Virus record (IMG/VR): IMGVR_UViG_3300017710_002137
Span: 17,209 to 81,208 of that record
DNA: 64,000 bases
Reading direction: 5' to 3' (one strand)
Origin: a virus
Shown here: positions 1 through 64,000 of the stretch, in pieces
How positions within the stretch are numbered: the stretch's first letter is position 1
Layout: each line of letters starts with the position of its first letter
Made by a program: the position numbers and the translations under genes
The notes under the pieces: generated by a model
Seen by the model: only the letters and a program-made list of their open reading frames with translations
Databases searched by the model: none
What the model was told of the DNA's origin: nothing

Positions 1-2
1 AA

Positions 3-3000
3 GTACAGGTATTTAAAGAACCCGTATCTGAACCTCCAACTAAACCTGCTCTTAAATTAGATAGAACATCTGCTCAATTAAATATATCAGACCCAAAGGC
101 AATTAGAATAGGATACAAATCAGTAGATGCAGATAAAGTAATCTATACACTTGGAAAAGTTAAAAAAACTATTCCATTAAATGGTACTATTACATTAAGT
201 GGTAAAGACTTTCCAAACGGAGCAGGTACATATACATTATATGTTCAACCTGTATCACGAAGAGGTGGTTCTGGTGATATTGAAAAATGTATAATTACTG
301 CAGAAAGTAAAGCATATTTACCTGGTCCTGATATCACACATATTAATTATCCACAAGTAATTAAAGGACCTGATTTTAAAGGCATTGATGTTGATTTCAA
401 CATATCATGGCAATCGGTAAATACAAACTATATACACATATATCTTGGTAAACCTGTAAGGGAAAACTACTTGGGTAAATTTGAACCACAAGGTGTTGCT
501 CAATTTAATATGAGAAACATTATTAAAAAGGGTAGAAGGTTTGGAGCTTTAAGAAATTCAAGAAATATAATTAATTTTCAATTACTATTAGTTCCATATA
601 ATGAAGAGGGTGATTCAAGAGCAACAGGTAAGTTTGAAACTGTTAACATAACATTTGATAAAGGTGATTTAACTCTTAGAAGAGGAAGAGTAGTTGGTGA
701 CCTTAGAACTTCATTTGTAAAACAATGGAATTCAAAAGGGTTTGATGATTTTACTTCACCATTCTTAACTCACTACTTACACCTTGGTGATGGTAATAAT
801 AAATTGATTGGTACATGGGGAATTGATGAAACAACATTTTCAGATAAGATAACAAATCCTACTACAAATCAAATAGAATATAAAAACATAGAAAAATCTA
901 TTGTTTTAAAACTATATGAACCAATACCTCGAAATGTTGGTACAAATGATAAGATATGGATATCTAAAATACAATCCATACCATTAATTGATACAATAAC
1001 AATTACAGATGATATTGTTAGTCAATGTACACCATTAACGCCAAATTTTAATTTAGATGTTAGTGATGAAATAGGATATCAAATTCTTGATGATTTAATT
1101 TCGAGTGGTTCTGCATCTTCAACTGATGTAATAAGTCAATTTGTATCTTCAAGTGATTTTTCTTTAGAAAATCTTAATATAGAATTCGTAACTCAATCTT
1201 CGGTAGTAAAAGAAGTTGGGACAGGTTTATTATTAGAAAAGGCTGGTATAGAAGATTATAATTGGAAAGAATTTATAAAATACTCATCTGCAGGTGAACG
1301 AGTTGAAAACTTTTACTATAAGATTAAATTATTAGAAAATTATGAAGATAAATATAATACAGTAAATAGTCTTACATCTTCTATAGCAACAAGAAACGAA
1401 GCTAAAAAACTTCAATTTAAAATTGGAGAAGTAAAAAGAGGATTTGATGCATTTGAAAAATTCCTATATAGTAAACCAACTTCTCTTTCATATCCTGGAG
1501 CTGGATTAAACTCAATATCTTCATCAGAAGATTCTTCAACAATTAGTTGGTTTAATGGTATTTTAAATTCTGCGAGAGATTATGATAAATATAATACAGC
1601 AAGATTATCTTTCAATTTACCAAAACATATTAGAGATGATGAAAACAATTCTGATTTTATATTATTCTCAGATATGGTTGGACAACACTTTGATGTTATC
1701 TACACACACATTAAGGCGGTTTCAAAGAGTAATAGAGTTGAAAACAAACATGAATATGGTATAGATGATACAATGTTGTATCATATGTTGGAATCTCTTG
1801 GGTGGAACGCTGATATGGGTGTTCAAGGTCAAGCGTTGTGGGAATATGCATTTGGTAAAGATATAGATGGCAATCAAACCACCACAATGAGTGGTAAGGA
1901 TAGACAACATGAGATTTGGAGAAGATTATTAAATAACTTACCATATCTCTATAAACATAAAGGTACAAAAAGAGCAATCTCTGCGGCTTTAAGTTGTTAT
2001 GGTGTACCTGCTTCCTTATTAACAATAATGGAATTTGGTGGACCAACTGACCCAGATGGAGATACTCCACAAACATTTACTTATCAAGATAGAACAGCAT
2101 CTATTCTACTAAGCGGTTCAGCTGCTATTACAGTTCCATGGAAAAAATTTACATCAGTATTTAGTGATGATTATCCTAACTCTGTTGAGATTAGAATAAA
2201 CACAGAACAAAGACAAGACCAAACAATAATGAGTACTGATGGATGGTCTTTACATATAAATAAAGATACTGGTTCACTTGCATCAATAGAACTAAAAGTA
2301 AGTGGAAGTGATACCATATATTCTTCATCTACGAATCTTGGAGCATTGTATAATGATGAATATACACAAATAGTAGTACAAAAAACAGTAACTGGTTCTA
2401 ATGATGTATTTTATCTATATGCACAAGAGCCGTTTCAAGGTAGAATACGAACAAAATTAAGTTCAAGTTTAGAAATTTCAGGAGTTAGTTCTTGGAAGAG
2501 TGGTAGTGATTTGGTTATTGGTGGTGATAACTTAACTGCATCAATTGATGAATTTAGATTATGGAGAACTCCACTATCTGATTCAAAAATAGATAACCAT
2601 ACACTTTTACCAGATGCTATAGATGGTAACCATGTATCTGCTTCTACAACTGATTTAATATTAAGACATGATTTTGAATATCCAAAAAATAGACATACAA
2701 GTGGAGATGTTAATATAAAAAGTGTATCTATTAATAGAACATATAGTACATCTTCAATTGCATCTAACTTTGAAAATGTTTCATCATATCCATATCAATA
2801 TAAATCATATGATAGAGATGTAACGGCGGTTGTACCATCAACTGGTAACACTGTTGGTAACAAAGTAAGATTTGAAACTCAAACTTTAATTTCTGATTTA
2901 AATTATAAAAGTAGAGCAACTAAAAAATCATTTGACCAATCACCTACCGATTCAAATAGATTAGGATTATTCTTTTCTCCAACAAAGGAGATTAACATGG

Positions 3001-4133
3001 ATATCGTAAAATCATTTGGAAAGTTTAATATTGATGATTATATAGGAGACCCTTCTGATGATTATAAACCTACTTACGCTAAACTAAATCAATTAAGAGG
3101 TTATTATTTCGATAGATATTCTTTAAACATCTATGAATATATTCAACTAATTAGATACATAGACCAATCATTATTTAATATTATTATTTCATTAATACCA
3201 GGAAGAGCTCAAACAAGTCAAGGTTTGTTAATAGAACCCCATATTCTTGAAAGAAGTAAAACACAATGGAAACCATCCACTGCAGTTAAAAAAGATTATA
3301 AATCGGTTATTGATATTACTGATATAGGAGTATCTTCTGATAATAAACAATACTTGACAATAGTATCCGCATCAGACAATACATCATTAAGTGGCGAATC
3401 AAGTGATTTTGTTTCTGTTATTGATACCGATACTTCAAAAGTTTTAGTAGGAACTCATTCAGATTTTTCTGCAACAATTGGTACTGAGGATAATACAACA
3501 TTAAATGGATTTATCACTGCAAACTCAGGTTCTGATATGGCAGGGATTTCATTTACAATAGATAACACAAATTTAGGAGAATCAATACAAGGTGAATTTG
3601 ATTCTGATTCTTTTACTCAAATAGGAACAGATTCGGACTCATTATCAATAGCTGGATTTGGTGTATTTGGTAAAAACGGAAACTCTATCAGAACTAAACT
3701 TGATTCTGATAATAATTATATTCAAGAAAGAATAAAGATTTTCTTACTTAAAAAATCATATCAAGTTGATATACCAGAAAACGTATCAGTAGATGCATCA
3801 CAAGGTAGACAATTTGTATCCACAACCAAATATAAAAAGATTGTAAATATTTTACCATTTACTGGTTCTGATGGAAACGAATCAACAAATCCAACTGTAA
3901 GTGGAGATATCGTGGAGGTTACACCTTTAAATGGTTATTTCCCAACACATTACAGAAATACAGGAGACTTATCTGCTGGATTGGAAAATTCGTTTTATAA
4001 TGGTTCTAAACAAACAAGTGCAACAACTTTAGATGGTGGTTCACCTGTTGTAACGTTTACTACAAATCCGAATACATTAAAAGTTTCTGATAGTGGTAGA
4101 GGAAGTGGAGAACCAATTTTAGAGGTAGATTAA
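3..4133 (+). CDS. Large baseplate/tail structural protein, 5'-truncated by the window edge (P2 gpI-like motif plus LamG-like domain)
   Basis: The frame is open from position 3, with no stop before the TTG at 471. It contains LPYLYKHKGTKRAISAALSCYG (tail protein I-like KGT motif) and ASIDEFRLWRTPLS (LamG-like), is Ser/Thr-rich, and sits upstream of other tail genes. Confidence 0.65.
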   Translation, partial: VQVFKEPVSEPPTKPALKLDRTSAQLNISDPKAIRIGYKSVDADKVIYTLGKVKKTIPLNGTITLSGKDFPNGAGTYTLYVQPVSRRGGSGDIEKCIITAESKAYLPGPDITHINYPQVIKGPDFKGIDVDFNISWQSVNTNYIHIYLGKPVRENYLGKFEPQGVAQFNMRNIIKKGRRFGALRNSRNIINFQLLLVPYNEEGDSRATGKFETVNITFDKGDLTLRRGRVVGDLRTSFVKQWNSKGFDDFTSPFLTHYLHLGDGNNKLIGTWGIDETTFSDKITNPTTNQIEYKNIEKSIVLKLYEPIPRNVGTNDKIWISKIQSIPLIDTITITDDIVSQCTPLTPNFNLDVSDEIGYQILDDLISSGSASSTDVISQFVSSSDFSLENLNIEFVTQSSVVKEVGTGLLLEKAGIEDYNWKEFIKYSSAGERVENFYYKIKLLENYEDKYNTVNSLTSSIATRNEAKKLQFKIGEVKRGFDAFEKFLYSKPTSLSYPGAGLNSISSSEDSSTISWFNGILNSARDYDKYNTARLSFNLPKHIRDDENNSDFILFSDMVGQHFDVIYTHIKAVSKSNRVENKHEYGIDDTMLYHMLESLGWNADMGVQGQALWEYAFGKDIDGNQTTTMSGKDRQHEIWRRLLNNLPYLYKHKGTKRAISAALSCYGVPASLLTIMEFGGPTDPDGDTPQTFTYQDRTASILLSGSAAITVPWKKFTSVFSDDYPNSVEIRINTEQRQDQTIMSTDGWSLHINKDTGSLASIELKVSGSDTIYSSSTNLGALYNDEYTQIVVQKTVTGSNDVFYLYAQEPFQGRIRTKLSSSLEISGVSSWKSGSDLVIGGDNLTASIDEFRLWRTPLSDSKIDNHTLLPDAIDGNHVSASTTDLILRHDFEYPKNRHTSGDVNIKSVSINRTYSTSSIASNFENVSSYPYQYKSYDRDVTAVVPSTGNTVGNKVRFETQTLISDLNYKSRATKKSFDQSPTDSNRLGLFFSPTKEINMDIVKSFGKFNIDDYIGDPSDDYKPTYAKLNQLRGYYFDRYSLNIYEYIQLIRYIDQSLFNIIISLIPGRAQTSQGLLIEPHILERSKTQWKPSTAVKKDYKSVIDITDIGVSSDNKQYLTIVSASDNTSLSGESSDFVSVIDTDTSKVLVGTHSDFSATIGTEDNTTLNGFITANSGSDMAGISFTIDNTNLGESIQGEFDSDSFTQIGTDSDSLSIAGFGVFGKNGNSIRTKLDSDNNYIQERIKIFLLKKSYQVDIPENVSVDASQGRQFVSTTKYKKIVNILPFTGSDGNESTNPTVSGDIVEVTPLNGYFPTHYRNTGDLSAGLENSFYNGSKQTSATTLDGGSPVVTFTTNPNTLKVSDSGRGSGEPILEVD

Positions 4134-4152
4134 ACGATTTTATGATTTACTT

Positions 4153-4161
4153 ATATTTATA
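4153..4161 (+). promoter_or_regulatory. Putative phage late promoter ATATTTATA
   Basis: The same 9-mer occurs in nine intergenic gaps (4153, 6222, 7386, 16174, 24426, 49071, 54065, 57030, 59235), mostly 18-40 nt before structural-gene starts. Confidence 0.6.
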
Positions 4162-4195
4162 TATTGAATAACATTAACAAAGGAATTTTTAAATT

Positions 4196-4849
4196 ATGGC
4201 TTATTTAAATAACACCGAAATCACAGTAGATGCGATTCTCACTAAGAAGGGTAGAGAGAAATTAGCAGCTGGAGATGGTTTAAACATCACAAAGTTCGCT
4301 TTGGGTGATGATGAAATTGATTACACCCTTTACGAACCAGCACACCCAAAGGGAAGTGCTTATTATGATGCGGCAATTAAAGCAATTCCGATTACTGAAG
4401 CTTCACCCGATGAAACTCAAGTATTAAGACATAAATTAGTTACTTTACCAAAAGGTACAACTAAGATACCTAAAGTTGAATTTGGTATCCCTTCTATAAG
4501 AGTTTCACCATCATCTGGTCAAGTAACTCTTTCACCAACTACATCACCAAGTGGTAACACACAACAAGGATATACAGTAATACTTGCTAATAAAAACGCA
4601 GGTTCTATTGTTGGTAGTGGTTTAGCAGCAGGAGCAGCAACTACTCCATCATTCTTAGGAGATGAAATTACACAAACAGCAGCAATTGAAACTGGATTAA
4701 CATTTACGTTTATTCCAAATCCAAGTCTGTTAAGAGCGTTAACAACAACTATAACGGTTTATGGAAACGAAACAGGTGGTTCACAAACTATTCCTGTTAC
4801 AATTACTGACCCAAGAAGAAGCTTAGGTACACCTATTAGACGACTCTAA
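4196..4849 (+). CDS. Virion structural protein (baseplate/tail-collar-fibre-like N-terminus)
   Basis: AILTKKGREKLA...ITKFALGDD resembles the N-terminal half of tail-collar fibre (DUF3751-like) domains. Late motif and AAGGA lie upstream. Confidence 0.55.
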   Translation: MAYLNNTEITVDAILTKKGREKLAAGDGLNITKFALGDDEIDYTLYEPAHPKGSAYYDAAIKAIPITEASPDETQVLRHKLVTLPKGTTKIPKVEFGIPSIRVSPSSGQVTLSPTTSPSGNTQQGYTVILANKNAGSIVGSGLAAGAATTPSFLGDEITQTAAIETGLTFTFIPNPSLLRALTTTITVYGNETGGSQTIPVTITDPRRSLGTPIRRL

Positions 4850-4885
4850 TGGATAAAAAATTAAAGTAAAAAAGGAAAATAAAAA

Positions 4886-6115
4886 ATGGCACAAATAGCA
4901 GGACAAGCTGGAGTAAATTTAACAACTGAGTTATCAACGTATTTAGCTGATAATCAAGGTACTCTTACTTCAGAACAATTATCATCAATCATTAATCAGT
5001 ATTTAACTGGTGGTGATAAATTAGGTGCAAGTGGGGGAGCAATCGCTCAAGGCATCTATAAACGATTTGGTGAATTTGACCAAATAACAGGTAAAGTTGA
5101 AGTTGTCACGACTGGATTGTGGAGTGGAGATACTGGAAGTTTATCAACTTTCTTTACTTCATCAACACAAGTTTCTCAGGCAAGTTCAAACTACTATCTA
5201 AATGTATATAATACTGACCCAGCAAGTGATACATCAGCCGCTGTACAATACGCAGTTGCATATGGACACAGAACTGGTCAAGGTTCTATATCATTAGCAA
5301 ATTCAGATTCATCAACTTTAGCAAGTAAAGCAACTTATGCTCAATATCGTTCAATATTATTGGATAATGATGATACTCAATTCACATTTGTATCTTCATC
5401 AGCAGCTGGAACACATGACTCAGATAGTATCTATGTAATCAATGTAGCTCGTGCCCGTTACAAAGAGAAAATGGATGCTGGAAACTGGTCATTGAAAATT
5501 AGTGGTTCTAATGGAATCTCTACATTGATTGATGATAGTGGAAAGAAATTCTCAGATACAGTTGGTAAAGCTGGTAGAGTATTTGATGTTGCAAGTGGTT
5601 CATTAAATTTAGGAACTGAAAATGAAGCAACAGTTAATACAACAACCGCTTCAAATGGACAAGGATTGGGTAAATTCTATCCTGACCAAGGTTTAGTAAT
5701 TCTTAATCCAACTGCGATTCATAATTTAATCGGAACTTCAATAGATAAGGATAATGATAAAGGAGCTTCCATTTCTACATCTGTAGCTACAGAAGGTAAA
5801 AATCATTTCTTATTACACAACGCTATTGTAGGTGGGGGAGATTTTGAAGCAAGAAGAACAGAAAATGTTTCTACATCACATTACTTTGTAAGAGCAACAA
5901 ATAGAGAATTTAACTTCTCTAACAACCCAACGTTTGTAACTGGTTCAGATGGTTCATTTGCAGAATCAAGTTTTGAAACTGACCCAAGAACCTTTATCAG
6001 TACAATTGGTTTATATAATGATTCAAACGAGATACTGGCAGTTGCTAAAACATCACAACCAATTCCTAAATCATTTGATAAAGAAGTATTAATCAAAGTA
6101 AAACTTGACTTTTAA
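4886..6115 (+). CDS. Virion structural protein (baseplate/tail)
   Basis: C-terminus EFNFSNNP...ISTIGLYNDSNEILAVAKTSQPIPK...VKLDF is shared with the next gene. Ser/Thr/Gly-rich. Confidence 0.55.
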   Translation: MAQIAGQAGVNLTTELSTYLADNQGTLTSEQLSSIINQYLTGGDKLGASGGAIAQGIYKRFGEFDQITGKVEVVTTGLWSGDTGSLSTFFTSSTQVSQASSNYYLNVYNTDPASDTSAAVQYAVAYGHRTGQGSISLANSDSSTLASKATYAQYRSILLDNDDTQFTFVSSSAAGTHDSDSIYVINVARARYKEKMDAGNWSLKISGSNGISTLIDDSGKKFSDTVGKAGRVFDVASGSLNLGTENEATVNTTTASNGQGLGKFYPDQGLVILNPTAIHNLIGTSIDKDNDKGASISTSVATEGKNHFLLHNAIVGGGDFEARRTENVSTSHYFVRATNREFNFSNNPTFVTGSDGSFAESSFETDPRTFISTIGLYNDSNEILAVAKTSQPIPKSFDKEVLIKVKLDF

Positions 6116-6189
6116 TAAATAACACAGAACACTTAAGGTTGCAAACTTAAAGGTTCACGAAAAACTTAAAGAATGATATCGTTCTTTAT

Positions 6190-6213
6190 ACCCCACCGAA
6201 AGTGGGGTTTTTT
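6190..6213 (+). terminator. Rho-independent terminator
   Basis: ACCCCAC-cgaaa-GTGGGGT followed by a T run, between a stop codon and the next late motif. Confidence 0.85.
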
Positions 6214-6221
6214 GTTTCACT

Positions 6222-6230
6222 ATATTTATA
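6222..6230 (+). promoter_or_regulatory. Putative late promoter ATATTTATA, followed by SD AAGGAG
   Basis: Recurrent motif directly after the terminator and before ATG 6249. Confidence 0.6.
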
Positions 6231-6248
6231 TAAAGGAGTATTGAATCT

Positions 6249-7382
6249 ATGATAAAAAATATACCAAAAACGGCAGTTTGGAAAAAGAGTTTTCCTGTTT
6301 ATAAACAATTTACTGTTTCTAATTCGGACTATGAAGTAATATCTGGTTCTTTAGAAACAGGAAGTTTTGAAACAGGTTCTTTCAACAAGCAGGGTAATGT
6401 ATATACTCATCCATTAATTAAATCGATTATACATAAGTACTATGGTGACCATAGTAATCCATTTACAATGTATGGGGTTGTAAGTGATATTGGTAATTTT
6501 AGAAACGAAAGACAAACTGGTTCTAACGCATATGTTATATCAATTGACCAAGAAAAATATGGTGAAGGTATAAAAAAGAACTCATTACTACTAACTGACC
6601 ATGGAAATACGATTGTATATTCAGATGATGGTAGTGGTAATATAGTTTCACAATATCCAAACTACACAATTAATAGTATAGATTTTCAAACAGGTGACAT
6701 TACTATAACAGATACCGATAATGAAATATTTACAGGAAGTATTGCAAACTTTGATGTTGAGAGTGGTGTAGCTATTTTAACATTTGGTATTGATACTGAT
6801 TCTGTTGATGTAATGGTATTGGATTTTTCAGAAAATAGACTACAAACTTCTGTAGCTTTAGATTTTGATGAATTAGAGATTGATGAAGCTAGATACGGAA
6901 ACGTATTTTATGCAGATGGTACAGTAATATTGTGGGATAATCCAATTACAAATTATACTGCACAATATAGAAGTACTAAAACTATTCACGAAACAGAAGT
7001 TCTTGTACAAGTTAAAGCGGGTGAATTTAATTTTTCACAAAACCCTTCTGCTGTAGATGTTACTTTATTTAAAACTCCATATGAATTTGATATATCACAA
7101 CCATCAATACATAGAAGAGCACACAAACGAAAAATAAAAGAAATTTTAGATATATCAAGAAAAGAAGAATATTATGGAACTGTTGGAACATCGACAGGAA
7201 GTTGGGATGATTATGATAAATACAGACAAACAGACCCAACAGGTTCATATTTAGCACCATTTATTACAACCATTGCATTATACGATGATGATGGAGATAT
7301 GGTTGCAGTTGCAAAATTACCAACACCAATTAAAAATTTACCAGATATGGATATGAACTTTATTGTTCGTTTCGATACTTAA
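6249..7382 (+). CDS. Virion structural protein, paralogue of 4886..6115
   Basis: Shared motifs: D-D-(G/S)-x-G, G-x-x-F-Y-x-D-x-G, EFNFSxNP, ITTIALYDDDGDMVAVAKLPTPIK...VRFD. Confidence 0.55.
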   Translation: MIKNIPKTAVWKKSFPVYKQFTVSNSDYEVISGSLETGSFETGSFNKQGNVYTHPLIKSIIHKYYGDHSNPFTMYGVVSDIGNFRNERQTGSNAYVISIDQEKYGEGIKKNSLLLTDHGNTIVYSDDGSGNIVSQYPNYTINSIDFQTGDITITDTDNEIFTGSIANFDVESGVAILTFGIDTDSVDVMVLDFSENRLQTSVALDFDELEIDEARYGNVFYADGTVILWDNPITNYTAQYRSTKTIHETEVLVQVKAGEFNFSQNPSAVDVTLFKTPYEFDISQPSIHRRAHKRKIKEILDISRKEEYYGTVGTSTGSWDDYDKYRQTDPTGSYLAPFITTIALYDDDGDMVAVAKLPTPIKNLPDMDMNFIVRFDT

Positions 7383-7385
7383 TTA

Positions 7386-7394
7386 ATATTTATA
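7386..7394 (+). promoter_or_regulatory. Putative late promoter ATATTTATA
   Basis: Recurrent motif followed by AAGGAG and ATG 7417. Confidence 0.6.
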
Positions 7395-7416
7395 TAATAC
7401 AAAGGAGATACTTATT

Positions 7417-7599
7417 ATGGCATCAATTGAAGAACTTTACAACAAATCTGAATTCGCAAAATTTCCACAAGGAAAAGATAAAGATAAAACACCTATCGAA
7501 TTAGATGGTGGAAAAGATTTAAGAAACGAAGAGAATCTAGCAAAAGCTAGAGGTGGAAAACTGAACTTGAAAAAGTATTCAGAATCAGTTACACGCTAA
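7417..7599 (+). CDS. Small hypothetical late protein (60 aa)
   Basis: Has its own late motif and SD, and fills the intergenic gap. Confidence 0.65.
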   Translation: MASIEELYNKSEFAKFPQGKDKDKTPIELDGGKDLRNEENLAKARGGKLNLKKYSESVTR

Positions 7600-7609
7600 A
7601 TCTATAATT

Positions 7610-8182
7610 TTGGGTTTACTTATTAATACCCATCATAAATGGGCTTTTGTTCATATTCCAAAAACAGGAGGCACAAGTTTGTCAAAAGTTTTGGCAAACA
7701 TTCCAAATACTGCAAATCCTGCTGGTCACGATTCTCTAAGAATATTAGAGACTAACTTATCGGAATATTTTAAATTTACTCTTGTAAGAAATCCTTTTAC
7801 AAGAATAGCATCAGCATACTTTCATGAAATTAGAAAAACAGGATATATGACTTTTGAATCTTTTTTAAAAAATTCGAATGAATATGATTTATGGTTTTTA
7901 AATCAAACTTATTATACACATGAAGGATGTACAAACGATAAACACATGAATTATATTGGTAGATATGAAAACTACTCAAATGATGTTGAATACTTATTTA
8001 ATAAAATAGGTATAGATTCAAATATTCCTCATTTAAATCGTAATCCAATTTACGATAAACATCCAAACTTAGACCAACACAAATATTACAAGCATTTATA
8101 TTCTGAGAAGTGGATGAAGGATTGGGTACGAGAGAGGTATTATAATGATTTCAAAATTTTTAACTATGGGATGGACATATAA
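7610..8182 (+). CDS. Carbohydrate sulfotransferase (Sulfotransfer_2-like)
   Basis: 5'-PAPS motif FVHIPKTGGTS; 3'-PB motif FTLVRNPFTRIASAY; IGRYEN; C-terminal YYNDFKIFNY. TTG start. Confidence 0.85.
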   Translation: MGLLINTHHKWAFVHIPKTGGTSLSKVLANIPNTANPAGHDSLRILETNLSEYFKFTLVRNPFTRIASAYFHEIRKTGYMTFESFLKNSNEYDLWFLNQTYYTHEGCTNDKHMNYIGRYENYSNDVEYLFNKIGIDSNIPHLNRNPIYDKHPNLDQHKYYKHLYSEKWMKDWVRERYYNDFKIFNYGMDI

Positions 8183-8612
8183 CGGAAAATGTATAACAGA
8201 AATATCAGATATGCCAGAAGGTACTATCGGATTCATATACAAAATTACAAATGGACAAACAGGTCAATATTATATAGGAAAAAAATCTCTATATTCACAT
8301 AGAACTTTACCACCACTAAAGGGTTACAAAAGAAAAAGAAAAGTAGTGAAAGAATCTAAGTGGCAAGATTATCGTTCATCTAATGCAAATGTACAACTTT
8401 GGTTTAGTGAAAATGATAAAGCTTTGAATGAAGATAGAAGAAAAGATATTAATGATAGATTAGAATTAAGGATTCTTAGATTCTGTAAAGGTAAAAAATC
8501 CTTAACCTATTATGAACTACAAGAACAATTCTCACATAATGTACTTGCAGACGAGTTATCTCTAAATGATAACTTATTAGGAAAGTTTTTTAGAAAAGAC
8601 TTGGAAAATTAA
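8166..8612 (+). CDS. GIY-YIG endonuclease (T4 endonuclease II-like, stand-alone)
   Basis: GFIYKITN...YYIGKK and ESKWQDYRSS motifs. Probable start is ATG 8166 (MGWTY). Confidence 0.75.
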   Translation: MGWTYNGKCITEISDMPEGTIGFIYKITNGQTGQYYIGKKSLYSHRTLPPLKGYKRKRKVVKESKWQDYRSSNANVQLWFSENDKALNEDRRKDINDRLELRILRFCKGKKSLTYYELQEQFSHNVLADELSLNDNLLGKFFRKDLEN

Positions 8613-8631
8613 AATATTTTTTGTATATTTG
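8600..8631 (+). promoter_or_regulatory. Bacteroidota-type sigma-A promoter (-33/-7)
   Basis: cTTG (8600-8603), 20-nt spacer, TATATTTG (8624-8631), matching TTTG-N19-21-TAnnTTTG. It lies only 4 nt before ATG 8636, so the transcript may be leaderless. Confidence 0.6.
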
Positions 8632-8635
8632 ATAT

Positions 8636-9391
8636 ATGGGTAAGAATACTTTAGTTGTAATGGGATGCTCTATGACAGAAGGTCAAGGATGTTGGGGTGA
8701 TTTTAATAAACACATCACAAAAGTTGATGATATCTTAAAACTAAGGAAAAAATATATTAATAGATTTTACGAATTTGGTTGGCCAAATATTGTAGCTAAA
8801 GAACTTGGATTTGATAAAGTAATAAATTTAGGTAAAATAGGAAGTTCAACATCAGGTCAACTAAAGTTTTTTAAAGAACAGAATTTTGGTAATGATAATG
8901 TATATATTATATGGATGTTAACTGAGCCAATTCGGTTTTCTTTTTATAAAAAAGGAAAAATAAAAAACATTCATCCAGCTAAAGGAACACCTATTGGAAA
9001 TTCCTATATAGATTTTGTAGATGATATAACATTAGATTCGTGTCTTGAACAATTATTTTACATTAAGTGTATGAGAGATATTTCTAAATTGAATAACTAT
9101 AATTTATTAATTACACATTGGAACTCTGCATCTAAACACACTCAATCATTAGATGATGTTACTGATAACTATTTACACAAAGTTCCAACAACTATATTAC
9201 CATCTAATAGAAAATTTATTTCAAATGTATGTGGTCATCCTAATGAATTGGGATATGATTGGATGGCAAAAACTATATTAAAAGAAATTAAAAATAATAA
9301 TAAAAATTTTATCATATCTGATAAAAAAGATAAATTAGAATATATTGCACCTGAACACAAATCATATACTATAAATAAAGAATTACTATAA
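8636..9391 (+). CDS. SGNH/GDSL-like hydrolase or acyltransferase
   Basis: GCSMTEG block I, NLGKIGSS block II, C-terminal GHPNELGY. Confidence 0.7.
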   Translation: MGKNTLVVMGCSMTEGQGCWGDFNKHITKVDDILKLRKKYINRFYEFGWPNIVAKELGFDKVINLGKIGSSTSGQLKFFKEQNFGNDNVYIIWMLTEPIRFSFYKKGKIKNIHPAKGTPIGNSYIDFVDDITLDSCLEQLFYIKCMRDISKLNNYNLLITHWNSASKHTQSLDDVTDNYLHKVPTTILPSNRKFISNVCGHPNELGYDWMAKTILKEIKNNNKNFIISDKKDKLEYIAPEHKSYTINKELL

Positions 9392-9921
9392 TGAGTGTTA
9401 AACAGATAAAAAATATATTAAATTTAGATACGTTATCTATTATCAAAAAGAATAATAGGGATGTTTTTATTAAACAAATTAATAATCTTCAAAAAAGTAA
9501 AGAATTTTGGAATTATAAAATAGTTCAATTTAGTAACGATGTATCAATATATAACTTACCAACAGATAGTTTAGAATTTGATTTAATAAAAAAAGATATA
9601 GATAAATTAAATTTAGAGGTTAATATACAAGGAATAATGTATTACTATTGGCAACCTGGTTCATATATTCCATGGCATAACGATGGTATCTACTCTAATT
9701 CTATTACTATATACTTAAATAATAAATGGGATTATAGTGAAGGTGGTTTATTTTTATACAAAGATGGAAACGATATTAAAACTATAATACCAAGTGATAA
9801 CTTAGGAGTTATTCAAACGGGTGGTGTTGAACACTCTACAACAATAACAAACACAGAATCCCCAATTAGAAAAACTATTCAAATATTTTTAAACGATAAA
9901 AAACATAATACACTATTGTGA
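9391..9921 (+). CDS. 2OG-Fe(II) oxygenase
   Basis: WHND, YLNNKW...GG, H(ST) and R-x-T-I-Q motifs. Confidence 0.85.
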   Translation: MSVKQIKNILNLDTLSIIKKNNRDVFIKQINNLQKSKEFWNYKIVQFSNDVSIYNLPTDSLEFDLIKKDIDKLNLEVNIQGIMYYYWQPGSYIPWHNDGIYSNSITIYLNNKWDYSEGGLFLYKDGNDIKTIIPSDNLGVIQTGGVEHSTTITNTESPIRKTIQIFLNDKKHNTLL

Positions 9922-10643
9922 AAACATTTATAATCAGAATAAGTAGTAATGAAGATTCAGTTAGGTCTGTAAAACAAACAATCCAAAGTGCAAAAGATGT
10001 AGGATATAAAGAATCAATTGAAATATTTGAAGCAATTAAACCAACTGAGTGGAAAGAGATTCTACCATATGAAAATACGTTTCATAATTACGAAAGACCA
10101 GATAATGTTGGTGCTTGTTTTGCTTCTCATTATTTGTTGTGGAAAGAGTGTATAAAGTTAAATGAACCTATATTAATATTAGAACATGATGCAATATTCA
10201 AAAGTAATATACCTGATATAGATTTCAATATGTGTGTTAACTTTGGTAGACCGAGTTACATTAGACCTCATCATATGATTTATGAAGAACCAAAAGATGG
10301 ATTAAATTGGCCAAATCAAGTTAACTTCTTAGGTCATCATGCATATGCAATTAAACCAAATGCAGCTAAAATATTCTGTGAAGATGTAAAGAAAAGAACT
10401 TTATCTGCAAATGATGTATGGATTGAAAGAGTAACATATCCATGGTTAGAAGAATATAGACCATTCCCCATTTGGGCAGATACTGATTTCTCTACTATAC
10501 AAACGATGTTACCAGATGAAAACCCACTAAAACAAAAATATGATGAAATTACTGATGTTAATAGTCCTTATTACGATTATTTAATGAAACATTTTTCTCA
10601 TGTTCTAAAAGGACCACAATCAGAAAGACATATAGATATATGA
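9918..10643 (+). CDS. Glycosyltransferase family 25-like
   Basis: GACFASHYLLW...ILILEHDA, G-x-HAYAIKP-x-AAK. GTG start overlaps the upstream stop. Confidence 0.8.
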   Translation: MKTFIIRISSNEDSVRSVKQTIQSAKDVGYKESIEIFEAIKPTEWKEILPYENTFHNYERPDNVGACFASHYLLWKECIKLNEPILILEHDAIFKSNIPDIDFNMCVNFGRPSYIRPHHMIYEEPKDGLNWPNQVNFLGHHAYAIKPNAAKIFCEDVKKRTLSANDVWIERVTYPWLEEYRPFPIWADTDFSTIQTMLPDENPLKQKYDEITDVNSPYYDYLMKHFSHVLKGPQSERHIDI

Positions 10644-11176
10644 TATTAGAAAAAAATATATTATCTAAGAGTGAATGTGATTTGTTTATAGAAAGAGCAA
10701 CACTAAAAGGATTTAAAAATAGTTTAATTGGTGATGGAAACGAAAATTCTAATATAAGAACTTCCTATGAGGTAAATTTAGATATAGATGATGTAGTTGG
10801 TAATCTATTATTAAATAAATTAAATGAGTTTAATATTACATCACTACCAAAGTATCTAAAAGTAATAAAATACACTAAAGGTTCTTTTTTTAAAAAACAT
10901 AAAGATACCTACGATGATGTAAAAAATCGTAAAAGGTATAAAACAATGGTTTTACAACTATCTAATACTGCGGATTATCAAGGAGGTGATTTGAAGGTTT
11001 ATACTGACTTGAGTAAAGATATATATTTCCCTATATCAAGACAACAGGGTTCGGTTTCTATATTTCCAAGTGATTTTACACATGAGGTTTTGGAAATTAT
11101 TGACGGAATTAGGTACACTATTGTTATGTGGTTAGAATCAGATAATTTTGATAGTAATAAAAAAATATTAATATAA
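10640..11176 (+). CDS. 2OG-Fe(II) oxygenase (prolyl-hydroxylase-like)
   Basis: LSKSEC, RTS, HKD, YQGGDL, FPS...HEV, G-x-RYTIVMW. Confidence 0.85.
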   Translation: MILEKNILSKSECDLFIERATLKGFKNSLIGDGNENSNIRTSYEVNLDIDDVVGNLLLNKLNEFNITSLPKYLKVIKYTKGSFFKKHKDTYDDVKNRKRYKTMVLQLSNTADYQGGDLKVYTDLSKDIYFPISRQQGSVSIFPSDFTHEVLEIIDGIRYTIVMWLESDNFDSNKKILI

Positions 11177-11177
11177 A

Positions 11178-11209
11178 TTTGGAATTTACAAATATTTTTC
11201 GTATATTTG
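11178..11209 (+). promoter_or_regulatory. Bacteroidota-type sigma-A promoter (-33/-7)
   Basis: TTTG (11178-11181), 20-nt spacer, TATATTTG (11202-11209). Perfect consensus upstream of the primase gene. Confidence 0.75.
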
Positions 11210-11228
11210 TAGTGTTAAAAGTATAAAT

Positions 11229-12173
11229 ATGCTTTCACATCACGAGAAACAAGAGGTTATAAACATATTAAATGATGTTTTGGGTGTTGGTACATCGATG
11301 AAAAACGATGAACAAGCACACCATTGTCCATTCTGCCATCATCACAAGAAAAAGTTACAAGTTAATTTAAAAACACAATATTGGCATTGTTGGGTTTGTG
11401 ATGCAAAAGGAAGAAAGATACAGAGGTTACTTAAAAGACTGCATGTAGATTCTCGTAAATTAAAGAAAATATATGAAATCTATGGAGATGATTATGTTGT
11501 ATATTCAAAAGAAACTGAAGAAGAGAAGGTTGAGTTACGATTACCAAGTGAATTTAAATCACTTTTAAAAGTACCAACAGGTAAAGTAAAACCTGTGTAC
11601 AGAAAAGCTCTTAGGTATGCTGAAGATAGAGGTATTACTAAAGAAGATATTACAAGATATAATATCGGTTATTGTGATACTGGTATGTATTCCAATCGTA
11701 TTATTATTCCATCTTATGATTCTGATAACAGACTCAATTACTTCATCGCACGTTCTATACACTCTGAAGAAAAGTTTAAGTATAAGAATCCGCCAGTTTC
11801 GAAAAATGTTATTATGTTTGAAAACCAAATAAATTGGAACGAACCAATAACATTAGTTGAGGGTGTATTTGATGCAATGGCGGTAAAAAGAAATGCTATT
11901 CCTATACTTGGTAAATTTATTCCAAAAACTTTAAATGATACTATATATAAAAAGGGTGTTGAAAGTATCAATATATTATTGGATGGGGATGCTCAAGACC
12001 AGGCTTTATACTACACTATGCAATTCCAAAATCAAGGAATCACTACAAAAAATATTAAACCCACAGATAAAGATGCATCTGAAATGGGGTTCACAGAAGT
12101 AAATAATAAATTAAAAGAATCTAAGAAAACAGGATTCGGTGATATTATATCACAAAAACTAAAAGGTTTATGA
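11229..12173 (+). CDS. DNA primase (DnaG/T4 gp61-like)
   Basis: Zn finger CPFC...HCWVC, RIIIP, KYKNP, TOPRIM LVEGVFDAM and LDGD. Confidence 0.9.
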   Translation: MLSHHEKQEVINILNDVLGVGTSMKNDEQAHHCPFCHHHKKKLQVNLKTQYWHCWVCDAKGRKIQRLLKRLHVDSRKLKKIYEIYGDDYVVYSKETEEEKVELRLPSEFKSLLKVPTGKVKPVYRKALRYAEDRGITKEDITRYNIGYCDTGMYSNRIIIPSYDSDNRLNYFIARSIHSEEKFKYKNPPVSKNVIMFENQINWNEPITLVEGVFDAMAVKRNAIPILGKFIPKTLNDTIYKKGVESINILLDGDAQDQALYYTMQFQNQGITTKNIKPTDKDASEMGFTEVNNKLKESKKTGFGDIISQKLKGL

Positions 12174-15100
12174 TAATAAATAAGGTTTACCACCTTGCAG
12201 ATTTACACATTAGAAATCTACAAAGGCACAAAGAATACAAACAAGTATTTAAAAAATTCCTAAAACAAGTTAAAGAAGATAAAATTGAGGATTCCCTCAT
12301 TTATATTGCTGGTGATATTGCTCATGCTAAAACTGAGATGTCACCTGAACTCGTACACGAAATAAGTTGGTTTCTCACCGAGTGTGCGAAGTTAAGAGAA
12401 ACTGTGTTAATCACAGGTAATCATGATTGTAATTTAAATAATTCCCACAGACTAGATGTACTCACACCTATTATCGAAAATCTTGGAAATAATCGAATTC
12501 ATTATCTTCGTGATACTGGTGTCTATAATATCCATAATCTTACTTTTGTTGTTTATTCTATATTGGATGACAAAGAAAATTGGCCTAAAGGAGATACCAT
12601 TGATGGAGAAAATAAAATCGTTTTATTCCATGGACCAGTAAACAAAGCTCAAACAGATATCGGCTATACCGTTTCTTCAAACTCATTCCAAGTGGATATG
12701 TTTGATGGATTCGATATGGCCATGTTGGGTGATATCCACAAAAGACAAACATTCGGACCTGGTTATGAACACATTGCTTATGCTGGTTCTATGATTCAAC
12801 AAAATCATGGTGAGTTATTAGAGAATCATGGATATCTACTTTGGGATATTCCAACAAGAACTTTTACAGAACATCATCTACATAATGATTATGGATTCTT
12901 AACAGTTGATGTAGTTGATGGTAAGATACCTCAATGGGTGTATGATGAGGTTGGTACTAAACTTCCAAAGTATCCAAGATTAAGATTACGATTTACAAGA
13001 ACAGAAGCTTCTGATATGAAAAGAAGAATAACTGAACTAAAGAAGTTATTCAAAGTTGCTGAAGTTACTGTAACGAGAACTGATACAATAGGACAACTAA
13101 AAACAAATCAAAAGGTAAACAAAAACATCGTTGGTAATGTTAAAGATGAAACATTCCAAAACTCCTTAATACGAGATTACTTAGAAAGACAATATTTGTT
13201 AGAAGATGAGGAGTTAGATAAGATAGCAGAAATTAACTCAGAGTTAAATGGACAGATAGATGATTCAGATTCAATAGGTAACATCTTATGGACACCGAAA
13301 GAGTTTCAGTTTTCTAATATGTTTTCATATGGTGAGGATAACAAAGTAAGGTTTAATAAAGCTCAAGGTATCGTTGGTATCTTCGCTCCAAATGCCTCTG
13401 GTAAATCCTCTCTCTTCGATGCATTATCATTTTGTATCTATGATAAGACTTCTCGTACAAACATCTCTAAGAACATCTTAAATAATCGTAAAACAAACTT
13501 CTATTGTAAGTTTAACTTCGAGATAGATGGAATTGATTATTATATCGAAAGAAGAGCTAAATATGTTAGGAGACAAACATCGGTAAAGGTGGATGTAGAT
13601 TTTTGGAGAGATAACAATGGAGTTATAGAATCACTTAATGGAGAACAACGAAAAGATACTAATAAGGAAATAGAAAAGTACTTAGGTAAGTTCGAGGACT
13701 TTGTTTTAACTGCTCTTTCTCTACAAGGAAATAACGCACTCTTTATAGATAAATCACAATCGGAAAGAAAAGAAATACTTTCTCAATTCATTGGTGTAAA
13801 CATCTTTGATAAATTATATCAAAAGGCTGCTGATGAGAATAGGGATAATGCAACACTTATCAGAAAATTTAAGAGTGATGATTTTACGACAAAATTAGCG
13901 GAAATCGACACTGATTTAAAAACAAACAAAAATGATTATAAACTTTTAGAGATAAATCAAAAAGCTTTAAAAGACGAAGAAGATGTGTTGAACAAAAGGA
14001 TTATATCCCTAAACGAGAAAATCGTTAAGTTGAATGCTGATAGTGGGGTTTCGATTGAAGAGTTAGAAAAAAGATTGAAAAACCTCGAAACCAAAAAGGA
14101 TGGGGTTTCAACCACAAAAAGTTCGGTTCAAGAAAGAATCACCTTTAGGGAAGAACTACAAATTACTTTAGAAGAAATCTTAGATAAGTTTGATGAAGAA
14201 GATTTAGAAGAAGGAATTACAAAATTAAAAAGATTAAGAAAGAATTTATCTAATATTGATTCTGAAATAGAAAAAATTAATATTAAGTTAGAATCTTTAT
14301 ACGAAAGAAAACAGCACTTAGATTCACACAAATATAATGAGGATTGTGATATTTGTATGGAAAATTCTAAATCTATTTTAGATACAAAATCTGAAGTAGA
14401 ATCAAAGATAAAGGAGTTGGAAGAATCTTTACAACACAATGAAAAAGAAAAGTTAGATTTAAACATTGAGATTGATTCTTTGAAAGGATATGAGGATGAG
14501 TGGGATAAGTATAAAGATGCTAAAGATAAAGAGGATAAATTAGATAGAGAAATATCCCAACTTATCAACAAGTTATCAACAACCGAAACTGAAGAAATCC
14601 GTTTAGATACACAAATTACTCAACAGCAACAACTTATCAAAGAATATTATAAGAATGAGAAACAAATTCAGAAGAATAAAGAAATCAGAGATGAGATTAG
14701 TGGAGTAAGAGAAAAACTTACAATTGTTAAAGATGAACTTAAAGGATACAATACAGATATCCTTAAATTAAATGGTAAAGTATCAGCATTACAGAATCAG
14801 AAAGAAACTATTGAAGATAGAATCAATGAGGTTAAGGATATGGAATCTCAAAGTAGATTATTTGATTTTTACTTAAATGCTCTTTCTAAAGATGGTGTAT
14901 CTTATGAATTGATTGAAAAAGCATTACCAATGATTGAGGGTGAGGTAAACAATATTCTTGCACAAATCGTAGAGTTTGGAATGCAATTAGAAATTGATGG
15001 TAAAAACATTAATGCTTATTTAGTGTATGGAGACCAGAGATGGAGTTTGGAAATGTGTAGTGGAATGGAAAGGTTTATTAGTGGTTTAGCAATTAGAGTT

Positions 15101-15328
15101 GCTCTAATCAATGTATGTAACCTACCAAGACCTAATTTCCTTGTGATAGATGAAGGATTCGGTACATTAGATAGTGAGAACCTACAATCCCTATTTATGT
15201 TGTTTACATACCTTAAAACTCAGTTTGATTTCGTTATGATTATTTCACACATTGATTCAATGAGAGATGTTGTAGATGGTCTTATAGAGATTAAGAAAGA
15301 AAAAGGATTTTCTAATGTAAAATTTTAA
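12170..15328 (+). CDS. Fused Mre11/SbcD nuclease + Rad50/SbcC ATPase (gp47-gp46 fusion)
   Basis: ADLH, AGDI, GNHD, FHG and GDIH metallophosphoesterase motifs; Walker A PNASGKSS; coiled coil with CDIC zinc hook; CSGME signature; Walker B FLVIDEGFGTLD; ISH. Confidence 0.92.
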   Translation: MIINKVYHLADLHIRNLQRHKEYKQVFKKFLKQVKEDKIEDSLIYIAGDIAHAKTEMSPELVHEISWFLTECAKLRETVLITGNHDCNLNNSHRLDVLTPIIENLGNNRIHYLRDTGVYNIHNLTFVVYSILDDKENWPKGDTIDGENKIVLFHGPVNKAQTDIGYTVSSNSFQVDMFDGFDMAMLGDIHKRQTFGPGYEHIAYAGSMIQQNHGELLENHGYLLWDIPTRTFTEHHLHNDYGFLTVDVVDGKIPQWVYDEVGTKLPKYPRLRLRFTRTEASDMKRRITELKKLFKVAEVTVTRTDTIGQLKTNQKVNKNIVGNVKDETFQNSLIRDYLERQYLLEDEELDKIAEINSELNGQIDDSDSIGNILWTPKEFQFSNMFSYGEDNKVRFNKAQGIVGIFAPNASGKSSLFDALSFCIYDKTSRTNISKNILNNRKTNFYCKFNFEIDGIDYYIERRAKYVRRQTSVKVDVDFWRDNNGVIESLNGEQRKDTNKEIEKYLGKFEDFVLTALSLQGNNALFIDKSQSERKEILSQFIGVNIFDKLYQKAADENRDNATLIRKFKSDDFTTKLAEIDTDLKTNKNDYKLLEINQKALKDEEDVLNKRIISLNEKIVKLNADSGVSIEELEKRLKNLETKKDGVSTTKSSVQERITFREELQITLEEILDKFDEEDLEEGITKLKRLRKNLSNIDSEIEKINIKLESLYERKQHLDSHKYNEDCDICMENSKSILDTKSEVESKIKELEESLQHNEKEKLDLNIEIDSLKGYEDEWDKYKDAKDKEDKLDREISQLINKLSTTETEEIRLDTQITQQQQLIKEYYKNEKQIQKNKEIRDEISGVREKLTIVKDELKGYNTDILKLNGKVSALQNQKETIEDRINEVKDMESQSRLFDFYLNALSKDGVSYELIEKALPMIEGEVNNILAQIVEFGMQLEIDGKNINAYLVYGDQRWSLEMCSGMERFISGLAIRVALINVCNLPRPNFLVIDEGFGTLDSENLQSLFMLFTYLKTQFDFVMIISHIDSMRDVVDGLIEIKKEKGFSNVKF

Positions 15329-15963
15329 TGAAAGCGTATCACTTAGAAAAATCATTATTGGGTGGTGAAAAATTTCCTATCTATTATACACCAGAACTAA
15401 ATGGTGGTGGTCTTTTTTGGTGTAATCAATTAAAAGAAATAAAGTATTCTTTACCAAAAGTAAATTCTGTTATGGAAATGGGATGTGGGCCTGGATTTAT
15501 TGGGTTCTACATAAAACATCAACAAAACTTAAAAAAGTTAGTATTGATTGATATCTATGAACCAGTTAGAGAAGTAATTAATAAAACTATTAAAGAGTGT
15601 GGTTGGGAAGATGATGTGGAGTTATACATTAGTAATGGATTAGATGATTATACTGGTAGTAAAGTAGATATGGTTGTTTGTAATCCACCTCATTTAACAT
15701 CTCTTAGTGATTTTGAAAAGCATAAACATTTACAGACGGGTATTACTAAAAGAATGTTACTTGATGATGAGTTAAGGTTACATAAAAATTTTTTAGAAAA
15801 CCTTGATGCTGTACTTCATCCAAATGGTTATGTTTTTTTATTAGAAAATAAAACGTCCGTTTTACCTGAAACGATATTAAAAATAAACCCCAAGCTTAAA
15901 ATTATAGATTACATAGACCATCCTTCTTCTATGTGTTATTCTGCACTTTACCAACTTACTTAG
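15328..15963 (+). CDS. Class I SAM-dependent methyltransferase (NPP-motif, amino-methyltransferase-like)
   Basis: EMGCGPGFIG SAM-binding motif and VCNPPH. Confidence 0.8.
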   Translation: MKAYHLEKSLLGGEKFPIYYTPELNGGGLFWCNQLKEIKYSLPKVNSVMEMGCGPGFIGFYIKHQQNLKKLVLIDIYEPVREVINKTIKECGWEDDVELYISNGLDDYTGSKVDMVVCNPPHLTSLSDFEKHKHLQTGITKRMLLDDELRLHKNFLENLDAVLHPNGYVFLLENKTSVLPETILKINPKLKIIDYIDHPSSMCYSALYQLT

Positions 15964-16126
15964 AAACTCGTAATACATTGTTTGGTTTATCTTTATCAGA
16001 TATACCTAATTTTATTTTTATCAATCTTTCAACTAATCCACTTTTAGAATAACCATTCTCACAGCAGTAATCGTGTAATTCTTTATATAATTCCCTTTTA
16101 ACTTGTATTGTAGTATATTTTCCCAT
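15956..16126 (-). CDS. Small ribbon-helix-helix-like DNA-binding protein
   Basis: MGKYTTIQVKRELYKELHDYCCENGYSKSGLVERLI fits a beta-helix-G-x-S-helix RHH pattern. It fills an otherwise empty gap. Probable start is 16126. Confidence 0.65.
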   Translation of the reverse strand: MGKYTTIQVKRELYKELHDYCCENGYSKSGLVERLIKIKLGISDKDKPNNVLRVSK

Positions 16127-16143
16127 AATATATAGATTTCTAT

Positions 16144-16182
16144 TGAATATATATTCATAAATATAAATCAAATATATTTATA
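16144..16182. promoter_or_regulatory. Divergent control region: 14-bp palindrome, minus-strand -7 box, plus-strand late motif
   Basis: TGAATATATATTCA (16144-16157) is a perfect palindrome. CAAATATA (16169-16176) reads TATATTTG on the minus strand. ATATTTATA at 16174-16182. Confidence 0.45.
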
Positions 16183-16205
16183 GTAAGATTAATAGGAAAT
16201 ATTTT

Positions 16206-19200
16206 ATGGCAATTATCAAGAAATTTTCACCATTTCAAAATCTTAGTAACTTTTCAACATTTGTTGATGATGATAATCCAAATTCAGAATACTTTAAGAT
16301 TACTGAATTTAAGGAAACATTTACAGGTGGTAAAAACGGGTTTCTTATAGAAGGGTGTCCGGAATTAAAAGAAAGTTCTGAGGTTAAGATAGAACTACTT
16401 GATGTGGAGGGAAATCCCATATACTTCGAGCCTGGAGATGGTATACCAGAATATTATGAAGGTACATCTAAATTAATATCAGTTCATGTTTATGAGGATA
16501 CTCCAATTGGATTGGGAAAGATAACTATACTTGGTGAACTAAAACAATATAAAGATTCTTTTGGAGCTCTTGTAGATATACCCAATGAATGGAGGGGTGT
16601 TTACAATGTTAAGTGGGAAAGAACATTTCAGGTAAATAAAAATTTATCCAATGAAACAACTGTTAGGTTTTATAAAAGACCTTCAGTAACAATTACAGAA
16701 TTAATAAAACCCATATTTTCTAAATCTATTCCAACTGTAACTGATACTGGTCATGTACATGGGTTTTCTATAACACCATCTGTTGGTGAAAATATTACAA
16801 CATGGAGAGCTGGTACATCATATGGATTACGATTAACAAGTGGTTCTTGGGATGTTGATGTAGATGAAAATATTATTACAATTTCAAATCCTTCATATCA
16901 AGCTAGAATAATTGAAGTATTGGATTCGAAACAGGTACTTGTTGATATACCTTATACTGAAAATAATATTGTAACAGATTTTGAATCTGGTTCTTATTCT
17001 GTTACTTATACTGATTTTCAAAATCAAGTTGTTGGAGAAACTTCTTTAACAGGTTCATTTGCTAAAGTAGATATATCACAACTTAAAACTTTTGTTGGTG
17101 ATGTTGCTAGAGTAAAGGTATTTAGAAAATCAAGAAACGCTGTTGGTGATTTTCAATTTGTACAAGAATCAAAATTAGAATCATCAGAATTACTTAGAGA
17201 TATTACAACAACATCGGATACGGAATTGTCGTATGGTAGATTCGATGAAAACAACTTAACTAACTATTGGGTAACCTCATCTGATTCACATCCTACTTCA
17301 ATCAACTCAGATGTTTTATCTCAAGCAGTAAAGATTGATTATGATGAGAATGTAGGTGGTGTACAGAGATTAATAACATCAGAATCAATATCAGTATCAA
17401 GTGATGTTGAATATACACTAAACTTTAGAACATTACTAAGTGGTTCACTTGATGATAGTGGTAAAACAATAAGGGCGTTTTTTAGTTCATCAAACTTTAC
17501 ACAAGATTTTACAACAATAAGTGGTTCTGCTATTTATAGAGCAAGACAAAATATATCTGAAAATATTATATCTCAAAATACTGGTGATGCAAAATTAGTA
17601 TTCGAGGTTCAAGGTTCTGATTGGTACATTTCAAATGTATCTTTAAGAAATGCACAAGAATCATCATTTTCACCAGATGAATTTACTTTAATTCAAGATA
17701 TTCCAAGAAAAACTGCATCTGAAACATTTGATTTTAGATTTGAGTTTTATGATATCAATAACAATTATATACCTGTTGATGTTTCTGCTGTTGGTGTATT
17801 TAATGGTGGTAATGATTTTCCTACAAGTGCAAAATTATTAACATTTGAATCCGATAGAAATGCATTTAGATTTTCAAGTGGTTCGGTACAAAATCCAAAG
17901 AATCAACAAATACAACTTAAGATAACCCAAAATAACTTAACGGGTTCAATATTGTTTGAATCATCTGCATTTGATGTTGATGGTAATTATTTAAATCCAA
18001 ATGATTATACACAATATCCTGGTTTACTAACAGGTGTAAATCCAGCTGGAGGGTTAATTACTATAAATAATTTTACTGGTTCAAGAACTGATAATTCACC
18101 AACTCCTTTTGTTGGTTCTGTTATTTATACCGCTTCATTAGAAAACTTACAAGAGTTTGAAACTGTTTATAGATTAGAAGATGGTGATAATGCACCTCAA
18201 CTTATTGTAACTTCAAACGCAAATCAATTTACATATGAACCAACTGCATTAGAACCAAAGCCATCTGGTCAATCGATTACAGTTAGAGCTCAGAGAAAAA
18301 ACTTAGCATCTTTAATTACACCAATAGAAATAAATAGTGGTAGTAATAAACCTAAATTAAATTATGTAGATACTGTTAATGGTATAGATACATATACTTT
18401 AACCGCAACTACATTCTCAGCTTCTTTTTCCGATAACTCATTTGATGAAGTAACTTATTCATTTACTGGTTCGGATGTATTTGGTAATAAACAATCAGAT
18501 GAAATTACGATTTCAAAAGTAGTTAACTTTGATGGTGTATCTATAACTCTTACAAACGATTCAACTACATTTAGAGCAAATGGACAAGGAGCGGTTCTTG
18601 ATAATTTTGCAAGTGGTGATGGTGAGGTAGAAGTTAGAATTGCAAATAAAGAGATACAACATAGTGATGGACTAACTTCACCAAACAGATTTGATATTGT
18701 ATCCGCAACAGCAACAAATGTGACTGAGGCATATTCATCCTATACTACCAATGAATATGGTATTTCCTCATTATCTGCAGATAGTGGTTCTTTGATACTG
18801 AGTGTAAAATATCTTGCTGGTGATAATAGTACTTCACAATCTTTTCAGAAAAAAGTAAACTATACTAAAAACAGAATAGCATCCCCTTCTATTGTATTTG
18901 ATACTACAAATAAAACACAGAATGTAGATGCTAAATCAACGGGTGCACAATTAAGTTCATTTGATTCATCTACAATGGCTATTCGAGAATTCTATACAGG
19001 TTCTCTTACATCATTTTCTTCAGCTAATATCGATTTAACAATAACATCTGGTTCTAACGATGTAAGTGGAAATCCTTTAGTAACAAGGAGTGGATTAAGT
19101 TTATCTTATGGTGAATTACCAAATAATACAAACTCAACTCAAGTAGGATTAACTGCTACAGTAACAGATAGTGAAGGAACAAGTAGAGAGGTTAGTGATA

Positions 19201-22200
19201 CCGTTTCACTTTCTAAAACAAATGCTTCTGCACCAAATGTTGAGATACAAGTATATCCTTCATCTCAAACTATAACTGCAAACTCTGTTGGTAGTGGTTC
19301 AGCAACCCCATCTAATTTATCAATTGTGGTATCTGAAGGAGGAACAACAAGAACAATATCCTCAATTGGAACAATAACAACAACTGGTGGATTAAGTGTA
19401 AATACACCAACTTCTCCATTTACAACAATATCGTTTACTTCAGATGCATCTGATATGACATCTGATACTGGTACAATTACGATACCAGTTACAACAACAA
19501 ATAGTGAAGGAAGTTCTGTAACAAAAACTATAACTGCAATTGTTACAAGAGCACGAGAAGGTGAAACTCCCGTATTAGTTACTCTTACTCCACAGGCTCA
19601 AACTATAACTGCAAATTCTTTGGGTAGTGGAAGTGAATCACCACAAACTATTAGTGTAAGTGCAAAACAAGGAAGTACTGATGTTTTTGATTCTATGACA
19701 GTTTCATATAGTGGAGGTATAGGTGGAACGATTTCAAGTAATAACTTAACATTTACAGATACGGCATCTGATATGACTTCTGATACAGAAACTATAACAT
19801 TTGCTGTAACATATACAGATTCTGCAGGGGATACATCTACTGAAAACATTACTGCAAATATTTCGAGAACAAGAGCTGCAAGACCAAATGTTGAGGTTTC
19901 GGTTTCTCCAACAGGACAAACAATAGAAGCAAATTCGCGTGGTAGTGGTTCGGCAACTCCACAAACTTTAACAGTAAGGGCACTTGAGGGTGGTACGAGT
20001 AGATTTGAAGAAATCACTAATGTTTCATTTTCAAATGGATTGGATGGTGATGATTCTCCATTATCAAACACAGTAGCATTTACATCAACTGCAACTGATA
20101 TGACATCTGATACCGGTACTGCAACTGTAACTGTTTCATACCAAGATAGTGAAGGAACACTTGGTACTAAAGATGTGATAGCAACAGTATCAAGAGTTAG
20201 AGTGGCTCAACCAGGTATAAATTTCTCAGTTACTCCTGCCGCTCAAACAATTGCTGCTAATTCAAATGGTACTTTAACTGGTACAATACAAGATGTAAGA
20301 GTTGATGGGTTTGAAGGTAATAGTGCTTTAACATATAATCAAGGAACTCTTAGTGCTGGTCAATATAAAATTACTAATGTAACTGGTGTAAGTGTTTCAG
20401 ATACAACACCATCGGATGAGAATATTGATATTACAGGTTTTAGTGGAGATAGTGCAACTGGTACTGCTTTTATTGGATTTAAAGATAACGAAGGAACTAC
20501 TGGTACAACAACTATTAAATTTACACTTTCTAAATCTAAAAAAGCAACACCAGTTGTTGCGATATCTGCAAATCCACAATCACAAACAGTTGATTCAAAT
20601 TCAGCATTTTCATCAGTTGGAACACCATCTGCTGTAACAATAATTGTTAACGAAGGTGGTAGTAATTATACACATACGACAGGTACGGTCACTGCAAATA
20701 AATTTAAAATTACTGGTGTAACAAATGGTACAAATAATAATGATGGAACTATTACACCAACCACACCAAGTGATGCCAATGGAACAACTTCTGTTGTAAC
20801 TTTAAGTTACACAAACTCAGAAGGTAGAGAATTTACATCGAAAACAATTACGGTTAATGTTGGTGTTGCAGTTCAAGGAGATGATGGAGCGGCTGGTCCT
20901 GGTATTACATTCGTTGGAGATTGTTCTGATTTAGCAAGTACATTTACTTGGACAAGTGATGAGAACACAAGACAAGTTACTAAGGTTGGTAGTTCGTATT
21001 ATATTACAAAAGATGCGGCCGATGGTGTAGCAAAATCAACAACAGGATGTCCTGGTGATACTGGTTGGGGAACTTACTTTGAAACAATGACATCTTTTGC
21101 ATCGGTTGCTACCGATGTACTTTTTGCTCAAGATGTTTACGCTAACAAAACAGTTAATATTGGTACATCTCCAAATGGAACTGAACCTGTAATCGCATTA
21201 AATGCAGATGCAAGTAATGATTATGCAAATCCATACATTGGAATCGGTACATCTGCTTATAATGGCACTGGTATATTCTTAGGATATAATAGTGATGTTG
21301 CTAAACTATCCTTAAAATCATCAACAAATTCGTTATTGTGGGATGGTACAAACCTTACAGTAAATGGTGGTGGTACATTCTCAGGTGATTTATCTGCAGC
21401 TGGTGGTACTTTTGAAGGTAGTTTATCAGTAGGTTCTGGTGATGATATATTAAAAGTTGATTCGAGTGGTAACTTACATATCGGAGATGCTAATTATGCG
21501 GATGCACCATTTAAGGTATCCAATGATGGTACACTTACAGCAACTGGAGCAACAATTAGTGGTGCAATTACTATAACTTCTGGTGATACCGCGGATGCAA
21601 TTGCTCAAGCAAAATCAGTTGCAGATGCGGCAACAGGAAGTGCCGCCACTGCTCTATCGGCCGCTCAAGGTGCTCAACAAGATGTTGATAACTTGAACAT
21701 ACCAACAGTACCAACTACATTTAATCCAAATAACTTGTCAAATGTTGGTACACCATCTGTTAGTGGATTACATTTAGGTGAGGATAAAATGGGATTCTAT
21801 AATGCAACTGCACCAGCTGGATGGAAATCTTATTTAGATAGTAGTGGTAACTTTTTTCTTGCAGGTACAAATAGTGGAGCTGCCGCTCCATTGAGTTTTA
21901 CAGGTACAACCGGTATCTTATCAGTTACAACAGGTGCAACAATTGGTGGTTGGACAATTGATTCAAATTCGATACACACTGGTACAAAAGGAAGTAGTGG
22001 AAACTTTACATCAGCAGGTGCTATAACAATTGGAAGTAGTGGTTTTATATCAGCAAATGGATTTTATATTGATACTGATGGTAACTTTGTACAAGAAACC
22101 ACAAAAACTAAACTAAAGAAAGATGGTGTTGCAACACCAAGAGCTTTATCTAATTTATTTGATATTGATTCATCTGAAATATTTATTAAAACTGCTGCAA

Positions 22201-23411
22201 AAATTGGTAGTGGAACTCAAAAGGGTAGTTTCTCAACTGCGTTTGCATTTGATACCGATGGTACGTTTTCTTTAAATAATGATTTTAGAATAAAAGGCTC
22301 ATCATCTGGAATCGGGACTCGATTTAATACTATATCTACCAACTTCTCAGCGATTGATACTCGAGACGGTTTCTGTGTATTACCTGGTACTAAAATAATT
22401 TCTAAAAGAGGTGAGATAAATGTAGAAGATACAAAAGAAGATGATGTAATCAAAATATTTAACTTTGAAACCAAAGAATGGGGATGGTCATCTATTGATG
22501 AAATTATTACTAATAAAGTACAAGGATGGAGTAAGATAGAAACAGAATTAGGTAAAAAGTTAAAATGTTCTAATTCACATTTACTATATCATCCTGATTA
22601 TCCTAATTGTGAAATTTCTGTTGATAAACTCGGAGTTGGTGGTGAGTTGTATGTTTATGCTGATGGAAGATTAGTTATTGATAAAATAAAAAGTATAGAA
22701 ACTTTTGATGAAGAAGTTGAGGTTTGGAATTATGAATTAGATGTAGTGCATAATTATATTTCAGATGGAATACTTTCACATAATATGTCTGCAAAATTAG
22801 ACGCAGTTGTAACATTAGGACACGCATATAAAAAGAGAATATCGGAAAATATTTCAAGAGGTGATTTAGTAAAAGTAGATTCAAATAATGAACTTATAAA
22901 AGTATCATCAGCAAAAGATACATCGGTGGTTGGTATTCTTTGGGAAAAATATGAATTAAAAATAACAAACCTAATAACTGGTTCCGTAGAGGATGGATAC
23001 ACTCCTTTTACAGCATCAGAAGAAATGGTATCCGCTTCATATTTGGATTCATTTGGTAATTATTTAACAAATAATGAAACTGGTTCAAAAGAAATGTGGA
23101 GAGTAGCATCTCTTGGGGATAGTATTGAATGGAATATATCCGGTTCTTACTTTAGTTTAACAGGATTTAAAATGTGTAATCAAGGTGGTGATGTTGTACC
23201 TGGTGATTTACTTTGTTCTTCAGATACTCCTGGTTATTTAATGAAACAACCATCAGAGTGGGTAGTAACAGGATTTAATGGAGATTCTACTCCAATTTAC
23301 GAAGAAAGACAATCACAATGTTCTTATACAGTAGCAAAATCTATGGAATCATCTTCGTGGGATTCTAATGGTAAAATGGAAGGCGTGTACGGATATCTAT
23401 ATTGTGGATAA
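16206..23411 (+). CDS. Long tail fibre/spike protein with internal repeats, Hint domain and C-terminal chaperone/peptidase-like domain
   Basis: 2401 aa, Ser/Thr/Gly-rich; ~110-aa beta repeats; fibre-like motifs APFKVSNDG and IGGWTI; Hint domain; C-terminus GDVVPGDLLCSSDTPGYLMKQ...YTVAK...YCG. Confidence 0.8.
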   Translation: MAIIKKFSPFQNLSNFSTFVDDDNPNSEYFKITEFKETFTGGKNGFLIEGCPELKESSEVKIELLDVEGNPIYFEPGDGIPEYYEGTSKLISVHVYEDTPIGLGKITILGELKQYKDSFGALVDIPNEWRGVYNVKWERTFQVNKNLSNETTVRFYKRPSVTITELIKPIFSKSIPTVTDTGHVHGFSITPSVGENITTWRAGTSYGLRLTSGSWDVDVDENIITISNPSYQARIIEVLDSKQVLVDIPYTENNIVTDFESGSYSVTYTDFQNQVVGETSLTGSFAKVDISQLKTFVGDVARVKVFRKSRNAVGDFQFVQESKLESSELLRDITTTSDTELSYGRFDENNLTNYWVTSSDSHPTSINSDVLSQAVKIDYDENVGGVQRLITSESISVSSDVEYTLNFRTLLSGSLDDSGKTIRAFFSSSNFTQDFTTISGSAIYRARQNISENIISQNTGDAKLVFEVQGSDWYISNVSLRNAQESSFSPDEFTLIQDIPRKTASETFDFRFEFYDINNNYIPVDVSAVGVFNGGNDFPTSAKLLTFESDRNAFRFSSGSVQNPKNQQIQLKITQNNLTGSILFESSAFDVDGNYLNPNDYTQYPGLLTGVNPAGGLITINNFTGSRTDNSPTPFVGSVIYTASLENLQEFETVYRLEDGDNAPQLIVTSNANQFTYEPTALEPKPSGQSITVRAQRKNLASLITPIEINSGSNKPKLNYVDTVNGIDTYTLTATTFSASFSDNSFDEVTYSFTGSDVFGNKQSDEITISKVVNFDGVSITLTNDSTTFRANGQGAVLDNFASGDGEVEVRIANKEIQHSDGLTSPNRFDIVSATATNVTEAYSSYTTNEYGISSLSADSGSLILSVKYLAGDNSTSQSFQKKVNYTKNRIASPSIVFDTTNKTQNVDAKSTGAQLSSFDSSTMAIREFYTGSLTSFSSANIDLTITSGSNDVSGNPLVTRSGLSLSYGELPNNTNSTQVGLTATVTDSEGTSREVSDTVSLSKTNASAPNVEIQVYPSSQTITANSVGSGSATPSNLSIVVSEGGTTRTISSIGTITTTGGLSVNTPTSPFTTISFTSDASDMTSDTGTITIPVTTTNSEGSSVTKTITAIVTRAREGETPVLVTLTPQAQTITANSLGSGSESPQTISVSAKQGSTDVFDSMTVSYSGGIGGTISSNNLTFTDTASDMTSDTETITFAVTYTDSAGDTSTENITANISRTRAARPNVEVSVSPTGQTIEANSRGSGSATPQTLTVRALEGGTSRFEEITNVSFSNGLDGDDSPLSNTVAFTSTATDMTSDTGTATVTVSYQDSEGTLGTKDVIATVSRVRVAQPGINFSVTPAAQTIAANSNGTLTGTIQDVRVDGFEGNSALTYNQGTLSAGQYKITNVTGVSVSDTTPSDENIDITGFSGDSATGTAFIGFKDNEGTTGTTTIKFTLSKSKKATPVVAISANPQSQTVDSNSAFSSVGTPSAVTIIVNEGGSNYTHTTGTVTANKFKITGVTNGTNNNDGTITPTTPSDANGTTSVVTLSYTNSEGREFTSKTITVNVGVAVQGDDGAAGPGITFVGDCSDLASTFTWTSDENTRQVTKVGSSYYITKDAADGVAKSTTGCPGDTGWGTYFETMTSFASVATDVLFAQDVYANKTVNIGTSPNGTEPVIALNADASNDYANPYIGIGTSAYNGTGIFLGYNSDVAKLSLKSSTNSLLWDGTNLTVNGGGTFSGDLSAAGGTFEGSLSVGSGDDILKVDSSGNLHIGDANYADAPFKVSNDGTLTATGATISGAITITSGDTADAIAQAKSVADAATGSAATALSAAQGAQQDVDNLNIPTVPTTFNPNNLSNVGTPSVSGLHLGEDKMGFYNATAPAGWKSYLDSSGNFFLAGTNSGAAAPLSFTGTTGILSVTTGATIGGWTIDSNSIHTGTKGSSGNFTSAGAITIGSSGFISANGFYIDTDGNFVQETTKTKLKKDGVATPRALSNLFDIDSSEIFIKTAAKIGSGTQKGSFSTAFAFDTDGTFSLNNDFRIKGSSSGIGTRFNTISTNFSAIDTRDGFCVLPGTKIISKRGEINVEDTKEDDVIKIFNFETKEWGWSSIDEIITNKVQGWSKIETELGKKLKCSNSHLLYHPDYPNCEISVDKLGVGGELYVYADGRLVIDKIKSIETFDEEVEVWNYELDVVHNYISDGILSHNMSAKLDAVVTLGHAYKKRISENISRGDLVKVDSNNELIKVSSAKDTSVVGILWEKYELKITNLITGSVEDGYTPFTASEEMVSASYLDSFGNYLTNNETGSKEMWRVASLGDSIEWNISGSYFSLTGFKMCNQGGDVVPGDLLCSSDTPGYLMKQPSEWVVTGFNGDSTPIYEERQSQCSYTVAKSMESSSWDSNGKMEGVYGYLYCG
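19230..20870 (+). repeat. About five tandem ~110-aa (Ig-like) repeats in the tail fibre
   Basis: Recurring P-x-x-QT(I/V)-x-(A/S)NS. F-T-x-x-A-(S/T)-DMTSDT occurs three times, with (N/D)SEG-type turns. Boundaries are approximate. Confidence 0.75.
22374..22784 (+). other. Hint (intein-like) domain, aa 2057-2193 of the tail fibre, without homing endonuclease
   Basis: N-terminal CVLPGTKI, block B LKCSNSHLL, block F/G VWNYELDVVHNYISDGILSHN. The next residue is Met. Confidence 0.88.
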
Positions 23412-23421
23412 AAAATAATTA

Positions 23422-24414
23422 ATGAAGGTTTTTGTAACAACAGGTTGTGGTAACATCATTCAAGGTGGTGCTGATATGTGGACTAATAATTTTATAGAAT
23501 TAGTTTTACCTCATCTTTCTGAATACTATATTTTGGTAGATTCTAAAAAACCAATTGGATGGAAAGATACATATCATCTTGAGAAAAGTGGTAAATTACA
23601 CTTTCACTTAGAAAACGAAGAAAAAACAGATTTTATTTTAAGAGTTTGTAAGGAAATTCATTTCTTACATGCAAACTACCATAAAAGAGAACATCTTTGG
23701 AAACATAAAGATAAGTGGGGAACTATTTTTGTACAAGCATATTTACCAGATATGTTAGATTATGGAGATTCACTAAGACAGTTTAATACAAGTGTAGTAG
23801 AAGAAGATGTAGATTATTTACTTACTCATTGTAAGAAAAGAATTTGGATTGGAAATAATCCTTCTCGTATCTTTGGTAAGTTTAAAACTGATACCATACC
23901 AAACTTTTATGAATTTAAACAAAATAAACCATTAAATAAAATTAATAATAAACTTGGATTTACTTCTCGAATTGAATCAAGAAAAAATGTGCATTATTTA
24001 GATGGATTACCATCTTATGTTTTGAGTGGTTACTATGATTGGAAAAACATATCTGAAACGAACAGGTTTGATTTCTCTAAGGTTAAATACTTTAAATGGA
24101 ACATTGATATACTTGAATCGTTTATGAACCTTAAATGGAGTATTTCACATTCATGTCATACTAACGAACCATTTGGTTACTCCATCTTTCAGGCAGTAGA
24201 TTGGGGTAAGTTGCCTATCTTAGATGAGAATTGGGGAGAAGTTGATTACAAATATAGAGCATCTACCAAACAAGAATTTAAAGAAGTGTATGAAACTATA
24301 TTATCAGATAATCATGAAACACACTTAAAACAATTTAATAATTTAAAACAATATTTAAAATCCTTTGATGATAAAAATAGGTGGTCATCGGAGGTTGTTA
24401 GTATTTTTAATTAA
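23422..24414 (+). CDS. GT-B glycosyltransferase (GT4-like)
   Basis: N-terminal GGA loop, SRIESRKN, NEPFGYSIFQA...GKLPI motif. Confidence 0.7.
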   Translation: MKVFVTTGCGNIIQGGADMWTNNFIELVLPHLSEYYILVDSKKPIGWKDTYHLEKSGKLHFHLENEEKTDFILRVCKEIHFLHANYHKREHLWKHKDKWGTIFVQAYLPDMLDYGDSLRQFNTSVVEEDVDYLLTHCKKRIWIGNNPSRIFGKFKTDTIPNFYEFKQNKPLNKINNKLGFTSRIESRKNVHYLDGLPSYVLSGYYDWKNISETNRFDFSKVKYFKWNIDILESFMNLKWSISHSCHTNEPFGYSIFQAVDWGKLPILDENWGEVDYKYRASTKQEFKEVYETILSDNHETHLKQFNNLKQYLKSFDDKNRWSSEVVSIFN

Positions 24415-24425
24415 TATATTTTTAT

Positions 24426-24564
24426 ATATTTATATACGTTTACTGATTTTGACCATACTTATAAACATGGGGGTTTGGGGGTAGTGCAAGACACTAAGAC
24501 AACTGACAAATAAAAAGACAAATTAAATACCTATAACTAAGACACTAAAGTAGTTATGACACTA
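24426..24564 (+). repeat. Intergenic element: late motif, GGGGG-TTT-GGGGG and six GACA(C/A) direct repeats
   Basis: AAGACACTAA at 24488 and 24539; GACA also at 24498, 24505, 24517 and 24558; G-tracts at 24469-24481. Confidence 0.6.
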
Positions 24565-25338
24565 TTCAATCTCGATTTTTTGCGTGAACATTTAACGAAT
24601 AATCAAATACCTCAAACTGATGTAAATGGTAATGAGTTTCATGTTCACAAACCTGTTCCTTATAGATGGACTCATGGAGCAACTGACTTAACTCTTGGTG
24701 ATGGGTTGTTAATTTATTCTATAATTCATTACATGAGAGCAAAAGTTTGTGTTTGTTTGGGTAGTGGTGGTGGATTCATTCCAAGAATCATGACACAAGC
24801 AAGGGTTGATTTATATGATTCACAAATATTTGAAGGAAATAGAGATTATAATTGGGGAGATATAGGTTGTACTTATCTTGTTGATGCTGATAATGGTGTG
24901 GGTGGGAATGTTGATTGGAAAGATGAAAACTCTTTTTTAAGAAAAAACTTTTTTCCAAGAATTATATTAGATACAACTGAAAACGCATATTATAACTTTT
25001 TTGTTAAAGAAGATATCAAGATAGATTATCTACATATAGATGCTGGACATTCATACGAGGATGTTCATAATGATTTCACACTTTATTCAAAGATATTATC
25101 TCCACATGGAATTATATCAATACATGATACTGATGTATCTTTTGAAAAAGATTTAATTGTAACCGAAGATGTTAAATCTAAAGATGACCAAGACAATATT
25201 ACAAATGGCCCCTCAAAATTAATTGAAGAATTGAAATCAAATAAAGATTGGGAAATTTTCAACTTTTTTAATAACGGTATATTTAAGACTAAACCGAGTT
25301 CTACTGGTTTGACAATTCTTCAAAGATGCAGAAAATAA
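24556..25338 (+). CDS. Class I SAM methyltransferase (Methyltransf_24-like, probably sugar O-methylation)
   Basis: CLGSGGG, IDYLHIDAGHSYE, GIISIHDT. Confidence 0.8.
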   Translation: MTLFNLDFLREHLTNNQIPQTDVNGNEFHVHKPVPYRWTHGATDLTLGDGLLIYSIIHYMRAKVCVCLGSGGGFIPRIMTQARVDLYDSQIFEGNRDYNWGDIGCTYLVDADNGVGGNVDWKDENSFLRKNFFPRIILDTTENAYYNFFVKEDIKIDYLHIDAGHSYEDVHNDFTLYSKILSPHGIISIHDTDVSFEKDLIVTEDVKSKDDQDNITNGPSKLIEELKSNKDWEIFNFFNNGIFKTKPSSTGLTILQRCRK

Positions 25339-26168
25339 ATTTGGTTACAGTTGTTGGGCACAACACTACACTTCTTTCACATATGATAAACCACTACAAA
25401 GATATCGTTGATGATATTTATGTTGTTGTTTATAGACAACACTCACTTGATGGAATATTAGAAGAGGTACTTAATCTTGGTATCAAACCATATAAAGTAG
25501 TAACAGAAAAAAAATTTAATTGGGAAAGAGTAACTCAATTATACAACGAAGTAAAGCAAACCAAACCCGATGAGTGGTGGGTGGTTTCGGACGATGATGA
25601 ACTTCATGTTTACCCAAAACCCTTAAGAGAACTTATTACAGAATGTGATGAGAATGGGTGGGAGTTTATCACAGGAGGATTCCTCGATAGGATAGGAGAG
25701 GATGGTGAGTTTCCTTTGGTAACAAAAGAAACTAATATTTGGGAATCGTTTCCATTTGCTGGATTTTTTAGATATCCAATGAGTGGAGCGATGCCAAATA
25801 AATGTTGTGTAATGAAAGGTTCTGTGGATGTAACACCTGGTCAACACTTTGCTGTGATTGGTGATACTGATACTTGGAGAGAACGAGGATGGAATCATCC
25901 TAAAAGATATCCTATTGAAAAAGGATTAATCCAAGTACATCATTTTAAATGGGATTCAACTGTTTTAAAAAGATTAAAAGAAGTTTCAGAAACAAAAAAA
26001 GATTATTCCTTTTGGAAAGAGTACAAAAAAATGTACAGAGCCATTCAAGTATTTGATTGGAAAATAGATGTGAATAATCCTGAGTTTATGTTTGAAAGAA
26101 TGGGAGATAGTGGATACTTTGATTATATGAAGTGGAAAGAACTCTCAGATGTTATAGTAAAAATCTAA
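25326..26168 (+). CDS. GT-A glycosyltransferase (GT2-like)
   Basis: WWVVSDDDELH DxD motif; K...GQH; HHFKW. Confidence 0.7.
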   Translation: MQKINLVTVVGHNTTLLSHMINHYKDIVDDIYVVVYRQHSLDGILEEVLNLGIKPYKVVTEKKFNWERVTQLYNEVKQTKPDEWWVVSDDDELHVYPKPLRELITECDENGWEFITGGFLDRIGEDGEFPLVTKETNIWESFPFAGFFRYPMSGAMPNKCCVMKGSVDVTPGQHFAVIGDTDTWRERGWNHPKRYPIEKGLIQVHHFKWDSTVLKRLKEVSETKKDYSFWKEYKKMYRAIQVFDWKIDVNNPEFMFERMGDSGYFDYMKWKELSDVIVKI

Positions 26169-27629
26169 ATGAAAGATAAGTTAGCGATAATAGTTCCGTA
26201 TAGAGATAGACAAGACCACTTAGATGTCTTTGTTCCTCATATGCACGAGTTCCTCAAAGATAAAGGAATCGAATACACTATTTTTATTGCCGAACAAACA
26301 GATGATAGACCATTCAACTATGGAAAACTGTGTAACATAGCATCAAAAGAAGTTGGAGAAGAATACACTTACTTTGCTTTTCACGATATCGATATGTTAC
26401 CAATGAATGATGAGTGTGATTATGGTTATCCTGAATCACCAACTCATTTAGCAAGTAATGTTGAGGCACATGGTGGTGAATTACCTTACCCACAATACTT
26501 TGGTGGTGTTATTCTAATGAGTAGAGAAGATTTCGAAACAGCAAACGGATATTCAAATGAATATTGGGGTTATGGTTTTGAAGATTTAGATTTACTTTAC
26601 AGATTAGAAAGAAGTGGTGCTTACTTAGAAAAAAAATATGATTTAAATAATGTATATTCTAACTATGATGAGTTAGATGTTCTACCATATAGGATTGAAA
26701 ATGTAAATGTTTGTAATGAGAAACGAATTCAACAAATGGAATACAATACATTTTCTGAAAGTGATTACATATATGGATTACTAAATCCACTTACTAAAAA
26801 AATGGTTAAAGATTCGTTTAGTATTTCATTTTGGTTCAATGATGATTTTGAGCGTAAAATGAAAAAAAACTTATTTGTATTTGAAGGATGTGATAGTGGA
26901 TTGTTTTTGAGTAGGGGAAATGAAATAATAGCACAAATTTGGGATAATAAAGATAATCACGAAGAAATTATATTATCTTACTCAAGAAACAGATGGAATC
27001 ATTGTGTATATTCATATGATAGTAAAGAAAATATTTTAAAGTTATCTATAAACGATAAAACAAAAGAGATAAAATTAAAAGATAGTTTTGAGATATATGA
27101 TTACTCTAAAAATAATATAAAAATATCAGATGATTCCACATCTATAATGATATCAAATATTTTAGCGTTTGATTCTTACTTAAGTAATGAAATTATAAAC
27201 ATATTATATAATAGAGGTAATTCATCTTTAGATGATATACATAATAAATTTGGGTTATCACCTGTAATAAACTTAAAATATAATTCTTTATATAAACAAT
27301 CAATTTTATTAGATAGTGGTTCTTACAAAAATCACTTAAAGTTTTATGGAAGTTTACAATCAGATAAATTAACATATACACCAAATGAATTATATCTGCC
27401 AATAAGATTAGATTCTGAATATAAATCTTTAGTTCACAAAAACGATACAGATATAATAAAAAGATATTACGAATACGACCCGGATATTACAGAAAATTCT
27501 GATATATTTTTTCACGATGTGATTCCAAATAAATTAGATTATAAATCCATAGGATTGAGTACATTAAATTACAGTATATTAGATATACAAAATAAAAAAA
27601 ATTATGAACTTATTAGAATTGTTACATAA
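26169..27629 (+). CDS. GT7 (beta-1,4-galactosyltransferase-like) with inserted LamG-like domain
   Basis: IIVPYRDR, FNYGKLCN, FHDIDMLP, YFGGV, NGYSNEYWGYGFEDLD; central FSISFWF...WNHCVYSYD; terminal GLSTLNY. Confidence 0.85.
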   Translation: MKDKLAIIVPYRDRQDHLDVFVPHMHEFLKDKGIEYTIFIAEQTDDRPFNYGKLCNIASKEVGEEYTYFAFHDIDMLPMNDECDYGYPESPTHLASNVEAHGGELPYPQYFGGVILMSREDFETANGYSNEYWGYGFEDLDLLYRLERSGAYLEKKYDLNNVYSNYDELDVLPYRIENVNVCNEKRIQQMEYNTFSESDYIYGLLNPLTKKMVKDSFSISFWFNDDFERKMKKNLFVFEGCDSGLFLSRGNEIIAQIWDNKDNHEEIILSYSRNRWNHCVYSYDSKENILKLSINDKTKEIKLKDSFEIYDYSKNNIKISDDSTSIMISNILAFDSYLSNEIINILYNRGNSSLDDIHNKFGLSPVINLKYNSLYKQSILLDSGSYKNHLKFYGSLQSDKLTYTPNELYLPIRLDSEYKSLVHKNDTDIIKRYYEYDPDITENSDIFFHDVIPNKLDYKSIGLSTLNYSILDIQNKKNYELIRIVT

Positions 27630-28161
27630 CGAAAAAGTTGTTAAAACTCTTGAAAAGATTGATAATGACTTGAAAGATTTAACAGAACCAAGTTCTGATG
27701 ATAAATCTATATTTTTAAAAGTTATATTAATAGTTGAAACATTGTTCTTACAAAATAAAAACTCAAGAACAGCAAATATTGGTAGATTCTTTTCAAGATA
27801 CTATGATAAACAAACAGATATTGATGATATCAATGAAGATATTAAAATGAAAACTGTAAAACGAGATGATATAAAATTTCGTTTAGATGATTTATCGGTA
27901 GAGAAAGAAAAGTTAGAATATAGATTACAAGAAATAAATGCAGAAATAGATACTAAACAATGGGAGCCTCAAAAAATAGAAGATGAGTTGGAGAACTTAA
28001 AATGGGAGCCTAAAAGATTACAAGATTGGATTGATGAGGCATCCTTTCCAATCGATAACGAAGGTCTTGAAGGTTTCATATTTGAAAAACTAAAAGAAGA
28101 ATTAATTTATAACAAAAAACTAAATTACAATTATGGCAAAGAACGAGACAACGAAGGTTAA
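27604..28161 (+). CDS. Hypothetical coiled-coil protein
   Basis: Charged heptad pattern with a repeated WEP motif. Overlaps both neighbours in operon fashion. Confidence 0.55.
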   Translation: MNLLELLHNEKVVKTLEKIDNDLKDLTEPSSDDKSIFLKVILIVETLFLQNKNSRTANIGRFFSRYYDKQTDIDDINEDIKMKTVKRDDIKFRLDDLSVEKEKLEYRLQEINAEIDTKQWEPQKIEDELENLKWEPKRLQDWIDEASFPIDNEGLEGFIFEKLKEELIYNKKLNYNYGKERDNEG

Positions 28162-28399
28162 ATCTCTTGAAGAAAGAGGTGTAAAGGCCCTTGAATCTAT
28201 TGCGGGTTCAATTGGAGACATCAACGATTGGTTGTATGAATTAGATGCTGATATGTGGCAAGAAAGATTGGAGTGGTACTTGAATGAGTTCTACCAAATC
28301 GCTAAAACAAAAACAGTAGGAACAACAAATAGACCAGAAAGAGGTAGTGAAAGAATCCAAGAGAATACAGAAACTCAAGGAGAAGAAAGTAAATCATAA
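28133..28399 (+). CDS. Hypothetical protein (88 aa)
   Basis: Plausible composition and codon usage; in the operon. Confidence 0.55.
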   Translation: MAKNETTKVKSLEERGVKALESIAGSIGDINDWLYELDADMWQERLEWYLNEFYQIAKTKTVGTTNRPERGSERIQENTETQGEESKS

Positions 28400-29798
28400 A
28401 CTTGGTATAATAGTTCCATATAGAGATAGAGAACAACAACTGAAAAGGTTCTTATCTCATATGAAAGATTATATTAAGGATATTGATTACGAAATCTTCA
28501 TCATTGAACAGGCAGATGATAACCCTTTTAATAGAGGTAAACTTCTGAATGCAGGATATAAGTATGCCTTAGATAAAGGGTGCGATTATTTTGTATTTCA
28601 CGATGTTGATATGTTGCCTGAAGATGTAGATTATTCGTATTCAGATAAACCTCTACATTTAGCAACACACTTACAAGAACACGATTACGAAACCACATTT
28701 TTTGATTACTTTGGTGGAGTAACAATGTTTACAAAAGAAGATTTCAAAACTATCAATGGATTCTCAAACGAATATTGGGGATGGGGATTTGAAGATGATG
28801 ATTTACTTATCAGATGTTTAGATTCAAATCTACAATTAGATATGGATTCAAATGGTAGCGATACTATTCAAGAAATAGAATCATTTAAATTTGATGGAAA
28901 TGAATCCTTTATAAAATTAAGTACAGATAAAAAGTTACACTTATTGGAAGATGAGTTTACAATATCTGTAATGGTTAAACCTGAAAACATAAAATTGAGT
29001 GTTAATAAGGATTATGATGAATTTCCCATATTATCAATTCCTGGTTATAACATAGGATTGTTTTATAACTCATTTAGAAGATTCTTCTGTCAAGCATATG
29101 ATGTTGATAAAAAATCACATTCAATATCAACTGATATTGTTGGTGATAGGTGGGTTCATTTAACAATGGTTTATGAAAATTCAGATACCTTAAAGTTTTA
29201 TATGAATGGTGAATTGGTTAGTGTTGAAAAAATGAACAATGAGATACTACAATTACCTTCTAATGAAATATATGTTGGGATTGGAAATGGTAAACCAACA
29301 AATAAAGACTTCTTTTATGGATTAATATCGGGTATCGAGATATACGATATTGCACTTACTGATGATGAAATAGTTGAGATATATGAAAACCCAACAAAAC
29401 CAAAACTTAGAAACTTTGGTAATTTTAAATCAAGTGAGTTTTTATATACACAAATATTACCACAATTATCATCATCCACTACTTGTATAGACTTGGGTGG
29501 CAAATATGATGTTTATTTGAATAATATATATTTATATAAGAGTAGAGAATCATTTAAAACATTTTTGCCAAAACCACATAGAAGAAATTCTCGATTTGTA
29601 TCACTTAAACATAAAAGCAACTCTTCGGTTGGTAATAAATGGATTCATAAAGAAACAAGAAAAAATCAATTAAAATACTATAACGATGTTAGAGAAGGAA
29701 TTGATGATTTTAGAATAGATGGATTAAACACTCTCAGATATAAAGAAATTAAAAAAGAAGAAACTAACTTAGTTACTAAAGTACTAATAGAACTATGA
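28347..29798 (+). CDS. GT7 glycosyltransferase with inserted LamG domain
   Basis: IIVPYRDR, FNRGKLLNAG, FHDVDMLP, YFGGV, NGFSNEYWGWGFEDDD; LamG FKFDG...WVHLTMVY...FYMNG...IEIYDIALT; terminal DGLNTLRY. Start codon uncertain. Confidence 0.88.
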   Translation: MKESKRIQKLKEKKVNHKLGIIVPYRDREQQLKRFLSHMKDYIKDIDYEIFIIEQADDNPFNRGKLLNAGYKYALDKGCDYFVFHDVDMLPEDVDYSYSDKPLHLATHLQEHDYETTFFDYFGGVTMFTKEDFKTINGFSNEYWGWGFEDDDLLIRCLDSNLQLDMDSNGSDTIQEIESFKFDGNESFIKLSTDKKLHLLEDEFTISVMVKPENIKLSVNKDYDEFPILSIPGYNIGLFYNSFRRFFCQAYDVDKKSHSISTDIVGDRWVHLTMVYENSDTLKFYMNGELVSVEKMNNEILQLPSNEIYVGIGNGKPTNKDFFYGLISGIEIYDIALTDDEIVEIYENPTKPKLRNFGNFKSSEFLYTQILPQLSSSTTCIDLGGKYDVYLNNIYLYKSRESFKTFLPKPHRRNSRFVSLKHKSNSSVGNKWIHKETRKNQLKYYNDVREGIDDFRIDGLNTLRYKEIKKEETNLVTKVLIEL

Positions 29799-30205
29799 TG
29801 AGTATGTATAACAGAGGTATAATTGCAGGAAATTTTGATGTAATCCATCCTGGTTATATAAAGATGTTTAAAGAATGCAAATCATATTGTAAACAATTCA
29901 TAATTCTTCTTCATACAGACCCATCAATCGAAAGACCAGAAAAATTAAAACCAATTCTTACTAAAGAAGAAAGAACAGAGGTTTTAAGTTCAATAAAATT
30001 TATAGATTCAATAGCATACTACACATATGAAGATGAGTTGGTTAAATTAATAAAAGATTTAGAGCCAGATATCAGATTTTTAGGGGATGATTATAGAGGC
30101 AAAACATATACTGGTTTTGAATTAGATATACCCGTTCATTATCTAAACAGAGACCATGGTTGGTCAACAACCAAGTTTAAAAAACTAATTGCAGATACAC
30201 TATGA
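29795..30205 (+). CDS. Cytidylyltransferase-family nucleotidyltransferase (TagD/RfaE domain II-like)
   Basis: GNFDVIHPGY, KP...ER, GDDY, RDHGWSTT. Confidence 0.85.
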   Translation: MMSMYNRGIIAGNFDVIHPGYIKMFKECKSYCKQFIILLHTDPSIERPEKLKPILTKEERTEVLSSIKFIDSIAYYTYEDELVKLIKDLEPDIRFLGDDYRGKTYTGFELDIPVHYLNRDHGWSTTKFKKLIADTL

Positions 30206-31650
30206 AGTTAGGAGTTTGTGTACCATATAGAAACAGAGAAGCACACCTTAAAGAATTTATACCAAGAATTGGTAAGTACCTTGAGGATAGGGGAATTGAT
30301 TATCAAATTTATTTTGGTCATCAGGTAGATGATAAGTTGTTCAATAGAGGAGCAACAAAAAATATCGCTGCTGAGTGGGCATTTAAGGAAGGGTGTGATT
30401 ATGTTGTGTGGCATGATATAGATATGATACCTGAACAAGGTGGGGGAGCTGATTATAGTTTTCCAAAAGAAAACCCAAGACATATCGCTACACAAATTTC
30501 ACAAATGAACTATGATTTAAAGTACGAAGAATATTTTGGAGGAGCTATTTTATTTTCCAAAGAACAAGTAGAGAGAACAAATGGTTATAGTAATGATTAT
30601 TGGGATTGGGGCATGGAGGATGATGACCTCTTTTGGAGGTGTGTCCTCGAAGGTTACACAAAAACAGATGTTATGGATTATACAACGAAACCCCAATCTT
30701 TTCTCTCGTTTAATGGTAAAGGTTCACATATAGAAATACCATGTACAAGACAATTAAGAAACTTGACTTCTCGTTCACATACAATCTCAGTATTAGTTAG
30801 AGCACATCAACAAGAAGAAAAAGTTCCTATTTGGTTAGTTGGTGATATGGAAAGAAGATTTTGTGAGTATCCAATACTTCGTAGACCAGGTTATGATTAT
30901 GGGTTAAGTTACAACAATTCAAGAACTTACACAGCACAACTTTGGAATAATCAAAGAAATCACATCTATCAATGGATGAAGAATTATGAAAACAGATGGG
31001 CGTGGATAACTCTTGTTGTAGATGAAAACAAAATTCATTTTTATATGAATGGAAAAGAATCTGATGCAAGATGGGGAACAGGAACACATTCACCACAAGA
31101 ATTTGAAGGTATGTTAAAACGATATGGTAATAAAAGTTATTACTTAGGAACAACAACATCAGTACCCGATGATGAACCTTCAAAGTGGTTTAGTGGAGAT
31201 ATTGCAGATGTTAGAATGTGGAATAGAGCCTTAACATCTGAAGAAGTATCAAATATACATAATGAAGTTGAAAATGATGGTTTAATCCTTCATTATGATT
31301 TTGAAAATGGTTTAGTGATGGATAAATCAGATAATGATAATGATGGTATCAGTCATGATTGTGAATTTAAAACAGAAGAAATACAAATACCACACACAAC
31401 AGTACCACATAGAGTACCTGGTAGAATGTTTTGTTTAGAACATAAAGATGAAGGTTTGGTAAAGAACGAACATGGAAAAGATGTGTGGGCAAAAGGTGAA
31501 ACAACTGCAAGAAATGAAAAAAGATTTGTACATCAAATGCAACAAGGAAAGTGGGATTATAAATCAGATGGTATGAATTCTTTAAAATACGAATTAGTAA
31601 GTGTAGAAGAGATTACACCCAAAGCTAAATTTATTAATATTAAACTATGA
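30202..31650 (+). CDS. GT7 glycosyltransferase with inserted LamG domain
   Basis: VPYRNR, FNRGATKN, WHDIDMIP, YFGG, NGYSNDYWDWGMEDDD; LamG FSGDIADVRMWNRALT...LHYDFE; terminal DGMNSLKY. Confidence 0.88.
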   Translation: MKLGVCVPYRNREAHLKEFIPRIGKYLEDRGIDYQIYFGHQVDDKLFNRGATKNIAAEWAFKEGCDYVVWHDIDMIPEQGGGADYSFPKENPRHIATQISQMNYDLKYEEYFGGAILFSKEQVERTNGYSNDYWDWGMEDDDLFWRCVLEGYTKTDVMDYTTKPQSFLSFNGKGSHIEIPCTRQLRNLTSRSHTISVLVRAHQQEEKVPIWLVGDMERRFCEYPILRRPGYDYGLSYNNSRTYTAQLWNNQRNHIYQWMKNYENRWAWITLVVDENKIHFYMNGKESDARWGTGTHSPQEFEGMLKRYGNKSYYLGTTTSVPDDEPSKWFSGDIADVRMWNRALTSEEVSNIHNEVENDGLILHYDFENGLVMDKSDNDNDGISHDCEFKTEEIQIPHTTVPHRVPGRMFCLEHKDEGLVKNEHGKDVWAKGETTARNEKRFVHQMQQGKWDYKSDGMNSLKYELVSVEEITPKAKFINIKL

Positions 31651-33065
31651 GTAAAGTAATAGGTAATAACTTTAAAGAAATGAAACAGAAGTTAGATTCT
31701 GTTGGGTGTGGGTTTTGTTTAGCAAAATGGACACAAGTTACTATGCATTTACACGATGGTACTACACATTCATGTCACCATCCAGCTCCACATAAGATTG
31801 GGTTACGAGAAATAAAAAGAAATCATACAGCGTTACATAATAGTTCTCATAAGAAAAGAGCTAGAAAAGAAATGTTGGAAGATAAACGACCAAAGGAATG
31901 TGGATATTGTTGGAAAGTTGAAGATAACTCAAATTCTTTTTCTGATAGAATTTTTAAATCAGAAGAATCGTGGTCAAAACCATATTTTAATGAAATAAAG
32001 AATTCTCAATGGAGAGATGATTACTTACCAAAATATGTAGAAGTATCTTTTTCTAATACTTGTAATTTTAAGTGTGGATATTGTGGGCCTTCATATTCTT
32101 CAAAATGGGTTGAGGAAATGAGAAAACATGGAGAGTTTTCCACAGGTGATAATTTTAATTCACTTACAACATTAGAAAAAGAAGATACAATACCATATAA
32201 AAAAACAGAACATAATCCATATGTAGAGGCGTTTTGGAAATGGTGGCCAGAACTTTACCAAAGTATGGATACATTTAGAATAACTGGTGGTGAACCATTA
32301 CTTTCAAAAGATACGTTTAAAGTTTTAGATGAAATAATTGAAACCGATGAACCTAATACCAACTTAAAATTATCAGTAAATAGTAATCTTTGTGTTGATG
32401 ATAAACTTATAGATAAATTTATAGAAAAGGCTAAAGTAATTATCAAAGAAAAAAGAGTAAAAGAATTTATATTATATACATCAGTTGATACCTATGGTGA
32501 ACAAGCTGAATATATTAGATTTGGATTGGATTTTAAACAATTATTTGATAACATCGATAAAGTACTAACAGAGATACCTGAAATGACTATTGTTGTTATG
32601 TCTACTTTCAATATTTTTTCACCATTTAATTATGAAAAATTATTAAGAAAAATATATGATTACAAAGTAAAACATTTTAATACAAAAAGATATTGGAATT
32701 CTCCTTTAATATTAGATACATCATACTTAAGATATCCAGATTTTTTAAGTTTTAGATTACTAAAAGGATATTTAGATATTTCTTACTTTGATAAGTTAGA
32801 AAAGTATATGAAGTTTTTTTCATCGTATAGAAGCTTGAATTCATATCAATTACAAGAGCCAACAGATAGTGGATTTTCATTAAAAGAAATAGAAAAGATA
32901 TCAAGAATAAAAGATATTTTTATTGAAGATGATAAATCAGATGTAGAATTTTCTTTAGGTAAGAAAAAGTTTAAACACTACATTGCAGATTATAAACAAA
33001 GAAGAGGATTAGATTGTGAAAAAACTTATCCTGAAATGAGTGAATTTATAAAAAATATAAAATGA
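31647..33065 (+). CDS. Radical SAM protein with N-terminal Cys-rich (twitch/SPASM-like) domain
   Basis: CNFKCGYC (CxxxCxxC), ITGGEPL; N-terminal CLAKW...SCHH...CGYCW. Confidence 0.88.
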   Translation: MSKVIGNNFKEMKQKLDSVGCGFCLAKWTQVTMHLHDGTTHSCHHPAPHKIGLREIKRNHTALHNSSHKKRARKEMLEDKRPKECGYCWKVEDNSNSFSDRIFKSEESWSKPYFNEIKNSQWRDDYLPKYVEVSFSNTCNFKCGYCGPSYSSKWVEEMRKHGEFSTGDNFNSLTTLEKEDTIPYKKTEHNPYVEAFWKWWPELYQSMDTFRITGGEPLLSKDTFKVLDEIIETDEPNTNLKLSVNSNLCVDDKLIDKFIEKAKVIIKEKRVKEFILYTSVDTYGEQAEYIRFGLDFKQLFDNIDKVLTEIPEMTIVVMSTFNIFSPFNYEKLLRKIYDYKVKHFNTKRYWNSPLILDTSYLRYPDFLSFRLLKGYLDISYFDKLEKYMKFFSSYRSLNSYQLQEPTDSGFSLKEIEKISRIKDIFIEDDKSDVEFSLGKKKFKHYIADYKQRRGLDCEKTYPEMSEFIKNIK

Positions 33066-33808
33066 TAATAAATTATAAACAACCATATTGGATAAAATAT
33101 GAATGGGATTTGGGAGAACACAAAGACCATCAATATGTTACAGAATTTAACAAAAGTGAATCAGATAAAATATCTAATTTATTTCACCAACTAAATTATT
33201 CAATTAATATTGATTTTAAGTTGGATAAAGATTTGGAATCTGATAACATCTTCTGTATATTTGGAAAACCTGGTAAAAACTTTGGATTAACATACAACCA
33301 AGAAGCTGATACTTTAGCTTTAGAGTTTTGGACGGAAGCCACAACAAAAGTTGCAGGTGATGACTTTAAGTATTTACCATTTCATGGTGTGAAATACGAT
33401 GAATTATCTAAGGGTGTTGTTATAACAATTATTAGAAATAATGATGAGTTCATCATATATAAAAATTTTGAAAAAATAGGTGAAATTGATTTTGATAAAA
33501 ACTTAATCGATGATTACCGAACCGAAGGGTTATACTTGGGTACAGGCAATCCTGGTACAGAAGTACCTGAACATAGATATCATGGTTCTGTTGATATAGA
33601 TACATTATTCTTTATCGAAGATATAACAGATATTGATATTGTGAAAAAAGTATATGAAACTGATGTTAATAATTTAAATAAGTTGGATGAATATAAAAAT
33701 ATTATATTTAATTATGATTTCAATACAATTAATAATCAAGGAATCATATATGATAATTCAGAAAACGCGTTTTTTATAGAACAAGTACCAAGTGAATTTA
33801 TAAAATAG
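33062..33808 (+). CDS. Hypothetical protein, LamG/concanavalin-like
   Basis: Beta-rich; LYLGTG, FNYDF and IYDNSEN resemble the LamG inserts of the GT7 genes. Confidence 0.45.
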   Translation: MIINYKQPYWIKYEWDLGEHKDHQYVTEFNKSESDKISNLFHQLNYSINIDFKLDKDLESDNIFCIFGKPGKNFGLTYNQEADTLALEFWTEATTKVAGDDFKYLPFHGVKYDELSKGVVITIIRNNDEFIIYKNFEKIGEIDFDKNLIDDYRTEGLYLGTGNPGTEVPEHRYHGSVDIDTLFFIEDITDIDIVKKVYETDVNNLNKLDEYKNIIFNYDFNTINNQGIIYDNSENAFFIEQVPSEFIK

Positions 33809-33816
33809 GAAATAAT

Positions 33817-35274
33817 ATGTCAACAGAAAGTTTAAGAAAATGGAGAGATGAAAATCTCAATAGTATATCACCAAGTTTTTGTGCAGCAAAATGGTACAAT
33901 GTATCTTTACACTTAGGACATGGTTTTAAAAACTCGTGTCATTTACCTTTACCACATCCAATTGATGTAGAAAAGTTAAAAGATAGACCGAGTGAATTAC
34001 ACAATACAGATTTCTCAAAAAGACAGAGAAAGATGATGTTAGAAGGTAAAAGACCAGCCGAATGTTCTTATTGTTGGAAGATTGAGGATATTGGTAGAGA
34101 TAATATCGCTGATAGAATTTATAAATCAAGAATCTATAAAGAAGAAGATATTGCAGCTATAAAAGATGTTCCATGGGATGCTGATATTATTCCAAAAACC
34201 ATCGAAGCTTCCTTTGATAGAGTTTGTAATTTTGCTTGTTCATATTGTAACGCAGGATACTCAACTACATGGGGTAAGGATATTGATAAGTTCGGACCTT
34301 ATCAAAAGTTTAAATCCGTATCAGCTGGAGCATATCAAAACAATGGAGAATGGGCGGATGCTAATGGTAAATACAATGAACAAAATCCATATGTAGATGC
34401 TTTCTTAAAATGGTGGCCAGAATTAATCGAAGGAGGATTGGAAGAAATAAGAATTACAGGTGGTGAACCATGTGCATCTCCAAACTTTTGGAGTTTCTTG
34501 GATACCATGAAAGATTACCCATCTGAAAAACTTAGATTGGCTGTAAATTCCAATTTAGGTGGTAACTTTAAAAGAATACAACGATTAATTGATGCATCAT
34601 ATCAGTTACCAATTAAAGAATTTGATTTATATACATCTAATGAATCATTCGGAGCTCATGCTGAATATATTAGAGATGGGTTAATTTATCCTGAATGGAG
34701 AAGTCATATGGTTGCGTTTCTTGAAGGAGTAAATAAAGATATATTTCGTTCTTTAACAGTAATGATGACAATTAACTCACTATGTTTATTCTCAATAGAT
34801 GAATTCTTAGATGATATGATTGTATTAAAAAGAAAATATGGTTCTAATAGACCTAATGTTGATTTTAATATCTTAAGATGGCCAGCATTTATGTCTCCAT
34901 TAGCATTACCAAATGATGTAAAGGAATTCTTACACAATAAATTAAAAACTTGGTTTGAAACAAGAAAACAAGATAAAGATTTTTATCAGTTATTTAGTGA
35001 TGGAGAAATTGCACAGATAGAAAGATTAGTAGATTACATTGAAGTTGTACAAACAGGTCATGTTACTACTGAAGGAGAAAATGATACTCACTTTCACGAT
35101 TTTAAATCATTCTATGAACAATATGATAAAAGAAGAGGTAAGGATTTTTGTAAAACCTTTCCAGAACTTGCAGTGTGGTATAATAAAATAGAGGTTGATA
35201 AAACAATACCAGATGTACCTATTAAACCAGGAGATATAACTCACTACGAAGATGGTGAATATAAACCAAACTAA
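33817..35274 (+). CDS. Radical SAM protein, paralogue of 31647..33065
   Basis: CNFACSYC, ITGGEP, CAAKW...SCH...CSYCW, EYIRDG, C-terminal RRG...TFPEL. Confidence 0.88.
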   Translation: MSTESLRKWRDENLNSISPSFCAAKWYNVSLHLGHGFKNSCHLPLPHPIDVEKLKDRPSELHNTDFSKRQRKMMLEGKRPAECSYCWKIEDIGRDNIADRIYKSRIYKEEDIAAIKDVPWDADIIPKTIEASFDRVCNFACSYCNAGYSTTWGKDIDKFGPYQKFKSVSAGAYQNNGEWADANGKYNEQNPYVDAFLKWWPELIEGGLEEIRITGGEPCASPNFWSFLDTMKDYPSEKLRLAVNSNLGGNFKRIQRLIDASYQLPIKEFDLYTSNESFGAHAEYIRDGLIYPEWRSHMVAFLEGVNKDIFRSLTVMMTINSLCLFSIDEFLDDMIVLKRKYGSNRPNVDFNILRWPAFMSPLALPNDVKEFLHNKLKTWFETRKQDKDFYQLFSDGEIAQIERLVDYIEVVQTGHVTTEGENDTHFHDFKSFYEQYDKRRGKDFCKTFPELAVWYNKIEVDKTIPDVPIKPGDITHYEDGEYKPN

Positions 35275-36573
35275 ATGAATTTTGTTATAAGTGATACAGA
35301 AAACCACATTGTAAATGATGGTGGGGTTTTCAAAAATAAAGTAGGTAGTAATAGATTTACTCTTGCACCTATATTTAATGCTATGAGAATTTCAAGTGGA
35401 AATATAAACCACAATTTGTTTAAAGTAGATACGTTTACAAAAGATTCTAAACCAGAAAAATATATAATTCCACTTGGTGTTCATAATGACCCTCACAATT
35501 GGGGTGGTGGAAAAACATCCAAGTATGAAGATTACGAATCATTATTTGATTTATTAGATTCTGATTATTTGGAAGATTTAAAAAACGAAAAGGCTTTTTT
35601 ACTTATAGATAGTTCTTTTGAAGGATATCATGATGATTGGATATTTGAATTTTTTCATATTGAATGTAAAGAGAGAAACATAAATCCAAACTACATAATA
35701 TTCGTTACAGGAAATTCAATAGTGGAAGATTGTTATTCAGATTGGTTAAAAAATAACCCACAACAAAAAAATATTAAGGTTGTACCATATTCTCATTTTG
35801 AGTTTGATACTTATTTATTATCAAATGATTTACCACCTGGAAATGATAACTTCCCTCCTACTTTTGAAGAACATATTGAATATAAATCAAAAAACAAAAT
35901 TGTATCGTTTTGTAATCTAAATAAAAAACCAAGAAGGCATAGAATAAACTTTTATTCTTTATTACATAAAAATGATTTATTAAAAGATGGACTTGTTAGT
36001 ATGAATTATTTTCATGAATCAGTTGAGTTTTGTAATTATAAACTTACTGAAGATGAAACTAATGAAATAAAAAAAACACTACCAAGTTTAATTTATAATA
36101 CATCTAATGAAACATATGACCCAAATTATTATGTTACTCGATTTAATGATAAGGTTTGCTTAGATAGTTACTTTTCAGTTATTAGTGAAGCACAATATGA
36201 AGATACTCAGAGAACAATATTCTTAAGTGAAAAGATTTTTAAAGTAATGATGTGTTCACACCCATTCATGGTGTTAGGAAATAAACACTCATTAAAAGAA
36301 TTAAAAAAACTTGGATATAAAACATTTGATAAATGGATAGATGAATCTTATGATGAAATGGATGATTGTAGAAGGTTTGAAAAAATAGTAGATAATCTAA
36401 AAAAAATTGTTTCAATTGAAGATAAGATAAGTTGGTTTAAGGAAATGGAAGATGTAATAAAACATAACAGAAATCAAATTAAAATAAATACAACAGAAAA
36501 CATATCATATGCATTTAATTCAGTACATACTTATTTTAATGAATTTAACAAAAAAGATAGTAAATTAATATGA
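35275..36573 (+). CDS. Putative glycosyltransferase (N-x-x-x-x-x-HR / [ST]EK / D-x-SYD family)
   Basis: NKKPRRHR, VISE, LSEKIFK...HPF...LGYKTF...IDESYD. One of four paralogues. Confidence 0.5.
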   Translation: MNFVISDTENHIVNDGGVFKNKVGSNRFTLAPIFNAMRISSGNINHNLFKVDTFTKDSKPEKYIIPLGVHNDPHNWGGGKTSKYEDYESLFDLLDSDYLEDLKNEKAFLLIDSSFEGYHDDWIFEFFHIECKERNINPNYIIFVTGNSIVEDCYSDWLKNNPQQKNIKVVPYSHFEFDTYLLSNDLPPGNDNFPPTFEEHIEYKSKNKIVSFCNLNKKPRRHRINFYSLLHKNDLLKDGLVSMNYFHESVEFCNYKLTEDETNEIKKTLPSLIYNTSNETYDPNYYVTRFNDKVCLDSYFSVISEAQYEDTQRTIFLSEKIFKVMMCSHPFMVLGNKHSLKELKKLGYKTFDKWIDESYDEMDDCRRFEKIVDNLKKIVSIEDKISWFKEMEDVIKHNRNQIKINTTENISYAFNSVHTYFNEFNKKDSKLI

Positions 36574-37931
36574 ATGTAAATTTCGTATATAGTGATTTTT
36601 CTGATAATGGTAGGGCATTACCAAATTGTTCTGCCCAACATCCAAACTTTCATTGGTTTGATTCTACAAACTTTTTTTCATCTTACTTAAATGATGATGA
36701 GAATAATTTTACATATTGGGAAGATACTGAAAAGTTTAATATAGTAAAACATAAACTAAATAGTGTAATAAGTAATCCAACTGAGCCTTTCTTTTTTATG
36801 GTATCCCATCCGGGTCTTTGTTATAATGAAATGGATAGTCTACATAATTTAGGAATAAAACCACAAATAATAAAAAGGTTAAAAACAAATCAAAACTTTT
36901 ATTTAGTTTACTTGTTAGAACATGAATCAGATTCTATAAGTGGATTAAATGTTTTGGTAGACAAATTAAATAAACTTGGAATCAGTCACAAAACTATTAT
37001 TTGTAATAATAATTCTCGTATAAAAGAAAACTTTGAAAAGGTAAAAAAGATTCATAACTACGATAGTACAGCAAGGGTACACAAGTTAAACTTTTTAACA
37101 TGGTCAACACTACAAGTTCTAACATTCGAAAATTCAGATTTTAAAGCTTATCCATTTGAGTGGAAAGAGAATAAAGATGGAAAGTTTTTTATGTGTAGAA
37201 ATAAAGGTGGAAAGCCACATAGAATGGCAATGTTAGCTTTTATTAGAGCTTTTAAGGAATTTGAAAATAATGTAAACTACTCTTTTATTGGTAATCCCTT
37301 ATATGGTGATTTGGTAAGAAAAATGAAAGATTTTTTTTCCTTTCAATTTATTATAGATAACTCAAGAGATATTTTTGAACTTATGAATTTTTATAAGGAA
37401 GATGATTATGAAAGTGGGTTAAATTGGGTAGATGAAAAAACAGGAGAATTTAAACATAAGAATTTAGCTCCGATATATTTAGTACCAGAGTTACATGAAG
37501 CTTTTGGTAATTCGTATATGAATATAGTAACAGAATCTGCATATTTTTCTGAAGAAGAAGTGGTTCACATTACAGAAAAAAGTTTTAGACCATTTTTTTA
37601 CTACCAGTTTCCAATATTTTTAGCATCACCATATCATGTTAAACAACTTAAAGATTGGGGATTTGATTTATTTGATGATTTGATAGACCACTCATATGAT
37701 TTAGAAGAGGATGATATGATTCGTTTTCAAATGCTTACAAAAGAATTATTAAGAATCAATTCTGATAAACAAAAGTTTATAGATTTATATCCAAAACTAA
37801 AAGATAGGTTCTTTAAAAATAAAGAAGTATTTTTAAATTTAGCACATGATGTAAAAAAACAAGATATAGAGTTTTTTAAAAACTTTATAATTGAATATAA
37901 AGAAGATATTTCAAATAAACCAATAATATGA
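36570..37931 (+). CDS. Putative glycosyltransferase, same family
   Basis: NKGGKPHR, NIVTES, HITEKSFRPF, GFDLFDDLIDHSYD. Confidence 0.5.
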   Translation: MNVNFVYSDFSDNGRALPNCSAQHPNFHWFDSTNFFSSYLNDDENNFTYWEDTEKFNIVKHKLNSVISNPTEPFFFMVSHPGLCYNEMDSLHNLGIKPQIIKRLKTNQNFYLVYLLEHESDSISGLNVLVDKLNKLGISHKTIICNNNSRIKENFEKVKKIHNYDSTARVHKLNFLTWSTLQVLTFENSDFKAYPFEWKENKDGKFFMCRNKGGKPHRMAMLAFIRAFKEFENNVNYSFIGNPLYGDLVRKMKDFFSFQFIIDNSRDIFELMNFYKEDDYESGLNWVDEKTGEFKHKNLAPIYLVPELHEAFGNSYMNIVTESAYFSEEEVVHITEKSFRPFFYYQFPIFLASPYHVKQLKDWGFDLFDDLIDHSYDLEEDDMIRFQMLTKELLRINSDKQKFIDLYPKLKDRFFKNKEVFLNLAHDVKKQDIEFFKNFIIEYKEDISNKPII

Positions 37932-38539
37932 GATTAATTGCATTTGGAGACAGTTGGACTGCAGGACATGGTGTAGAAACTGATTCTACATATAAAGAAA
38001 TTGTAAATCCTCCAACATTTATTGAAAAACTTAGAGAACAAAATTCATGGCCAAGGTGGTTATCTGAAAAATTGGGGATTCCCTATGTTAATATGGGATA
38101 TTGTGGATTTGGAAATGAATATATCTTAAATGAGGTTGAAAAGGCTAAAAAGTTTATACAAAAAGATGATATTGTTGTAGTAGTTTTTACATATCCCTTT
38201 AGATATAAAAAATATAGTAAACTTACACCCTTTCAAATATTCCAAATGTTTGAAAATCAATTAATTGGACATAAAAGATTTTATTTTAATGGATTTTATC
38301 CACTTTTGGAAGATGAGTATCACAATAAACTACCTAAAAACTATATTAATCCAAAAGGAACACTTTCTTATATACTGCAGGTAGAAGAAGTTGAGAAAGG
38401 AACTAATGTTTGGGAGTATGGAAGTAAATCTGTTTGGAATGATGAAAAAAACTACTATGAGGGAGATTATCATCCAAACTTAAATGGATATAAAATCATA
38501 TCAGACTTTATGTTTAACGAAATACAAAAAATTTTATAA
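37928..38539 (+). CDS. SGNH/GDSL-like hydrolase or acyltransferase
   Basis: FGDSWTAG, NMG...N, DYHPNLNGY. Confidence 0.8.
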   Translation: MRLIAFGDSWTAGHGVETDSTYKEIVNPPTFIEKLREQNSWPRWLSEKLGIPYVNMGYCGFGNEYILNEVEKAKKFIQKDDIVVVVFTYPFRYKKYSKLTPFQIFQMFENQLIGHKRFYFNGFYPLLEDEYHNKLPKNYINPKGTLSYILQVEEVEKGTNVWEYGSKSVWNDEKNYYEGDYHPNLNGYKIISDFMFNEIQKIL

Positions 38540-39282
38540 TGGGAGTACAAACAAATGAACATAAAAACATATGGAACACTCATATAGAATTATTTAGAGA
38601 TAAGTTAAGTGATTATAAAATAAAATCATATAATGATAACTATTCTGCTGTTATAATGGAAACTCGTGAACACCCACATTTAGAAACTGTTATAAAAAAT
38701 ACAATGTATTATTTGAATGAATCAGATTCTAATAACAAATGGAAGTTAGAAATATTTCATGGTAATCTAAACAAAGAATTCTGTGAAAAAATAGTAGAAG
38801 GTATTGATAATGTTGAATTACATCACATTGATTATGATTCTATGGGATTGTATGATTATGATTCAGTATTTAGAACAACAGAGTTTTGGAAAACAATAAC
38901 ATCTGATACTATTTTAATATTTCAAGCAGATACTGTATTGTTAAAACATGGAATTGATGAGTTTTTAAAATATTCGTATGTTGGAGCTCCATGGTTAAAA
39001 CCAAAAGAGGGTAAATATGTTGGAAATGGTGGATTGGCATTACGAAATAAACAAAAAATGATAGAAGTTATAGAAAACTATCCAAACGATAACTATTTTA
39101 AAGAAGATATTTACTTTATAAAATATTTAAATGATGAAGATATAGCACCAATTGAGGTTGCACAAAGATTTGCGGTTGAAGATTTATATTATAATGACCC
39201 ATTTGGGTTACATCAACCAAAAATTCAATACAAATATTTAAAAATATTGATGAAACGAGGTATAAACAACATAAATTATTAA
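38539..39282 (+). CDS. DUF5672-like putative glycosyltransferase
   Basis: IFQAD, YSYVGAPW, VGNGGLALRN, EDIYF, AQRFAVE, PFGLH. Confidence 0.75.
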   Translation: MGVQTNEHKNIWNTHIELFRDKLSDYKIKSYNDNYSAVIMETREHPHLETVIKNTMYYLNESDSNNKWKLEIFHGNLNKEFCEKIVEGIDNVELHHIDYDSMGLYDYDSVFRTTEFWKTITSDTILIFQADTVLLKHGIDEFLKYSYVGAPWLKPKEGKYVGNGGLALRNKQKMIEVIENYPNDNYFKEDIYFIKYLNDEDIAPIEVAQRFAVEDLYYNDPFGLHQPKIQYKYLKILMKRGINNINY

Positions 39283-39283
39283 T

Positions 39284-40240
39284 ATGAGTTACTTTAACAA
39301 CAAAGAAGTGGTAATTACTGGTGGAGCAGGATTCCTTGCAACACACTTTATAACAGAATTAAATAAATTGGGTGCCAACATTACTACACATACACATAAT
39401 TCTCCTTTACAAGTAAGTAAAGAGATACAAAAAGATATTACTATACTTGAAAATATAGATTTAAACAACCTTGATGATGCAATCAAACTCACAAGTGGTG
39501 TAGATTTGGTAATTCATTGTGCAGGTCATGTTTTACATCCTGGTTCAGTACGAACTGATATACAAGGTTCACTTGGAAACATCACCTTACTTGGAAATGT
39601 ACTTGATGCGTGTGCTAGGAATGAAGTAGATTCGTTTTTTGACCTAAATTCATCAACTGGTTATCCCGATAGAAGATATCCTGTGAAGGAAGATGAGTTT
39701 TGGGATGAAGAACCTTACATTGCGTACTTTGGTTATGGTTGGATGAGAAGATATAGAGAAAAATTGATGGAACATACTTCAAACTTCTCTAAATTAAAGA
39801 TATTCTTAGGTAGAGGTTCAGCAATCTTCGGGCCTAATGATAATTTTAACGTAAAAACTTGTCATGTGATACCTGCAATCATTAATCGTATGTTAGGTGG
39901 TGAAAATCCATTCACTGCTTGGGGTTCACCTGATGTTGTAAGGGATTTCTTGTATGTTAAGGATGTGATTAAGGGTGCATTAACAATAATCGAACATGGT
40001 AATCCAATGGAGCCTTATAATGTTGGGTATGGAGCACCAATTACGATTGGAGATATAGTAAACACGATTCAAAAAGTATCTGGTCTTACACCAGAAATAG
40101 TTTGGGATAATTCGAAACCAACTACGATACCTTTTAGGATGGTTAGTACCGAAAAAATAAATAATCTTGGATTTAAGCCAAGTTATACTTTTGAAGAAGG
40201 TATTAGAGAAACAATTGAATGGTTTAAACAAAACAAATGA
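39284..40240 (+). CDS. NDP-sugar epimerase/reductase (GDP-fucose-synthase-like extended SDR)
   Basis: TGGAGFLA, GPNDNF...HVIPAII, WGSPDVVRDFLYV, YNVGYG. Confidence 0.85.
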   Translation: MSYFNNKEVVITGGAGFLATHFITELNKLGANITTHTHNSPLQVSKEIQKDITILENIDLNNLDDAIKLTSGVDLVIHCAGHVLHPGSVRTDIQGSLGNITLLGNVLDACARNEVDSFFDLNSSTGYPDRRYPVKEDEFWDEEPYIAYFGYGWMRRYREKLMEHTSNFSKLKIFLGRGSAIFGPNDNFNVKTCHVIPAIINRMLGGENPFTAWGSPDVVRDFLYVKDVIKGALTIIEHGNPMEPYNVGYGAPITIGDIVNTIQKVSGLTPEIVWDNSKPTTIPFRMVSTEKINNLGFKPSYTFEEGIRETIEWFKQNK

Positions 40241-41244
40241 ATGTATTAATAACAGGAATAACAGGAATGGTTGGTTCTCATTTGGTAGATTACCTAATTG
40301 AGAATACTGATTGGGATATCTATGGATTTATTAGATGGAACGATAGATTAGATAACTTAGAACACCACTTTGATAGAATTAACAAGAAAGATAGATTGTT
40401 TTTAATCAATGGAGATTTAAATGATTTACCATCAGTAATTCAAGCAGTAGAACAATCTGAAGCAAATTATGTATTTCATTTAGCTGCTCAATCTTATCCA
40501 AAAACATCTTTCAGAGCTCCACTTGAAACTTTACAAACAAATATTATAGGTACTGCAAATTTATTAGAAGCTTTAAGAGATTATGGAGAAGATGATGTTG
40601 TAGTTCATGTTTGTGCTTCATCTGAAATATTTGGTAGAGTATCAAAAGATAAACTACCAATTGATGAAGAATGTTCTATTCACCCAGCTTCACCTTACGC
40701 GATATCAAAAGTTGGTACAGATTTACTTGGTAGATATTATGCAGAAGCATTTGGAATGGTAATAATGACAACAAGAATGTTCACTCATACAGGACCAAGG
40801 AGAGGGGATGTGTTTTCTGAATCCACATTCGCAAAACAGATTGCAATGATTGAGGCAGGATTACAAGAACCAACAATCTATGTAGGAAACCTACAATCAC
40901 TTAGAACTTATGCTGATGTTAGAGATGCTGTAAAGGCGTATTATATGTTAGTAACTAAAAATCCAATCGGAGGTGAGTATTATAACATCGGTGGTGAATA
41001 TACTTGTGAGATTGGTGAGATGTTAGATTATTTAATATCACAATCAACAGTTAAAGATATTAAAGTAGAAGTTGATGAAGATAGGTTAAGACCAATCGAT
41101 GCAGATTTACAAGTACCAGATACTACAAAGTTTAGAGAACATACAGGTTGGAAACCAGAATACACTTTTAAACAAACCATGAATGACCTTTTAGATTATT
41201 GGAGAAATGAAATAAAAAAAGGTAGAAAATTTTTGAATAGATAA
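40237..41244 (+). CDS. GDP-sugar 4,6-dehydratase, DmhA/WcbK (GDP-manno-heptose)-like
   Basis: TGITGMVGSH, FHLAAQS, SSE, SPYAISK, RPID. It also has DRINKKDR, TLQTNIIGTANLLE, HTGPRRGDVF and C-terminal GR-x-x-LNR, which I recall from DmhA-type enzymes. Confidence 0.85.
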   Translation: MNVLITGITGMVGSHLVDYLIENTDWDIYGFIRWNDRLDNLEHHFDRINKKDRLFLINGDLNDLPSVIQAVEQSEANYVFHLAAQSYPKTSFRAPLETLQTNIIGTANLLEALRDYGEDDVVVHVCASSEIFGRVSKDKLPIDEECSIHPASPYAISKVGTDLLGRYYAEAFGMVIMTTRMFTHTGPRRGDVFSESTFAKQIAMIEAGLQEPTIYVGNLQSLRTYADVRDAVKAYYMLVTKNPIGGEYYNIGGEYTCEIGEMLDYLISQSTVKDIKVEVDEDRLRPIDADLQVPDTTKFREHTGWKPEYTFKQTMNDLLDYWRNEIKKGRKFLNR

Positions 41245-42431
41245 TGAGAAAATTAATTTACATAAGAAAAGATGAAGATTTTTTTGATAGACTTCTCGAT
41301 TTTAAGTTTACTTATGATGTAGATTACACAACTCTCGTATCAATAAATAAACTAAATAAAAAAGATAAATATGTTTACATAAAATACTTTCGAGGACATC
41401 CCTTCTTAGAAGCTAAACGATTTAAATCAGAACATGATTTATTGTTGTGGGAAAAAATGAAAGAATTTGATATAAAACTAATTTATATATCTGATAACGA
41501 ATCGGGTAGTACAGATTCCATAACATGGTTTGAATCCTGGTTAACCGATAAAGGAGTAGAACTTTCTAAAGTAATTTTAATTAACAACAATAGATGGATT
41601 GATAAAATTCCTTCTAATGAAAATAAAATTCAAATAACTTCTTTTGAAAGAATTGTTTGGGAGGGTGTAAAGTGTTTAGTTAATAATAATGACCCAAACT
41701 TCGATAATGATTCTAAGAAAAAAATATTTCAATGCTATAACCGAGCGGTTAATTCGTATAGAACTTGTGTAATTTGTGATTTAATAAAAAATGATTTAAT
41801 AGATGAAGTAGATTGGTCTCATCTAAGAAGGCCTGATTGGTTAGATGCAGTACCAGGAGATGTGGGTCTTACTAAATACCAAATTATAACAGGTAATACA
41901 TTTAAAAGTATAGAGGATACTTATAATAATTTGGTAGATACTTGTCCTAAAAAAAGTGAGTTTGAATCACATTATGAGTTTGAAGATGAGAATGGAGCTA
42001 TTGATTATAATATTTACTACAATGAAAATCCATATAAATTTTCATACATAAACATAGTAAACGAATCAAAATTTGATGAGTATGATAACTATCATATGCA
42101 CGTTACAGAAAAAACACTTTTACCATTTTATTATTTTCAATTTCCATTATTTTTTGCAAATTGGAATCATGTAAAATTTGTAGAAGATAATTATGGATTG
42201 GATATGTTTAGAGATTTTATAAACCATGATTATGATTCAGAAAAAGATTTTCAAAAAAGATATAAAATGTTATTTATTGAAATAAACAGATTATATAAAA
42301 TGAAAAATGAAATTAGTAAGTTTTATGTAAAAAACAGAGAAAGATTTGAAAACAATCATGAAAAGATTAGAGAACTTGTAAAATTGAAAAATAATGATGT
42401 TGAAAAGGTAAGAGGTATATTTGAACTATGA
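41244..42431 (+). CDS. Putative glycosyltransferase, same family as 35275/36570
   Basis: NRAVNSYR, NIVNES, HVTEKTLLPFYYFQFP, FINHDYD. Confidence 0.5.
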   Translation: MRKLIYIRKDEDFFDRLLDFKFTYDVDYTTLVSINKLNKKDKYVYIKYFRGHPFLEAKRFKSEHDLLLWEKMKEFDIKLIYISDNESGSTDSITWFESWLTDKGVELSKVILINNNRWIDKIPSNENKIQITSFERIVWEGVKCLVNNNDPNFDNDSKKKIFQCYNRAVNSYRTCVICDLIKNDLIDEVDWSHLRRPDWLDAVPGDVGLTKYQIITGNTFKSIEDTYNNLVDTCPKKSEFESHYEFEDENGAIDYNIYYNENPYKFSYINIVNESKFDEYDNYHMHVTEKTLLPFYYFQFPLFFANWNHVKFVEDNYGLDMFRDFINHDYDSEKDFQKRYKMLFIEINRLYKMKNEISKFYVKNRERFENNHEKIRELVKLKNNDVEKVRGIFEL

Positions 42432-43207
42432 TAAATAAAAAACAAGAGTGGAATCAAAGTAAATCTAAATGGGGTTTTGGTAGAACCAAAATTGATAACT
42501 TTTTAGATGAAGAAACTGCACACGAATTATATAAAGAGTGTATGGATGCACCAAAGGGTGGGTGGACTGTATTTACTCGTGCTGGTTCAAGAATGGAAGA
42601 GTTCAATGATTTGATTTCACTTCCAACCGCACATAGGGTAACTTATGATATTATGCATAGTGGTGAGTTCTTATATGAATTAGAACAAATGACAGGAATT
42701 GTTGGATTATTACCAGACCCACATTTGGTTGGAGCAGGATACTCAATAATTAGAAATAGTAAAGATTTGGGTTGTCATTATGATTTCAATTGGAATGATA
42801 GAATCAGATTACATAGAAAACTAACTTCACTTTTATATATCACACCAGATTGGGAAGATGAATGGGGAGGACATATTCAGTATTGGGATGATAACATTGA
42901 TATCAATCCAAAATCACCTCTAATAGAATCAATTCCACCAAAATTTAATCGATTAGTAATTAATGAAAATGTTAAACATGGTCCGTATCACAGAGTTAGT
43001 GAAGTAAAATCACCTGAAGATAAACCAAGATGTGCAATAAGATTCTTTTACTATATTTCTAAATCAGAATATGATAAGGATAATCCACCACATCGAAGTA
43101 CATATAAATCTAATGAATACTCACATCACAAATTACATGAAGAAGAAAATTGGGATGGTCACTTTGTTGGACAGGGTGGAGAAGATTATGGATATAAACC
43201 AAAATAA
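42428..43207 (+). CDS. 2OG-Fe(II) oxygenase
   Basis: PDPHLVGAG, HYDFN, LLY-x-TPDW...WGG, PKFNRLVI, H, R...FYY. Confidence 0.85.
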   Translation: MINKKQEWNQSKSKWGFGRTKIDNFLDEETAHELYKECMDAPKGGWTVFTRAGSRMEEFNDLISLPTAHRVTYDIMHSGEFLYELEQMTGIVGLLPDPHLVGAGYSIIRNSKDLGCHYDFNWNDRIRLHRKLTSLLYITPDWEDEWGGHIQYWDDNIDINPKSPLIESIPPKFNRLVINENVKHGPYHRVSEVKSPEDKPRCAIRFFYYISKSEYDKDNPPHRSTYKSNEYSHHKLHEEENWDGHFVGQGGEDYGYKPK

Positions 43208-43849
43208 ATGAAAGAATATAAAATAAATGACCCATGGGATTGGGTAACTCATTTTGAAAACGAGGTTGCAGAATATACAGGTTACAGATATGGTATTGCA
43301 TGTGATTCAAATTCTAACGCAATAAGATTGTGTTTACACTACTTAAACATTACAGATACAGATATTGAAATACCAGCAAATACTTATGTATCAGTTCCAA
43401 ATCAAATTATTTTGAGTGGTAACAGACCTCAATTTAGAGATATAAAATGGAAAGGATTGTATCCACTTGGAGACACAGGTATTATTGATGCGGCAACTGC
43501 ATTTTATGAAAGTATGGGAAGAGGATATGAAGATAAATTTATGATTCTATCATTTCATCTTAAAAAAATACTAAACATAGGACAGGGTGGGATGATTCTT
43601 ACAAACAGACCTGACTTCAACGAATGGGCAAGACCGATGATTTATGATGGTAGACATAAAGATAGAGTGTATAAAGAAGATGAGTTTGAATGTGTGGGTT
43701 GGCATATGTATATGAGTCCAGAATCAGCATATAAGGGTTTGGAGATATTCAATTCGGATAGAATAAAAAATTATAATGAACCATGTGGTTCATCAGAACT
43801 TTATGGAGATTTAAGAAAACAGAATATTTATAAAAAATATGTTATATGA
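43208..43849 (+). CDS. DegT/DnrJ-family PLP sugar aminotransferase (compact, 213 aa)
   Basis: FE...A-x-Y-x-G, PANTYVS, IDAA, SFHLKK (PLP lysine), GQGGMILT. Confidence 0.8.
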   Translation: MKEYKINDPWDWVTHFENEVAEYTGYRYGIACDSNSNAIRLCLHYLNITDTDIEIPANTYVSVPNQIILSGNRPQFRDIKWKGLYPLGDTGIIDAATAFYESMGRGYEDKFMILSFHLKKILNIGQGGMILTNRPDFNEWARPMIYDGRHKDRVYKEDEFECVGWHMYMSPESAYKGLEIFNSDRIKNYNEPCGSSELYGDLRKQNIYKKYVI

Positions 43850-44247
43850 GAAAATACCTACCTACACTTGGTGAATTAATTGATAGATTAACAATAGTTC
43901 AATTAAAAGAAGTCAAAATACCAAAACACAAAGAAGAATACCAAAAAGAGATTGAAGAAATCGTACACGATATTACAGAAATATTAACAACTGTAAAACA
44001 ACTGAAAGTAGATGGAGATTTTATCAGAGCAGTAATTGTACTATCTCAAATGAATACTCATATTTGGTACAATGAAGATAATGCTAGAAATGGTGAAGAT
44101 GTGGGAAATAACTTATTGTTAACACATGGATTGAATGGAATCAGAAATACTGCCAAAAATAAGATACAAGAATTAGATGGTGGTAGAAAAGATTATAAAG
44201 TAGATTGTATAGCATCAGATTTTAAAGATTGGGAAATTAGTTGGTAA
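43846..44247 (+). CDS. Hypothetical helical protein of polysaccharide clusters
   Basis: LGELIDRLTIVQLK...N-x-x-IW-x-x-ED...N-x-x-R...KNKI. Confidence 0.65.
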   Translation: MRKYLPTLGELIDRLTIVQLKEVKIPKHKEEYQKEIEEIVHDITEILTTVKQLKVDGDFIRAVIVLSQMNTHIWYNEDNARNGEDVGNNLLLTHGLNGIRNTAKNKIQELDGGRKDYKVDCIASDFKDWEISW

Positions 44248-44996
44248 TGAAAGTATTAGTTATAGGAGAAAGTTGTGATGATGTTTTTATTTATGGTGAT
44301 GTTTTAAGATTATCACCAGAAGCACCCGTCCCTGTCATAAAACCTTTAAGAGAAGTTTACTCAAAGGGAATGGCGGAAAATGAAGAATTAAATTTAAAAT
44401 CTCTCGATGTAGATACACAACTAATATGTAATTCAGAAGAAATTGTAAAAATAAGGTACGTTGATAACTCTTATAATTACATTTTATTACGAATAGATGA
44501 AAATGATGAAGTTTCTAATCTTAATTTAGCAGAATTACCAAATCTTGATGACTTTGATTTAGTTGTATTTGCAGATTATAATAAAGGATTTTTATCAAAA
44601 GAGGATATAGAAGAAATTTCATCAAAATGTAATTGTCCAACTTTCTTAGATACAAAAAAGAAACTTGGTAATTGGTGTAAACATATTTCTTTTATAAAAA
44701 TAAACTATCATGAATATTTGAGAAGTAAAGATAAGATTGATAATAATGATTGGCTGAAAGGTAAAACAATTATTACAAGAGGACCGAATGGTTGTGATTT
44801 TAATGGAAAAAACTATCCAACAAAAGAAGTTAGTGTAAAGGATGTAGCTGGTGCCGGCGATAGTTTTTTGGCAGGTTTAATATTTAAATATATACATACA
44901 TATAATATTGAAGAATCAATTGAATTTGCTAACAAGTGTTCAACACAAGTTGTTCAGAAACGAGGGGTTTCGATAATTAACAAAAATGAATTATAA
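44247..44996 (+). CDS. PfkB-family kinase, HldE/RfaE heptose-7-phosphate kinase-like
   Basis: RLSPEAPVPV, DYNKG, DVAGAGDSF, VVQKRG. Start at ATG 44247 overlaps the upstream TAA. Confidence 0.85.
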   Translation: MKVLVIGESCDDVFIYGDVLRLSPEAPVPVIKPLREVYSKGMAENEELNLKSLDVDTQLICNSEEIVKIRYVDNSYNYILLRIDENDEVSNLNLAELPNLDDFDLVVFADYNKGFLSKEDIEEISSKCNCPTFLDTKKKLGNWCKHISFIKINYHEYLRSKDKIDNNDWLKGKTIITRGPNGCDFNGKNYPTKEVSVKDVAGAGDSFLAGLIFKYIHTYNIEESIEFANKCSTQVVQKRGVSIINKNEL

Positions 44997-45593
44997 ATGG
45001 CATCAATTAATAGAAGTATTTACTATAAGGAAAGAGCATGGAACGATATTCACATATATAGTTCAAAGGTTTTAACAGGTGGAGTTAAGATTATCCAACC
45101 CGCTGTTTATCACGAACTTAGGGGAGAGATTTCTACATTATATCATTCTGATTATTATGATAGAATGTTACCTGTTAAAGAAAGAGAAAAGGGAGTTCAA
45201 TGGAAACACGATAGATATTCAAAATCTCAAGAGGGTGTATTAAGAGGAATGCACTATGATGATAAAACTTGGAAACTTATCAGTTGTATTCATGGAAAAA
45301 TGTATTTGGTAGTTTTGGATGTTAGGGGTGGTAACAAAGTAACTAATCCACAATATGGAAGTTGGGAAACTTATATAATATCACCACAGACACAGACACA
45401 AGTTTTAATTCCACCTGGATTCGCGAATGGCCATTATGTGATGGAAGATAATTCTGTTTTTTATTATAAGTTAGCATATCCTGGTGAATATAATGATGTA
45501 GAGAATCAAGGAACTGTTTTTTGGAATGACCCGAAGTTCAATATAGATTGGCCTTGTACACAACCACTACTATCAAAAAGAGATACACCATGA
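44997..45593 (+). CDS. RmlC-like cupin NDP-sugar 3(,5)-epimerase, heptose (MlghB/DdahB)-type
   Basis: LRGE, VLRGMH, KLISC-x-x-G, PPGFANGH, YYKLAYPGEY, WND...IDWP...LSKRD. Confidence 0.85.
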   Translation: MASINRSIYYKERAWNDIHIYSSKVLTGGVKIIQPAVYHELRGEISTLYHSDYYDRMLPVKEREKGVQWKHDRYSKSQEGVLRGMHYDDKTWKLISCIHGKMYLVVLDVRGGNKVTNPQYGSWETYIISPQTQTQVLIPPGFANGHYVMEDNSVFYYKLAYPGEYNDVENQGTVFWNDPKFNIDWPCTQPLLSKRDTP

Positions 45594-46759
45594 AATTAAA
45601 GGTATTAGATAATATACTATCAAATTTTTTACCTGAACAATATTTTTTTAGAGAAAATAATTTAGAAAAAAGAAACTCAATTACTTCTGTAATATTTGAA
45701 CAACTTAATTTTGAATTAGAATTTGTAAAAGAAAATGAAGTTTCTGATTTCAATGATATTTTTTACCCAATAGTAAATTTAAATAATCTAAATACAAATA
45801 ACCAAGATGTATTTTCAGATGATTTAAAAAAATATATCAAAAAGGGCTTAAAGGTTATAATATTTCATTTAAACGAATGTTTTCGTGAAGATGATATTTT
45901 TTCTTTTAATCAATATTGCTTAAACAATTATATTGATACGAGTAAAATTTATTTATATGTAAACAACAAAAGAATAGAAAATTATTTGAGTGATATGAAA
46001 AGTAATATTAATTTTTATTTTCCATTTTACCAATCTATTGAACATTCTAAAATTTTACAAAAAAACAAAGTTGAATACTCAGATAAAGATAAACCATTTT
46101 TGTTTATGTGTCATAATAATAAAATGTGGAATCATAGATTATCAACTATTGTTTTATTAAAAGAAAATAATTTATTGGAGAAGGTAGATTATTCTTGCAT
46201 AGATTTTAGTGTAAGTGATGATAGTGATTCATTTATTAAGGCTCTAAAATCGGATTCAAAAACTTTTATAGATTCTTATGATTCAATAATAAAAGAAGGT
46301 TCAAAGTTAAGTTTTTATGAAAAAGACAAATTTGAAAAAAATGAAATAGATTCTGGTATTATAGATGTTAATACTTTTAAAAATAGTTATGTAAATATTG
46401 TAACAGAAACAGATTTTACTGAAAATGTTATTCACATAACTGAAAAATCTCTAAAACCATTTTACTATTATCAAATACCTTTAATTGTAGCTCCATACAA
46501 TCATTTAAAGGCCTTAAGAGAAATTTATGATTTTGATTTCTTTGATGATTTGATTGACCATTCATATGATTATGAAAAGAATCCAGTTAAAAGAATCAAA
46601 CTAATATTTAATGAGATAAACAAAATAAAAAATAATCCAGATGTAATCAAAGATTTTTACAACTGGCACAAAGATAGATTTATAAACAATAACAAAATAG
46701 TTTGTGAAATTGTAAACAAAACAGATGATACAGATTATACAAAAAATATTTTTATATGA
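45590..46759 (+). CDS. Putative glycosyltransferase, fourth paralogue
   Basis: NNKMWNHR, NIVTET, HITEKSLKPFYYYQIP, FDDLIDHSYD. Probable start ATG 45590. Confidence 0.5.
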   Translation: MKLKVLDNILSNFLPEQYFFRENNLEKRNSITSVIFEQLNFELEFVKENEVSDFNDIFYPIVNLNNLNTNNQDVFSDDLKKYIKKGLKVIIFHLNECFREDDIFSFNQYCLNNYIDTSKIYLYVNNKRIENYLSDMKSNINFYFPFYQSIEHSKILQKNKVEYSDKDKPFLFMCHNNKMWNHRLSTIVLLKENNLLEKVDYSCIDFSVSDDSDSFIKALKSDSKTFIDSYDSIIKEGSKLSFYEKDKFEKNEIDSGIIDVNTFKNSYVNIVTETDFTENVIHITEKSLKPFYYYQIPLIVAPYNHLKALREIYDFDFFDDLIDHSYDYEKNPVKRIKLIFNEINKIKNNPDVIKDFYNWHKDRFINNNKIVCEIVNKTDDTDYTKNIFI

Positions 46760-47394
46760 AAATTAAAAATTTAGATTATCATGAAGATAGGTGGGAATCG
46801 GGTAATTACTCAAAAGAAGAATTAATTGCATTTGAAGATGATATTATTTCACATTGGGAAAATGGTGAAATTAGAGGCCCAATTCACTTATCAAACGGAA
46901 ACGAAGAACAGCTTATAGAAGTGTTCAAAAAAATATCTCCAACAGATTGGGTATTCTCAACTTGGAGGTCTCATTATCATGCACTTTTACATGGTGTAGA
47001 GGAATCAAAACTAAAACAAAAAATATTGGATGGTAAATCAATTACTATTGTAGATAAAGATTCTAAGTTTTACTCATCCGCAATTGTAACAGGTACTCTA
47101 CCTATTTCATTAGGAGTTGCTAAATCAATCAAGTACAATGGTGGTGATGATAAAGTTTGGGTTTTTGTTGGAGATATGGCATTTGAAAGTGGAATCTTTT
47201 ATGAAGTTCACAAATATGCAAGAAACTATGATTTACCACTTTATTTTGTTGTAGAAGATAATGGTGTGAGTACCAACACACCAACTTTAGATACATGGAA
47301 TGGTATTCAAAGAGAACTACCAGAAGATGTAGTATATTATAATTACGAATCAAAATATCCACACTATGGTACTGGTAAGTGGGTAGTATTTTAA
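46756..47394 (+). CDS. TPP-dependent enzyme, E1-alpha-like subunit (short)
   Basis: GPIHLSNGNE, STWRSHYH, SAIV, and TPP motif GDM...EDN. Confidence 0.85.
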   Translation: MKIKNLDYHEDRWESGNYSKEELIAFEDDIISHWENGEIRGPIHLSNGNEEQLIEVFKKISPTDWVFSTWRSHYHALLHGVEESKLKQKILDGKSITIVDKDSKFYSSAIVTGTLPISLGVAKSIKYNGGDDKVWVFVGDMAFESGIFYEVHKYARNYDLPLYFVVEDNGVSTNTPTLDTWNGIQRELPEDVVYYNYESKYPHYGTGKWVVF

Positions 47395-47399
47395 AAACT

Positions 47400-48371
47400 A
47401 TGAAAAAAGAATATACACATACAACTCTTGTTACAGGATGTAGTGGGTTAGTTGGATATCATGTTGTAAAAAAATTAGCAGAATCTATACCAGATGATTA
47501 TGTTGTTGTTGGTATTGATATTAAAGAACCTAAATATGACTACAAACAATTTGGTGATAAATTTGTATTTCATAATATTGATTTAACAGATTATCATAAG
47601 GTTAGTGCAATATTTGAATTATACAATATAAACGATGTAATGAATTGTTTTGGAATCAAAGGTACACCTGCAACAGCTAAATCATATCCTGTTAATTTTC
47701 TTGTACCATCAATACAAGCAAATATTAACCTTATAAAAAATTGTCAACATCATAGTGCTTATATGTGCTTTCTATCATCAGTTGGTGTATATGCATCTGC
47801 AGAAGAATTTGAAGAAGATACTGTTTGGGAAACTCTTCCATCACAACATGATTGGTTTCCTGCTTGGAGTAAAAGAGTACCTGAATTAATTATAGATGCG
47901 TATAGGCAACAATTTGGGTGGATAAATTGGACAATACTAAGACCTTCAAATATATTTGGAGAATATGATAATTACGGAGAAAATGCCATGGCTATACCAG
48001 CAACCATCAAAAAGGTTTATGAATCAGATGGAGAAATTGAAGCGTGGGGAGATGGAACACCAATAAGAGATTATGTATATGCTGGTGATGTTGCTGAAGC
48101 GTGTTTAATATCCGCTAAAAAAAGATTACATACTGAAATTATAAATGTTGGTAGTGGTGTAGAAACAACTATAAAAGAAATGATTGAAACCACAATAAAA
48201 ATTAGTGGTAAAGATATAAAAATAAATTGGGATACTTCAAAACCAAATGGAGAACCAAAGAGAAAAATGAATACCGAAAAACAAGAAGATTATGGGTTGT
48301 TACCTAAGTATGGATTTGAAGAAGGTATTAGAAAAACATATGAACATTATAAAAACAATATAAATGAGTAG
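47400..48371 (+). CDS. NDP-sugar epimerase/reductase (GDP-fucose-synthase-like SDR)
   Basis: TGCSGLVG, RPSNIFG-x-YDN, WGDGTPIRDYVY, INVGSG, WDTSKPNG. Probable start ATG 47400. Confidence 0.85.
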   Translation: MKKEYTHTTLVTGCSGLVGYHVVKKLAESIPDDYVVVGIDIKEPKYDYKQFGDKFVFHNIDLTDYHKVSAIFELYNINDVMNCFGIKGTPATAKSYPVNFLVPSIQANINLIKNCQHHSAYMCFLSSVGVYASAEEFEEDTVWETLPSQHDWFPAWSKRVPELIIDAYRQQFGWINWTILRPSNIFGEYDNYGENAMAIPATIKKVYESDGEIEAWGDGTPIRDYVYAGDVAEACLISAKKRLHTEIINVGSGVETTIKEMIETTIKISGKDIKINWDTSKPNGEPKRKMNTEKQEDYGLLPKYGFEEGIRKTYEHYKNNINE

Positions 48372-48912
48372 TCCAGAATACACACCTTATTTAGATGCTT
48401 TAACAGAAGCAATGAAACTTACAATGGAAGATGATAAAACAATATTCATCGGACAACAGATAGTTTATTATGGTAACCCAATGAGTAAAACCATTGAGGG
48501 ATTACCAAAAGAAAGAATGATAGAAACACCAGTGATGGAAGAAACCCAAATGGGAATGACAATGGGATTGGCAATGACCGGTCATCAAGTTGTTACATTT
48601 TATCCAAGGTGGGATTTCTTAATTCTTGCAGTAAATCAATTAGTAAACCATTTAGATAAGTTAGAAGCAATGTCTGATGGTGAATGGAAACCAAATGTGA
48701 TTGTAAGAGTTGGTAAGGGAAGTGATACACCATTAGACCCAGGCCATCAACATAAAGCAGATTATACAAATGCGTTTAGAGATATTGTTACGAATTGTAC
48801 TATTGAAAAATTAGATACATCGGAAAAGATTTTACCAGCATATAAGAAAGCTTTATCTGAAGGTGGAATACATATATTAGTAGAGTATCCTGAACTATAT
48901 TATAAAAATTAA
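48364..48912 (+). CDS. TPP-dependent enzyme, E1-beta/transketolase pyrimidine-binding subunit (short)
   Basis: GQ, ETPVMEE-x-x-MG...GLA, DF...NQLVNH, G-H-Q-H. Confidence 0.85.
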   Translation: MSSPEYTPYLDALTEAMKLTMEDDKTIFIGQQIVYYGNPMSKTIEGLPKERMIETPVMEETQMGMTMGLAMTGHQVVTFYPRWDFLILAVNQLVNHLDKLEAMSDGEWKPNVIVRVGKGSDTPLDPGHQHKADYTNAFRDIVTNCTIEKLDTSEKILPAYKKALSEGGIHILVEYPELYYKN

Positions 48913-48915
48913 ATT

Positions 48916-49056
48916 ATGAGTGTTTTAAAAAAAATATTTTTATTTCCATATGTGTACGTTAAAAGTTGGTATATCAAGAGAAAATTAAAAAAACAATATA
49001 AAAAGAAATTAGAAGAACTTCGTAAAAGAGACCCATTTATTTACAAGAATCATTAA
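48916..49056 (+). CDS. Small basic hypothetical protein (46 aa), not in the ORF track
   Basis: Translated by hand: MSVLKKIFLFPYVYVKSWYIKRKLKKQYKKKLEELRKRDPFIYKNH. It fills the gap exactly. Confidence 0.65.
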   Translation: MSVLKKIFLFPYVYVKSWYIKRKLKKQYKKKLEELRKRDPFIYKNH

Positions 49057-49070
49057 TTCTTTTTTCTTCC

Positions 49071-49079
49071 ATATTTATA
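49071..49079 (+). promoter_or_regulatory. Putative late promoter ATATTTATA
   Basis: Recurrent motif 21 nt before ATG 49101, with SD-like AAGGTG between. Confidence 0.6.
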
Positions 49080-49100
49080 TACTGACAAGGTGTACCAAAT

Positions 49101-52100
49101 ATGAATGAACTTTCCAAATTTCTCGTAGAGAGTATAATGGAGGATGCGAATCCTATTAAAAAAACAGTAGTTATCTATGTGGGTAGGTTTCAACCTATGC
49201 ACAAAGGACACTATGGTACTTACCAACACCTTGTCAAAAAGTTCGGTAAGGATAATGTTTATGTTGGTACATCTGATAAGGTTGAAAAACCTAAATCACC
49301 TTTTAACTTCAAAGAGAAGGTGAAAATTATGACTACTATGTTTGGAATACCAAAATCCAAAATACATAAAGTCAGAAATCCATACAAACCCACAGAAATT
49401 CTTAAAAAGTTTGATGAGAAAACAACTGCATTCGTAACTGTTGTTGGTGAGAAAGATAAAAGTAGATTAAAGCCAGATAGTGGTAAATACTTTCAATCAT
49501 ACAAAGGAGAACCATCTGTGGGATATAGGGATGGTGGTTATGTTTATGTTGCACCTCAAAGTGGTGGTGGAATAAGTGGTACAGAAACTCGTAATGGTTT
49601 ATCGGTTGGTTCTGATGAACAGAAAAAGGATTTCTTTAAGAAACGAGCGTATGGAAAGTTCAACGCAACTATCTTTAAGATGATTACTGATAAACTCGAT
49701 GAGGGAATTGAAATTTCTAAAGAGATGATTGAGGAGTGGTTAATCAATGAGAGTTCTAAGATGGGAAGTGGTCAAGCAGATGATGGGCCAAACTTCTTTT
49801 TTCCCAATTACGATGTATTTTCCAAGATAAATGTAGATAGAGCAACACGAATTGGTTATGAGGTAGTTAATATGATTTCTAACAAAGAGTTAGAAGATAT
49901 TTACGACCATCCAATTTATCCCAATGGGCCTGTTGGAGCGGTAACACCTTTTCCTGCTGGTATCTTGGGTACAACAACTGCAAATAACCAAGTAGATATC
50001 TATTCAACTGATGCTTATTCTAAGTGGTTTAAGCATGTAACTCGTAGTGCATCAATGGTTGGTTATGAGTTAGTAAAAGGATTGGGAATCAATAAGGATG
50101 TAAAAGATGCATCGTTAGATTCTCAAAAAGGTGATAAGAAAGCACAACAAGAGTATGAAGCATCTTTAAATGAAAATATAGTACTACCAATTAAAGTTGG
50201 GGATACTATTATGACTGGTAGATTTAAAAACAAGAAAACAATTGTTAAATCAATCGGTAAAGATGAACATGGGATGCCTACTATTAATGGTAGAAAAGTA
50301 GTTAACTTCAGAATGGTTAAGGAAGGGTTTATATCAGAACTTGCAGGAACAGCTGTAAAGTGTAAAAAGTGTAATCACTCTTGGGAAATTGAATCTGAAG
50401 ATACCGAAAAGTACTTATGTCATTCATGTGGATGGGATTCTCAGAAACAAGAGTATGATTTTGATGCATTTGATTCTTGGAAAGAGAAAATGGGTTTGAA
50501 TGAAGAACTCGATGAACGAGGGAAAATGAGACCTTCTGATAAATTGAGAAGAAAAGCGGCAATGGCTGGTAAGAGAGCTCAAATAGCAAGAAGAAGAGCA
50601 AGAACGATGAAAAGAAGAAAACCTCTTGCTAAACTTAAGAAGATTGCTTACAAAATGGCATACAGACAAGTTTATGATGAGTTTGCAAAAGATTTATTTC
50701 CTGATATCAAAAAATCTGATTTAAGTATAAAACAATCACAAGTAGTTCACAAAAACGTAGTTAGAAAAAAAGGTAGAATAATGAAAAGAGCTAAGTTTAG
50801 ATTTCTACCAGCTCTTAGACAAAAAGAATTTGATAAGTTTCAAGGTAAAAACGAAAACATGATTGGGTATGCAGGACCTGAAGATATGAAACGTTTTGAT
50901 AAACAAAATAAGGAATATAGAAAAACAGCAGATTCCGATAAAGAGTATCAATACGAACCAATCAAAGAAGTAAATGAATTCTTTTACATGGATTTTAAAA
51001 AGTATGTTTATAAAAACAGAAAACAAATCAACCAAAAGATAAAAGGATTATCAGATAAAGAAAAAAAGAAGTTTTTAGAGTTACTTTGGAAAAAACAAAT
51101 TGGTAAAGGATTTGGTAAAGATGTAGATGGTAGTGAATTACACCAAATGTTAAAAAAAGACAAAGTAGTTAAAGAAGGATTAAAAGAATTAGGAATAAAA
51201 GATTTTAAATCGTTATTTAAGAAAATGCCTTCTGATTTACAAAAGAGAGTTTACAATCTAAAGAACTTTGGACAGAGAGTAGATAAACATCCTGAAGGAA
51301 ATGTTCTTAAACACACAATCACAGTTGTAAATCGTTCAATCAAAGAAGATGATATTGATATTGCAATTGCAGCAATGTTCCATGATATAGGAAAAGATGA
51401 AACTGCTGGTATCCATCCAAAGAAAGGACATATTACTCACTTCGGTCATGAGAAAGTATCTGCGAACTTGGTAAACAAATACAAAAAATGGATTCAATCA
51501 GTTGGTGGAGATGTGGATTCGGTTCATTATATCGTAAAAAATCATATGAGATACAAACAACTATCTGATATGAGACCAAAGAAACAGGCAGATTTAAAAT
51601 CACATCCTTTATTTAGTAAACTAAGTAAATTTTCTAAACACGATAGAGGTGGATTGGATGAATCTACTTTAAAATTAAGAGTTCCATCAGATATTCTAAA
51701 AATTCAAAAAGGATTTAAAAAGAATGGTAAGAAACTTTATGTAGTTGGTGGAGCTGTAAGGGATGCTATACTTGGAAAATCACCAAAGGACTTTGATTTG
51801 GCAACAGATGCAAAACCAGATGAGGTTTTAAAGATTGCCAAGGATTTAGGAATGAAAACTGTTGAGGTTGGTAAATCATTCGGAGTTGTAATGGTTGGTG
51901 GACATGAAATAGCAACATTTAGAAAAGATATTGGTAAAGGTAGGAGACCTTCATCTGTTGATTATACAGATATCGAGGGTGATGTACGAAGAAGAGATTT
52001 AACTATTAATGCTTTATTCTATGATATCGATAGAAAAGAGATAGTTGATTTAGTTGGTGGTATAAAAGATTTACAAAAGAAGAAAATCAGAACAGTTGGT

Positions 52101-54041
52101 AAGGCAGAAGAAAGATTTGATGAGGACCCGTTAAGAAAACTAAGAGCTTTAAGATTCCAAGCAAGGTTGGGTGGTAACTTAGATAAAGAATTACTTGATG
52201 CTTTACAAAAAGACCCATCACTTAAAGGAGTATCATTTGAAAGAGTTAGAGATGAGGTTATAAAATCAATCAAATCAGCTAAAGATACTAAAAAGTATAT
52301 GGAGTTGAATGATAAGATTGGATTCACTTCACTAATATTCCCAAATCTTAAAATATCTAAACCTTACATCAAGGATAATGATTATATCTTGTTCCTTGCA
52401 TCACTATTCAAAAAGAATTCACCTTCGGTATTAGGAAAACAATTAAACAAATTAACTTATTCTAATGACGAAAAAAATAATATTGTATTTTTAGTATCAT
52501 TACAACACTTTAGACCAGAAGAAATTGTAGTATTCAAGAAACTACAAGAAAAAACATCTTTATCAGATGACCAAATCCTTAAATTTGGTAAGTTGATTGG
52601 GAAGGATATGAAAAAGTTCGTAAACTTTAACTTATCTATTGGTGGAAAGGATGTTCCATCTGATATCAAAGGACCTGAAATAGGATTGTGGATTAAAAAT
52701 AAAGAAAAGGAAAAATTTATGAATGAAATAGAACAACTAATAAGTGATATTGATGATAAGTTGGTTGAAATGTTTTTACCAAACACTAAAACACCACAAC
52801 AACTAATAAAAGAAAACATAAACGAATCTAAATTACTCCAAGAAGGTGGTGCGTATGGACATATGTCTCACCCATTTGATACTGATATCAATTTAACCTT
52901 TGGACAACTTAAAGATATCGTAAATAGAGCACTTGAAGGTACACTTGAGTACACCAGAGAGAAAACCGATGGTCAAGCTCTTGCTATTTCATGGAGAGAT
53001 GGGAGATTAGTAGCAGCAAGAAACAAAGGACACTTAAAAAACAAAGGTGAGAACGCTTTAGATATCAAAGGTGTATCAGATAAGTTCCAAGGTAGAGGAG
53101 GTTTATCAGATGCATACAATTATGCTATGAAAGACCTTTCAAATGCAATAAAATCCCTTTCAGATAAACAAAGAGATAAGGTATTCAAACAAGGAGCGTG
53201 TTTTATGAACCTTGAAGTGATATATCCAACATCAGTTAATGTGATTCCTTATGGCCAAGCGTTACTTGTATTTCATGGAACTATGGAATATAACGATGAG
53301 GGTGTTGCTATAGGTGAAAATGGTGAAGCAGCAAGAATATTAGCTGGTATGATTAAACAAGTGAACAAAGATGTACAAGATAACTACACTATTCAAGGCC
53401 CACCTGTTGTAAAATTACCAAAATCACAAGATTTATCTAAAAAACGTAGTAAATATTCATCACAGATATCTAAATTACAGAAAGAATTTAGTTTAAAGGA
53501 TACTGATGGTGTTGCAAACTATCACCAAGCATGGTGGGAACAATGGGTTGATAAAAATTCACCATCAACACTCGATAACAAAACCAAAATGGGGTTAGTT
53601 AAGAGATGGGCATTCATGGATAAGAAGTTTAGATTAGATAAAAAGAATATTACTGATGAAAAAACATTAGAGTGGGCTAAGAAAACAGATAAAGATGACC
53701 AAAAAAAGATTTCTAAACAGAATCTAATGAAGTTTGAACAGATTTTCTTAGGATTAGGTGCAGAAGTATTAGAATTTACTTCATCTGCTTTAACTGTTAA
53801 TCCTGATTCCGCAGTTCGTGATATGAAAAAACGAATTGATAAAACAATCAAAGATGTTAAGAAATCAGGTGACCCAAAGAAGATAGAAAAACTTAAATTA
53901 GAACTTGGTAGATTAAATTCTATTGGTGGTTCTAATAAAATTGTACCAAATGAAGGTATTGTATTCTTATATAATGGTAATACTTTCAAACTCACAGGAA
54001 CATTTGCATCAGTAAATCAAATACTCGGTATTTTCTTCTAA
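49101..54041 (+). CDS. 1646-aa multidomain protein: HxGH nucleotidyltransferase, small modules (Zn ribbon, basic domain), HD phosphohydrolase, CCA-adding-type nucleotidyltransferase, ATP-dependent ligase-like domain
   Basis: GRFQPMHKGH...ISGT (aa 28-161); CKKC/CHSC (421-443); HPEG..H/HDIGK (730-765); GGAVRD/DFD/RRD/EDPLR (883-1012); EKTDG (1287-1291)...EGIVF (1618-1622)...K1630. Confidence 0.85.
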   Translation: MNELSKFLVESIMEDANPIKKTVVIYVGRFQPMHKGHYGTYQHLVKKFGKDNVYVGTSDKVEKPKSPFNFKEKVKIMTTMFGIPKSKIHKVRNPYKPTEILKKFDEKTTAFVTVVGEKDKSRLKPDSGKYFQSYKGEPSVGYRDGGYVYVAPQSGGGISGTETRNGLSVGSDEQKKDFFKKRAYGKFNATIFKMITDKLDEGIEISKEMIEEWLINESSKMGSGQADDGPNFFFPNYDVFSKINVDRATRIGYEVVNMISNKELEDIYDHPIYPNGPVGAVTPFPAGILGTTTANNQVDIYSTDAYSKWFKHVTRSASMVGYELVKGLGINKDVKDASLDSQKGDKKAQQEYEASLNENIVLPIKVGDTIMTGRFKNKKTIVKSIGKDEHGMPTINGRKVVNFRMVKEGFISELAGTAVKCKKCNHSWEIESEDTEKYLCHSCGWDSQKQEYDFDAFDSWKEKMGLNEELDERGKMRPSDKLRRKAAMAGKRAQIARRRARTMKRRKPLAKLKKIAYKMAYRQVYDEFAKDLFPDIKKSDLSIKQSQVVHKNVVRKKGRIMKRAKFRFLPALRQKEFDKFQGKNENMIGYAGPEDMKRFDKQNKEYRKTADSDKEYQYEPIKEVNEFFYMDFKKYVYKNRKQINQKIKGLSDKEKKKFLELLWKKQIGKGFGKDVDGSELHQMLKKDKVVKEGLKELGIKDFKSLFKKMPSDLQKRVYNLKNFGQRVDKHPEGNVLKHTITVVNRSIKEDDIDIAIAAMFHDIGKDETAGIHPKKGHITHFGHEKVSANLVNKYKKWIQSVGGDVDSVHYIVKNHMRYKQLSDMRPKKQADLKSHPLFSKLSKFSKHDRGGLDESTLKLRVPSDILKIQKGFKKNGKKLYVVGGAVRDAILGKSPKDFDLATDAKPDEVLKIAKDLGMKTVEVGKSFGVVMVGGHEIATFRKDIGKGRRPSSVDYTDIEGDVRRRDLTINALFYDIDRKEIVDLVGGIKDLQKKKIRTVGKAEERFDEDPLRKLRALRFQARLGGNLDKELLDALQKDPSLKGVSFERVRDEVIKSIKSAKDTKKYMELNDKIGFTSLIFPNLKISKPYIKDNDYILFLASLFKKNSPSVLGKQLNKLTYSNDEKNNIVFLVSLQHFRPEEIVVFKKLQEKTSLSDDQILKFGKLIGKDMKKFVNFNLSIGGKDVPSDIKGPEIGLWIKNKEKEKFMNEIEQLISDIDDKLVEMFLPNTKTPQQLIKENINESKLLQEGGAYGHMSHPFDTDINLTFGQLKDIVNRALEGTLEYTREKTDGQALAISWRDGRLVAARNKGHLKNKGENALDIKGVSDKFQGRGGLSDAYNYAMKDLSNAIKSLSDKQRDKVFKQGACFMNLEVIYPTSVNVIPYGQALLVFHGTMEYNDEGVAIGENGEAARILAGMIKQVNKDVQDNYTIQGPPVVKLPKSQDLSKKRSKYSSQISKLQKEFSLKDTDGVANYHQAWWEQWVDKNSPSTLDNKTKMGLVKRWAFMDKKFRLDKKNITDEKTLEWAKKTDKDDQKKISKQNLMKFEQIFLGLGAEVLEFTSSALTVNPDSAVRDMKKRIDKTIKDVKKSGDPKKIEKLKLELGRLNSIGGSNKIVPNEGIVFLYNGNTFKLTGTFASVNQILGIFF

Positions 54042-54064
54042 AATTTCGGTTTCTCTATTTTTAT

Positions 54065-54073
54065 ATATTTATA
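54065..54073 (+). promoter_or_regulatory. Putative late promoter ATATTTATA
   Basis: Recurrent motif 26 nt before ATG 54100. Confidence 0.55.
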
Positions 54074-54099
54074 TACACAACATAACCTAATGTATAATA

Positions 54100-54756
54100 A
54101 TGGGAAAAGAATTTAAAAAGAAATATATGCATCCAACTCGTAGAAAGTTGGTAGATATGGTTCAGACAGGAAAGTATGATAAAAATACAACTGTTGGTTG
54201 GACTAAAAAGAAAGAATCTCATAAAGTAGGTGATGTTTGGGAAGATGAACATAGTAAATATGAACAAAAAGAAGGCTATGTTTTAAAAACGGGTAAAAAT
54301 TCTGAAGCATTACAAGAAATCAGAAAATATCTCGAAGAAAAATCAAAATGTAAAAACTCTGAGTGTAAAACTATTAAAAAATCTGCAAAAGATTTGAAGT
54401 TTATACAAAATGGTGGGTTTTGCATGAATTGTACATCAATAAGAGAAACCGAATTAAGAGCGGTTGGATTATTTCAAGAATATCAAGATTATAAGATATT
54501 TACTCGTATGATTGTGTTTGGTAAAACAAAATTAGAAGAATTAAAACAATCACTAAAAGATATCAAACCATTTTATGAATATGTAAATGAAGATGGAACG
54601 GTTGAAAAGTGGGAATTACCAAATTCGATTGAAGATACAAAAAAAGATATTCAAGAAATGATAGATAATGGGACAAAAGAAATCGAAGAGTTAGAAAACA
54701 AAAGAATTAAGGCCTTCGATATATTAAAGGAAAAAAATTATGAGCATTTTATTTAG
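54100..54756 (+). CDS. Hypothetical protein with Cys motifs
   Basis: 218 aa; KVGDVWED, C-x4-C...CMNC, C-terminal coiled coil; two genes upstream of the terminase. Confidence 0.7.
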   Translation: MGKEFKKKYMHPTRRKLVDMVQTGKYDKNTTVGWTKKKESHKVGDVWEDEHSKYEQKEGYVLKTGKNSEALQEIRKYLEEKSKCKNSECKTIKKSAKDLKFIQNGGFCMNCTSIRETELRAVGLFQEYQDYKIFTRMIVFGKTKLEELKQSLKDIKPFYEYVNEDGTVEKWELPNSIEDTKKDIQEMIDNGTKEIEELENKRIKAFDILKEKNYEHFI

Positions 54757-55429
54757 TTTACTATCAAAAAGGTGGAAAGAATTATTTATCCTACTATTAA
54801 TAGGAGTTATCTTTTTAATGAGAGGATGTGGAACGGATTTCGAAGATAAAGAAATCATTAATGTAGATGGTAAAGATTTTGAATTAATAAAAAAAGAAAT
54901 AGATACTGTATTTGTAGAAAAAGAAGTTAAAGTAACAAAGTATGTACCAAAGTACATTACAAAAGAAGTAATTAAAGAAGTTGAAATACCAATAGATGTA
55001 GATTCACTTGCAATTATTAAAGATTATTTTTCTAAAATAACAGTAAAAGATACATTGAACTTAACTTATGAGTTCCCAACAGAAGTAACTGATTCATTAG
55101 GAGCAAAACCAGATAGTAGTTTAGGATTTGGTATTCTTACTGATGTTATTTCACAAAATAGAATCGAATCAAGAGAAATTGATTGGTTCTTCAAGATTCC
55201 AACTGTTTACAATACTACCATTGTAAAAGAGTTACCTAAAAACGAATTTTATTATGGTTTCGGATTAGGAGTTGACCAAACAAATGGGTTTGGTAACTTA
55301 AGTGTTAATGGATTGTTAAAAACTAAGAAGATGAATATCTATGGATTGAATGTAGGTTTATCTAATCAAGGTGGAGAATACAAACCATTCGTTGGAACAT
55401 CTCTCTATTGGAAAATAGGAAAAAAATAA
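54740..55429 (+). CDS. Membrane-anchored protein with C-terminal amphipathic beta strands (spanin candidate)
   Basis: N-terminal hydrophobic LFILLLIGVIFLMRGC; DT-rich extended middle; terminal strands FYYGFGLG, LSVNGLLK, IYGLNVG, FVGTSLYWKI. Confidence 0.55.
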   Translation: MSILFSLLSKRWKELFILLLIGVIFLMRGCGTDFEDKEIINVDGKDFELIKKEIDTVFVEKEVKVTKYVPKYITKEVIKEVEIPIDVDSLAIIKDYFSKITVKDTLNLTYEFPTEVTDSLGAKPDSSLGFGILTDVISQNRIESREIDWFFKIPTVYNTTIVKELPKNEFYYGFGLGVDQTNGFGNLSVNGLLKTKKMNIYGLNVGLSNQGGEYKPFVGTSLYWKIGKK

Positions 55430-55432
55430 AAA

Positions 55433-57025
55433 ATGGCTAAACAGAGTTTAAAGGAAATAATTAAACTTGAGTATCAAAAATGTGCACAAGACCCAATCTA
55501 CTTTATGAAAAAGTATTGTATGATTCAGCATCCTGTGCGAGGTAAGATTCCTTTTCACTTATATCAGTTTCAAGAAAGAACTTTAGACCAATTCGCAGAA
55601 CATCGTTATAACATTATCCTTAAATCTCGACAAACAGGTATCTCAACCTTAACTGCGGGATTTTCACTTTGGAAAATGTTATTCAATCAAGATTTTAATG
55701 TATTAGTAATTGCAACTAAACAAGAAGTTGCCAAGAACCTTGTAACGAAGGTTCGTGTAATGAATCAGTACTTACCATCATGGTTAAAACAAACAACAGT
55801 AGAAGATAACAAACTATCCTTAAGATACTCGAATGGTTCTCAGATAAAAGCAACTTCAGCCGCTGGTGATGCTGGTCGTTCTGAAGCATTATCCTTATTG
55901 GTATTTGATGAAGCTGCATTTATTGATAAGATTGAAGATATTTGGATATCAGCACAATCTACCTTATCAACGGGTGGTAATGCAATTATTCTTTCTACAC
56001 CAAATGGTGTCGGAAATTTCTTTCATAAAACTTGGGTAGGTGCTGAAGAAGAAGAAAACGGATTCAATCCAATCAGATTACATTGGAGTGTTCATCCTGA
56101 AAGAAATCAAGATTGGAGAGATGAACAAGAAGTACTATTAGGAGTAAAGGGAGCCGCACAAGAATGTGATTGTGATTTCGTTTCTTCTGGTGATACTGTG
56201 ATTGACCCTCAACTTCTTATGTTCTATAAAGAATCCTTTTGTCAAGAACCAATAGAGAAAACAGGATTCGATGGAAACCTTTGGAAGTGGGAATATCCCA
56301 ACTATAATAAAACATATATGGTAGTTGCGGATGTTGCTCGTGGAGATTCAACTGATTATTCAGCATGTCATGTTATAGATGTTGAAGAAGCTTCACAAGT
56401 TGCAGAATACAGAGGTAAATTGGATACTAAAGATTTTGGAAACTTTTTAGTTTCATTGGCAACTGATTACAATCAAGCACTATTAGTAATTGAAAACGCA
56501 AATATTGGTTGGGCAGTTATACAACAAGTAATTGATAGAGGATATGGAAATCTTTTCTACATGAGTAAAGATTTAAAGTATGTAGATGTTGAACATCAAC
56601 TATCAAATAGATACCGTGCCGAGGAACGAGGGATGGTTGCAGGATTTTCGACAACTTCTAAAACTCGACCTTTGATTATATCAAAGTTGGATGATTATTT
56701 TAGAGATAAATCTGTAACAGTTCGTTCAACACGATTAATTGATGAATTGTTTACATTTATATGGAGAGGAAATAGAGCCGAAGCCATGAGTGGATACAAT
56801 GATGATTTAACAATGGCATTCGCAATCGGATTGTGGGTTAGAGATACTGCACTTAGATTAAGACAAGAAGGAATTGATTTAACAAAACAAGCATTAGGTG
56901 GTATTGGAGCACATTCATTGGATGTAGTTGGTATGGGATTTGGTGGTAACTCTTCAATGGAAGATAATCCTTGGAAACAAAGGGTTGGTGATAGAGATGA
57001 GGATTTAACTTGGTTAATTAAATAA
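55433..57025 (+). CDS. terL: Terminase large subunit (T4 gp17-like)
   Basis: LYQFQ, KSRQTGIST (Walker A-like), LLVFDEAAF (Walker B), STPNG, nuclease DVARG...DYS, E-N, DDL. Confidence 0.95.
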   Translation: MAKQSLKEIIKLEYQKCAQDPIYFMKKYCMIQHPVRGKIPFHLYQFQERTLDQFAEHRYNIILKSRQTGISTLTAGFSLWKMLFNQDFNVLVIATKQEVAKNLVTKVRVMNQYLPSWLKQTTVEDNKLSLRYSNGSQIKATSAAGDAGRSEALSLLVFDEAAFIDKIEDIWISAQSTLSTGGNAIILSTPNGVGNFFHKTWVGAEEEENGFNPIRLHWSVHPERNQDWRDEQEVLLGVKGAAQECDCDFVSSGDTVIDPQLLMFYKESFCQEPIEKTGFDGNLWKWEYPNYNKTYMVVADVARGDSTDYSACHVIDVEEASQVAEYRGKLDTKDFGNFLVSLATDYNQALLVIENANIGWAVIQQVIDRGYGNLFYMSKDLKYVDVEHQLSNRYRAEERGMVAGFSTTSKTRPLIISKLDDYFRDKSVTVRSTRLIDELFTFIWRGNRAEAMSGYNDDLTMAFAIGLWVRDTALRLRQEGIDLTKQALGGIGAHSLDVVGMGFGGNSSMEDNPWKQRVGDRDEDLTWLIK

Positions 57026-57029
57026 ATCT

Positions 57030-57038
57030 ATATTTATA
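57030..57038 (+). promoter_or_regulatory. Putative late promoter ATATTTATA, followed by AAGGAG
   Basis: Recurrent motif 19 nt before ATG 57058. Confidence 0.6.
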
Positions 57039-57057
57039 TAGTAAGGAGAAAAATATT

Positions 57058-57444
57058 ATGATTTCAATGAAAAAATTAATTAGTGAAAACGAAAACGAAT
57101 CTTATTGTAATGAGTATTTCGTAGAAAATTACAATGATATTAAAGAATTCTGTGAATTCATGGAATCGTATAAATCTGATATTAACGAAGCAGAATACCA
57201 AGGAAGAAAAGTAAAACTTGGTAAACCAATGCAAGGTGATGTTAAAAAATTCAAAGTATATGTTAAAAATCCTCAAGGTAATGTAGTAAAAGTAAACTTT
57301 GGTCACAAAGGTAAGGGAAATGAAAAGACGATGAAAATTCGTAAGAACAATCCAGATGCAAGAAAAGCATTTAGAGCAAGACACAATTGTGATTCACCAG
57401 GTCCAAGACATAAAGCTAGATACTGGTCATGTAGAAAGTGGTAA
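57058..57444 (+). CDS. Probable internal head protein: acidic leader plus basic domain (DUF6321-like)
   Basis: Starts MISMKKLISE; after INE comes AEYQGRKVKL...VNFG...FRARHNC...ARYWSC. Confidence 0.65.
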   Translation: MISMKKLISENENESYCNEYFVENYNDIKEFCEFMESYKSDINEAEYQGRKVKLGKPMQGDVKKFKVYVKNPQGNVVKVNFGHKGKGNEKTMKIRKNNPDARKAFRARHNCDSPGPRHKARYWSCRKW

Positions 57445-57483
57445 AATAAAATTAAAAGGTTATAAAATTAAATTAGGAACAAG

Positions 57484-59211
57484 ATGGCAGATACTTCATT
57501 TTTTGGTAGATTAACGAAACTCTTCAGAGCTCAAGCAGTTGTTACTGTCGATAAAGATGGTAAGAGAAAAGTTGTTGATACCGATGAAAGACAACAAACA
57601 AATTTATCTTCTCTAAGAGATAGATATACGAAACTACAAAAAAGTTTCTTTGAACAAGCAGGTGGTGCTCAATCAATGGCATACCAACAAGTTCGTAGAG
57701 AAGTTTTTAGAGATTACGATGCGATGGATAACGACCCAATATTAGCATCAGCTCTCGATATATACGCAGATGAATCAACACTAAAGAACGAATTTGGTGA
57801 TACTCTTATGATTCACTCAGATAATCAAAAAGTACAAGATTTATTAAACAACTTATTCTATGATATTCTTAATGTTGAATTCAACTTATGGCCATGGGTA
57901 AGAAATATGTGTAAGTATGGGGATTTCTTCTTAGGTTTAGAAATTGCTGAAGGTAAAGGTATTGTTAACGTAACACCTCATTCAGTTTACAACACAGAAA
58001 GATTAGAAAGAACAGACCCTTCAAATCCAAATTCAGTAAAATTTAAAATTACTGAGGACCCGAATGGAAAAGAACAATATGAAAACTTTGAAGTTGCTCA
58101 TTTTAGATTATTAGCAGATACTAACTGGTTACCATATGGTAAATCTATGATTGAGAATGGTAGAAGATTGTGGAAACAATTATCTTTAATGGAAGATGCT
58201 ATGTTAATCCATAGAATTATGAGAGCACCTGAAAAAAGAGTTTTCAAAATTGATATCGGTAATATCCCACCAACAGAAGTAGATAACTATATGCAAAGAA
58301 TTATGAACAAAATGAAGAAAGTTCCTTTTGTTGATAGAAATACTGGTGATTACAACTTAAAGTACAATATGCAAAACCTAACAGAAGATTTCTATCTTCC
58401 TGTTCGTGGTGGTGATAGTGGAACATCTATTGATAATCTTGCAGGATTAGAGTATGCAACCATCGATGATATTGATTACCTAAAAAATAAATTATTCGCA
58501 GCATTAAAGATTCCAAGAGCTTATTTAGGATATGAGGAAAATGTAAATGGTAAAGCAACTCTTGCCGCTGAAGATGTAAGATTTGCAAGAACAATAGAAA
58601 GAATCCAAAGAACAGTAATTTCAGAATTATCTAAGATTGCAATTGTTCACTTATACTCACAAGGAATTACTGATTCAGAAATGACTAACTTTGAATTAGG
58701 ATTAGTAAATCCATCTACAATTTACGAACAAGAAAAAGTAAACTTGTGGAGTGAAAAAATTAGATTGGCTCAAGATATTCAAGGTCTTAATATGTTATCC
58801 AAAGATTGGGTATATGAAAACATCTTTAAACTAAGTGGTGGTGAACAAGATGAACAGAGAGTTAGGATGTTGGATGACTTAAAAGATAGATTTAGATTCC
58901 GTTCTATTGAAGATGAAGGTTCAGACCCTGCACAAGAAGATGAAGAACCAGATGATATAGAAGAACAAATTGAAAATATCAAAAAAGAAATTAAAGATAA
59001 AGGTGGTAGACCAAGAGAGGGTGGAACTTATAAAAAAGATAAACATCCACTTGGTAGAGACCCACTCGGTGATGATGAAAGAACGAAAAAACGTTCAAGA
59101 ACTTCTGAAGATAAGGCAATTAAATATATTAATGGTATAGCGGCTAAAAGGAAGTATTTACACGAAATGAAAGGTATGTTAGATGAAAATAATATACTTG
59201 ACCAAGAATAA
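57484..59211 (+). CDS. Portal protein (T4 gp20-like)
   Basis: QLSLMEDAMLIHRIMRAPEKRVFKIDIGN, EDFYLPVRG, DIDYLKNKLFAALKIP, EDVRFARTI. Confidence 0.95.
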   Translation: MADTSFFGRLTKLFRAQAVVTVDKDGKRKVVDTDERQQTNLSSLRDRYTKLQKSFFEQAGGAQSMAYQQVRREVFRDYDAMDNDPILASALDIYADESTLKNEFGDTLMIHSDNQKVQDLLNNLFYDILNVEFNLWPWVRNMCKYGDFFLGLEIAEGKGIVNVTPHSVYNTERLERTDPSNPNSVKFKITEDPNGKEQYENFEVAHFRLLADTNWLPYGKSMIENGRRLWKQLSLMEDAMLIHRIMRAPEKRVFKIDIGNIPPTEVDNYMQRIMNKMKKVPFVDRNTGDYNLKYNMQNLTEDFYLPVRGGDSGTSIDNLAGLEYATIDDIDYLKNKLFAALKIPRAYLGYEENVNGKATLAAEDVRFARTIERIQRTVISELSKIAIVHLYSQGITDSEMTNFELGLVNPSTIYEQEKVNLWSEKIRLAQDIQGLNMLSKDWVYENIFKLSGGEQDEQRVRMLDDLKDRFRFRSIEDEGSDPAQEDEEPDDIEEQIENIKKEIKDKGGRPREGGTYKKDKHPLGRDPLGDDERTKKRSRTSEDKAIKYINGIAAKRKYLHEMKGMLDENNILDQE

Positions 59212-59234
59212 TTTAGTTTAACTTTTATAATTTT

Positions 59235-59243
59235 ATATTTATA
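59235..59243 (+). promoter_or_regulatory. Putative late promoter ATATTTATA
   Basis: Recurrent motif in the gap after the portal gene. Confidence 0.55.
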
Positions 59244-59283
59244 TTAGGGAATTTTTACTATATCATAATAGGAAACAAATAAG

Positions 59284-60156
59284 ATGAGAAAAATAAAACA
59301 TTCAAAATTTAAGAATACTGGATTCCTTTTTGAGCTTTTAACTCGACAAATTACCGTTGAAATACTTAATGGTAGCGAGGAAAAGTCAAAAGGAATCATC
59401 AAAGAATTCTATGGAAGAGGAACTGAGCTATCAAAAGAACTCAGATTATTCAACCTACTTATAAACGAAAAATACAATACAGATTCAAAGGCTGAAAAGT
59501 TTATTGATGCTATTTTAGAAGCACATACTAAAATAAATTATACAAAACTTCAACGAGAAAAGTACAATCTTGTTAAATCCATCAAGGAGAACTTCGAAAT
59601 TAATAATTTCTTATCTTCCCCGGTAACAAACTACAAAATTTTAGCTTCAATTCATAAACTTTTTGAAGGTAAAAAGAATGATATTCTTGATGTTAAGGAC
59701 GTATTCGATTCTAAAATCACTCTTGTAGAACACATCTCATCTAATTCCCAAAATTCAAAAGGTGTTACGCAAGATAAATTAGTAGAGGAATATAGAAAAC
59801 AAGAGAAGGACCTAAGGTTGTTGACATATAAAATACTTGTTGAAACTTTTAACAAAAAATATACTACTCTAAATGAATCACAGAAGGGTTTATTAAGAGA
59901 ATATATTAATAACGTAACTAATACATCAAAGTTTAACGAGTATTATGATTCTCAATTAGTCGAAACTATTACTACTTTACATGGTATGTACAAGAGTATG
60001 AAGGATAAGATTACAAAAATCAAGTTGAGAGAAACAATTAATGTTCTTAAAAAACAAAAAATTGGTAAAAAGATTACCGATGAACAAGTTTCAGCTTTGA
60101 TGATGTCTTATGAATTGATTAAGGAGATAAAAAATGTCAATGAACGAAAATCTTAA
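59284..60156 (+). CDS. Hypothetical head-module protein
   Basis: 290-aa helical protein (KHSKFKNTGFLFELL...FNKKY) between portal and prohead protease. Confidence 0.7.
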   Translation: MRKIKHSKFKNTGFLFELLTRQITVEILNGSEEKSKGIIKEFYGRGTELSKELRLFNLLINEKYNTDSKAEKFIDAILEAHTKINYTKLQREKYNLVKSIKENFEINNFLSSPVTNYKILASIHKLFEGKKNDILDVKDVFDSKITLVEHISSNSQNSKGVTQDKLVEEYRKQEKDLRLLTYKILVETFNKKYTTLNESQKGLLREYINNVTNTSKFNEYYDSQLVETITTLHGMYKSMKDKITKIKLRETINVLKKQKIGKKITDEQVSALMMSYELIKEIKNVNERKS

Positions 60157-61426
60157 AGAGTATTTAGATGAATTAATTCAAGAAATTGAAAAAGAACTTG
60201 AAGAGGCTACTACAACAGGTAACGTAGCTGGTTACCAAACCCCTAAAGCATTTTCTGATAAAGGTAAATCTGATAAAAAAAGAAAGAAAAAAATCGCAAC
60301 TGCACTTGGTTATAGTGTAGTGGGTGATGATGTTGATAACATCTCTGAGGCAATCAAAGGTAGAAACAACAAAACAGGTGAATCCTTTGGAATGGTTATC
60401 GGTTCTGATAAACAAGGTAACAATGGATACGAACTTACCGTAAGAAAAACTTACAATTCAAGAATAAGTGCATATGGATTTATTTTTGATAAAGATTCCA
60501 ACCTAACTGATATTCGTGATTATGGATATTCACTCGATGGTAAGTTTCCTGATATGAAAGGTCATGCAAGTTCAACATCAGTAAGACCTAACAAAAGAGA
60601 AACTATTACTCAAATAGCTAAAATTACTTCCCCAGCATTTGCAAAAAAGATTTATCAGCACGTTCAAAAGAATAACAAAATGGATGAATCAGTAAACGAA
60701 GCTTCTAAATTAGCTATGGGTATTGCTGGATTCACTGGTACTCGTGGTGTTGCTGTTGATGATTTTATCAATACACATAACATCGATGCAAAAAAACTTT
60801 TTAACTTTGTAAAAAAAGGAAATTTAAAAGATAGAATGGCATTCGTATCAGCAATTGCTGGTAGACCTAATAACAAAATGTTTAAAATGATTACCAAACA
60901 ATTTGGTGAATCAGTAAACGAAGCAATGAAACCATCACAAGTTCGTTCAGCAATCTCAAAGGTTAAAAAACAACTAATGAGAAAGTGGAAACAAAAAGGT
61001 GGATATGAAAACTTCGGTCAAAAAGAATTAGATAAAATGAAATCTAAGTTTGATTACAATCCTTATGGTTCACCAGATGAAAGACAAATTTCTAAGATGT
61101 TAGATGGGTTTGATAATTGGGCAATGAACTATGATGGTAATATGAGGGAAGATATATCTGAAGCCAAAGTAAAAAGACCCGTTAATCGTTGGTTAGAATT
61201 AAAAAACGATGAAACAATGCATCCTCATAAGAAGATGGCAATGGGTTTAAAAGAATTAAAGTATCAGTTAAGAGAAACTGAAAAGTTCTTTAATTGGTAT
61301 AATAAAATAAAAACTATGAATGAGTTAGATTCCAATCAGTATTGGAAAAGAACAAATAAACATATTTATAGTATAAAAGAGAAACTAATTAATATCGCTA
61401 AAACGATACAGGAGATTGAAAAATGA
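60134..61426 (+). CDS. Modular probable internal head/prohead-core protein
   Basis: SD AAGGAG at 60121. Acidic leader, then modules separated by LEE-A, ISE-A, ESVNE-A (twice) and ISE-A. Confidence 0.7.
   Translation: MSMNENLKEYLDELIQEIEKELEEATTTGNVAGYQTPKAFSDKGKSDKKRKKKIATALGYSVVGDDVDNISEAIKGRNNKTGESFGMVIGSDKQGNNGYELTVRKTYNSRISAYGFIFDKDSNLTDIRDYGYSLDGKFPDMKGHASSTSVRPNKRETITQIAKITSPAFAKKIYQHVQKNNKMDESVNEASKLAMGIAGFTGTRGVAVDDFINTHNIDAKKLFNFVKKGNLKDRMAFVSAIAGRPNNKMFKMITKQFGESVNEAMKPSQVRSAISKVKKQLMRKWKQKGGYENFGQKELDKMKSKFDYNPYGSPDERQISKMLDGFDNWAMNYDGNMREDISEAKVKRPVNRWLELKNDETMHPHKKMAMGLKELKYQLRETEKFFNWYNKIKTMNELDSNQYWKRTNKHIYSIKEKLINIAKTIQEIEK
60685..60924 (+). repeat. Exact 18-bp direct repeat TGAATCAGTAAACGAAGC (encodes ESVNEA) flanking an in-frame module
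   Basis: Copies at 60685-60702 and 60907-60924, 222 bp (74 codons) apart. Confidence 0.9.
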
Positions 61427-61896
61427 AAATAACAAGAGAACACTTAAAAAATATTGTAAGAGAAACCTTACAAGAAGAATCTGAATATCAAGAATTTTTC
61501 AAGAAGGCTTTAGAAAAGGCTGGTAAGTCAATTCCTGCAATGTCTGATGAAGAAAAAAAGAAATTCTTTAACAACATAGAAAAAACTTGGAGTGGTAGAG
61601 GAAAAAAGAATGAAAGATTTGGTAGAGGAGATGAAACTGAATTAGATGAGTTAACAAAGGCTCAAGAAAAATTACCACCAGCACTTAAAAAGGCAATAGA
61701 GAAAAAAGAAGGTAAAAAAGAATCAGTTGATGAATCAATCAACGAAGGACCTTCTACTGAAGAAAAAAGAATTGCAATGTTGGCTGTTAGAAAACAAGCT
61801 AAATACAGAAATGTAAGTTTGGAACAGGCAATACAAGACCAAATCAATGCTCTTGAAGAATTAAAGAGAGATGCAAAGAGAGGTAAATTAAAATAA
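61423..61896 (+). CDS. Probable internal head protein (modular)
   Basis: Leader MKITREHLKNIVRETLQEE; internal LDE and ESVDESINE linkers; SD AGGAG. Confidence 0.7.
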   Translation: MKITREHLKNIVRETLQEESEYQEFFKKALEKAGKSIPAMSDEEKKKFFNNIEKTWSGRGKKNERFGRGDETELDELTKAQEKLPPALKKAIEKKEGKKESVDESINEGPSTEEKRIAMLAVRKQAKYRNVSLEQAIQDQINALEELKRDAKRGKLK

Positions 61897-61897
61897 A

Positions 61898-62074
61898 ATG
61901 ACTAAGAGAGAGTTGTATGATATAATCAATGAGGAAATTGTTAACTTTAAAAAAGGAAAGATTAACGAAGAACTCAATGAATCTGATAAGGATTTAATAA
62001 GAAAAATCATCAGACAGGAAGTATCTGCAATCTTTTTCGATTTATTTAAACGAAGAAAAACTTGGGGAGCATAA
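61898..62074 (+). CDS. Small hypothetical head-module protein (58 aa), not in the ORF track
   Basis: Translated by hand: MTKRELYDIINEEIVNFKKGKINEELNESDKDLIRKIIRQEVSAIFFDLFKRRKTWGA. Its TAA overlaps the protease ATG (TAATG). Confidence 0.75.
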   Translation: MTKRELYDIINEEIVNFKKGKINEELNESDKDLIRKIIRQEVSAIFFDLFKRRKTWGA

Positions 62075-62667
62075 TGGGACAATTATTAATAGAAACAAAC
62101 CTATTCGAAGGTAAAGTAAATGAAGATGATAGTGGAAGAACTATTGTTAAGGGTATTTTACAAAGAGCAGGTGCTGAAAATCAAAATGGAAGGATATATC
62201 CTAAAGAAATTTTGATGAGAGAAGCTAAAAAATACGAAACACTTATTAAAGAAAGAAGAGCACTTGGTGAATTAGACCATCCAGATTCTTCTGTAATCAA
62301 TCTAAAGAACGTATCTCATAACGTAAGAGAGATACATTGGGATAATGATGATTTAGTAGGAACAGTTGAGATTCTACCAACTCCAAGTGGTAATATCTTA
62401 AAAGAACTACTTAAAGCAGGTATCCTTTTAGGTATATCATCAAGAGGTATGGGTTCAGTAGAACCTCTATCAGGTGGTAAAGTACAAGTAGGTGAAGATT
62501 TTGAATTGATTGGTTGGGATTTTGTTTCTAATCCATCAACTCATGGAGCATTTATGACTCCAATGAACGAATCTGTTAATAAAGAACTTATTAAACAAGG
62601 TGAAGTTTGTAACGAGTGGTGTAAATCACAAGATTTGATGAGAGAAATTATAACAGAAATAGGTTAA
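62074..62667 (+). CDS. Prohead core protease (T4 gp21-like)
   Basis: NQNGRIYP, ALGELDHP, NVSH, TPSG, GISSRGMGS, WDFVSNPSTHGA. Probable start ATG 62074. Confidence 0.95.
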   Translation: MGQLLIETNLFEGKVNEDDSGRTIVKGILQRAGAENQNGRIYPKEILMREAKKYETLIKERRALGELDHPDSSVINLKNVSHNVREIHWDNDDLVGTVEILPTPSGNILKELLKAGILLGISSRGMGSVEPLSGGKVQVGEDFELIGWDFVSNPSTHGAFMTPMNESVNKELIKQGEVCNEWCKSQDLMREIITEIG

Positions 62668-62671
62668 GACC

Positions 62672-62860
62672 ATGGGATTTAATGTACAGGACTTTATGTC
62701 CAAAAATAAATTTAAGTTAGGTAAAGTTACCAGAGAAGTAGGAGAAACTCCATTCAAAGGTGGGCATAACGATATAAGAAAAACAAACTATGAAGTTAAG
62801 TTAACTGAAGATGGTAAACTTGATTTATATACACATAAAACGGAGACAAAAGAATTATGA
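62672..62860 (+). CDS. Small hypothetical protein (62 aa)
   Basis: In the operon; stop overlaps the next start (ATGA). Confidence 0.6.
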   Translation: MGFNVQDFMSKNKFKLGKVTREVGETPFKGGHNDIRKTNYEVKLTEDGKLDLYTHKTETKEL

Positions 62861-63735
62861 TTAAATTGACTGAACTTTTAAAAGAAGAAGAAACCTTCAC
62901 AGCAATCAATAAAGATAGTGGTGAAGTTTCTGTATTTAAATCCAAAGATGCAAGAGATTCAGCTGTAAAGGCAGGTACTCACACTAAAGCTAAAGATTCG
63001 GAAAATGGTGATGATAAAAAAGATACTCCTAAAGTGAACATCTTTGATAAACCTAAAAAGGATGAACCTAAGAAAGATGAACCTGTAAGGGATGACCAAA
63101 CCGATGCACAGATAGAAGATGTTCAAAATAATATTGATGATATGCCCGGTGATGAAATACAAGATTATGCAGAATCAGATATATTCCCATATCTTAAAGG
63201 AAAAGATTTGGAACTTGCAAAAATGTATGTAGATGATATTGATGCGGCAGGGGATGATTTTGATAGAAGTGCTGATTTAAGAAAAGATTTAAAAGATTTA
63301 TTTGATAAGAAAATGAGTTTAGAGAACACCTCTACAAGATTAAAAGATTTATTACCAGAAGGATTAATCAACGAAGGAACTCGTTCTCAAGTTGGTATCA
63401 TTGATAGAAGTGGTAAGATTGCATCAGCGTATGTTCACTACGATGGATATCCATCTAATATGAAACCAGGTCTTAAAAAACACATGAAGAACGAAAAAGA
63501 TGTTCTTACTTTAATTAAAAAGGGTGGAGCAAGTGGAATCTTTGATGATAAAGAAATTGAATATTATAATGAAAAATCACAACCATTAAAAGGAACTGAA
63601 AAAGATATACAAGGATATATTAAAAATGCTGGAAACAAAGGTGGTGCAGAATTTGTATATTTATATAATATGAAAGATAGAAAATGGTATTTCGCCGATG
63701 TTTATAAAGATAAAGATTTAAAAAAATTATTTTAA
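62857..63735 (+). CDS. Probable internal head polyprotein with C-terminal Y-x-H-Y-DGYP domain
   Basis: Starts MIKLTELLKE; internal TRLKDLLPE-GLINE; then GTRSQVG...YVHYDGYPS...EFVYLY...W. Confidence 0.7.
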   Translation: MIKLTELLKEEETFTAINKDSGEVSVFKSKDARDSAVKAGTHTKAKDSENGDDKKDTPKVNIFDKPKKDEPKKDEPVRDDQTDAQIEDVQNNIDDMPGDEIQDYAESDIFPYLKGKDLELAKMYVDDIDAAGDDFDRSADLRKDLKDLFDKKMSLENTSTRLKDLLPEGLINEGTRSQVGIIDRSGKIASAYVHYDGYPSNMKPGLKKHMKNEKDVLTLIKKGGASGIFDDKEIEYYNEKSQPLKGTEKDIQGYIKNAGNKGGAEFVYLYNMKDRKWYFADVYKDKDLKKLF

Positions 63736-63745
63736 GGAGAGTACA

Positions 63746-63985
63746 ATGATTAAATTAACAGATATATTGAACGAAGGAAGAATGGGTAAAGACGAAATCA
63801 ATCAAGAATTGATTAATGTTAAAAATCCAAAAGAACTTGATATGCTTTTTAGAAATATGGAAAATGCAGGTGAAGAAAAACTTTTCGCTAGATTATATCA
63901 TAACTCAACAAATCCGAAATTACAAAAGGCATTTTTTGATGCTATAAAAAAAGAATTAAAAAGATATCCAGAAGGACTTGTATAA
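63746..63985 (+). CDS. Probable internal head protein (79 aa)
   Basis: Starts MIKLTDILNE; SD AAGGAGAGTA, which recurs at 63991-64000 before the next (off-window) gene. Confidence 0.7.
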   Translation: MIKLTDILNEGRMGKDEINQELINVKNPKELDMLFRNMENAGEEKLFARLYHNSTNPKLQKAFFDAIKKELKRYPEGLV

Positions 63986-64000
63986 AATTAAAGGAGAGTA

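Follow-up and report, generated by a model that had tools for sequence, protein, structure and literature searches.

The gene described here encodes a 1646-residue chain, P0001, which the phage may pack into its head as an RNA-repair kit ready for use, as judged from its sequence, its relatives and its genomic neighbors. P0001 is a putative late protein of a large, T4-like marine phage that is uncultured, and it is built as a string of separable enzymes: an NMNAT-like enzyme and a ligase-like domain form the conserved ends, and the slots between them take up optional cassettes. In P0001, the slots hold an HD phosphohydrolase and a class II tRNA nucleotidyltransferase of the CCA-adding type. 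Of the explanations considered, we lean slightly towards a late, capsid-packaged chain of enzymes that would mend RNA ends, most likely those of tRNA, in the new host.

Architecture of the protein

The following features of the gene are given in coordinates of the window, by which we mean the whole 64,000-nucleotide stretch of viral DNA that was analyzed:

49101..54041, + strand: ORF P0001, modular multi-enzyme protein of 1646 aa (ORF calls)
49101..49130, + strand: leader MNELSKFLVE, 10 residues, of the T4 capsid-targeting-sequence (CTS) type (conserved across the family)
49158..49700, + strand: NMNAT-like HxGH nucleotidyltransferase, aa 25-200 (CTP_transf_like, NCBIfam, PDB, motifs)
49743..51167, + strand: conserved N-block without assigned function, aa ~215-689 (family conservation)
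50361-50429, + strand: CxxC...CxxC zinc ribbon inside the N-block, aa 421-443 (motif)
51168..51671, + strand: HD phosphohydrolase cassette, aa ~690-857, optional among relatives (Pfam HD; limits from relatives)
51672..52730, + strand: class II tRNA nucleotidyltransferase (CCA-adding type) cassette, aa ~858-1210, optional and movable (Pfam, PHROG, NCBIfam, PDB)
52833..54038, + strand: ligase-like (covalent nucleotidyltransferase) domain, aa 1245-1646 (conserved residues, profile alignments)
53319..53897, + strand: Lys-rich insert of about 190 aa, aa ~1407-1599, between ligase motifs IIIa and IV (flanked by two Rnl1-like blocks)

The first-pass annotation had read 51189-54041, which corresponds to aa 697-1646 and thus to the last 950 residues of the ORF, as a tandem tRNA-repair triad. 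Its three modules, namely the HD domain (aa ~730-850), the class II nucleotidyltransferase (aa ~865-1205) and the C-terminal domain of about 400 aa with ligase motifs, are all real according to Pfam, PHROG, PDB and conserved residues, and the HD domain indeed precedes the polymerase head in P0001. The triad as such is present in P0001, but it is not a fixed unit, as relatives may lack HD, CCA or both, or carry them in other places. Homologues of 1540-1853 aa are likewise encoded by one ORF.

The NMNAT-like module carries the motifs GRFQPMHKGH at aa 28-37 and ISGTETR at aa 158. It scores above the cut-off of the Pfam model CTP_transf_like (1.1e-5) and has NCBIfam matches of the NMNAT type, and its top PDB matches are archaeal and NadM-type NMNATs (1e-3 to 5e-3). 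This start of the protein was not stressed in the earlier annotation. Besides the zinc ribbon, the N-block holds a very basic stretch, and its homology in the uncultured phage LR756508 reaches aa 360.

Cassettes vary between the conserved ends

Among 120 close relatives, with ligase-like domains that are at least 91% identical, 53 had neither HD nor CCA, 24 had HD only, 3 had CCA only, and 40 had both. Five of the 40 relatives with both have their CCA cassette in a different slot, which precedes HD. Further insertion slots of relatives lie after aa ~410, ~467, ~585-591, ~623, and ~652, and identity among relatives is 91-100% in the C-domain versus about 70-88% in the N-block. As HD and CCA are optional and occupy differing slots, no obligatory coupling of these cassettes to the ligase-like domain is evident. 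Rather than HD or CCA, it is the N-terminal NMNAT-like enzyme that accompanies the ligase-like domain as its conserved partner: of 150 representatives, 100 carried the HxGH motif and 7 had HD and/or CCA. At six of nine breakpoint clusters, the cassette boundary lies at most 3 residues from the glutamate of an (L/I)xE site, three clusters being without a nearby site and such sites being common in any case (19 versus 13.8 expected).

This variation bears on the strongest of the alternatives, in which P0001 is a polyvalent cargo of unrelated counter-defence or takeover enzymes that share no pathway, and the triad is a by-product of cassette shuffling. The NMNAT-like enzyme could then rebuild NAD+, HD could hydrolyze signaling nucleotides, the CCA enzyme could maintain tRNA 3' ends, and the C-domain could carry out some other adenylylation or sealing. 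The independent gain, loss and relocation of HD and CCA among relatives with C-domains of at least 91% identity fit such a cargo, as does the NMNAT-like enzyme as the constant partner. The other cassettes of 30 long relatives (DUF5661 in 8, zeta-toxin-like kinase in 4, SprT-like, ROS/MucR and intein in 1 each) are not RNA-repair types either, and the polyvalent-cargo concept itself is published, as far as the accessible part of the source goes (PMC5512222). We nonetheless consider this explanation rather improbable, as the cassettes that recur, i.e., a CCA-enzyme-associated HD, CCA and, in the relative P0031, a Pnk-type kinase, are those expected around an RNA ligase; in the tally of the 30 long relatives, HD and PolyA_pol were each found in 3.

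P0031, with a 60% identical C-domain, has the order NMNAT-like, DUF5661, AAA_33 kinase, HD, CCA, ligase-like. For its kinase, matches to Pnkp1 (4xrp, 8e-10) and to the T4 Pnkp kinase (2e-5) were found, and the protein would hold a complete classical heal-and-seal set, with a T4-Pnk/Pnkp1-type kinase directly upstream of HD-CCA-ligase. As a T4-Pnk-type kinase stands beside HD-CCA in P0031, the reading of P0001 as an RNA-repair protein is favored. Also in line with this reading are two complete relatives (276 and 214 kb), which encode tRNAs and in which searches at E<=1 gave no canonical Rnl1, Rnl2 or RtcB and no ATP- or NAD-dependent ligase. P0001 itself had been described as lacking a visible polynucleotide kinase domain, in agreement with our searches, which gave neither an AAA_33 nor a T4 Pnkp match in P0001 or in the 81-kb record (41% complete). 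In these complete relatives, the sole kinase candidate is a zeta/AAA_33-like protein of 272 aa and of ambiguous type.

The C-terminal domain is probably related to RNA ligase 1

The ligase motifs of the C-terminal domain are K1288-x-D-G (motif I), R1307-N-K1309 (Ia), E1372 (III), E1618-G (IV), and K1630 (V). Motifs I (EKTDG), IV (EGIVF) and V (K1630) had been read correctly before; EKTDG lies at 1287-1291 and includes K1288, EGIVF lies at 1618, and K1630 is part of FKLTG at 1629. In an alignment of 138 family representatives, K1288, D1290, and G1291 are 100% conserved, E1372, E1618-G1619, and K1630 are invariant, and the whole series of K-x-D-G, R-N-K, E, E-G, and K is invariant or at least 85% conserved. 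As the motifs are invariant or nearly so across all 138 representatives, they are more than a chance occurrence. The second lysine of motif V is replaced by a conserved threonine, Thr1632.

The family comprises 1777 representative clusters at 50% identity and carries no name in any source found. None of the sequence models in Pfam, PHROG, NCBIfam and PDB matches aa 1245-1646, and even at E<=10 the Pfam and PDB sequence searches gave nothing for the domain but a touch of the NAD-ligase adenylation model PF01653, which was seen with 2 of 16 members (0.034). The Rnl1 family model PF09511 did not match the domain at E<=10, and at E<=1 it was absent from a six-frame search of the 81-kb record and four relatives. 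The sole weak PDB sequence match of the Lys-rich insert is the tail of plant eS6 (3e-4), which is probably compositional.

When the domain was aligned by hhalign to a T4 RnlA-family profile of 118 sequences, the two best independent blocks were collinear, the first covering motifs I/III of Rnl1 (residues 92-193, P 0.024) and the second its motifs IV/V (residues 224-242, P 0.054). With the insert removed, a single alignment over Rnl1 92-243 was obtained with a score of 35.2 and a P of 3.8e-4, which is the best of 8 trimmed versions, the other trims giving 1e-3 to 0.024. None of 80 block-permuted templates reached 35.2 (mean 17.8, sd 3.3, maximum 28.5). K99, D101, G102, K119, E159, E227, G228, and K240 of T4 Rnl1 align with identical residues of P0001, among them K99 with K1288, E159 with E1372, E227-G228 with E1618-G1619 and K240 with K1630. 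K35 of T4 Rnl2 and the K115 region of E. coli LigA (P 0.016) also align to K1288. Most likely, the C-terminal domain has a covalent-nucleotidyltransferase (ligase) core that aligns best to T4 Rnl1, with profile statistics that are weak to moderate for an assignment as ligase. The domain would then be related to RNA ligase 1 but divergent from it and as yet without a model, with K1288 as its predicted nucleophile.

Could the domain instead be a phage DNA ligase for nicks arising in replication, recombination or packaging, maybe an NAD+-dependent one that is served by the fused NMNAT-like enzyme? The LigA alignment on motif I, the weak PF01653 matches and the conserved NMNAT-like fusion would suit a DNA ligase, as would the complete relatives, in which no ATP- or NAD-dependent DNA ligase model matched at E<=1. 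Still, we regard a DNA ligase as unlikely, as the alignment over motifs I-V came from the Rnl1 profile only and T4 DNA ligase gp30 gave no alignment. DNA ligases carry a C-terminal OB domain and motif VI, for which there is no space in P0001 because the ligase-like domain stops 16 residues past motif V. The gene also lies in the head module, not among replication genes, and many phages use the host ligase.

Compared with T4 Pnkp (PseT) and Rnl1 (RnlA/gp63) and with bacterial Pnkp1-Rnl-Hen1 (4xrp), P0001 is alike in having a ligase-like domain whose best alignment, with identical catalytic residues, is to Rnl1 motifs I-V. A phosphoesterase companion is found in both, HD in P0001 and HAD in the known system, whereas a kinase is matched in the relative P0031 and not in P0001. 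The P0001 domain differs from Rnl1 in falling outside PF09511, in the insert of about 190 aa between motifs IIIa and IV, and in the threonine at the second lysine position of motif V. P0001 alone fuses all modules into one chain together with NMNAT-like and CCA enzymes, and its gene belongs to the head module and seems to be a late one, in contrast to T4 pseT and rnlA, which are found among metabolism genes.

The HD and CCA-type cassettes

The HD domain that had been read from its motifs is matched by Pfam HD PF01966 over aa 745-822 (E 1e-6, 29.4 bits versus a cut-off of 22). Its metal-ligand motifs, HPEG-x4-H at 730 and HDIGK at 761, are kept in 66 of 66 HD cassettes; the HDIG model TIGR00277 reaches 24.9 bits, slightly below its cut-off of 27.6. 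Among solved structures, the domain is closest, at a weak E of 7e-4, to the HD segment (residues 305-385) of the class II nucleotidyltransferase chain 3wfo-3wfs, whose residues 22-256 match the CCA module of P0001. As a class, HD domains are functionally broad.

The class II nucleotidyltransferase proposed in the first-pass annotation was also recovered, with the Pfam PolyA_pol head PF01743 over aa 879-997 (E 3.3e-30, 105.4 bits versus a cut-off of 23) and a PHROG tRNA nucleotidyltransferase match at 1e-60. The motifs are GGAVRD at 883, DFD at 897, RRDLT at 964 and EDPLR at 1008, and DxD, RRD, and EDxxR are kept in all 48 CCA cassettes found. The top PDB matches are the CCA-adding enzymes 6ibp (2e-33) and 1miv (2e-30). 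Every NCBIfam equivalog cut-off was missed, with 175.5 bits versus 438.8 for the CCA model TIGR02692, 173.3 versus 290 for PRK13299, and 168.8 versus 305.65 for the pcnB subfamily, and CCA-adding and poly(A) polymerase specificity are not separable by sequence here.

That the pcnB score is near those of the CCA models, all being below their cut-offs, and that E. coli poly(A) polymerase 3aqm follows at 8e-29 after 2e-33 for CCA enzymes in the PDB search would be in line with a poly(A) polymerase, or with an enzyme that adds A or CC to RNA substrates other than tRNA 3' ends, in which case there would be no CCA re-tailing. We think this improbable, as the best match in PDB, NCBIfam and PHROG alike is a CCA enzyme or tRNA nucleotidyltransferase, and related phage genes, with matches in 504 phage records, are annotated as tRNA nucleotidyltransferase. 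The complete relatives also carry tRNA genes, four in the 276-kb and three in the 214-kb genome; in the 81-kb record, no tRNA genes were found.

P0001 resembles the HD-bearing CCA enzymes (E. coli type; 3wfo-3wfs) in its class II head with all catalytic motifs and in its HD, for which the HD segment of such an enzyme is the best solved match. Unlike these enzymes, it has HD N-terminal to the head, its CCA cassette falls below the NCBIfam equivalog cut-offs, and in its family the two modules are separable cassettes: either can stand alone, and their order can be reversed.

Head-module context and leader

The surroundings of the gene include the following features:

49071..49079, + strand: promoter-like motif ATATTTATA(TA), 22 nt upstream of the start codon at 49101
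55433..57025, + strand: terminase large subunit (synteny with Mel-JY01 and LR756508)
57484..59211, + strand: gp20-type portal (27% identity to T4 gp20, E 1e-24)
62062..62667, + strand: T4 gp21-type prohead protease (phrog_207 5e-49; T4 gp21 33% identity, E 4e-22)

The promoter-like motif ATATTTATA has 14 matches in the window, 13 of them on the + strand, versus 5.6 expected (sd 2.5), and none of 100 shuffles reached 14. Copies lie 26-48 nt upstream of the starts at 4196, 6249, 16206, 49101, 54100, 57058, and 59284, and the motif is common to the P0001 gene and head-module genes. The order of P0001 gene, homologue of the gene at 54100, TerL and portal is kept in Mel-JY01, for which no publication was found in a literature search, and in LR756508; the C-domains are 37-40% identical. 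LR756500 has a standalone C-domain copy with no terminase within 12 kb, and some standalone C-domain proteins begin at GGAxGH, without the leader.

The leader MNELSKFLVE terminates in the L-x-E motif that is the cut site of gp21-type proteases. In the T4 record, IPII and IPIII start with MKTYQEFIAE and Alt with MELITELFDE, and P0001 shares with T4 IPI-III/Alt the leader length of 10 residues and, within the leader, F in position 7, L or I in position 8 and E in position 10; gp21- and gp20-type head genes are likewise present in its phage. As P0001 combines a T4-like head module, a T4-CTS-like leader and a promoter-like motif common with head genes, its capsid delivery is plausible. The earlier idea that the enzymes are injected as protein would fit the head-module site, the leader, the gp21-type protease and the motif common with head genes.

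A mainly structural or assembly role of the C-domain in head or tail, with the ligase motifs as a conserved relic or secondary activity, is very unlikely: the constant site beside terminase and portal across distant phages, the stronger conservation of the C-domain than of the N-block, and the annotation of rnlA in the T4 record as "RNA ligase and tail fiber protein attachment catalyst" (T4 gp63 is RNA ligase 1 and also a tail-fibre attachment factor) would agree with it, but the standalone copy in LR756500 has no terminase within 12 kb, and selection for catalysis is indicated because it is precisely the catalytic K, D, G, E, E-G, and K that are invariant.

A proposed capsid-packaged RNA-repair chain

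From the observed domain identities, conserved motifs, modularity, synteny, leader and protease, we infer activities, an RNA or tRNA substrate, cleavage, packaging and ejection as follows. The chain would be produced late, along with the head genes, and the 10-residue T4-CTS-like leader would bring it into the prohead, where the gp21-type protease would probably cleave it at (L/I)xE seams. The enzymes would then enter the host together with the DNA and mend RNA ends, most likely of tRNA: HD could take off 2',3'-cyclic or 3' phosphates, the CCA enzyme could rebuild 3' ends, and the ligase could seal breaks with a 5' phosphate. More tentatively, and as a possibility that we would not yet call probable, a marine T4-like lineage may pre-load its capsids with a protease-diced, strain-variable RNA-repair kit, in which a new RNA-ligase family and an NMNAT-like enzyme are combined with HD, CCA and Pnk-type cassettes that are swapped at protease-site seams, so that tRNA damaged by host nucleases would be mended ahead of all phage gene expression.

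Two known cargo systems are close to this arrangement. T4 internal proteins are a varied, defence-countering cargo with the CTS as the only common part, as stated in the accessible portion of the source, and this strain-variable cargo behind a conserved leader has its counterpart in the P0001 family (PMC3012670). The T4 cargo consists of separate small genes, whereas the P0001 family joins many enzymes in one chain of 1000-1900 aa with swap-in slots. Polyvalent phage proteins (Iyer et al., 2017) are, like P0001, large and multidomain with highly variable domain content; they lie beside portal and terminase genes, and their virion packaging and injection are predicted, according to the part of the article available (PMC5512222). 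In that same part, RNA ligases come up solely for their lack of association with the 2H domains of these proteins, and the anchors MuF, portal and MPTase described there were not seen in the P0001 family, in which one relative of 30 carries a SprT-like peptidase.

Phage RNA repair, as with T4 Pnkp and Rnl1 versus anticodon nucleases, and capsid-delivered counter-defence, as with the T4 internal proteins and Alt, are both classics that have been treated as separate themes. If the packaged-repair reading is true, the P0001 family unites them, with repair enzymes that are made late, carried in the head and ready at injection, when translation is perhaps under attack. The constant NMNAT-like fusion could point to NAD+-linked ligation chemistry, and the strain-level cassette swaps between fixed ends are a natural experiment on which repair activities matter versus which hosts. 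The C-domain of P0001 also defines a large ligase-like family for which Pfam, PHROGs and NCBIfam hold no model.

Genomic setting of the P0001 gene

The source record, an IMG/VR virus record of 81,208 bp, is estimated to be 41% complete; in the window, G+C is ~30% and the + strand carries nearly all genes. The region 51189-54041, in which the first-pass annotation had seen a tandem triad of an HD domain, a CCA-adding-type enzyme and an RNA-ligase-like domain, forms the final 950 codons of a single uninterrupted 1646-codon ORF, whose product is termed P0001. Every motif and feature that had been listed for it was found at the residues given. A nucleotide-sugar gene cluster lies upstream, and head genes lie downstream:

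Main features around the P0001 gene
49101-54041, + strand: P0001 ORF
55433-57025: terminase large subunit (TerL), downstream
57484-59211: gp20-type portal, downstream (27% identity to T4 gp20, E 1e-24)
62062-62667: gp21-type prohead protease, downstream (33% identity to T4 gp21, E 4e-22)

The window also carries an SbcC-like gene at 12170-15328 (1052 aa, PHROG 8e-58).

Exchangeable cassettes between two conserved domains

When long proteins alone were searched with a word index, 2340 of the 8000 candidates scored proved homologous at E<=1e-10. The ligase-like C-terminal domain (C-domain) is 91-100% identical in the top 120 of these 2340, whereas the proteins differ in Pfam content and in total length (974-1853 aa). 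BLAST maps against 119 of the best 120 relatives delimited four blocks:

Blocks of P0001
aa 1 to about 600-696: N block
about aa 690-857: HD cassette
about aa 845-1210: CCA cassette
from about aa 1200-1245: C-domain

Counting motifs in 120 proteins including P0001, we found neither cassette in 53, HD only in 24, CCA only in 3 and both in 40; in 5 of these 40, the CCA cassette stands ahead of HD, after N-block residue ~467-483. The HD and CCA cassettes thus vary independently among the 120 relatives, and the proposed tandem triad is not a fixed unit. Where the cassettes occur, their motifs are intact: DxD, RRD and EDxxR are kept in 48/48 CCA cassettes, and HPEG plus HDIGK in 66/66 HD cassettes. 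We also considered HD-CCA as a single rearranged E. coli-type CCA enzyme and rejected this idea, as the modules occur apart and in differing slots. No direct repeats that would account for cassette exchange were found within the gene.

The HxGH motif of the NMNAT-like domain that begins the N block is present in 100 of 150 diverse representatives, whereas HD and/or CCA are present in just 7, and Microcystis phage Mel-JY01 encodes a bare N+C fusion of 639 aa, which indicates that the conserved pair consists of an NMNAT-like enzyme and the ligase-like domain. The best solved relatives of the N-terminal domain, at weak E-values (1e-3 to 5e-3), are archaeal and NadM-type NMN adenylyltransferases. 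An assignment of the HxGH domain to the upstream nucleotide-sugar cluster was rejected, because the N+C fusion adjoins terminase in both Mel-JY01 and LR756508, an uncultured 484-kb phage.

A small conserved module, VGDTI..GRFKNKK..V.SIGKDE.G.PTING.KV.NFRMV (window 50193-50330, aa ~365-410), stops exactly at one of the insertion slots, and in the homologue P0018 a module of this type is fused straight to the ligase-like domain. The latter is not always C-terminal: in P0146 (1693 aa) it occupies residues 3-408 and is followed by ~1285 more residues; P0142 and P0150 carry it internally.

HD and polymerase modules

The HD domain of P0001 scored 29.4 bits with Pfam HD (cut-off 22, aa 745-822) and fell slightly short with the HDIG model (24.9 versus 27.6 bits). 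Among solved structures it is best matched by chains 3wfo-3wfs, over their residues 305-385 (E 7e-4), and the polymerase module matches residues 22-256 of the same chains. As one chain thus matches both modules, the earlier assignment of the HD domain to the CCA-enzyme-associated type is reasonable, though weakly supported.

The adjacent module is a class II nucleotidyltransferase by sequence, as had been claimed: it matches the PolyA_pol head (3.3e-30), the PHROG tRNA nucleotidyltransferase (1e-60) and, in the PDB, the CCA-adding enzymes 6ibp (2e-33) and 1miv (2e-30) as well as E. coli poly(A) polymerase (8e-29). The NCBIfam equivalogs do not separate CCA from PcnB specificity, since all score below cut-off and the two lie at most 7 bits apart.

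The C-domain as a probable divergent ligase-type enzyme

Searched as a single sequence, aa 1229-1646 had no match in Pfam, PHROGs, NCBIfam or the PDB sequences, and a 16-sequence C-domain profile retrieved no ligase among PDB sequences; when the 16 members were scanned against Pfam one by one, 2 weakly matched the adenylation model of NAD ligases (0.034). HMMER, run exhaustively against 1.84 billion cluster representatives, yielded 1777 relatives at E<=1e-3; 557 of them reached <=1e-30. Residues that are invariant or nearly so in 138 full-length copies of the domain include K1288-x-D1290-G1291, R1307-N1308, E1372, H1392, E1618-G1619 and K1630, together with an N-terminal GGxxGH motif.

For profile-profile comparison with known ligases, a 118-sequence profile of the T4 RnlA family served as the Rnl1 template. 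The two best independent local alignments were collinear, the first covering Rnl1 92-193 with motifs I, Ia, III and IIIa (P 0.024) and the second Rnl1 224-242 with motifs IV and V (P 0.054). When the ~190 intervening residues were cut out, a single alignment over Rnl1 92-243 resulted, with a score of 35.2 and a P of 3.8e-4 that is the best among 8 trimming choices (one other gave 1e-3, six gave 0.011-0.024). Eighty block-permuted templates reached a mean score of 17.8 (sd 3.3, maximum 28.5), and the reversed template scored 17.4. The profile statistics therefore link the C-domain to Rnl1 with moderate strength.

T4 Rnl1 residues K99, D101, G102, K119, E159, E227, G228 and K240 (numbered as in the T4 record), which are the essential ones of that ligase, align with identical conserved residues of the C-domain, and K242 is aligned to a conserved threonine. 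K1288 was also aligned by T4 Rnl2 K35 and by the E. coli LigA K115 region; T4 DNA ligase gp30 gave no alignment to the C-domain. From these comparisons, the C-domain is very probably a divergent covalent nucleotidyltransferase of the ligase type with Rnl1 as its nearest relative, and it differs from Rnl1 proper in falling outside the Rnl1 family model. The modules listed by the first-pass annotation (HD, class II nucleotidyltransferase, ligase-like C-domain) are confirmed, and its interpretation is partly supported: the triad does not hold as a unit.

Standalone C-domains of ~414 aa are known that are 70-83% identical. A related-locus search with the distant standalone homologue P0114 found no loci, so that the context of distant standalone C-domains comes from a single record, LR756500, where the copy has no terminase gene inside 12 kb.

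The only PDB profile match of the C-domain was a weak one to plant ribosomal protein eS6, in its Lys-rich C-terminal region (3e-4 to 2e-3; seven chains, same ~100 columns). These matches lie in an insert (window 53319-53897, aa ~1407-1599) and are probably compositional.

Possible association with RNA repair

Among 30 long representatives, Pfam identified CTP_transf_like in 25, DUF5661 in 8, AAA_33 and Zeta_toxin in 4 each, PolyA_pol and HD in 3 each, and an intein/Hint, a SprT-like and a ROS/MucR domain in 1 each. The homologue P0031 (1930 aa) combines, in this order, an NMNAT-like domain, DUF5661, an AAA_33 kinase (2.2e-19), HD, PolyA_pol and the C-domain. As its kinase matches both the RNA-repair kinase Pnkp1 (4xrp, 8e-10) and the T4 Pnkp kinase domain (28% identity over 149 aa, 2e-5), a repair-type kinase exists as a cassette in this relative. 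The initial remark that no polynucleotide kinase is visible holds for P0001 and the 81-kb record; tRNA genes are likewise absent from the window and the record. Both absences carry little weight, because the record is only 41% complete.

Two relatives with complete genomes (276 and 214 kb) have 4 and 3 tRNA genes, respectively, and each encodes a separate 272-aa zeta/AAA_33-like kinase. Neither matched Rnl1, Rnl2, RtcB or ATP- or NAD-dependent ligase models at E<=1, which leaves the C-domain as the sole ligase candidate there; this cuts both ways, as the substrate could be RNA or DNA. Section 3.4.9 of PMC7824862 describes RNA ligases, kinases, phosphoesterases and CCA-adding enzymes of jumbo phages as separate genes.

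In one complete relative (G001, locus L085), the standalone kinase at 1360-2178, zeta-toxin/AAA_33-like, starts with MSLKSLITE, the same sort of short leader with an (L/I)xE end. In P0057, P0073, P0082 and P0084, a similar kinase precedes the HxGH block as an N-terminal fusion.

Head-gene context and possible capsid delivery

The order [P0001 gene]-[54100 homologue]-TerL-portal-[59284 homologue] is also found in Mel-JY01 and LR756508, the C-domains of which are just 37-40% identical to that of P0001. The leader of P0001, MNELSKFLVE, is conserved within its family and has the same length and pattern as the T4 IPII/IPIII (MKTYQEFIAE) and Alt (MELITELFDE) leaders in the T4 record; some standalone C-domain proteins carry no leader at all. 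PMC3012670 describes T4 internal proteins as varied anti-defence cargo with only the capsid-targeting sequence in common. P0001 contains 19 (L/I)xE sites (13.8 expected), and 6 of 9 cassette breakpoint clusters (413, 468, 623, 696, 854 and 1223-1248) lie at most 3 residues from an (L/I)xE glutamate; the other three (~585-591, ~652 and ~1192-1200) have no such site nearby. Cleavage of the chain is predicted after E10, E623, E696, E854 and E1223/E1248.

The T4 late promoter consensus TATAAATA showed no coding-strand enrichment in the window, whereas the near-inverse ATATTTATA is enriched. ATATTTATA(TA) occurs in 14 copies (5.6 expected; at least 14 in 0/100 shuffles), 13 of them on the + strand:

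ATATTTATA(TA) copies on the + strand
4153, 6222, 7386, 16174, 24426, 29528, 43824, 49071, 54065, 57030, 59235, 61362, 63657

Most ATATTTATA copies precede, by 20-50 nt, the start codons of genes that are structural or look late, and those before the gene starts at 49101, 4196, 6249, 16206, 54100, 57058 and 59284 lie 26-48 nt upstream. We consider ATATTTATA a candidate late promoter, and its position before 49101 and head genes suggests co-expression of P0001 with the latter. One of these genes is a 2401-aa ORF (16206-23411) that has no PHROG match.

Based on the leader, the synteny, the protease and the promoter-like motif, packaging of P0001 into the capsid is plausible. We lean slightly towards the view that the chain mends RNA/tRNA ends and reaches the host by way of the capsid. 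P0001 would resemble a fusion of T4-like heal-and-seal RNA repair with capsid-targeted cargo of the T4 type and with the polyvalent phage proteins outlined in PMC5512222, but unlike a complete heal-and-seal system it lacks the kinase that defines completeness. In the literature searched, supplementary files excluded, we found no description of an NMNAT-HD-CCA-ligase-like fusion or of the ligase-like family.

In LR756508 (locus L089), the portal is encoded by a single 1386-aa ORF (20395-24555), in which two large insertions, possibly inteins, break the homology to the window portal into three blocks.

Follow-up and report, generated by a model that had tools for sequence, protein, structure and literature searches.

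A head module of the T4 type lies in the window, by which we mean the whole 64,000-nucleotide stretch analysed here, part of a viral contig of 81,208 bases. In or beside this module are genes whose products carry short N-terminal leader peptides ending in Glu. The features concerned are the following.

49072..49079, plus strand: promoter-like motif, 29 nt before the start of the gene at 49101
49101..54041, plus strand: 1646-residue (187.6 kDa) multi-enzyme chain (Pfam, PHROGs, sequence); leader MNELSKFLVE, 49101..49130, 10 residues
52803..52844, plus strand: domain joint LIKE-NINE-SKLLQE in this chain, residues 1235-1248, candidate protease sites
54066, 57031 and 59236: copies of the promoter-like motif, ahead of the genes at 54100, 57058 and 59284
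55433..57025, plus strand: large terminase, T4 type (PF03237, 5.1e-13; phrog_2, 1.5e-46)
57058..57444, plus strand: 128-residue protein (sequence, phrog_7595); leader MISMKKLISE, 57058-57087, 10 residues
57484..59211, plus strand: portal protein, gp20 family (PF07230, 8.2e-71; phrog_213, 1.1e-63)
60134..61426, plus strand: 430-residue head-module protein with a leader-like N-terminus (sequence)
61423..61896, plus strand: 157-residue protein between portal and protease; leader MKITREHLKNIVRE, 61423-61464, 14 residues
61898..62074, plus strand: 58-residue protein between portal and protease; leader MTKRELYDIINE, 61898-61933, 12 residues
62074..62667, plus strand: prohead protease, gp21/Peptidase_S77 family, 197 residues (PF03420, 1.2e-26; phrog_207, 5.4e-49)
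62857..63735, plus strand: 292-residue protein (sequence, phrog_1987); leader MIKLTELLKE, 62857-62886, 10 residues
63746..63985, plus strand: 79-residue protein, mature part of pI 9.0, in a cassette-exchange slot; leader MIKLTDILNE, 63746-63775, 10 residues

The protease matches PF03420 with 93.9 bits against a cut-off of 27, and its start at ATG 62074 is backed by 20 orthologues. Invariant in these are L4, I6 and E7 of the N-terminus MGQLLIE, H69, S122 and S123, and I192, I193, T194 and E195, which form the C-terminal IITE at residues 192-195. His69 and Ser122/123 are presumably the catalytic residues. The T4 gp21 N-terminus, MNEPQLLIE, has QLLIE in common with the window protease; the N-terminal Glu is absent from the proteases of the cultured relatives immuto (MNNPLLIN) and Mel-JY01 (MSKQLLID). 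In relatives a gp23-family capsid protein (PF07068, 1.1e-77) follows the head genes. The promoter-like motif has the core TATTTATA within ATATTTATATA, and 12 of its 21 sites fall within the 1,428 intergenic bases of the contig, 23-129 nt before gene starts and in 11 of the 12 cases within 23-48 nt.

A preliminary description of this DNA had listed six leaders, four of them exactly 10 residues long and fitting the pattern M-x-x-[LM]-x-x-[FLI]-[LI]-x-E. All six (6/6) were found in the window sequence at the starts concerned, each preceded by a Shine-Dalgarno-like sequence, and the four lengths of 10 residues hold, with one leader of 12 and one of 14. Every leader ends in Glu with Leu, Ile or Val at P3. 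At the level of the pattern, the four 10-mers have L or M at position 4 and L, I or F at position 7. The exact 10-residue pattern matches 4 of the 79 ORFs of the whole contig against 0.016 expected if composition is used, or 0.032 if the expectation is taken from how often this spaced pattern occurs internally, figures that overstate the significance because the pattern was picked post hoc, with the data already seen. A strict pattern set from knowledge of T4 (Glu at 10, hydrophobic residues at 7 and 8) matches 5/79 contig ORFs, where 0.61 would be expected (binomial P = 4e-4). The fifth match, MVMKVLVIGE at 44241, is regarded as a false positive since by eye it resembles the first strand of a Rossmann-type fold. 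When the pattern is relaxed to two hydrophobic residues, any residue and Glu, with the Glu at 8-15, nine of the 79 ORFs are found against 3.6-4 expected (P about 0.01-0.02). As to whether such N-termini are equally common outside head genes, the strict pattern occurs in 3/10 head-module ORFs and in 2/69 ORFs elsewhere in the contig (Fisher P = 0.013).

After removal of the leaders, no BLASTP similarity was detected among the six proteins beyond a best E value of 0.004 in a six-sequence database, so at this level the earlier remark that the sequences behind the leaders are unrelated is upheld. The best pair is the 61423 protein and residues 621-685 of the 49101 chain; all others have E > 0.04. 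The mature parts have basic pI values (9.0-10.7), and the spacers are acidic. The 57058 protein consists of an acidic spacer (residues 1-45, pI 4.2) and a basic domain (46-128, pI 10.7) with a joint I42-N43-E44 then A45 (57181-57189), and the 62857 protein of an acidic N-terminal part (pI 4.5) and a basic C-domain (pI 9.3) with a joint L170-I-N-E173 then G174 (63364-63375). It is at these joints that the PHROG matches begin: phrog_7595 spans residues 42-128 of the former and phrog_1987 starts at residue 174 of the latter. The 61423 protein has a joint I106-N-E108 then G109. The 60134 protein has LKE at residue 9 and ELIQE at 17, its Glu17 being one of two peaks in the positional profile of relatives, and two ESVNEA joints (V187-N-E189 then A; V261-N-E263 then A). 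The head module and the 49101 chain, together 3,918 residues, hold the joint motif [ILVM]NE[GSA] 11 times, and the 22,814 residues from elsewhere hold it four times (Fisher P = 5e-7), a figure that, like that for the exact leader pattern, rests on a motif chosen post hoc.

The combination of a capsid-targeting sequence (CTS) with processing by gp21 has been known in T4 since the 1990s. As a control, leaders were read from the 282 ORFs of the T4 genome (NC_000866), giving MKTYQEFIAE for IPII and IPIII, MELITELFDE for Alt and MAKINELLRE for gp24. The strict pattern matches 7/282 T4 ORFs, of which four are known gp21-processed head proteins and the others gp49, gp61.1 and a spurious ORF. A leader profile of the present clade, run on the same ORFs, ranked gp24 first and Alt 23rd, with IPII and IPIII outside the top 25. 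Between the gp24 and 62857 leaders 6/10 positions are identical, but ten residues are too few to establish homology. According to the available excerpt of PMC9026906, positions 4 and 7 of the IPIII CTS are targeting determinants and positions 8 and 10 processing determinants, and CTS lengths range from about 10 to 19 residues. Like the CTS of IPI, IPII, IPIII and Alt, the window leaders are N-terminal, end in Glu, have Leu or Ile two residues earlier and hydrophobic residues at 4 and 7, and stand on unrelated, often basic proteins, with a gp21-family protease in a gp20/gp21/gp23 head module. The clade differs from T4 in the leader consensus (M-I-[KSR]-L-x-x-[LI]-L-[NK]-E versus MKTYQEFIAE), in the placing of many cargo genes inside the head module between protease and scaffold, in multi-module chains with internal joints (1646 residues here, 1980 in a relative), and in a larger set of at least 10 unrelated groups of proteins, on which the function of the leaders is putative. 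The proposed likeness to the T4 CTS is supported by the conserved positions 4, 7, 8 and 10, the layout and the protease, while the strict pattern has turned out not to be fully specific in T4.

The comparison was extended to 80 loci fetched from IMG/VR, where at least 598 relatives of the portal are found, and to two cultured relatives, Flavobacterium phage immuto and Microcystis phage Mel-JY01. In the 80 loci the consensus leader heads at least 10 sequence-unrelated protein groups, so the portability that had been claimed is seen well beyond the window. A scan of 946 ORFs, taken from the contig, the fetched loci and both cultured relatives, gave 58 that fit the strict leader expression and another 22 with a MIKL-like start. 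With the leaders removed, 84 proteins formed 14 single-linkage groups, and 10 are left when four groups of junk short ORFs without the Glu are discounted; counts across loci are not independent because the relatives share descent. Among 716 non-redundant N-termini of relatives, the site has its peaks at residues 7, 10 and 17, and after residue 24 it occurs 0-5 times per position, except for 14 at residue 34. Orthologues of the 57058 protein retain MI[SKR][LM]xx..xE while the spacer diverges, apart from two subclades that lack the MIKL form (e.g. MENYSKELYNE..., MEDITKALYSN...). The site of two hydrophobic residues, any residue and Glu is kept at residue 14 or 18 in 61423 orthologues, and the same site followed by a second Glu was seen by eye in 22/22 distinct 61898 orthologue N-termini listed. 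L4 is invariant in two alignments, A2 and A4. It could be argued that an A/T-rich genome, with proteins rich in K, I, L, N and E, produces such N-termini by chance and without function; indeed, the loose pattern is just two- to threefold enriched in the contig and has many non-head matches in T4 (27/282 ORFs). The strict count in the contig, the sharp positional peaks in relatives, the conservation of leaders in orthologues whose adjoining residues diverge, and a reversed control pattern that gave 0 matches versus 4 forward in three relatives' records argue against this explanation, which we consider hardly credible.

At the 63746 slot, the window, L008 and L031/L006 share the 60 upstream bases, with the ribosome-binding site, and the DNA of the leader, but continue with three different coding sequences; the 63746 protein itself has no homologue among the 80 related loci. 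Modules that are internal in the window occur elsewhere as separate leader-bearing genes. The 62857 C-domain is its own gene directly behind a leader in L004, L006, L020, L032, L039 and L040, L039 has the part of the 61423 protein beyond residue 103 as a gene led by MIKLKDILNEEPINE, and the ligase-like domain that ends the 49101 chain is a gene starting MIRLGKLLNEVLLKE, with a MIRL leader, in L027 and L030. The end of the leader is a breakpoint of gene-cassette exchange, at which cargo genes are swapped among related phages. Identical ribosome-binding sites and leader DNA before different genes would also be expected if the shared gene starts were a DNA-level element, a translation-initiation region or recombination cassette, the peptide having no targeting role. 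The use of GAA for Glu at codon 10 in all 56 distinct leader DNAs and their A/T-rich codons are in line with such an element. Yet synonymous codons vary (ATT/ATA; TTA/CTT/CTA/TTG; AGA/CGA/CGT), and together with conservative changes they preserve the amino-acid pattern across the clade, which suggests selection at the level of the peptide. Position 8 is L, I or M throughout the 56 leader DNAs, which shows a preference among hydrophobic residues only, as the selection itself demanded a hydrophobic residue at 8 and Glu at 10. Moreover, the dissimilar leaders MNELSKFLVE, MKRFKTFLVE and MSFKSIYESIIVE keep the spacing of hydrophobic residues and Glu, the whole of MIRLKELLNEILLTE sits inside the chain at a domain joint in L053, and T4 leaders of proven function share the layout (PMC9026906, excerpt). 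A DNA-level element therefore seems very unlikely to us.

The preliminary description had also placed the tag on a protein of roughly 190 kDa. This chain contains a cytidylyltransferase/NMNAT-like domain (25-116), a zinc ribbon and basic stretch, an HD domain (745-822), the head of a CCA-adding enzyme/poly(A) polymerase (879-997) and a ligase-like domain (1249-1646). Its orthologues in relatives have 639-1980 residues. Directly behind the leader stands another site-like stretch, SIME (residues 11-14). An alignment of 17 orthologues shows M1, L4 and L8 of the leader to be invariant and Glu10 to be present in 15. The leader lies in a predicted helix (3-14) ahead of the strand at 21-27 and outside PF01467, which begins at residue 25. 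Near the other end of the chain, the joint at residues 1235-1248 directly precedes GGAYGHM, the start of the ligase-like domain, and two hydrophobic residues, any residue and Glu stand directly before GG in 30/31 distinct orthologue rows. This site could instead be a conserved structural part of the ligase-like domain rather than a cut site. In 16 orthologues of this domain K40-T-D42-G43, E370-G371-x-V373-F374 and K382 are invariant, which we take to be motif I (KxDG) and motifs IV and V of covalent nucleotidyltransferases and RNA ligases. No Pfam family matched the domain above threshold, and a profile search against the PDB returned weak eS6 rows only. The top Foldseek rows include RNA/tRNA ligases, weakly (E >= 0.39), and VIA-align gave Z 5.2 (6rce_I, 104 residues aligned) and Z 5.0 (9qw7_B, 92 aligned), scores no better than those of unrelated helical rows.

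For this protein alone, a different explanation has to be considered, in which the N-terminal helix is a structural part of a phage NMNAT-like family and the chain a cytoplasmic late enzyme that is not packaged. A feature of the family should recur on almost every homologue of the domain, and a leader site does lie ahead of the first strand in 88/91 shorter database homologues (126-403 residues, complete N-termini). The size of the chain exceeds that of the T4 cargo named in the excerpt of PMC9026906, and the NadR-like protein of immuto has no leader. However, the pattern alone, and not the sequence, is conserved across the family. Two of the shorter homologues bear the canonical leader of unrelated head proteins (P0062, MIKLKNILNE; P0056, MIRLKNILNE), at least one homologue (P0108) starts directly at the first strand, and in 36 of the 40 rows listed (51 records) the alignment with distant NMNAT genes of cultured jumbo phages begins only at about query residues 19-25. 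The last domain, when encoded alone, bears its own MIRL leader, and the chain gene shares the promoter-like motif with head genes. A purely structural helix is therefore a possibility that we regard as doubtful. The reading of the chain as tagged has gained support from the orthologues, the separate predicted helix, the shorter homologues and the free-standing last domain; most likely it belongs to the tagged set, and it would be loaded just once, by means of its leader, and cut at the joints.

What the analysis shows is a leader pattern that is placed non-randomly and is portable, together with a protease of the gp21 family, and we consider it probable (roughly 0.7) that these short peptides serve as T4-like capsid-targeting propeptides. 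The leader would form an amphipathic helix of about 10-14 residues, hydrophobic at positions 4, 7 and 8 and ending in Glu, that docks the protein onto the assembling prohead core. The gp21-family serine protease would then cut after the Glu and, in longer proteins, also at the joints between modules, where the site is often [I/V/L]-N-E and then G, A or S. The basic mature pieces freed in this way would remain in the head with the DNA. We infer docking, cleavage, packaging, retention in the head and injection from these sequences and by analogy with T4.

The same kind of leader does not in itself imply delivery. According to the excerpt of PMC5694885, T4 gp22, gp67 and gp68 carry such leaders and are cut to short fragments and degraded instead of being injected; similar N-terminal sites are present in these proteins in NC_000866. 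T4 gp24, gp21, gp22, gp67 and gp68 are shell or core components, unlike delivered cargo. The wording that the tag defines the injected proteome was an over-reach, and by this analogy some tagged proteins are probably degraded core components. The position of the genes at 61423 and 61898, between portal and protease, is that of T4 genes 67 and 68, and for this reason they may encode core components. Searches of both proteins against PHROGs and Pfam gave unnamed or sub-threshold families only, and no gp24, gp67 or gp68 homologue was detected in the window in such searches. Along with the 60134 protein, which has the same placement, they are highly charged with repeated joint motifs, and all three may belong to the core or scaffold type and be broken down instead of being delivered. 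In the extreme case, all leaders would be propeptides of core or scaffold components that are later degraded and expelled, and no injected proteome would be defined. This is improbable in our view, since the folded basic domains at the end of several tagged proteins are free-standing elsewhere (phrog_7595, phrog_1987), since NMNAT-like, HD, CCA-adding and ligase-like enzymes, for which a scaffold role is not obvious, are tagged, and since the cargo slot varies between close relatives, unlike an essential scaffold.

Related arrangements are described in the available parts of two papers. In phiKZ, 201phi2-1 and SPN3US, head or ejection propeptides are cut at A/S-x-E by a related protease (PMC5694885). 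Cleavage after Glu within a three-residue motif, here predicted, is common to both systems, as are propeptides thought to target the prohead and paralogues with conserved N-termini and a diverging remainder. The giant-phage propeptides are mostly longer than 100 residues with Ala or Ser at P3, whereas those of the present clade have T4 length and Leu, Ile or Val at P3. In T-even phages, the polymorphic loci for internal proteins hold different basic proteins behind CTS-like sequences (PMC9026906, its reference 69). The 63746 slot is comparable in its variable cargo behind a conserved leader, but here the DNA itself reveals the exchange point, and the slot is situated within the head module. 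No virion proteome of the cultured relatives was found: a literature search under 'Mel-JY01' gave nothing, and the titles and abstract openings of papers naming immuto did not concern virion proteins.

The locus thus appears to present a known T4 principle in a new and larger form. It is conceivable, though we hold it to be rather less likely than the targeting function itself, that a large and environmentally widespread clade with T4-type heads loads plug-in cargo via an exchangeable leader, including a chain of about 190 kDa of NAD-related and RNA-repair type, which would be cut at its joints in the prohead, injected with the DNA and active before phage gene expression. Because two cultured relatives exist, immuto and Mel-JY01, this idea is directly testable. 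If the leaders work as in T4, the packaged proteome of many uncultured aquatic phages could be read from sequence alone, and it would consist of modules that are exchanged quickly. If an enzyme chain is indeed packaged and cut by the protease, the picture known from T4, of Alt and small internal proteins, would widen to take in ready-made machinery for metabolism and RNA repair, and the injected enzymes might, for example, counter host defences that cut tRNA or deplete NAD+.

The contig of 81,208 bp (about 30% G+C), of which the window is the final 64 kb, carries nearly all its genes on the + strand. Its head module is of the T4 type and includes the following genes.

Head-module genes assigned to families
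55433-57025, + strand, large terminase of a T4-type head module (PF03237, 5.1e-13)
57484-59211, + strand, portal protein, gp20 family (PF07230, 8.2e-71)
62074-62667, + strand, prohead protease, gp21 family (PF03420, 1.2e-26)

The scaffold and capsid genes lie beyond the contig end; in relatives the gene order is kept, and the capsid protein there is of the gp23 family (PF07068, 1.1e-77). The closest cultured phages are Microcystis phage Mel-JY01 and Flavobacterium phage vB_FspM_immuto, with a portal identity of about 50%. At least 598 portal relatives are present in IMG/VR, and 80 loci were taken for comparison. The scaffold candidate of the relatives (L008:19280-20464), so named from gene position alone, gave no family in Pfam or PHROG searches. 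Between the cargo genes and this candidate the head module holds a leaderless ribosomal protein S21 homologue (L008:18795-19100; PF01165, 1.9e-12), also found in the loci L031, L021 and L047 and, from its annotation, in Mel-JY01 (L002). Elsewhere in the window, the 1052-aa SbcC-like protein at 12170-15328 is a phage gp46-type nuclease subunit (phrog_77, 8.4e-58). The 229-aa protein directly 5' of the terminase (54740-55429) has an N-terminal hydrophobic stretch ending in Cys (MSILFSLLSKRWKELFILLLIGVIFLMRGC) that resembles a signal of the membrane or lipoprotein kind.

Six genes, named by their start in the window (49101, 57058, 61423, 61898, 62857 and 63746), begin with a short leader ending in Glu, which the preliminary description had read as a portable packaging tag on unrelated proteins. 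All six N-termini were found as described there, and the proteins stripped of their leaders indeed share no BLASTP similarity worth mention. The exact pattern proposed, which had been picked post hoc from the same data, opens 4 of the 79 contig ORFs against 0.016-0.032 expected. A strict pattern taken from T4 knowledge (Glu at position 10, hydrophobic residues at 7 and 8) matches five of the 79 against 0.61 expected (P = 4e-4), of which one, 44241 (MVMKVLVIGE), is probably not a true leader; a loose pattern finds nine against about four expected.

In the T4 record (NC_000866) similar N-termini occur in IPII and IPIII (MKTYQEFIAE), Alt (MELITELFDE), gp24 (MAKINELLRE), gp21 (MNEPQLLIE) and gp22 (MLKEQLIAE). 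According to PMC9026906, the propeptides of T4 internal proteins are 10-19 residues long, and residues 1-10 of IPIII are enough for incorporation, residues 4 and 7 being the main targeting determinants and 8 and 10 serving processing. These are the four conserved leader positions in the present clade. The protease of the window begins with MGQLLIE, in which L4, I6 and E7 are invariant among 20 orthologues, as is their C-terminal IITE; comparable features of T4 gp21, discussed in the same source, are its LIE-9 site and its processing at the C-terminus. A complex prediction that paired the protease with residues 1-70 of the 62857-family proteins gave no answer (score 0.00) and weighs neither way.

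The strict pattern opens 7 of the 282 T4 ORFs, and since four of these encode known processed head proteins, it predicts fairly well, though imperfectly, in T4, the only phage for which the answer is known. The other three matches are gp61.1, gp49 and a spurious ORF. Gene 61.1 (L088, the T4 record, 18966-19130) encodes a 54-residue hypothetical protein whose N-terminus, MKTFKEFIKE with Glu at residue 10, is nearly that of the T4 IPI/IPII leader; gp61.1 is not known as a head protein. A profile built from the clade leaders ranked gp24 first among the 282 T4 ORFs, Alt 23rd, and IPII and IPIII outside the top 25, and was therefore rejected as a general detector of T4 capsid targeting sequences.

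The distribution of leaders among relatives was examined in 946 + strand ORFs called in the 80 loci, the two cultured relatives and the contig; the loci are kin, so that the counts are not independent. The pattern M-[ILVM]-[KRSQNT]-[LMI]-x-x-hydrophobic-hydrophobic-x-E opens 58 of them, and 22 more have a MIKL-like start. The consensus in relatives is M-I-[KSR]-L-x-x-[LI]-L-[NK]-E, next to a second, longer form, MIKLGG...L-K-x-hydrophobic-x-E. When the first 12 residues are cut off, single-linkage BLAST clustering sorts 84 leader proteins into 14 groups, four of which consist of junk short ORFs lacking the Glu; at least 10 unrelated groups remain. Parts of the leader proteins also occur as separate genes right after a leader: the C-terminal domain of 62857 elsewhere (for example in the locus L006, MIKLTELLKEGVINE then GTRSQ), the C-terminal part of 61423 in L039 (MIKLKDILNEEPINE then GPSTEEKR), and the last domain of the 1646-residue protein encoded by 49101 in L027 and L030 (MIRLGKLLNEVLLKE then GGAYGHM). 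At the slot of 63746, the window, L008 and L031/L006 share the 60 upstream bases and the leader DNA and then continue into three different coding sequences. There is a small chance that such shared gene starts act at the DNA level; across relatives the leader codons vary at synonymous sites and the residue classes are kept. A reversed control pattern gave 0 matches, against 4 forward ones, in the records of three relatives. Three further leader genes lie distant from the head module in the complete 266-kb relative G001.

Canonical MIKL-leader genes of G001
L083, G001:C1 37517, 104 aa
L085, G001:C1 140085, 266 aa
L086, G001:C1 142100, 135 aa

A Pfam search of the 266-aa gene returned no family. 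In immuto (L001; 1236-8972 and 9011-10311), many genes 5' of the terminase begin with short helices ending in hydrophobic-hydrophobic-x-Glu (MKKSQLRQIIKE, MKKLIRIVE, MRLLELLRE, MENFDLKKFLVE), among them an annotated 5'-nucleotidase and an 841-aa protein; by these helices the leader habit reaches this cultured genus too. The immuto 'NadR' gene was rejected as a leader-bearing orthologue. The family of 60134, a 430-aa head-module protein, has a short motif of the type T-G-x-V-x-G-Y-x-T-P/K-x-A-F behind a leader-like helix (window 60134-60260), and the same motif is found in its counterparts in immuto (L001:14735-14956) and Mel-JY01 (L002:15043-15579).

Within the leader proteins, internal candidate protease sites between modules (joints) were found. 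The head module and the large protein, 3,918 residues in all, contain 11 copies of the motif [ILVM]-N-E-[GSA], chosen post hoc, versus four copies in 22,814 residues elsewhere. Joints coincide with the starts of PHROG matches to free-standing phage proteins at residue 42 of 57058 (phrog_7595) and residue 174 of 62857 (phrog_1987). The portions that follow a joint are basic, with pI values of 9.0-10.7, and the spacers are acidic; T4-related internal proteins are described as basic in PMC9026906.

The 1646-residue protein has domains of the cytidylyltransferase/NMNAT-like, HD and CCA-adding types, together with a last domain in which the motifs KTDG and EGxVF are invariant; from these motifs alone the last domain might be called ligase-like. 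For this domain Pfam gave no match at E up to 1, a profile search of PDB sequences only weak eS6 rows, Foldseek no row at E <= 0.001, and VIA-align a list of mostly helical hairpins. Several features speak for a genuine leader on this protein. The leader precedes the first Pfam domain (residue 25 onwards) and is predicted with modest confidence as a helix of its own (3-14) before a strand (21-27). It is kept in 17 orthologues of widely differing length. The first 230 residues have 111 homologues in the database, 91 of them complete at the N-terminus. In 88 of these 91, which are highly varied in sequence, a hydrophobic-hydrophobic-x-Glu site lies 6-22 residues from the N-terminal end; the canonical leader appears in two, as MIKLKNILNE or MIRLKNILNE. 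One homologue, P0108, lacks a leader and begins at the first strand. Such a site also stands immediately before GGAYGHM in 30 of 31 distinct orthologue rows, and one relative retains the entire MIRLKELLNEILLTE within the large-protein chain. In cultured phages, tblastn with the N-terminal domain found distant NMNAT genes only.

A promoter-like motif, which 49101 shares with 54100, 57058 and 59284, precedes the gene starts at the sites below, by 23-48 nt for most of them and by 129 nt for one.

Sites of the promoter-like word ATATTTATATA
Window 49072, 54066, 57031, 59236, 4154, 6223, 7387, 16175 and 24427

Twelve of the 21 + strand sites of TATTTATA fall within the contig's 1,428 intergenic bases. 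For the T4 late-promoter word TATAAATA the window shows no enrichment (20 matches versus 16 expected); what stands out is only its complement on the + strand of intergenic DNA. A structural label for the motif-led genes outside the head module (471, 4196, 4886, 6249, 7417 and 16206) failed, PHROGs giving no family; the motif thus shows regulation in common with the head genes, not 'late' timing.

In titles and the openings of abstracts, the literature on capsid targeting sequences, CTS-like phage sequences and propeptides of prohead proteases or ejection proteins, and that on tRNA nucleotidyltransferase in virions, held nothing on this clade. Judged from sequence, the leaders would constitute a T4-type system for targeting and processing, its cargo being exchangeable, a reading to which we give a probability of about 0.72. 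The large protein would quite likely belong to the tagged set, and the tagged 61423, 61898 and 60134 may be degraded core parts.
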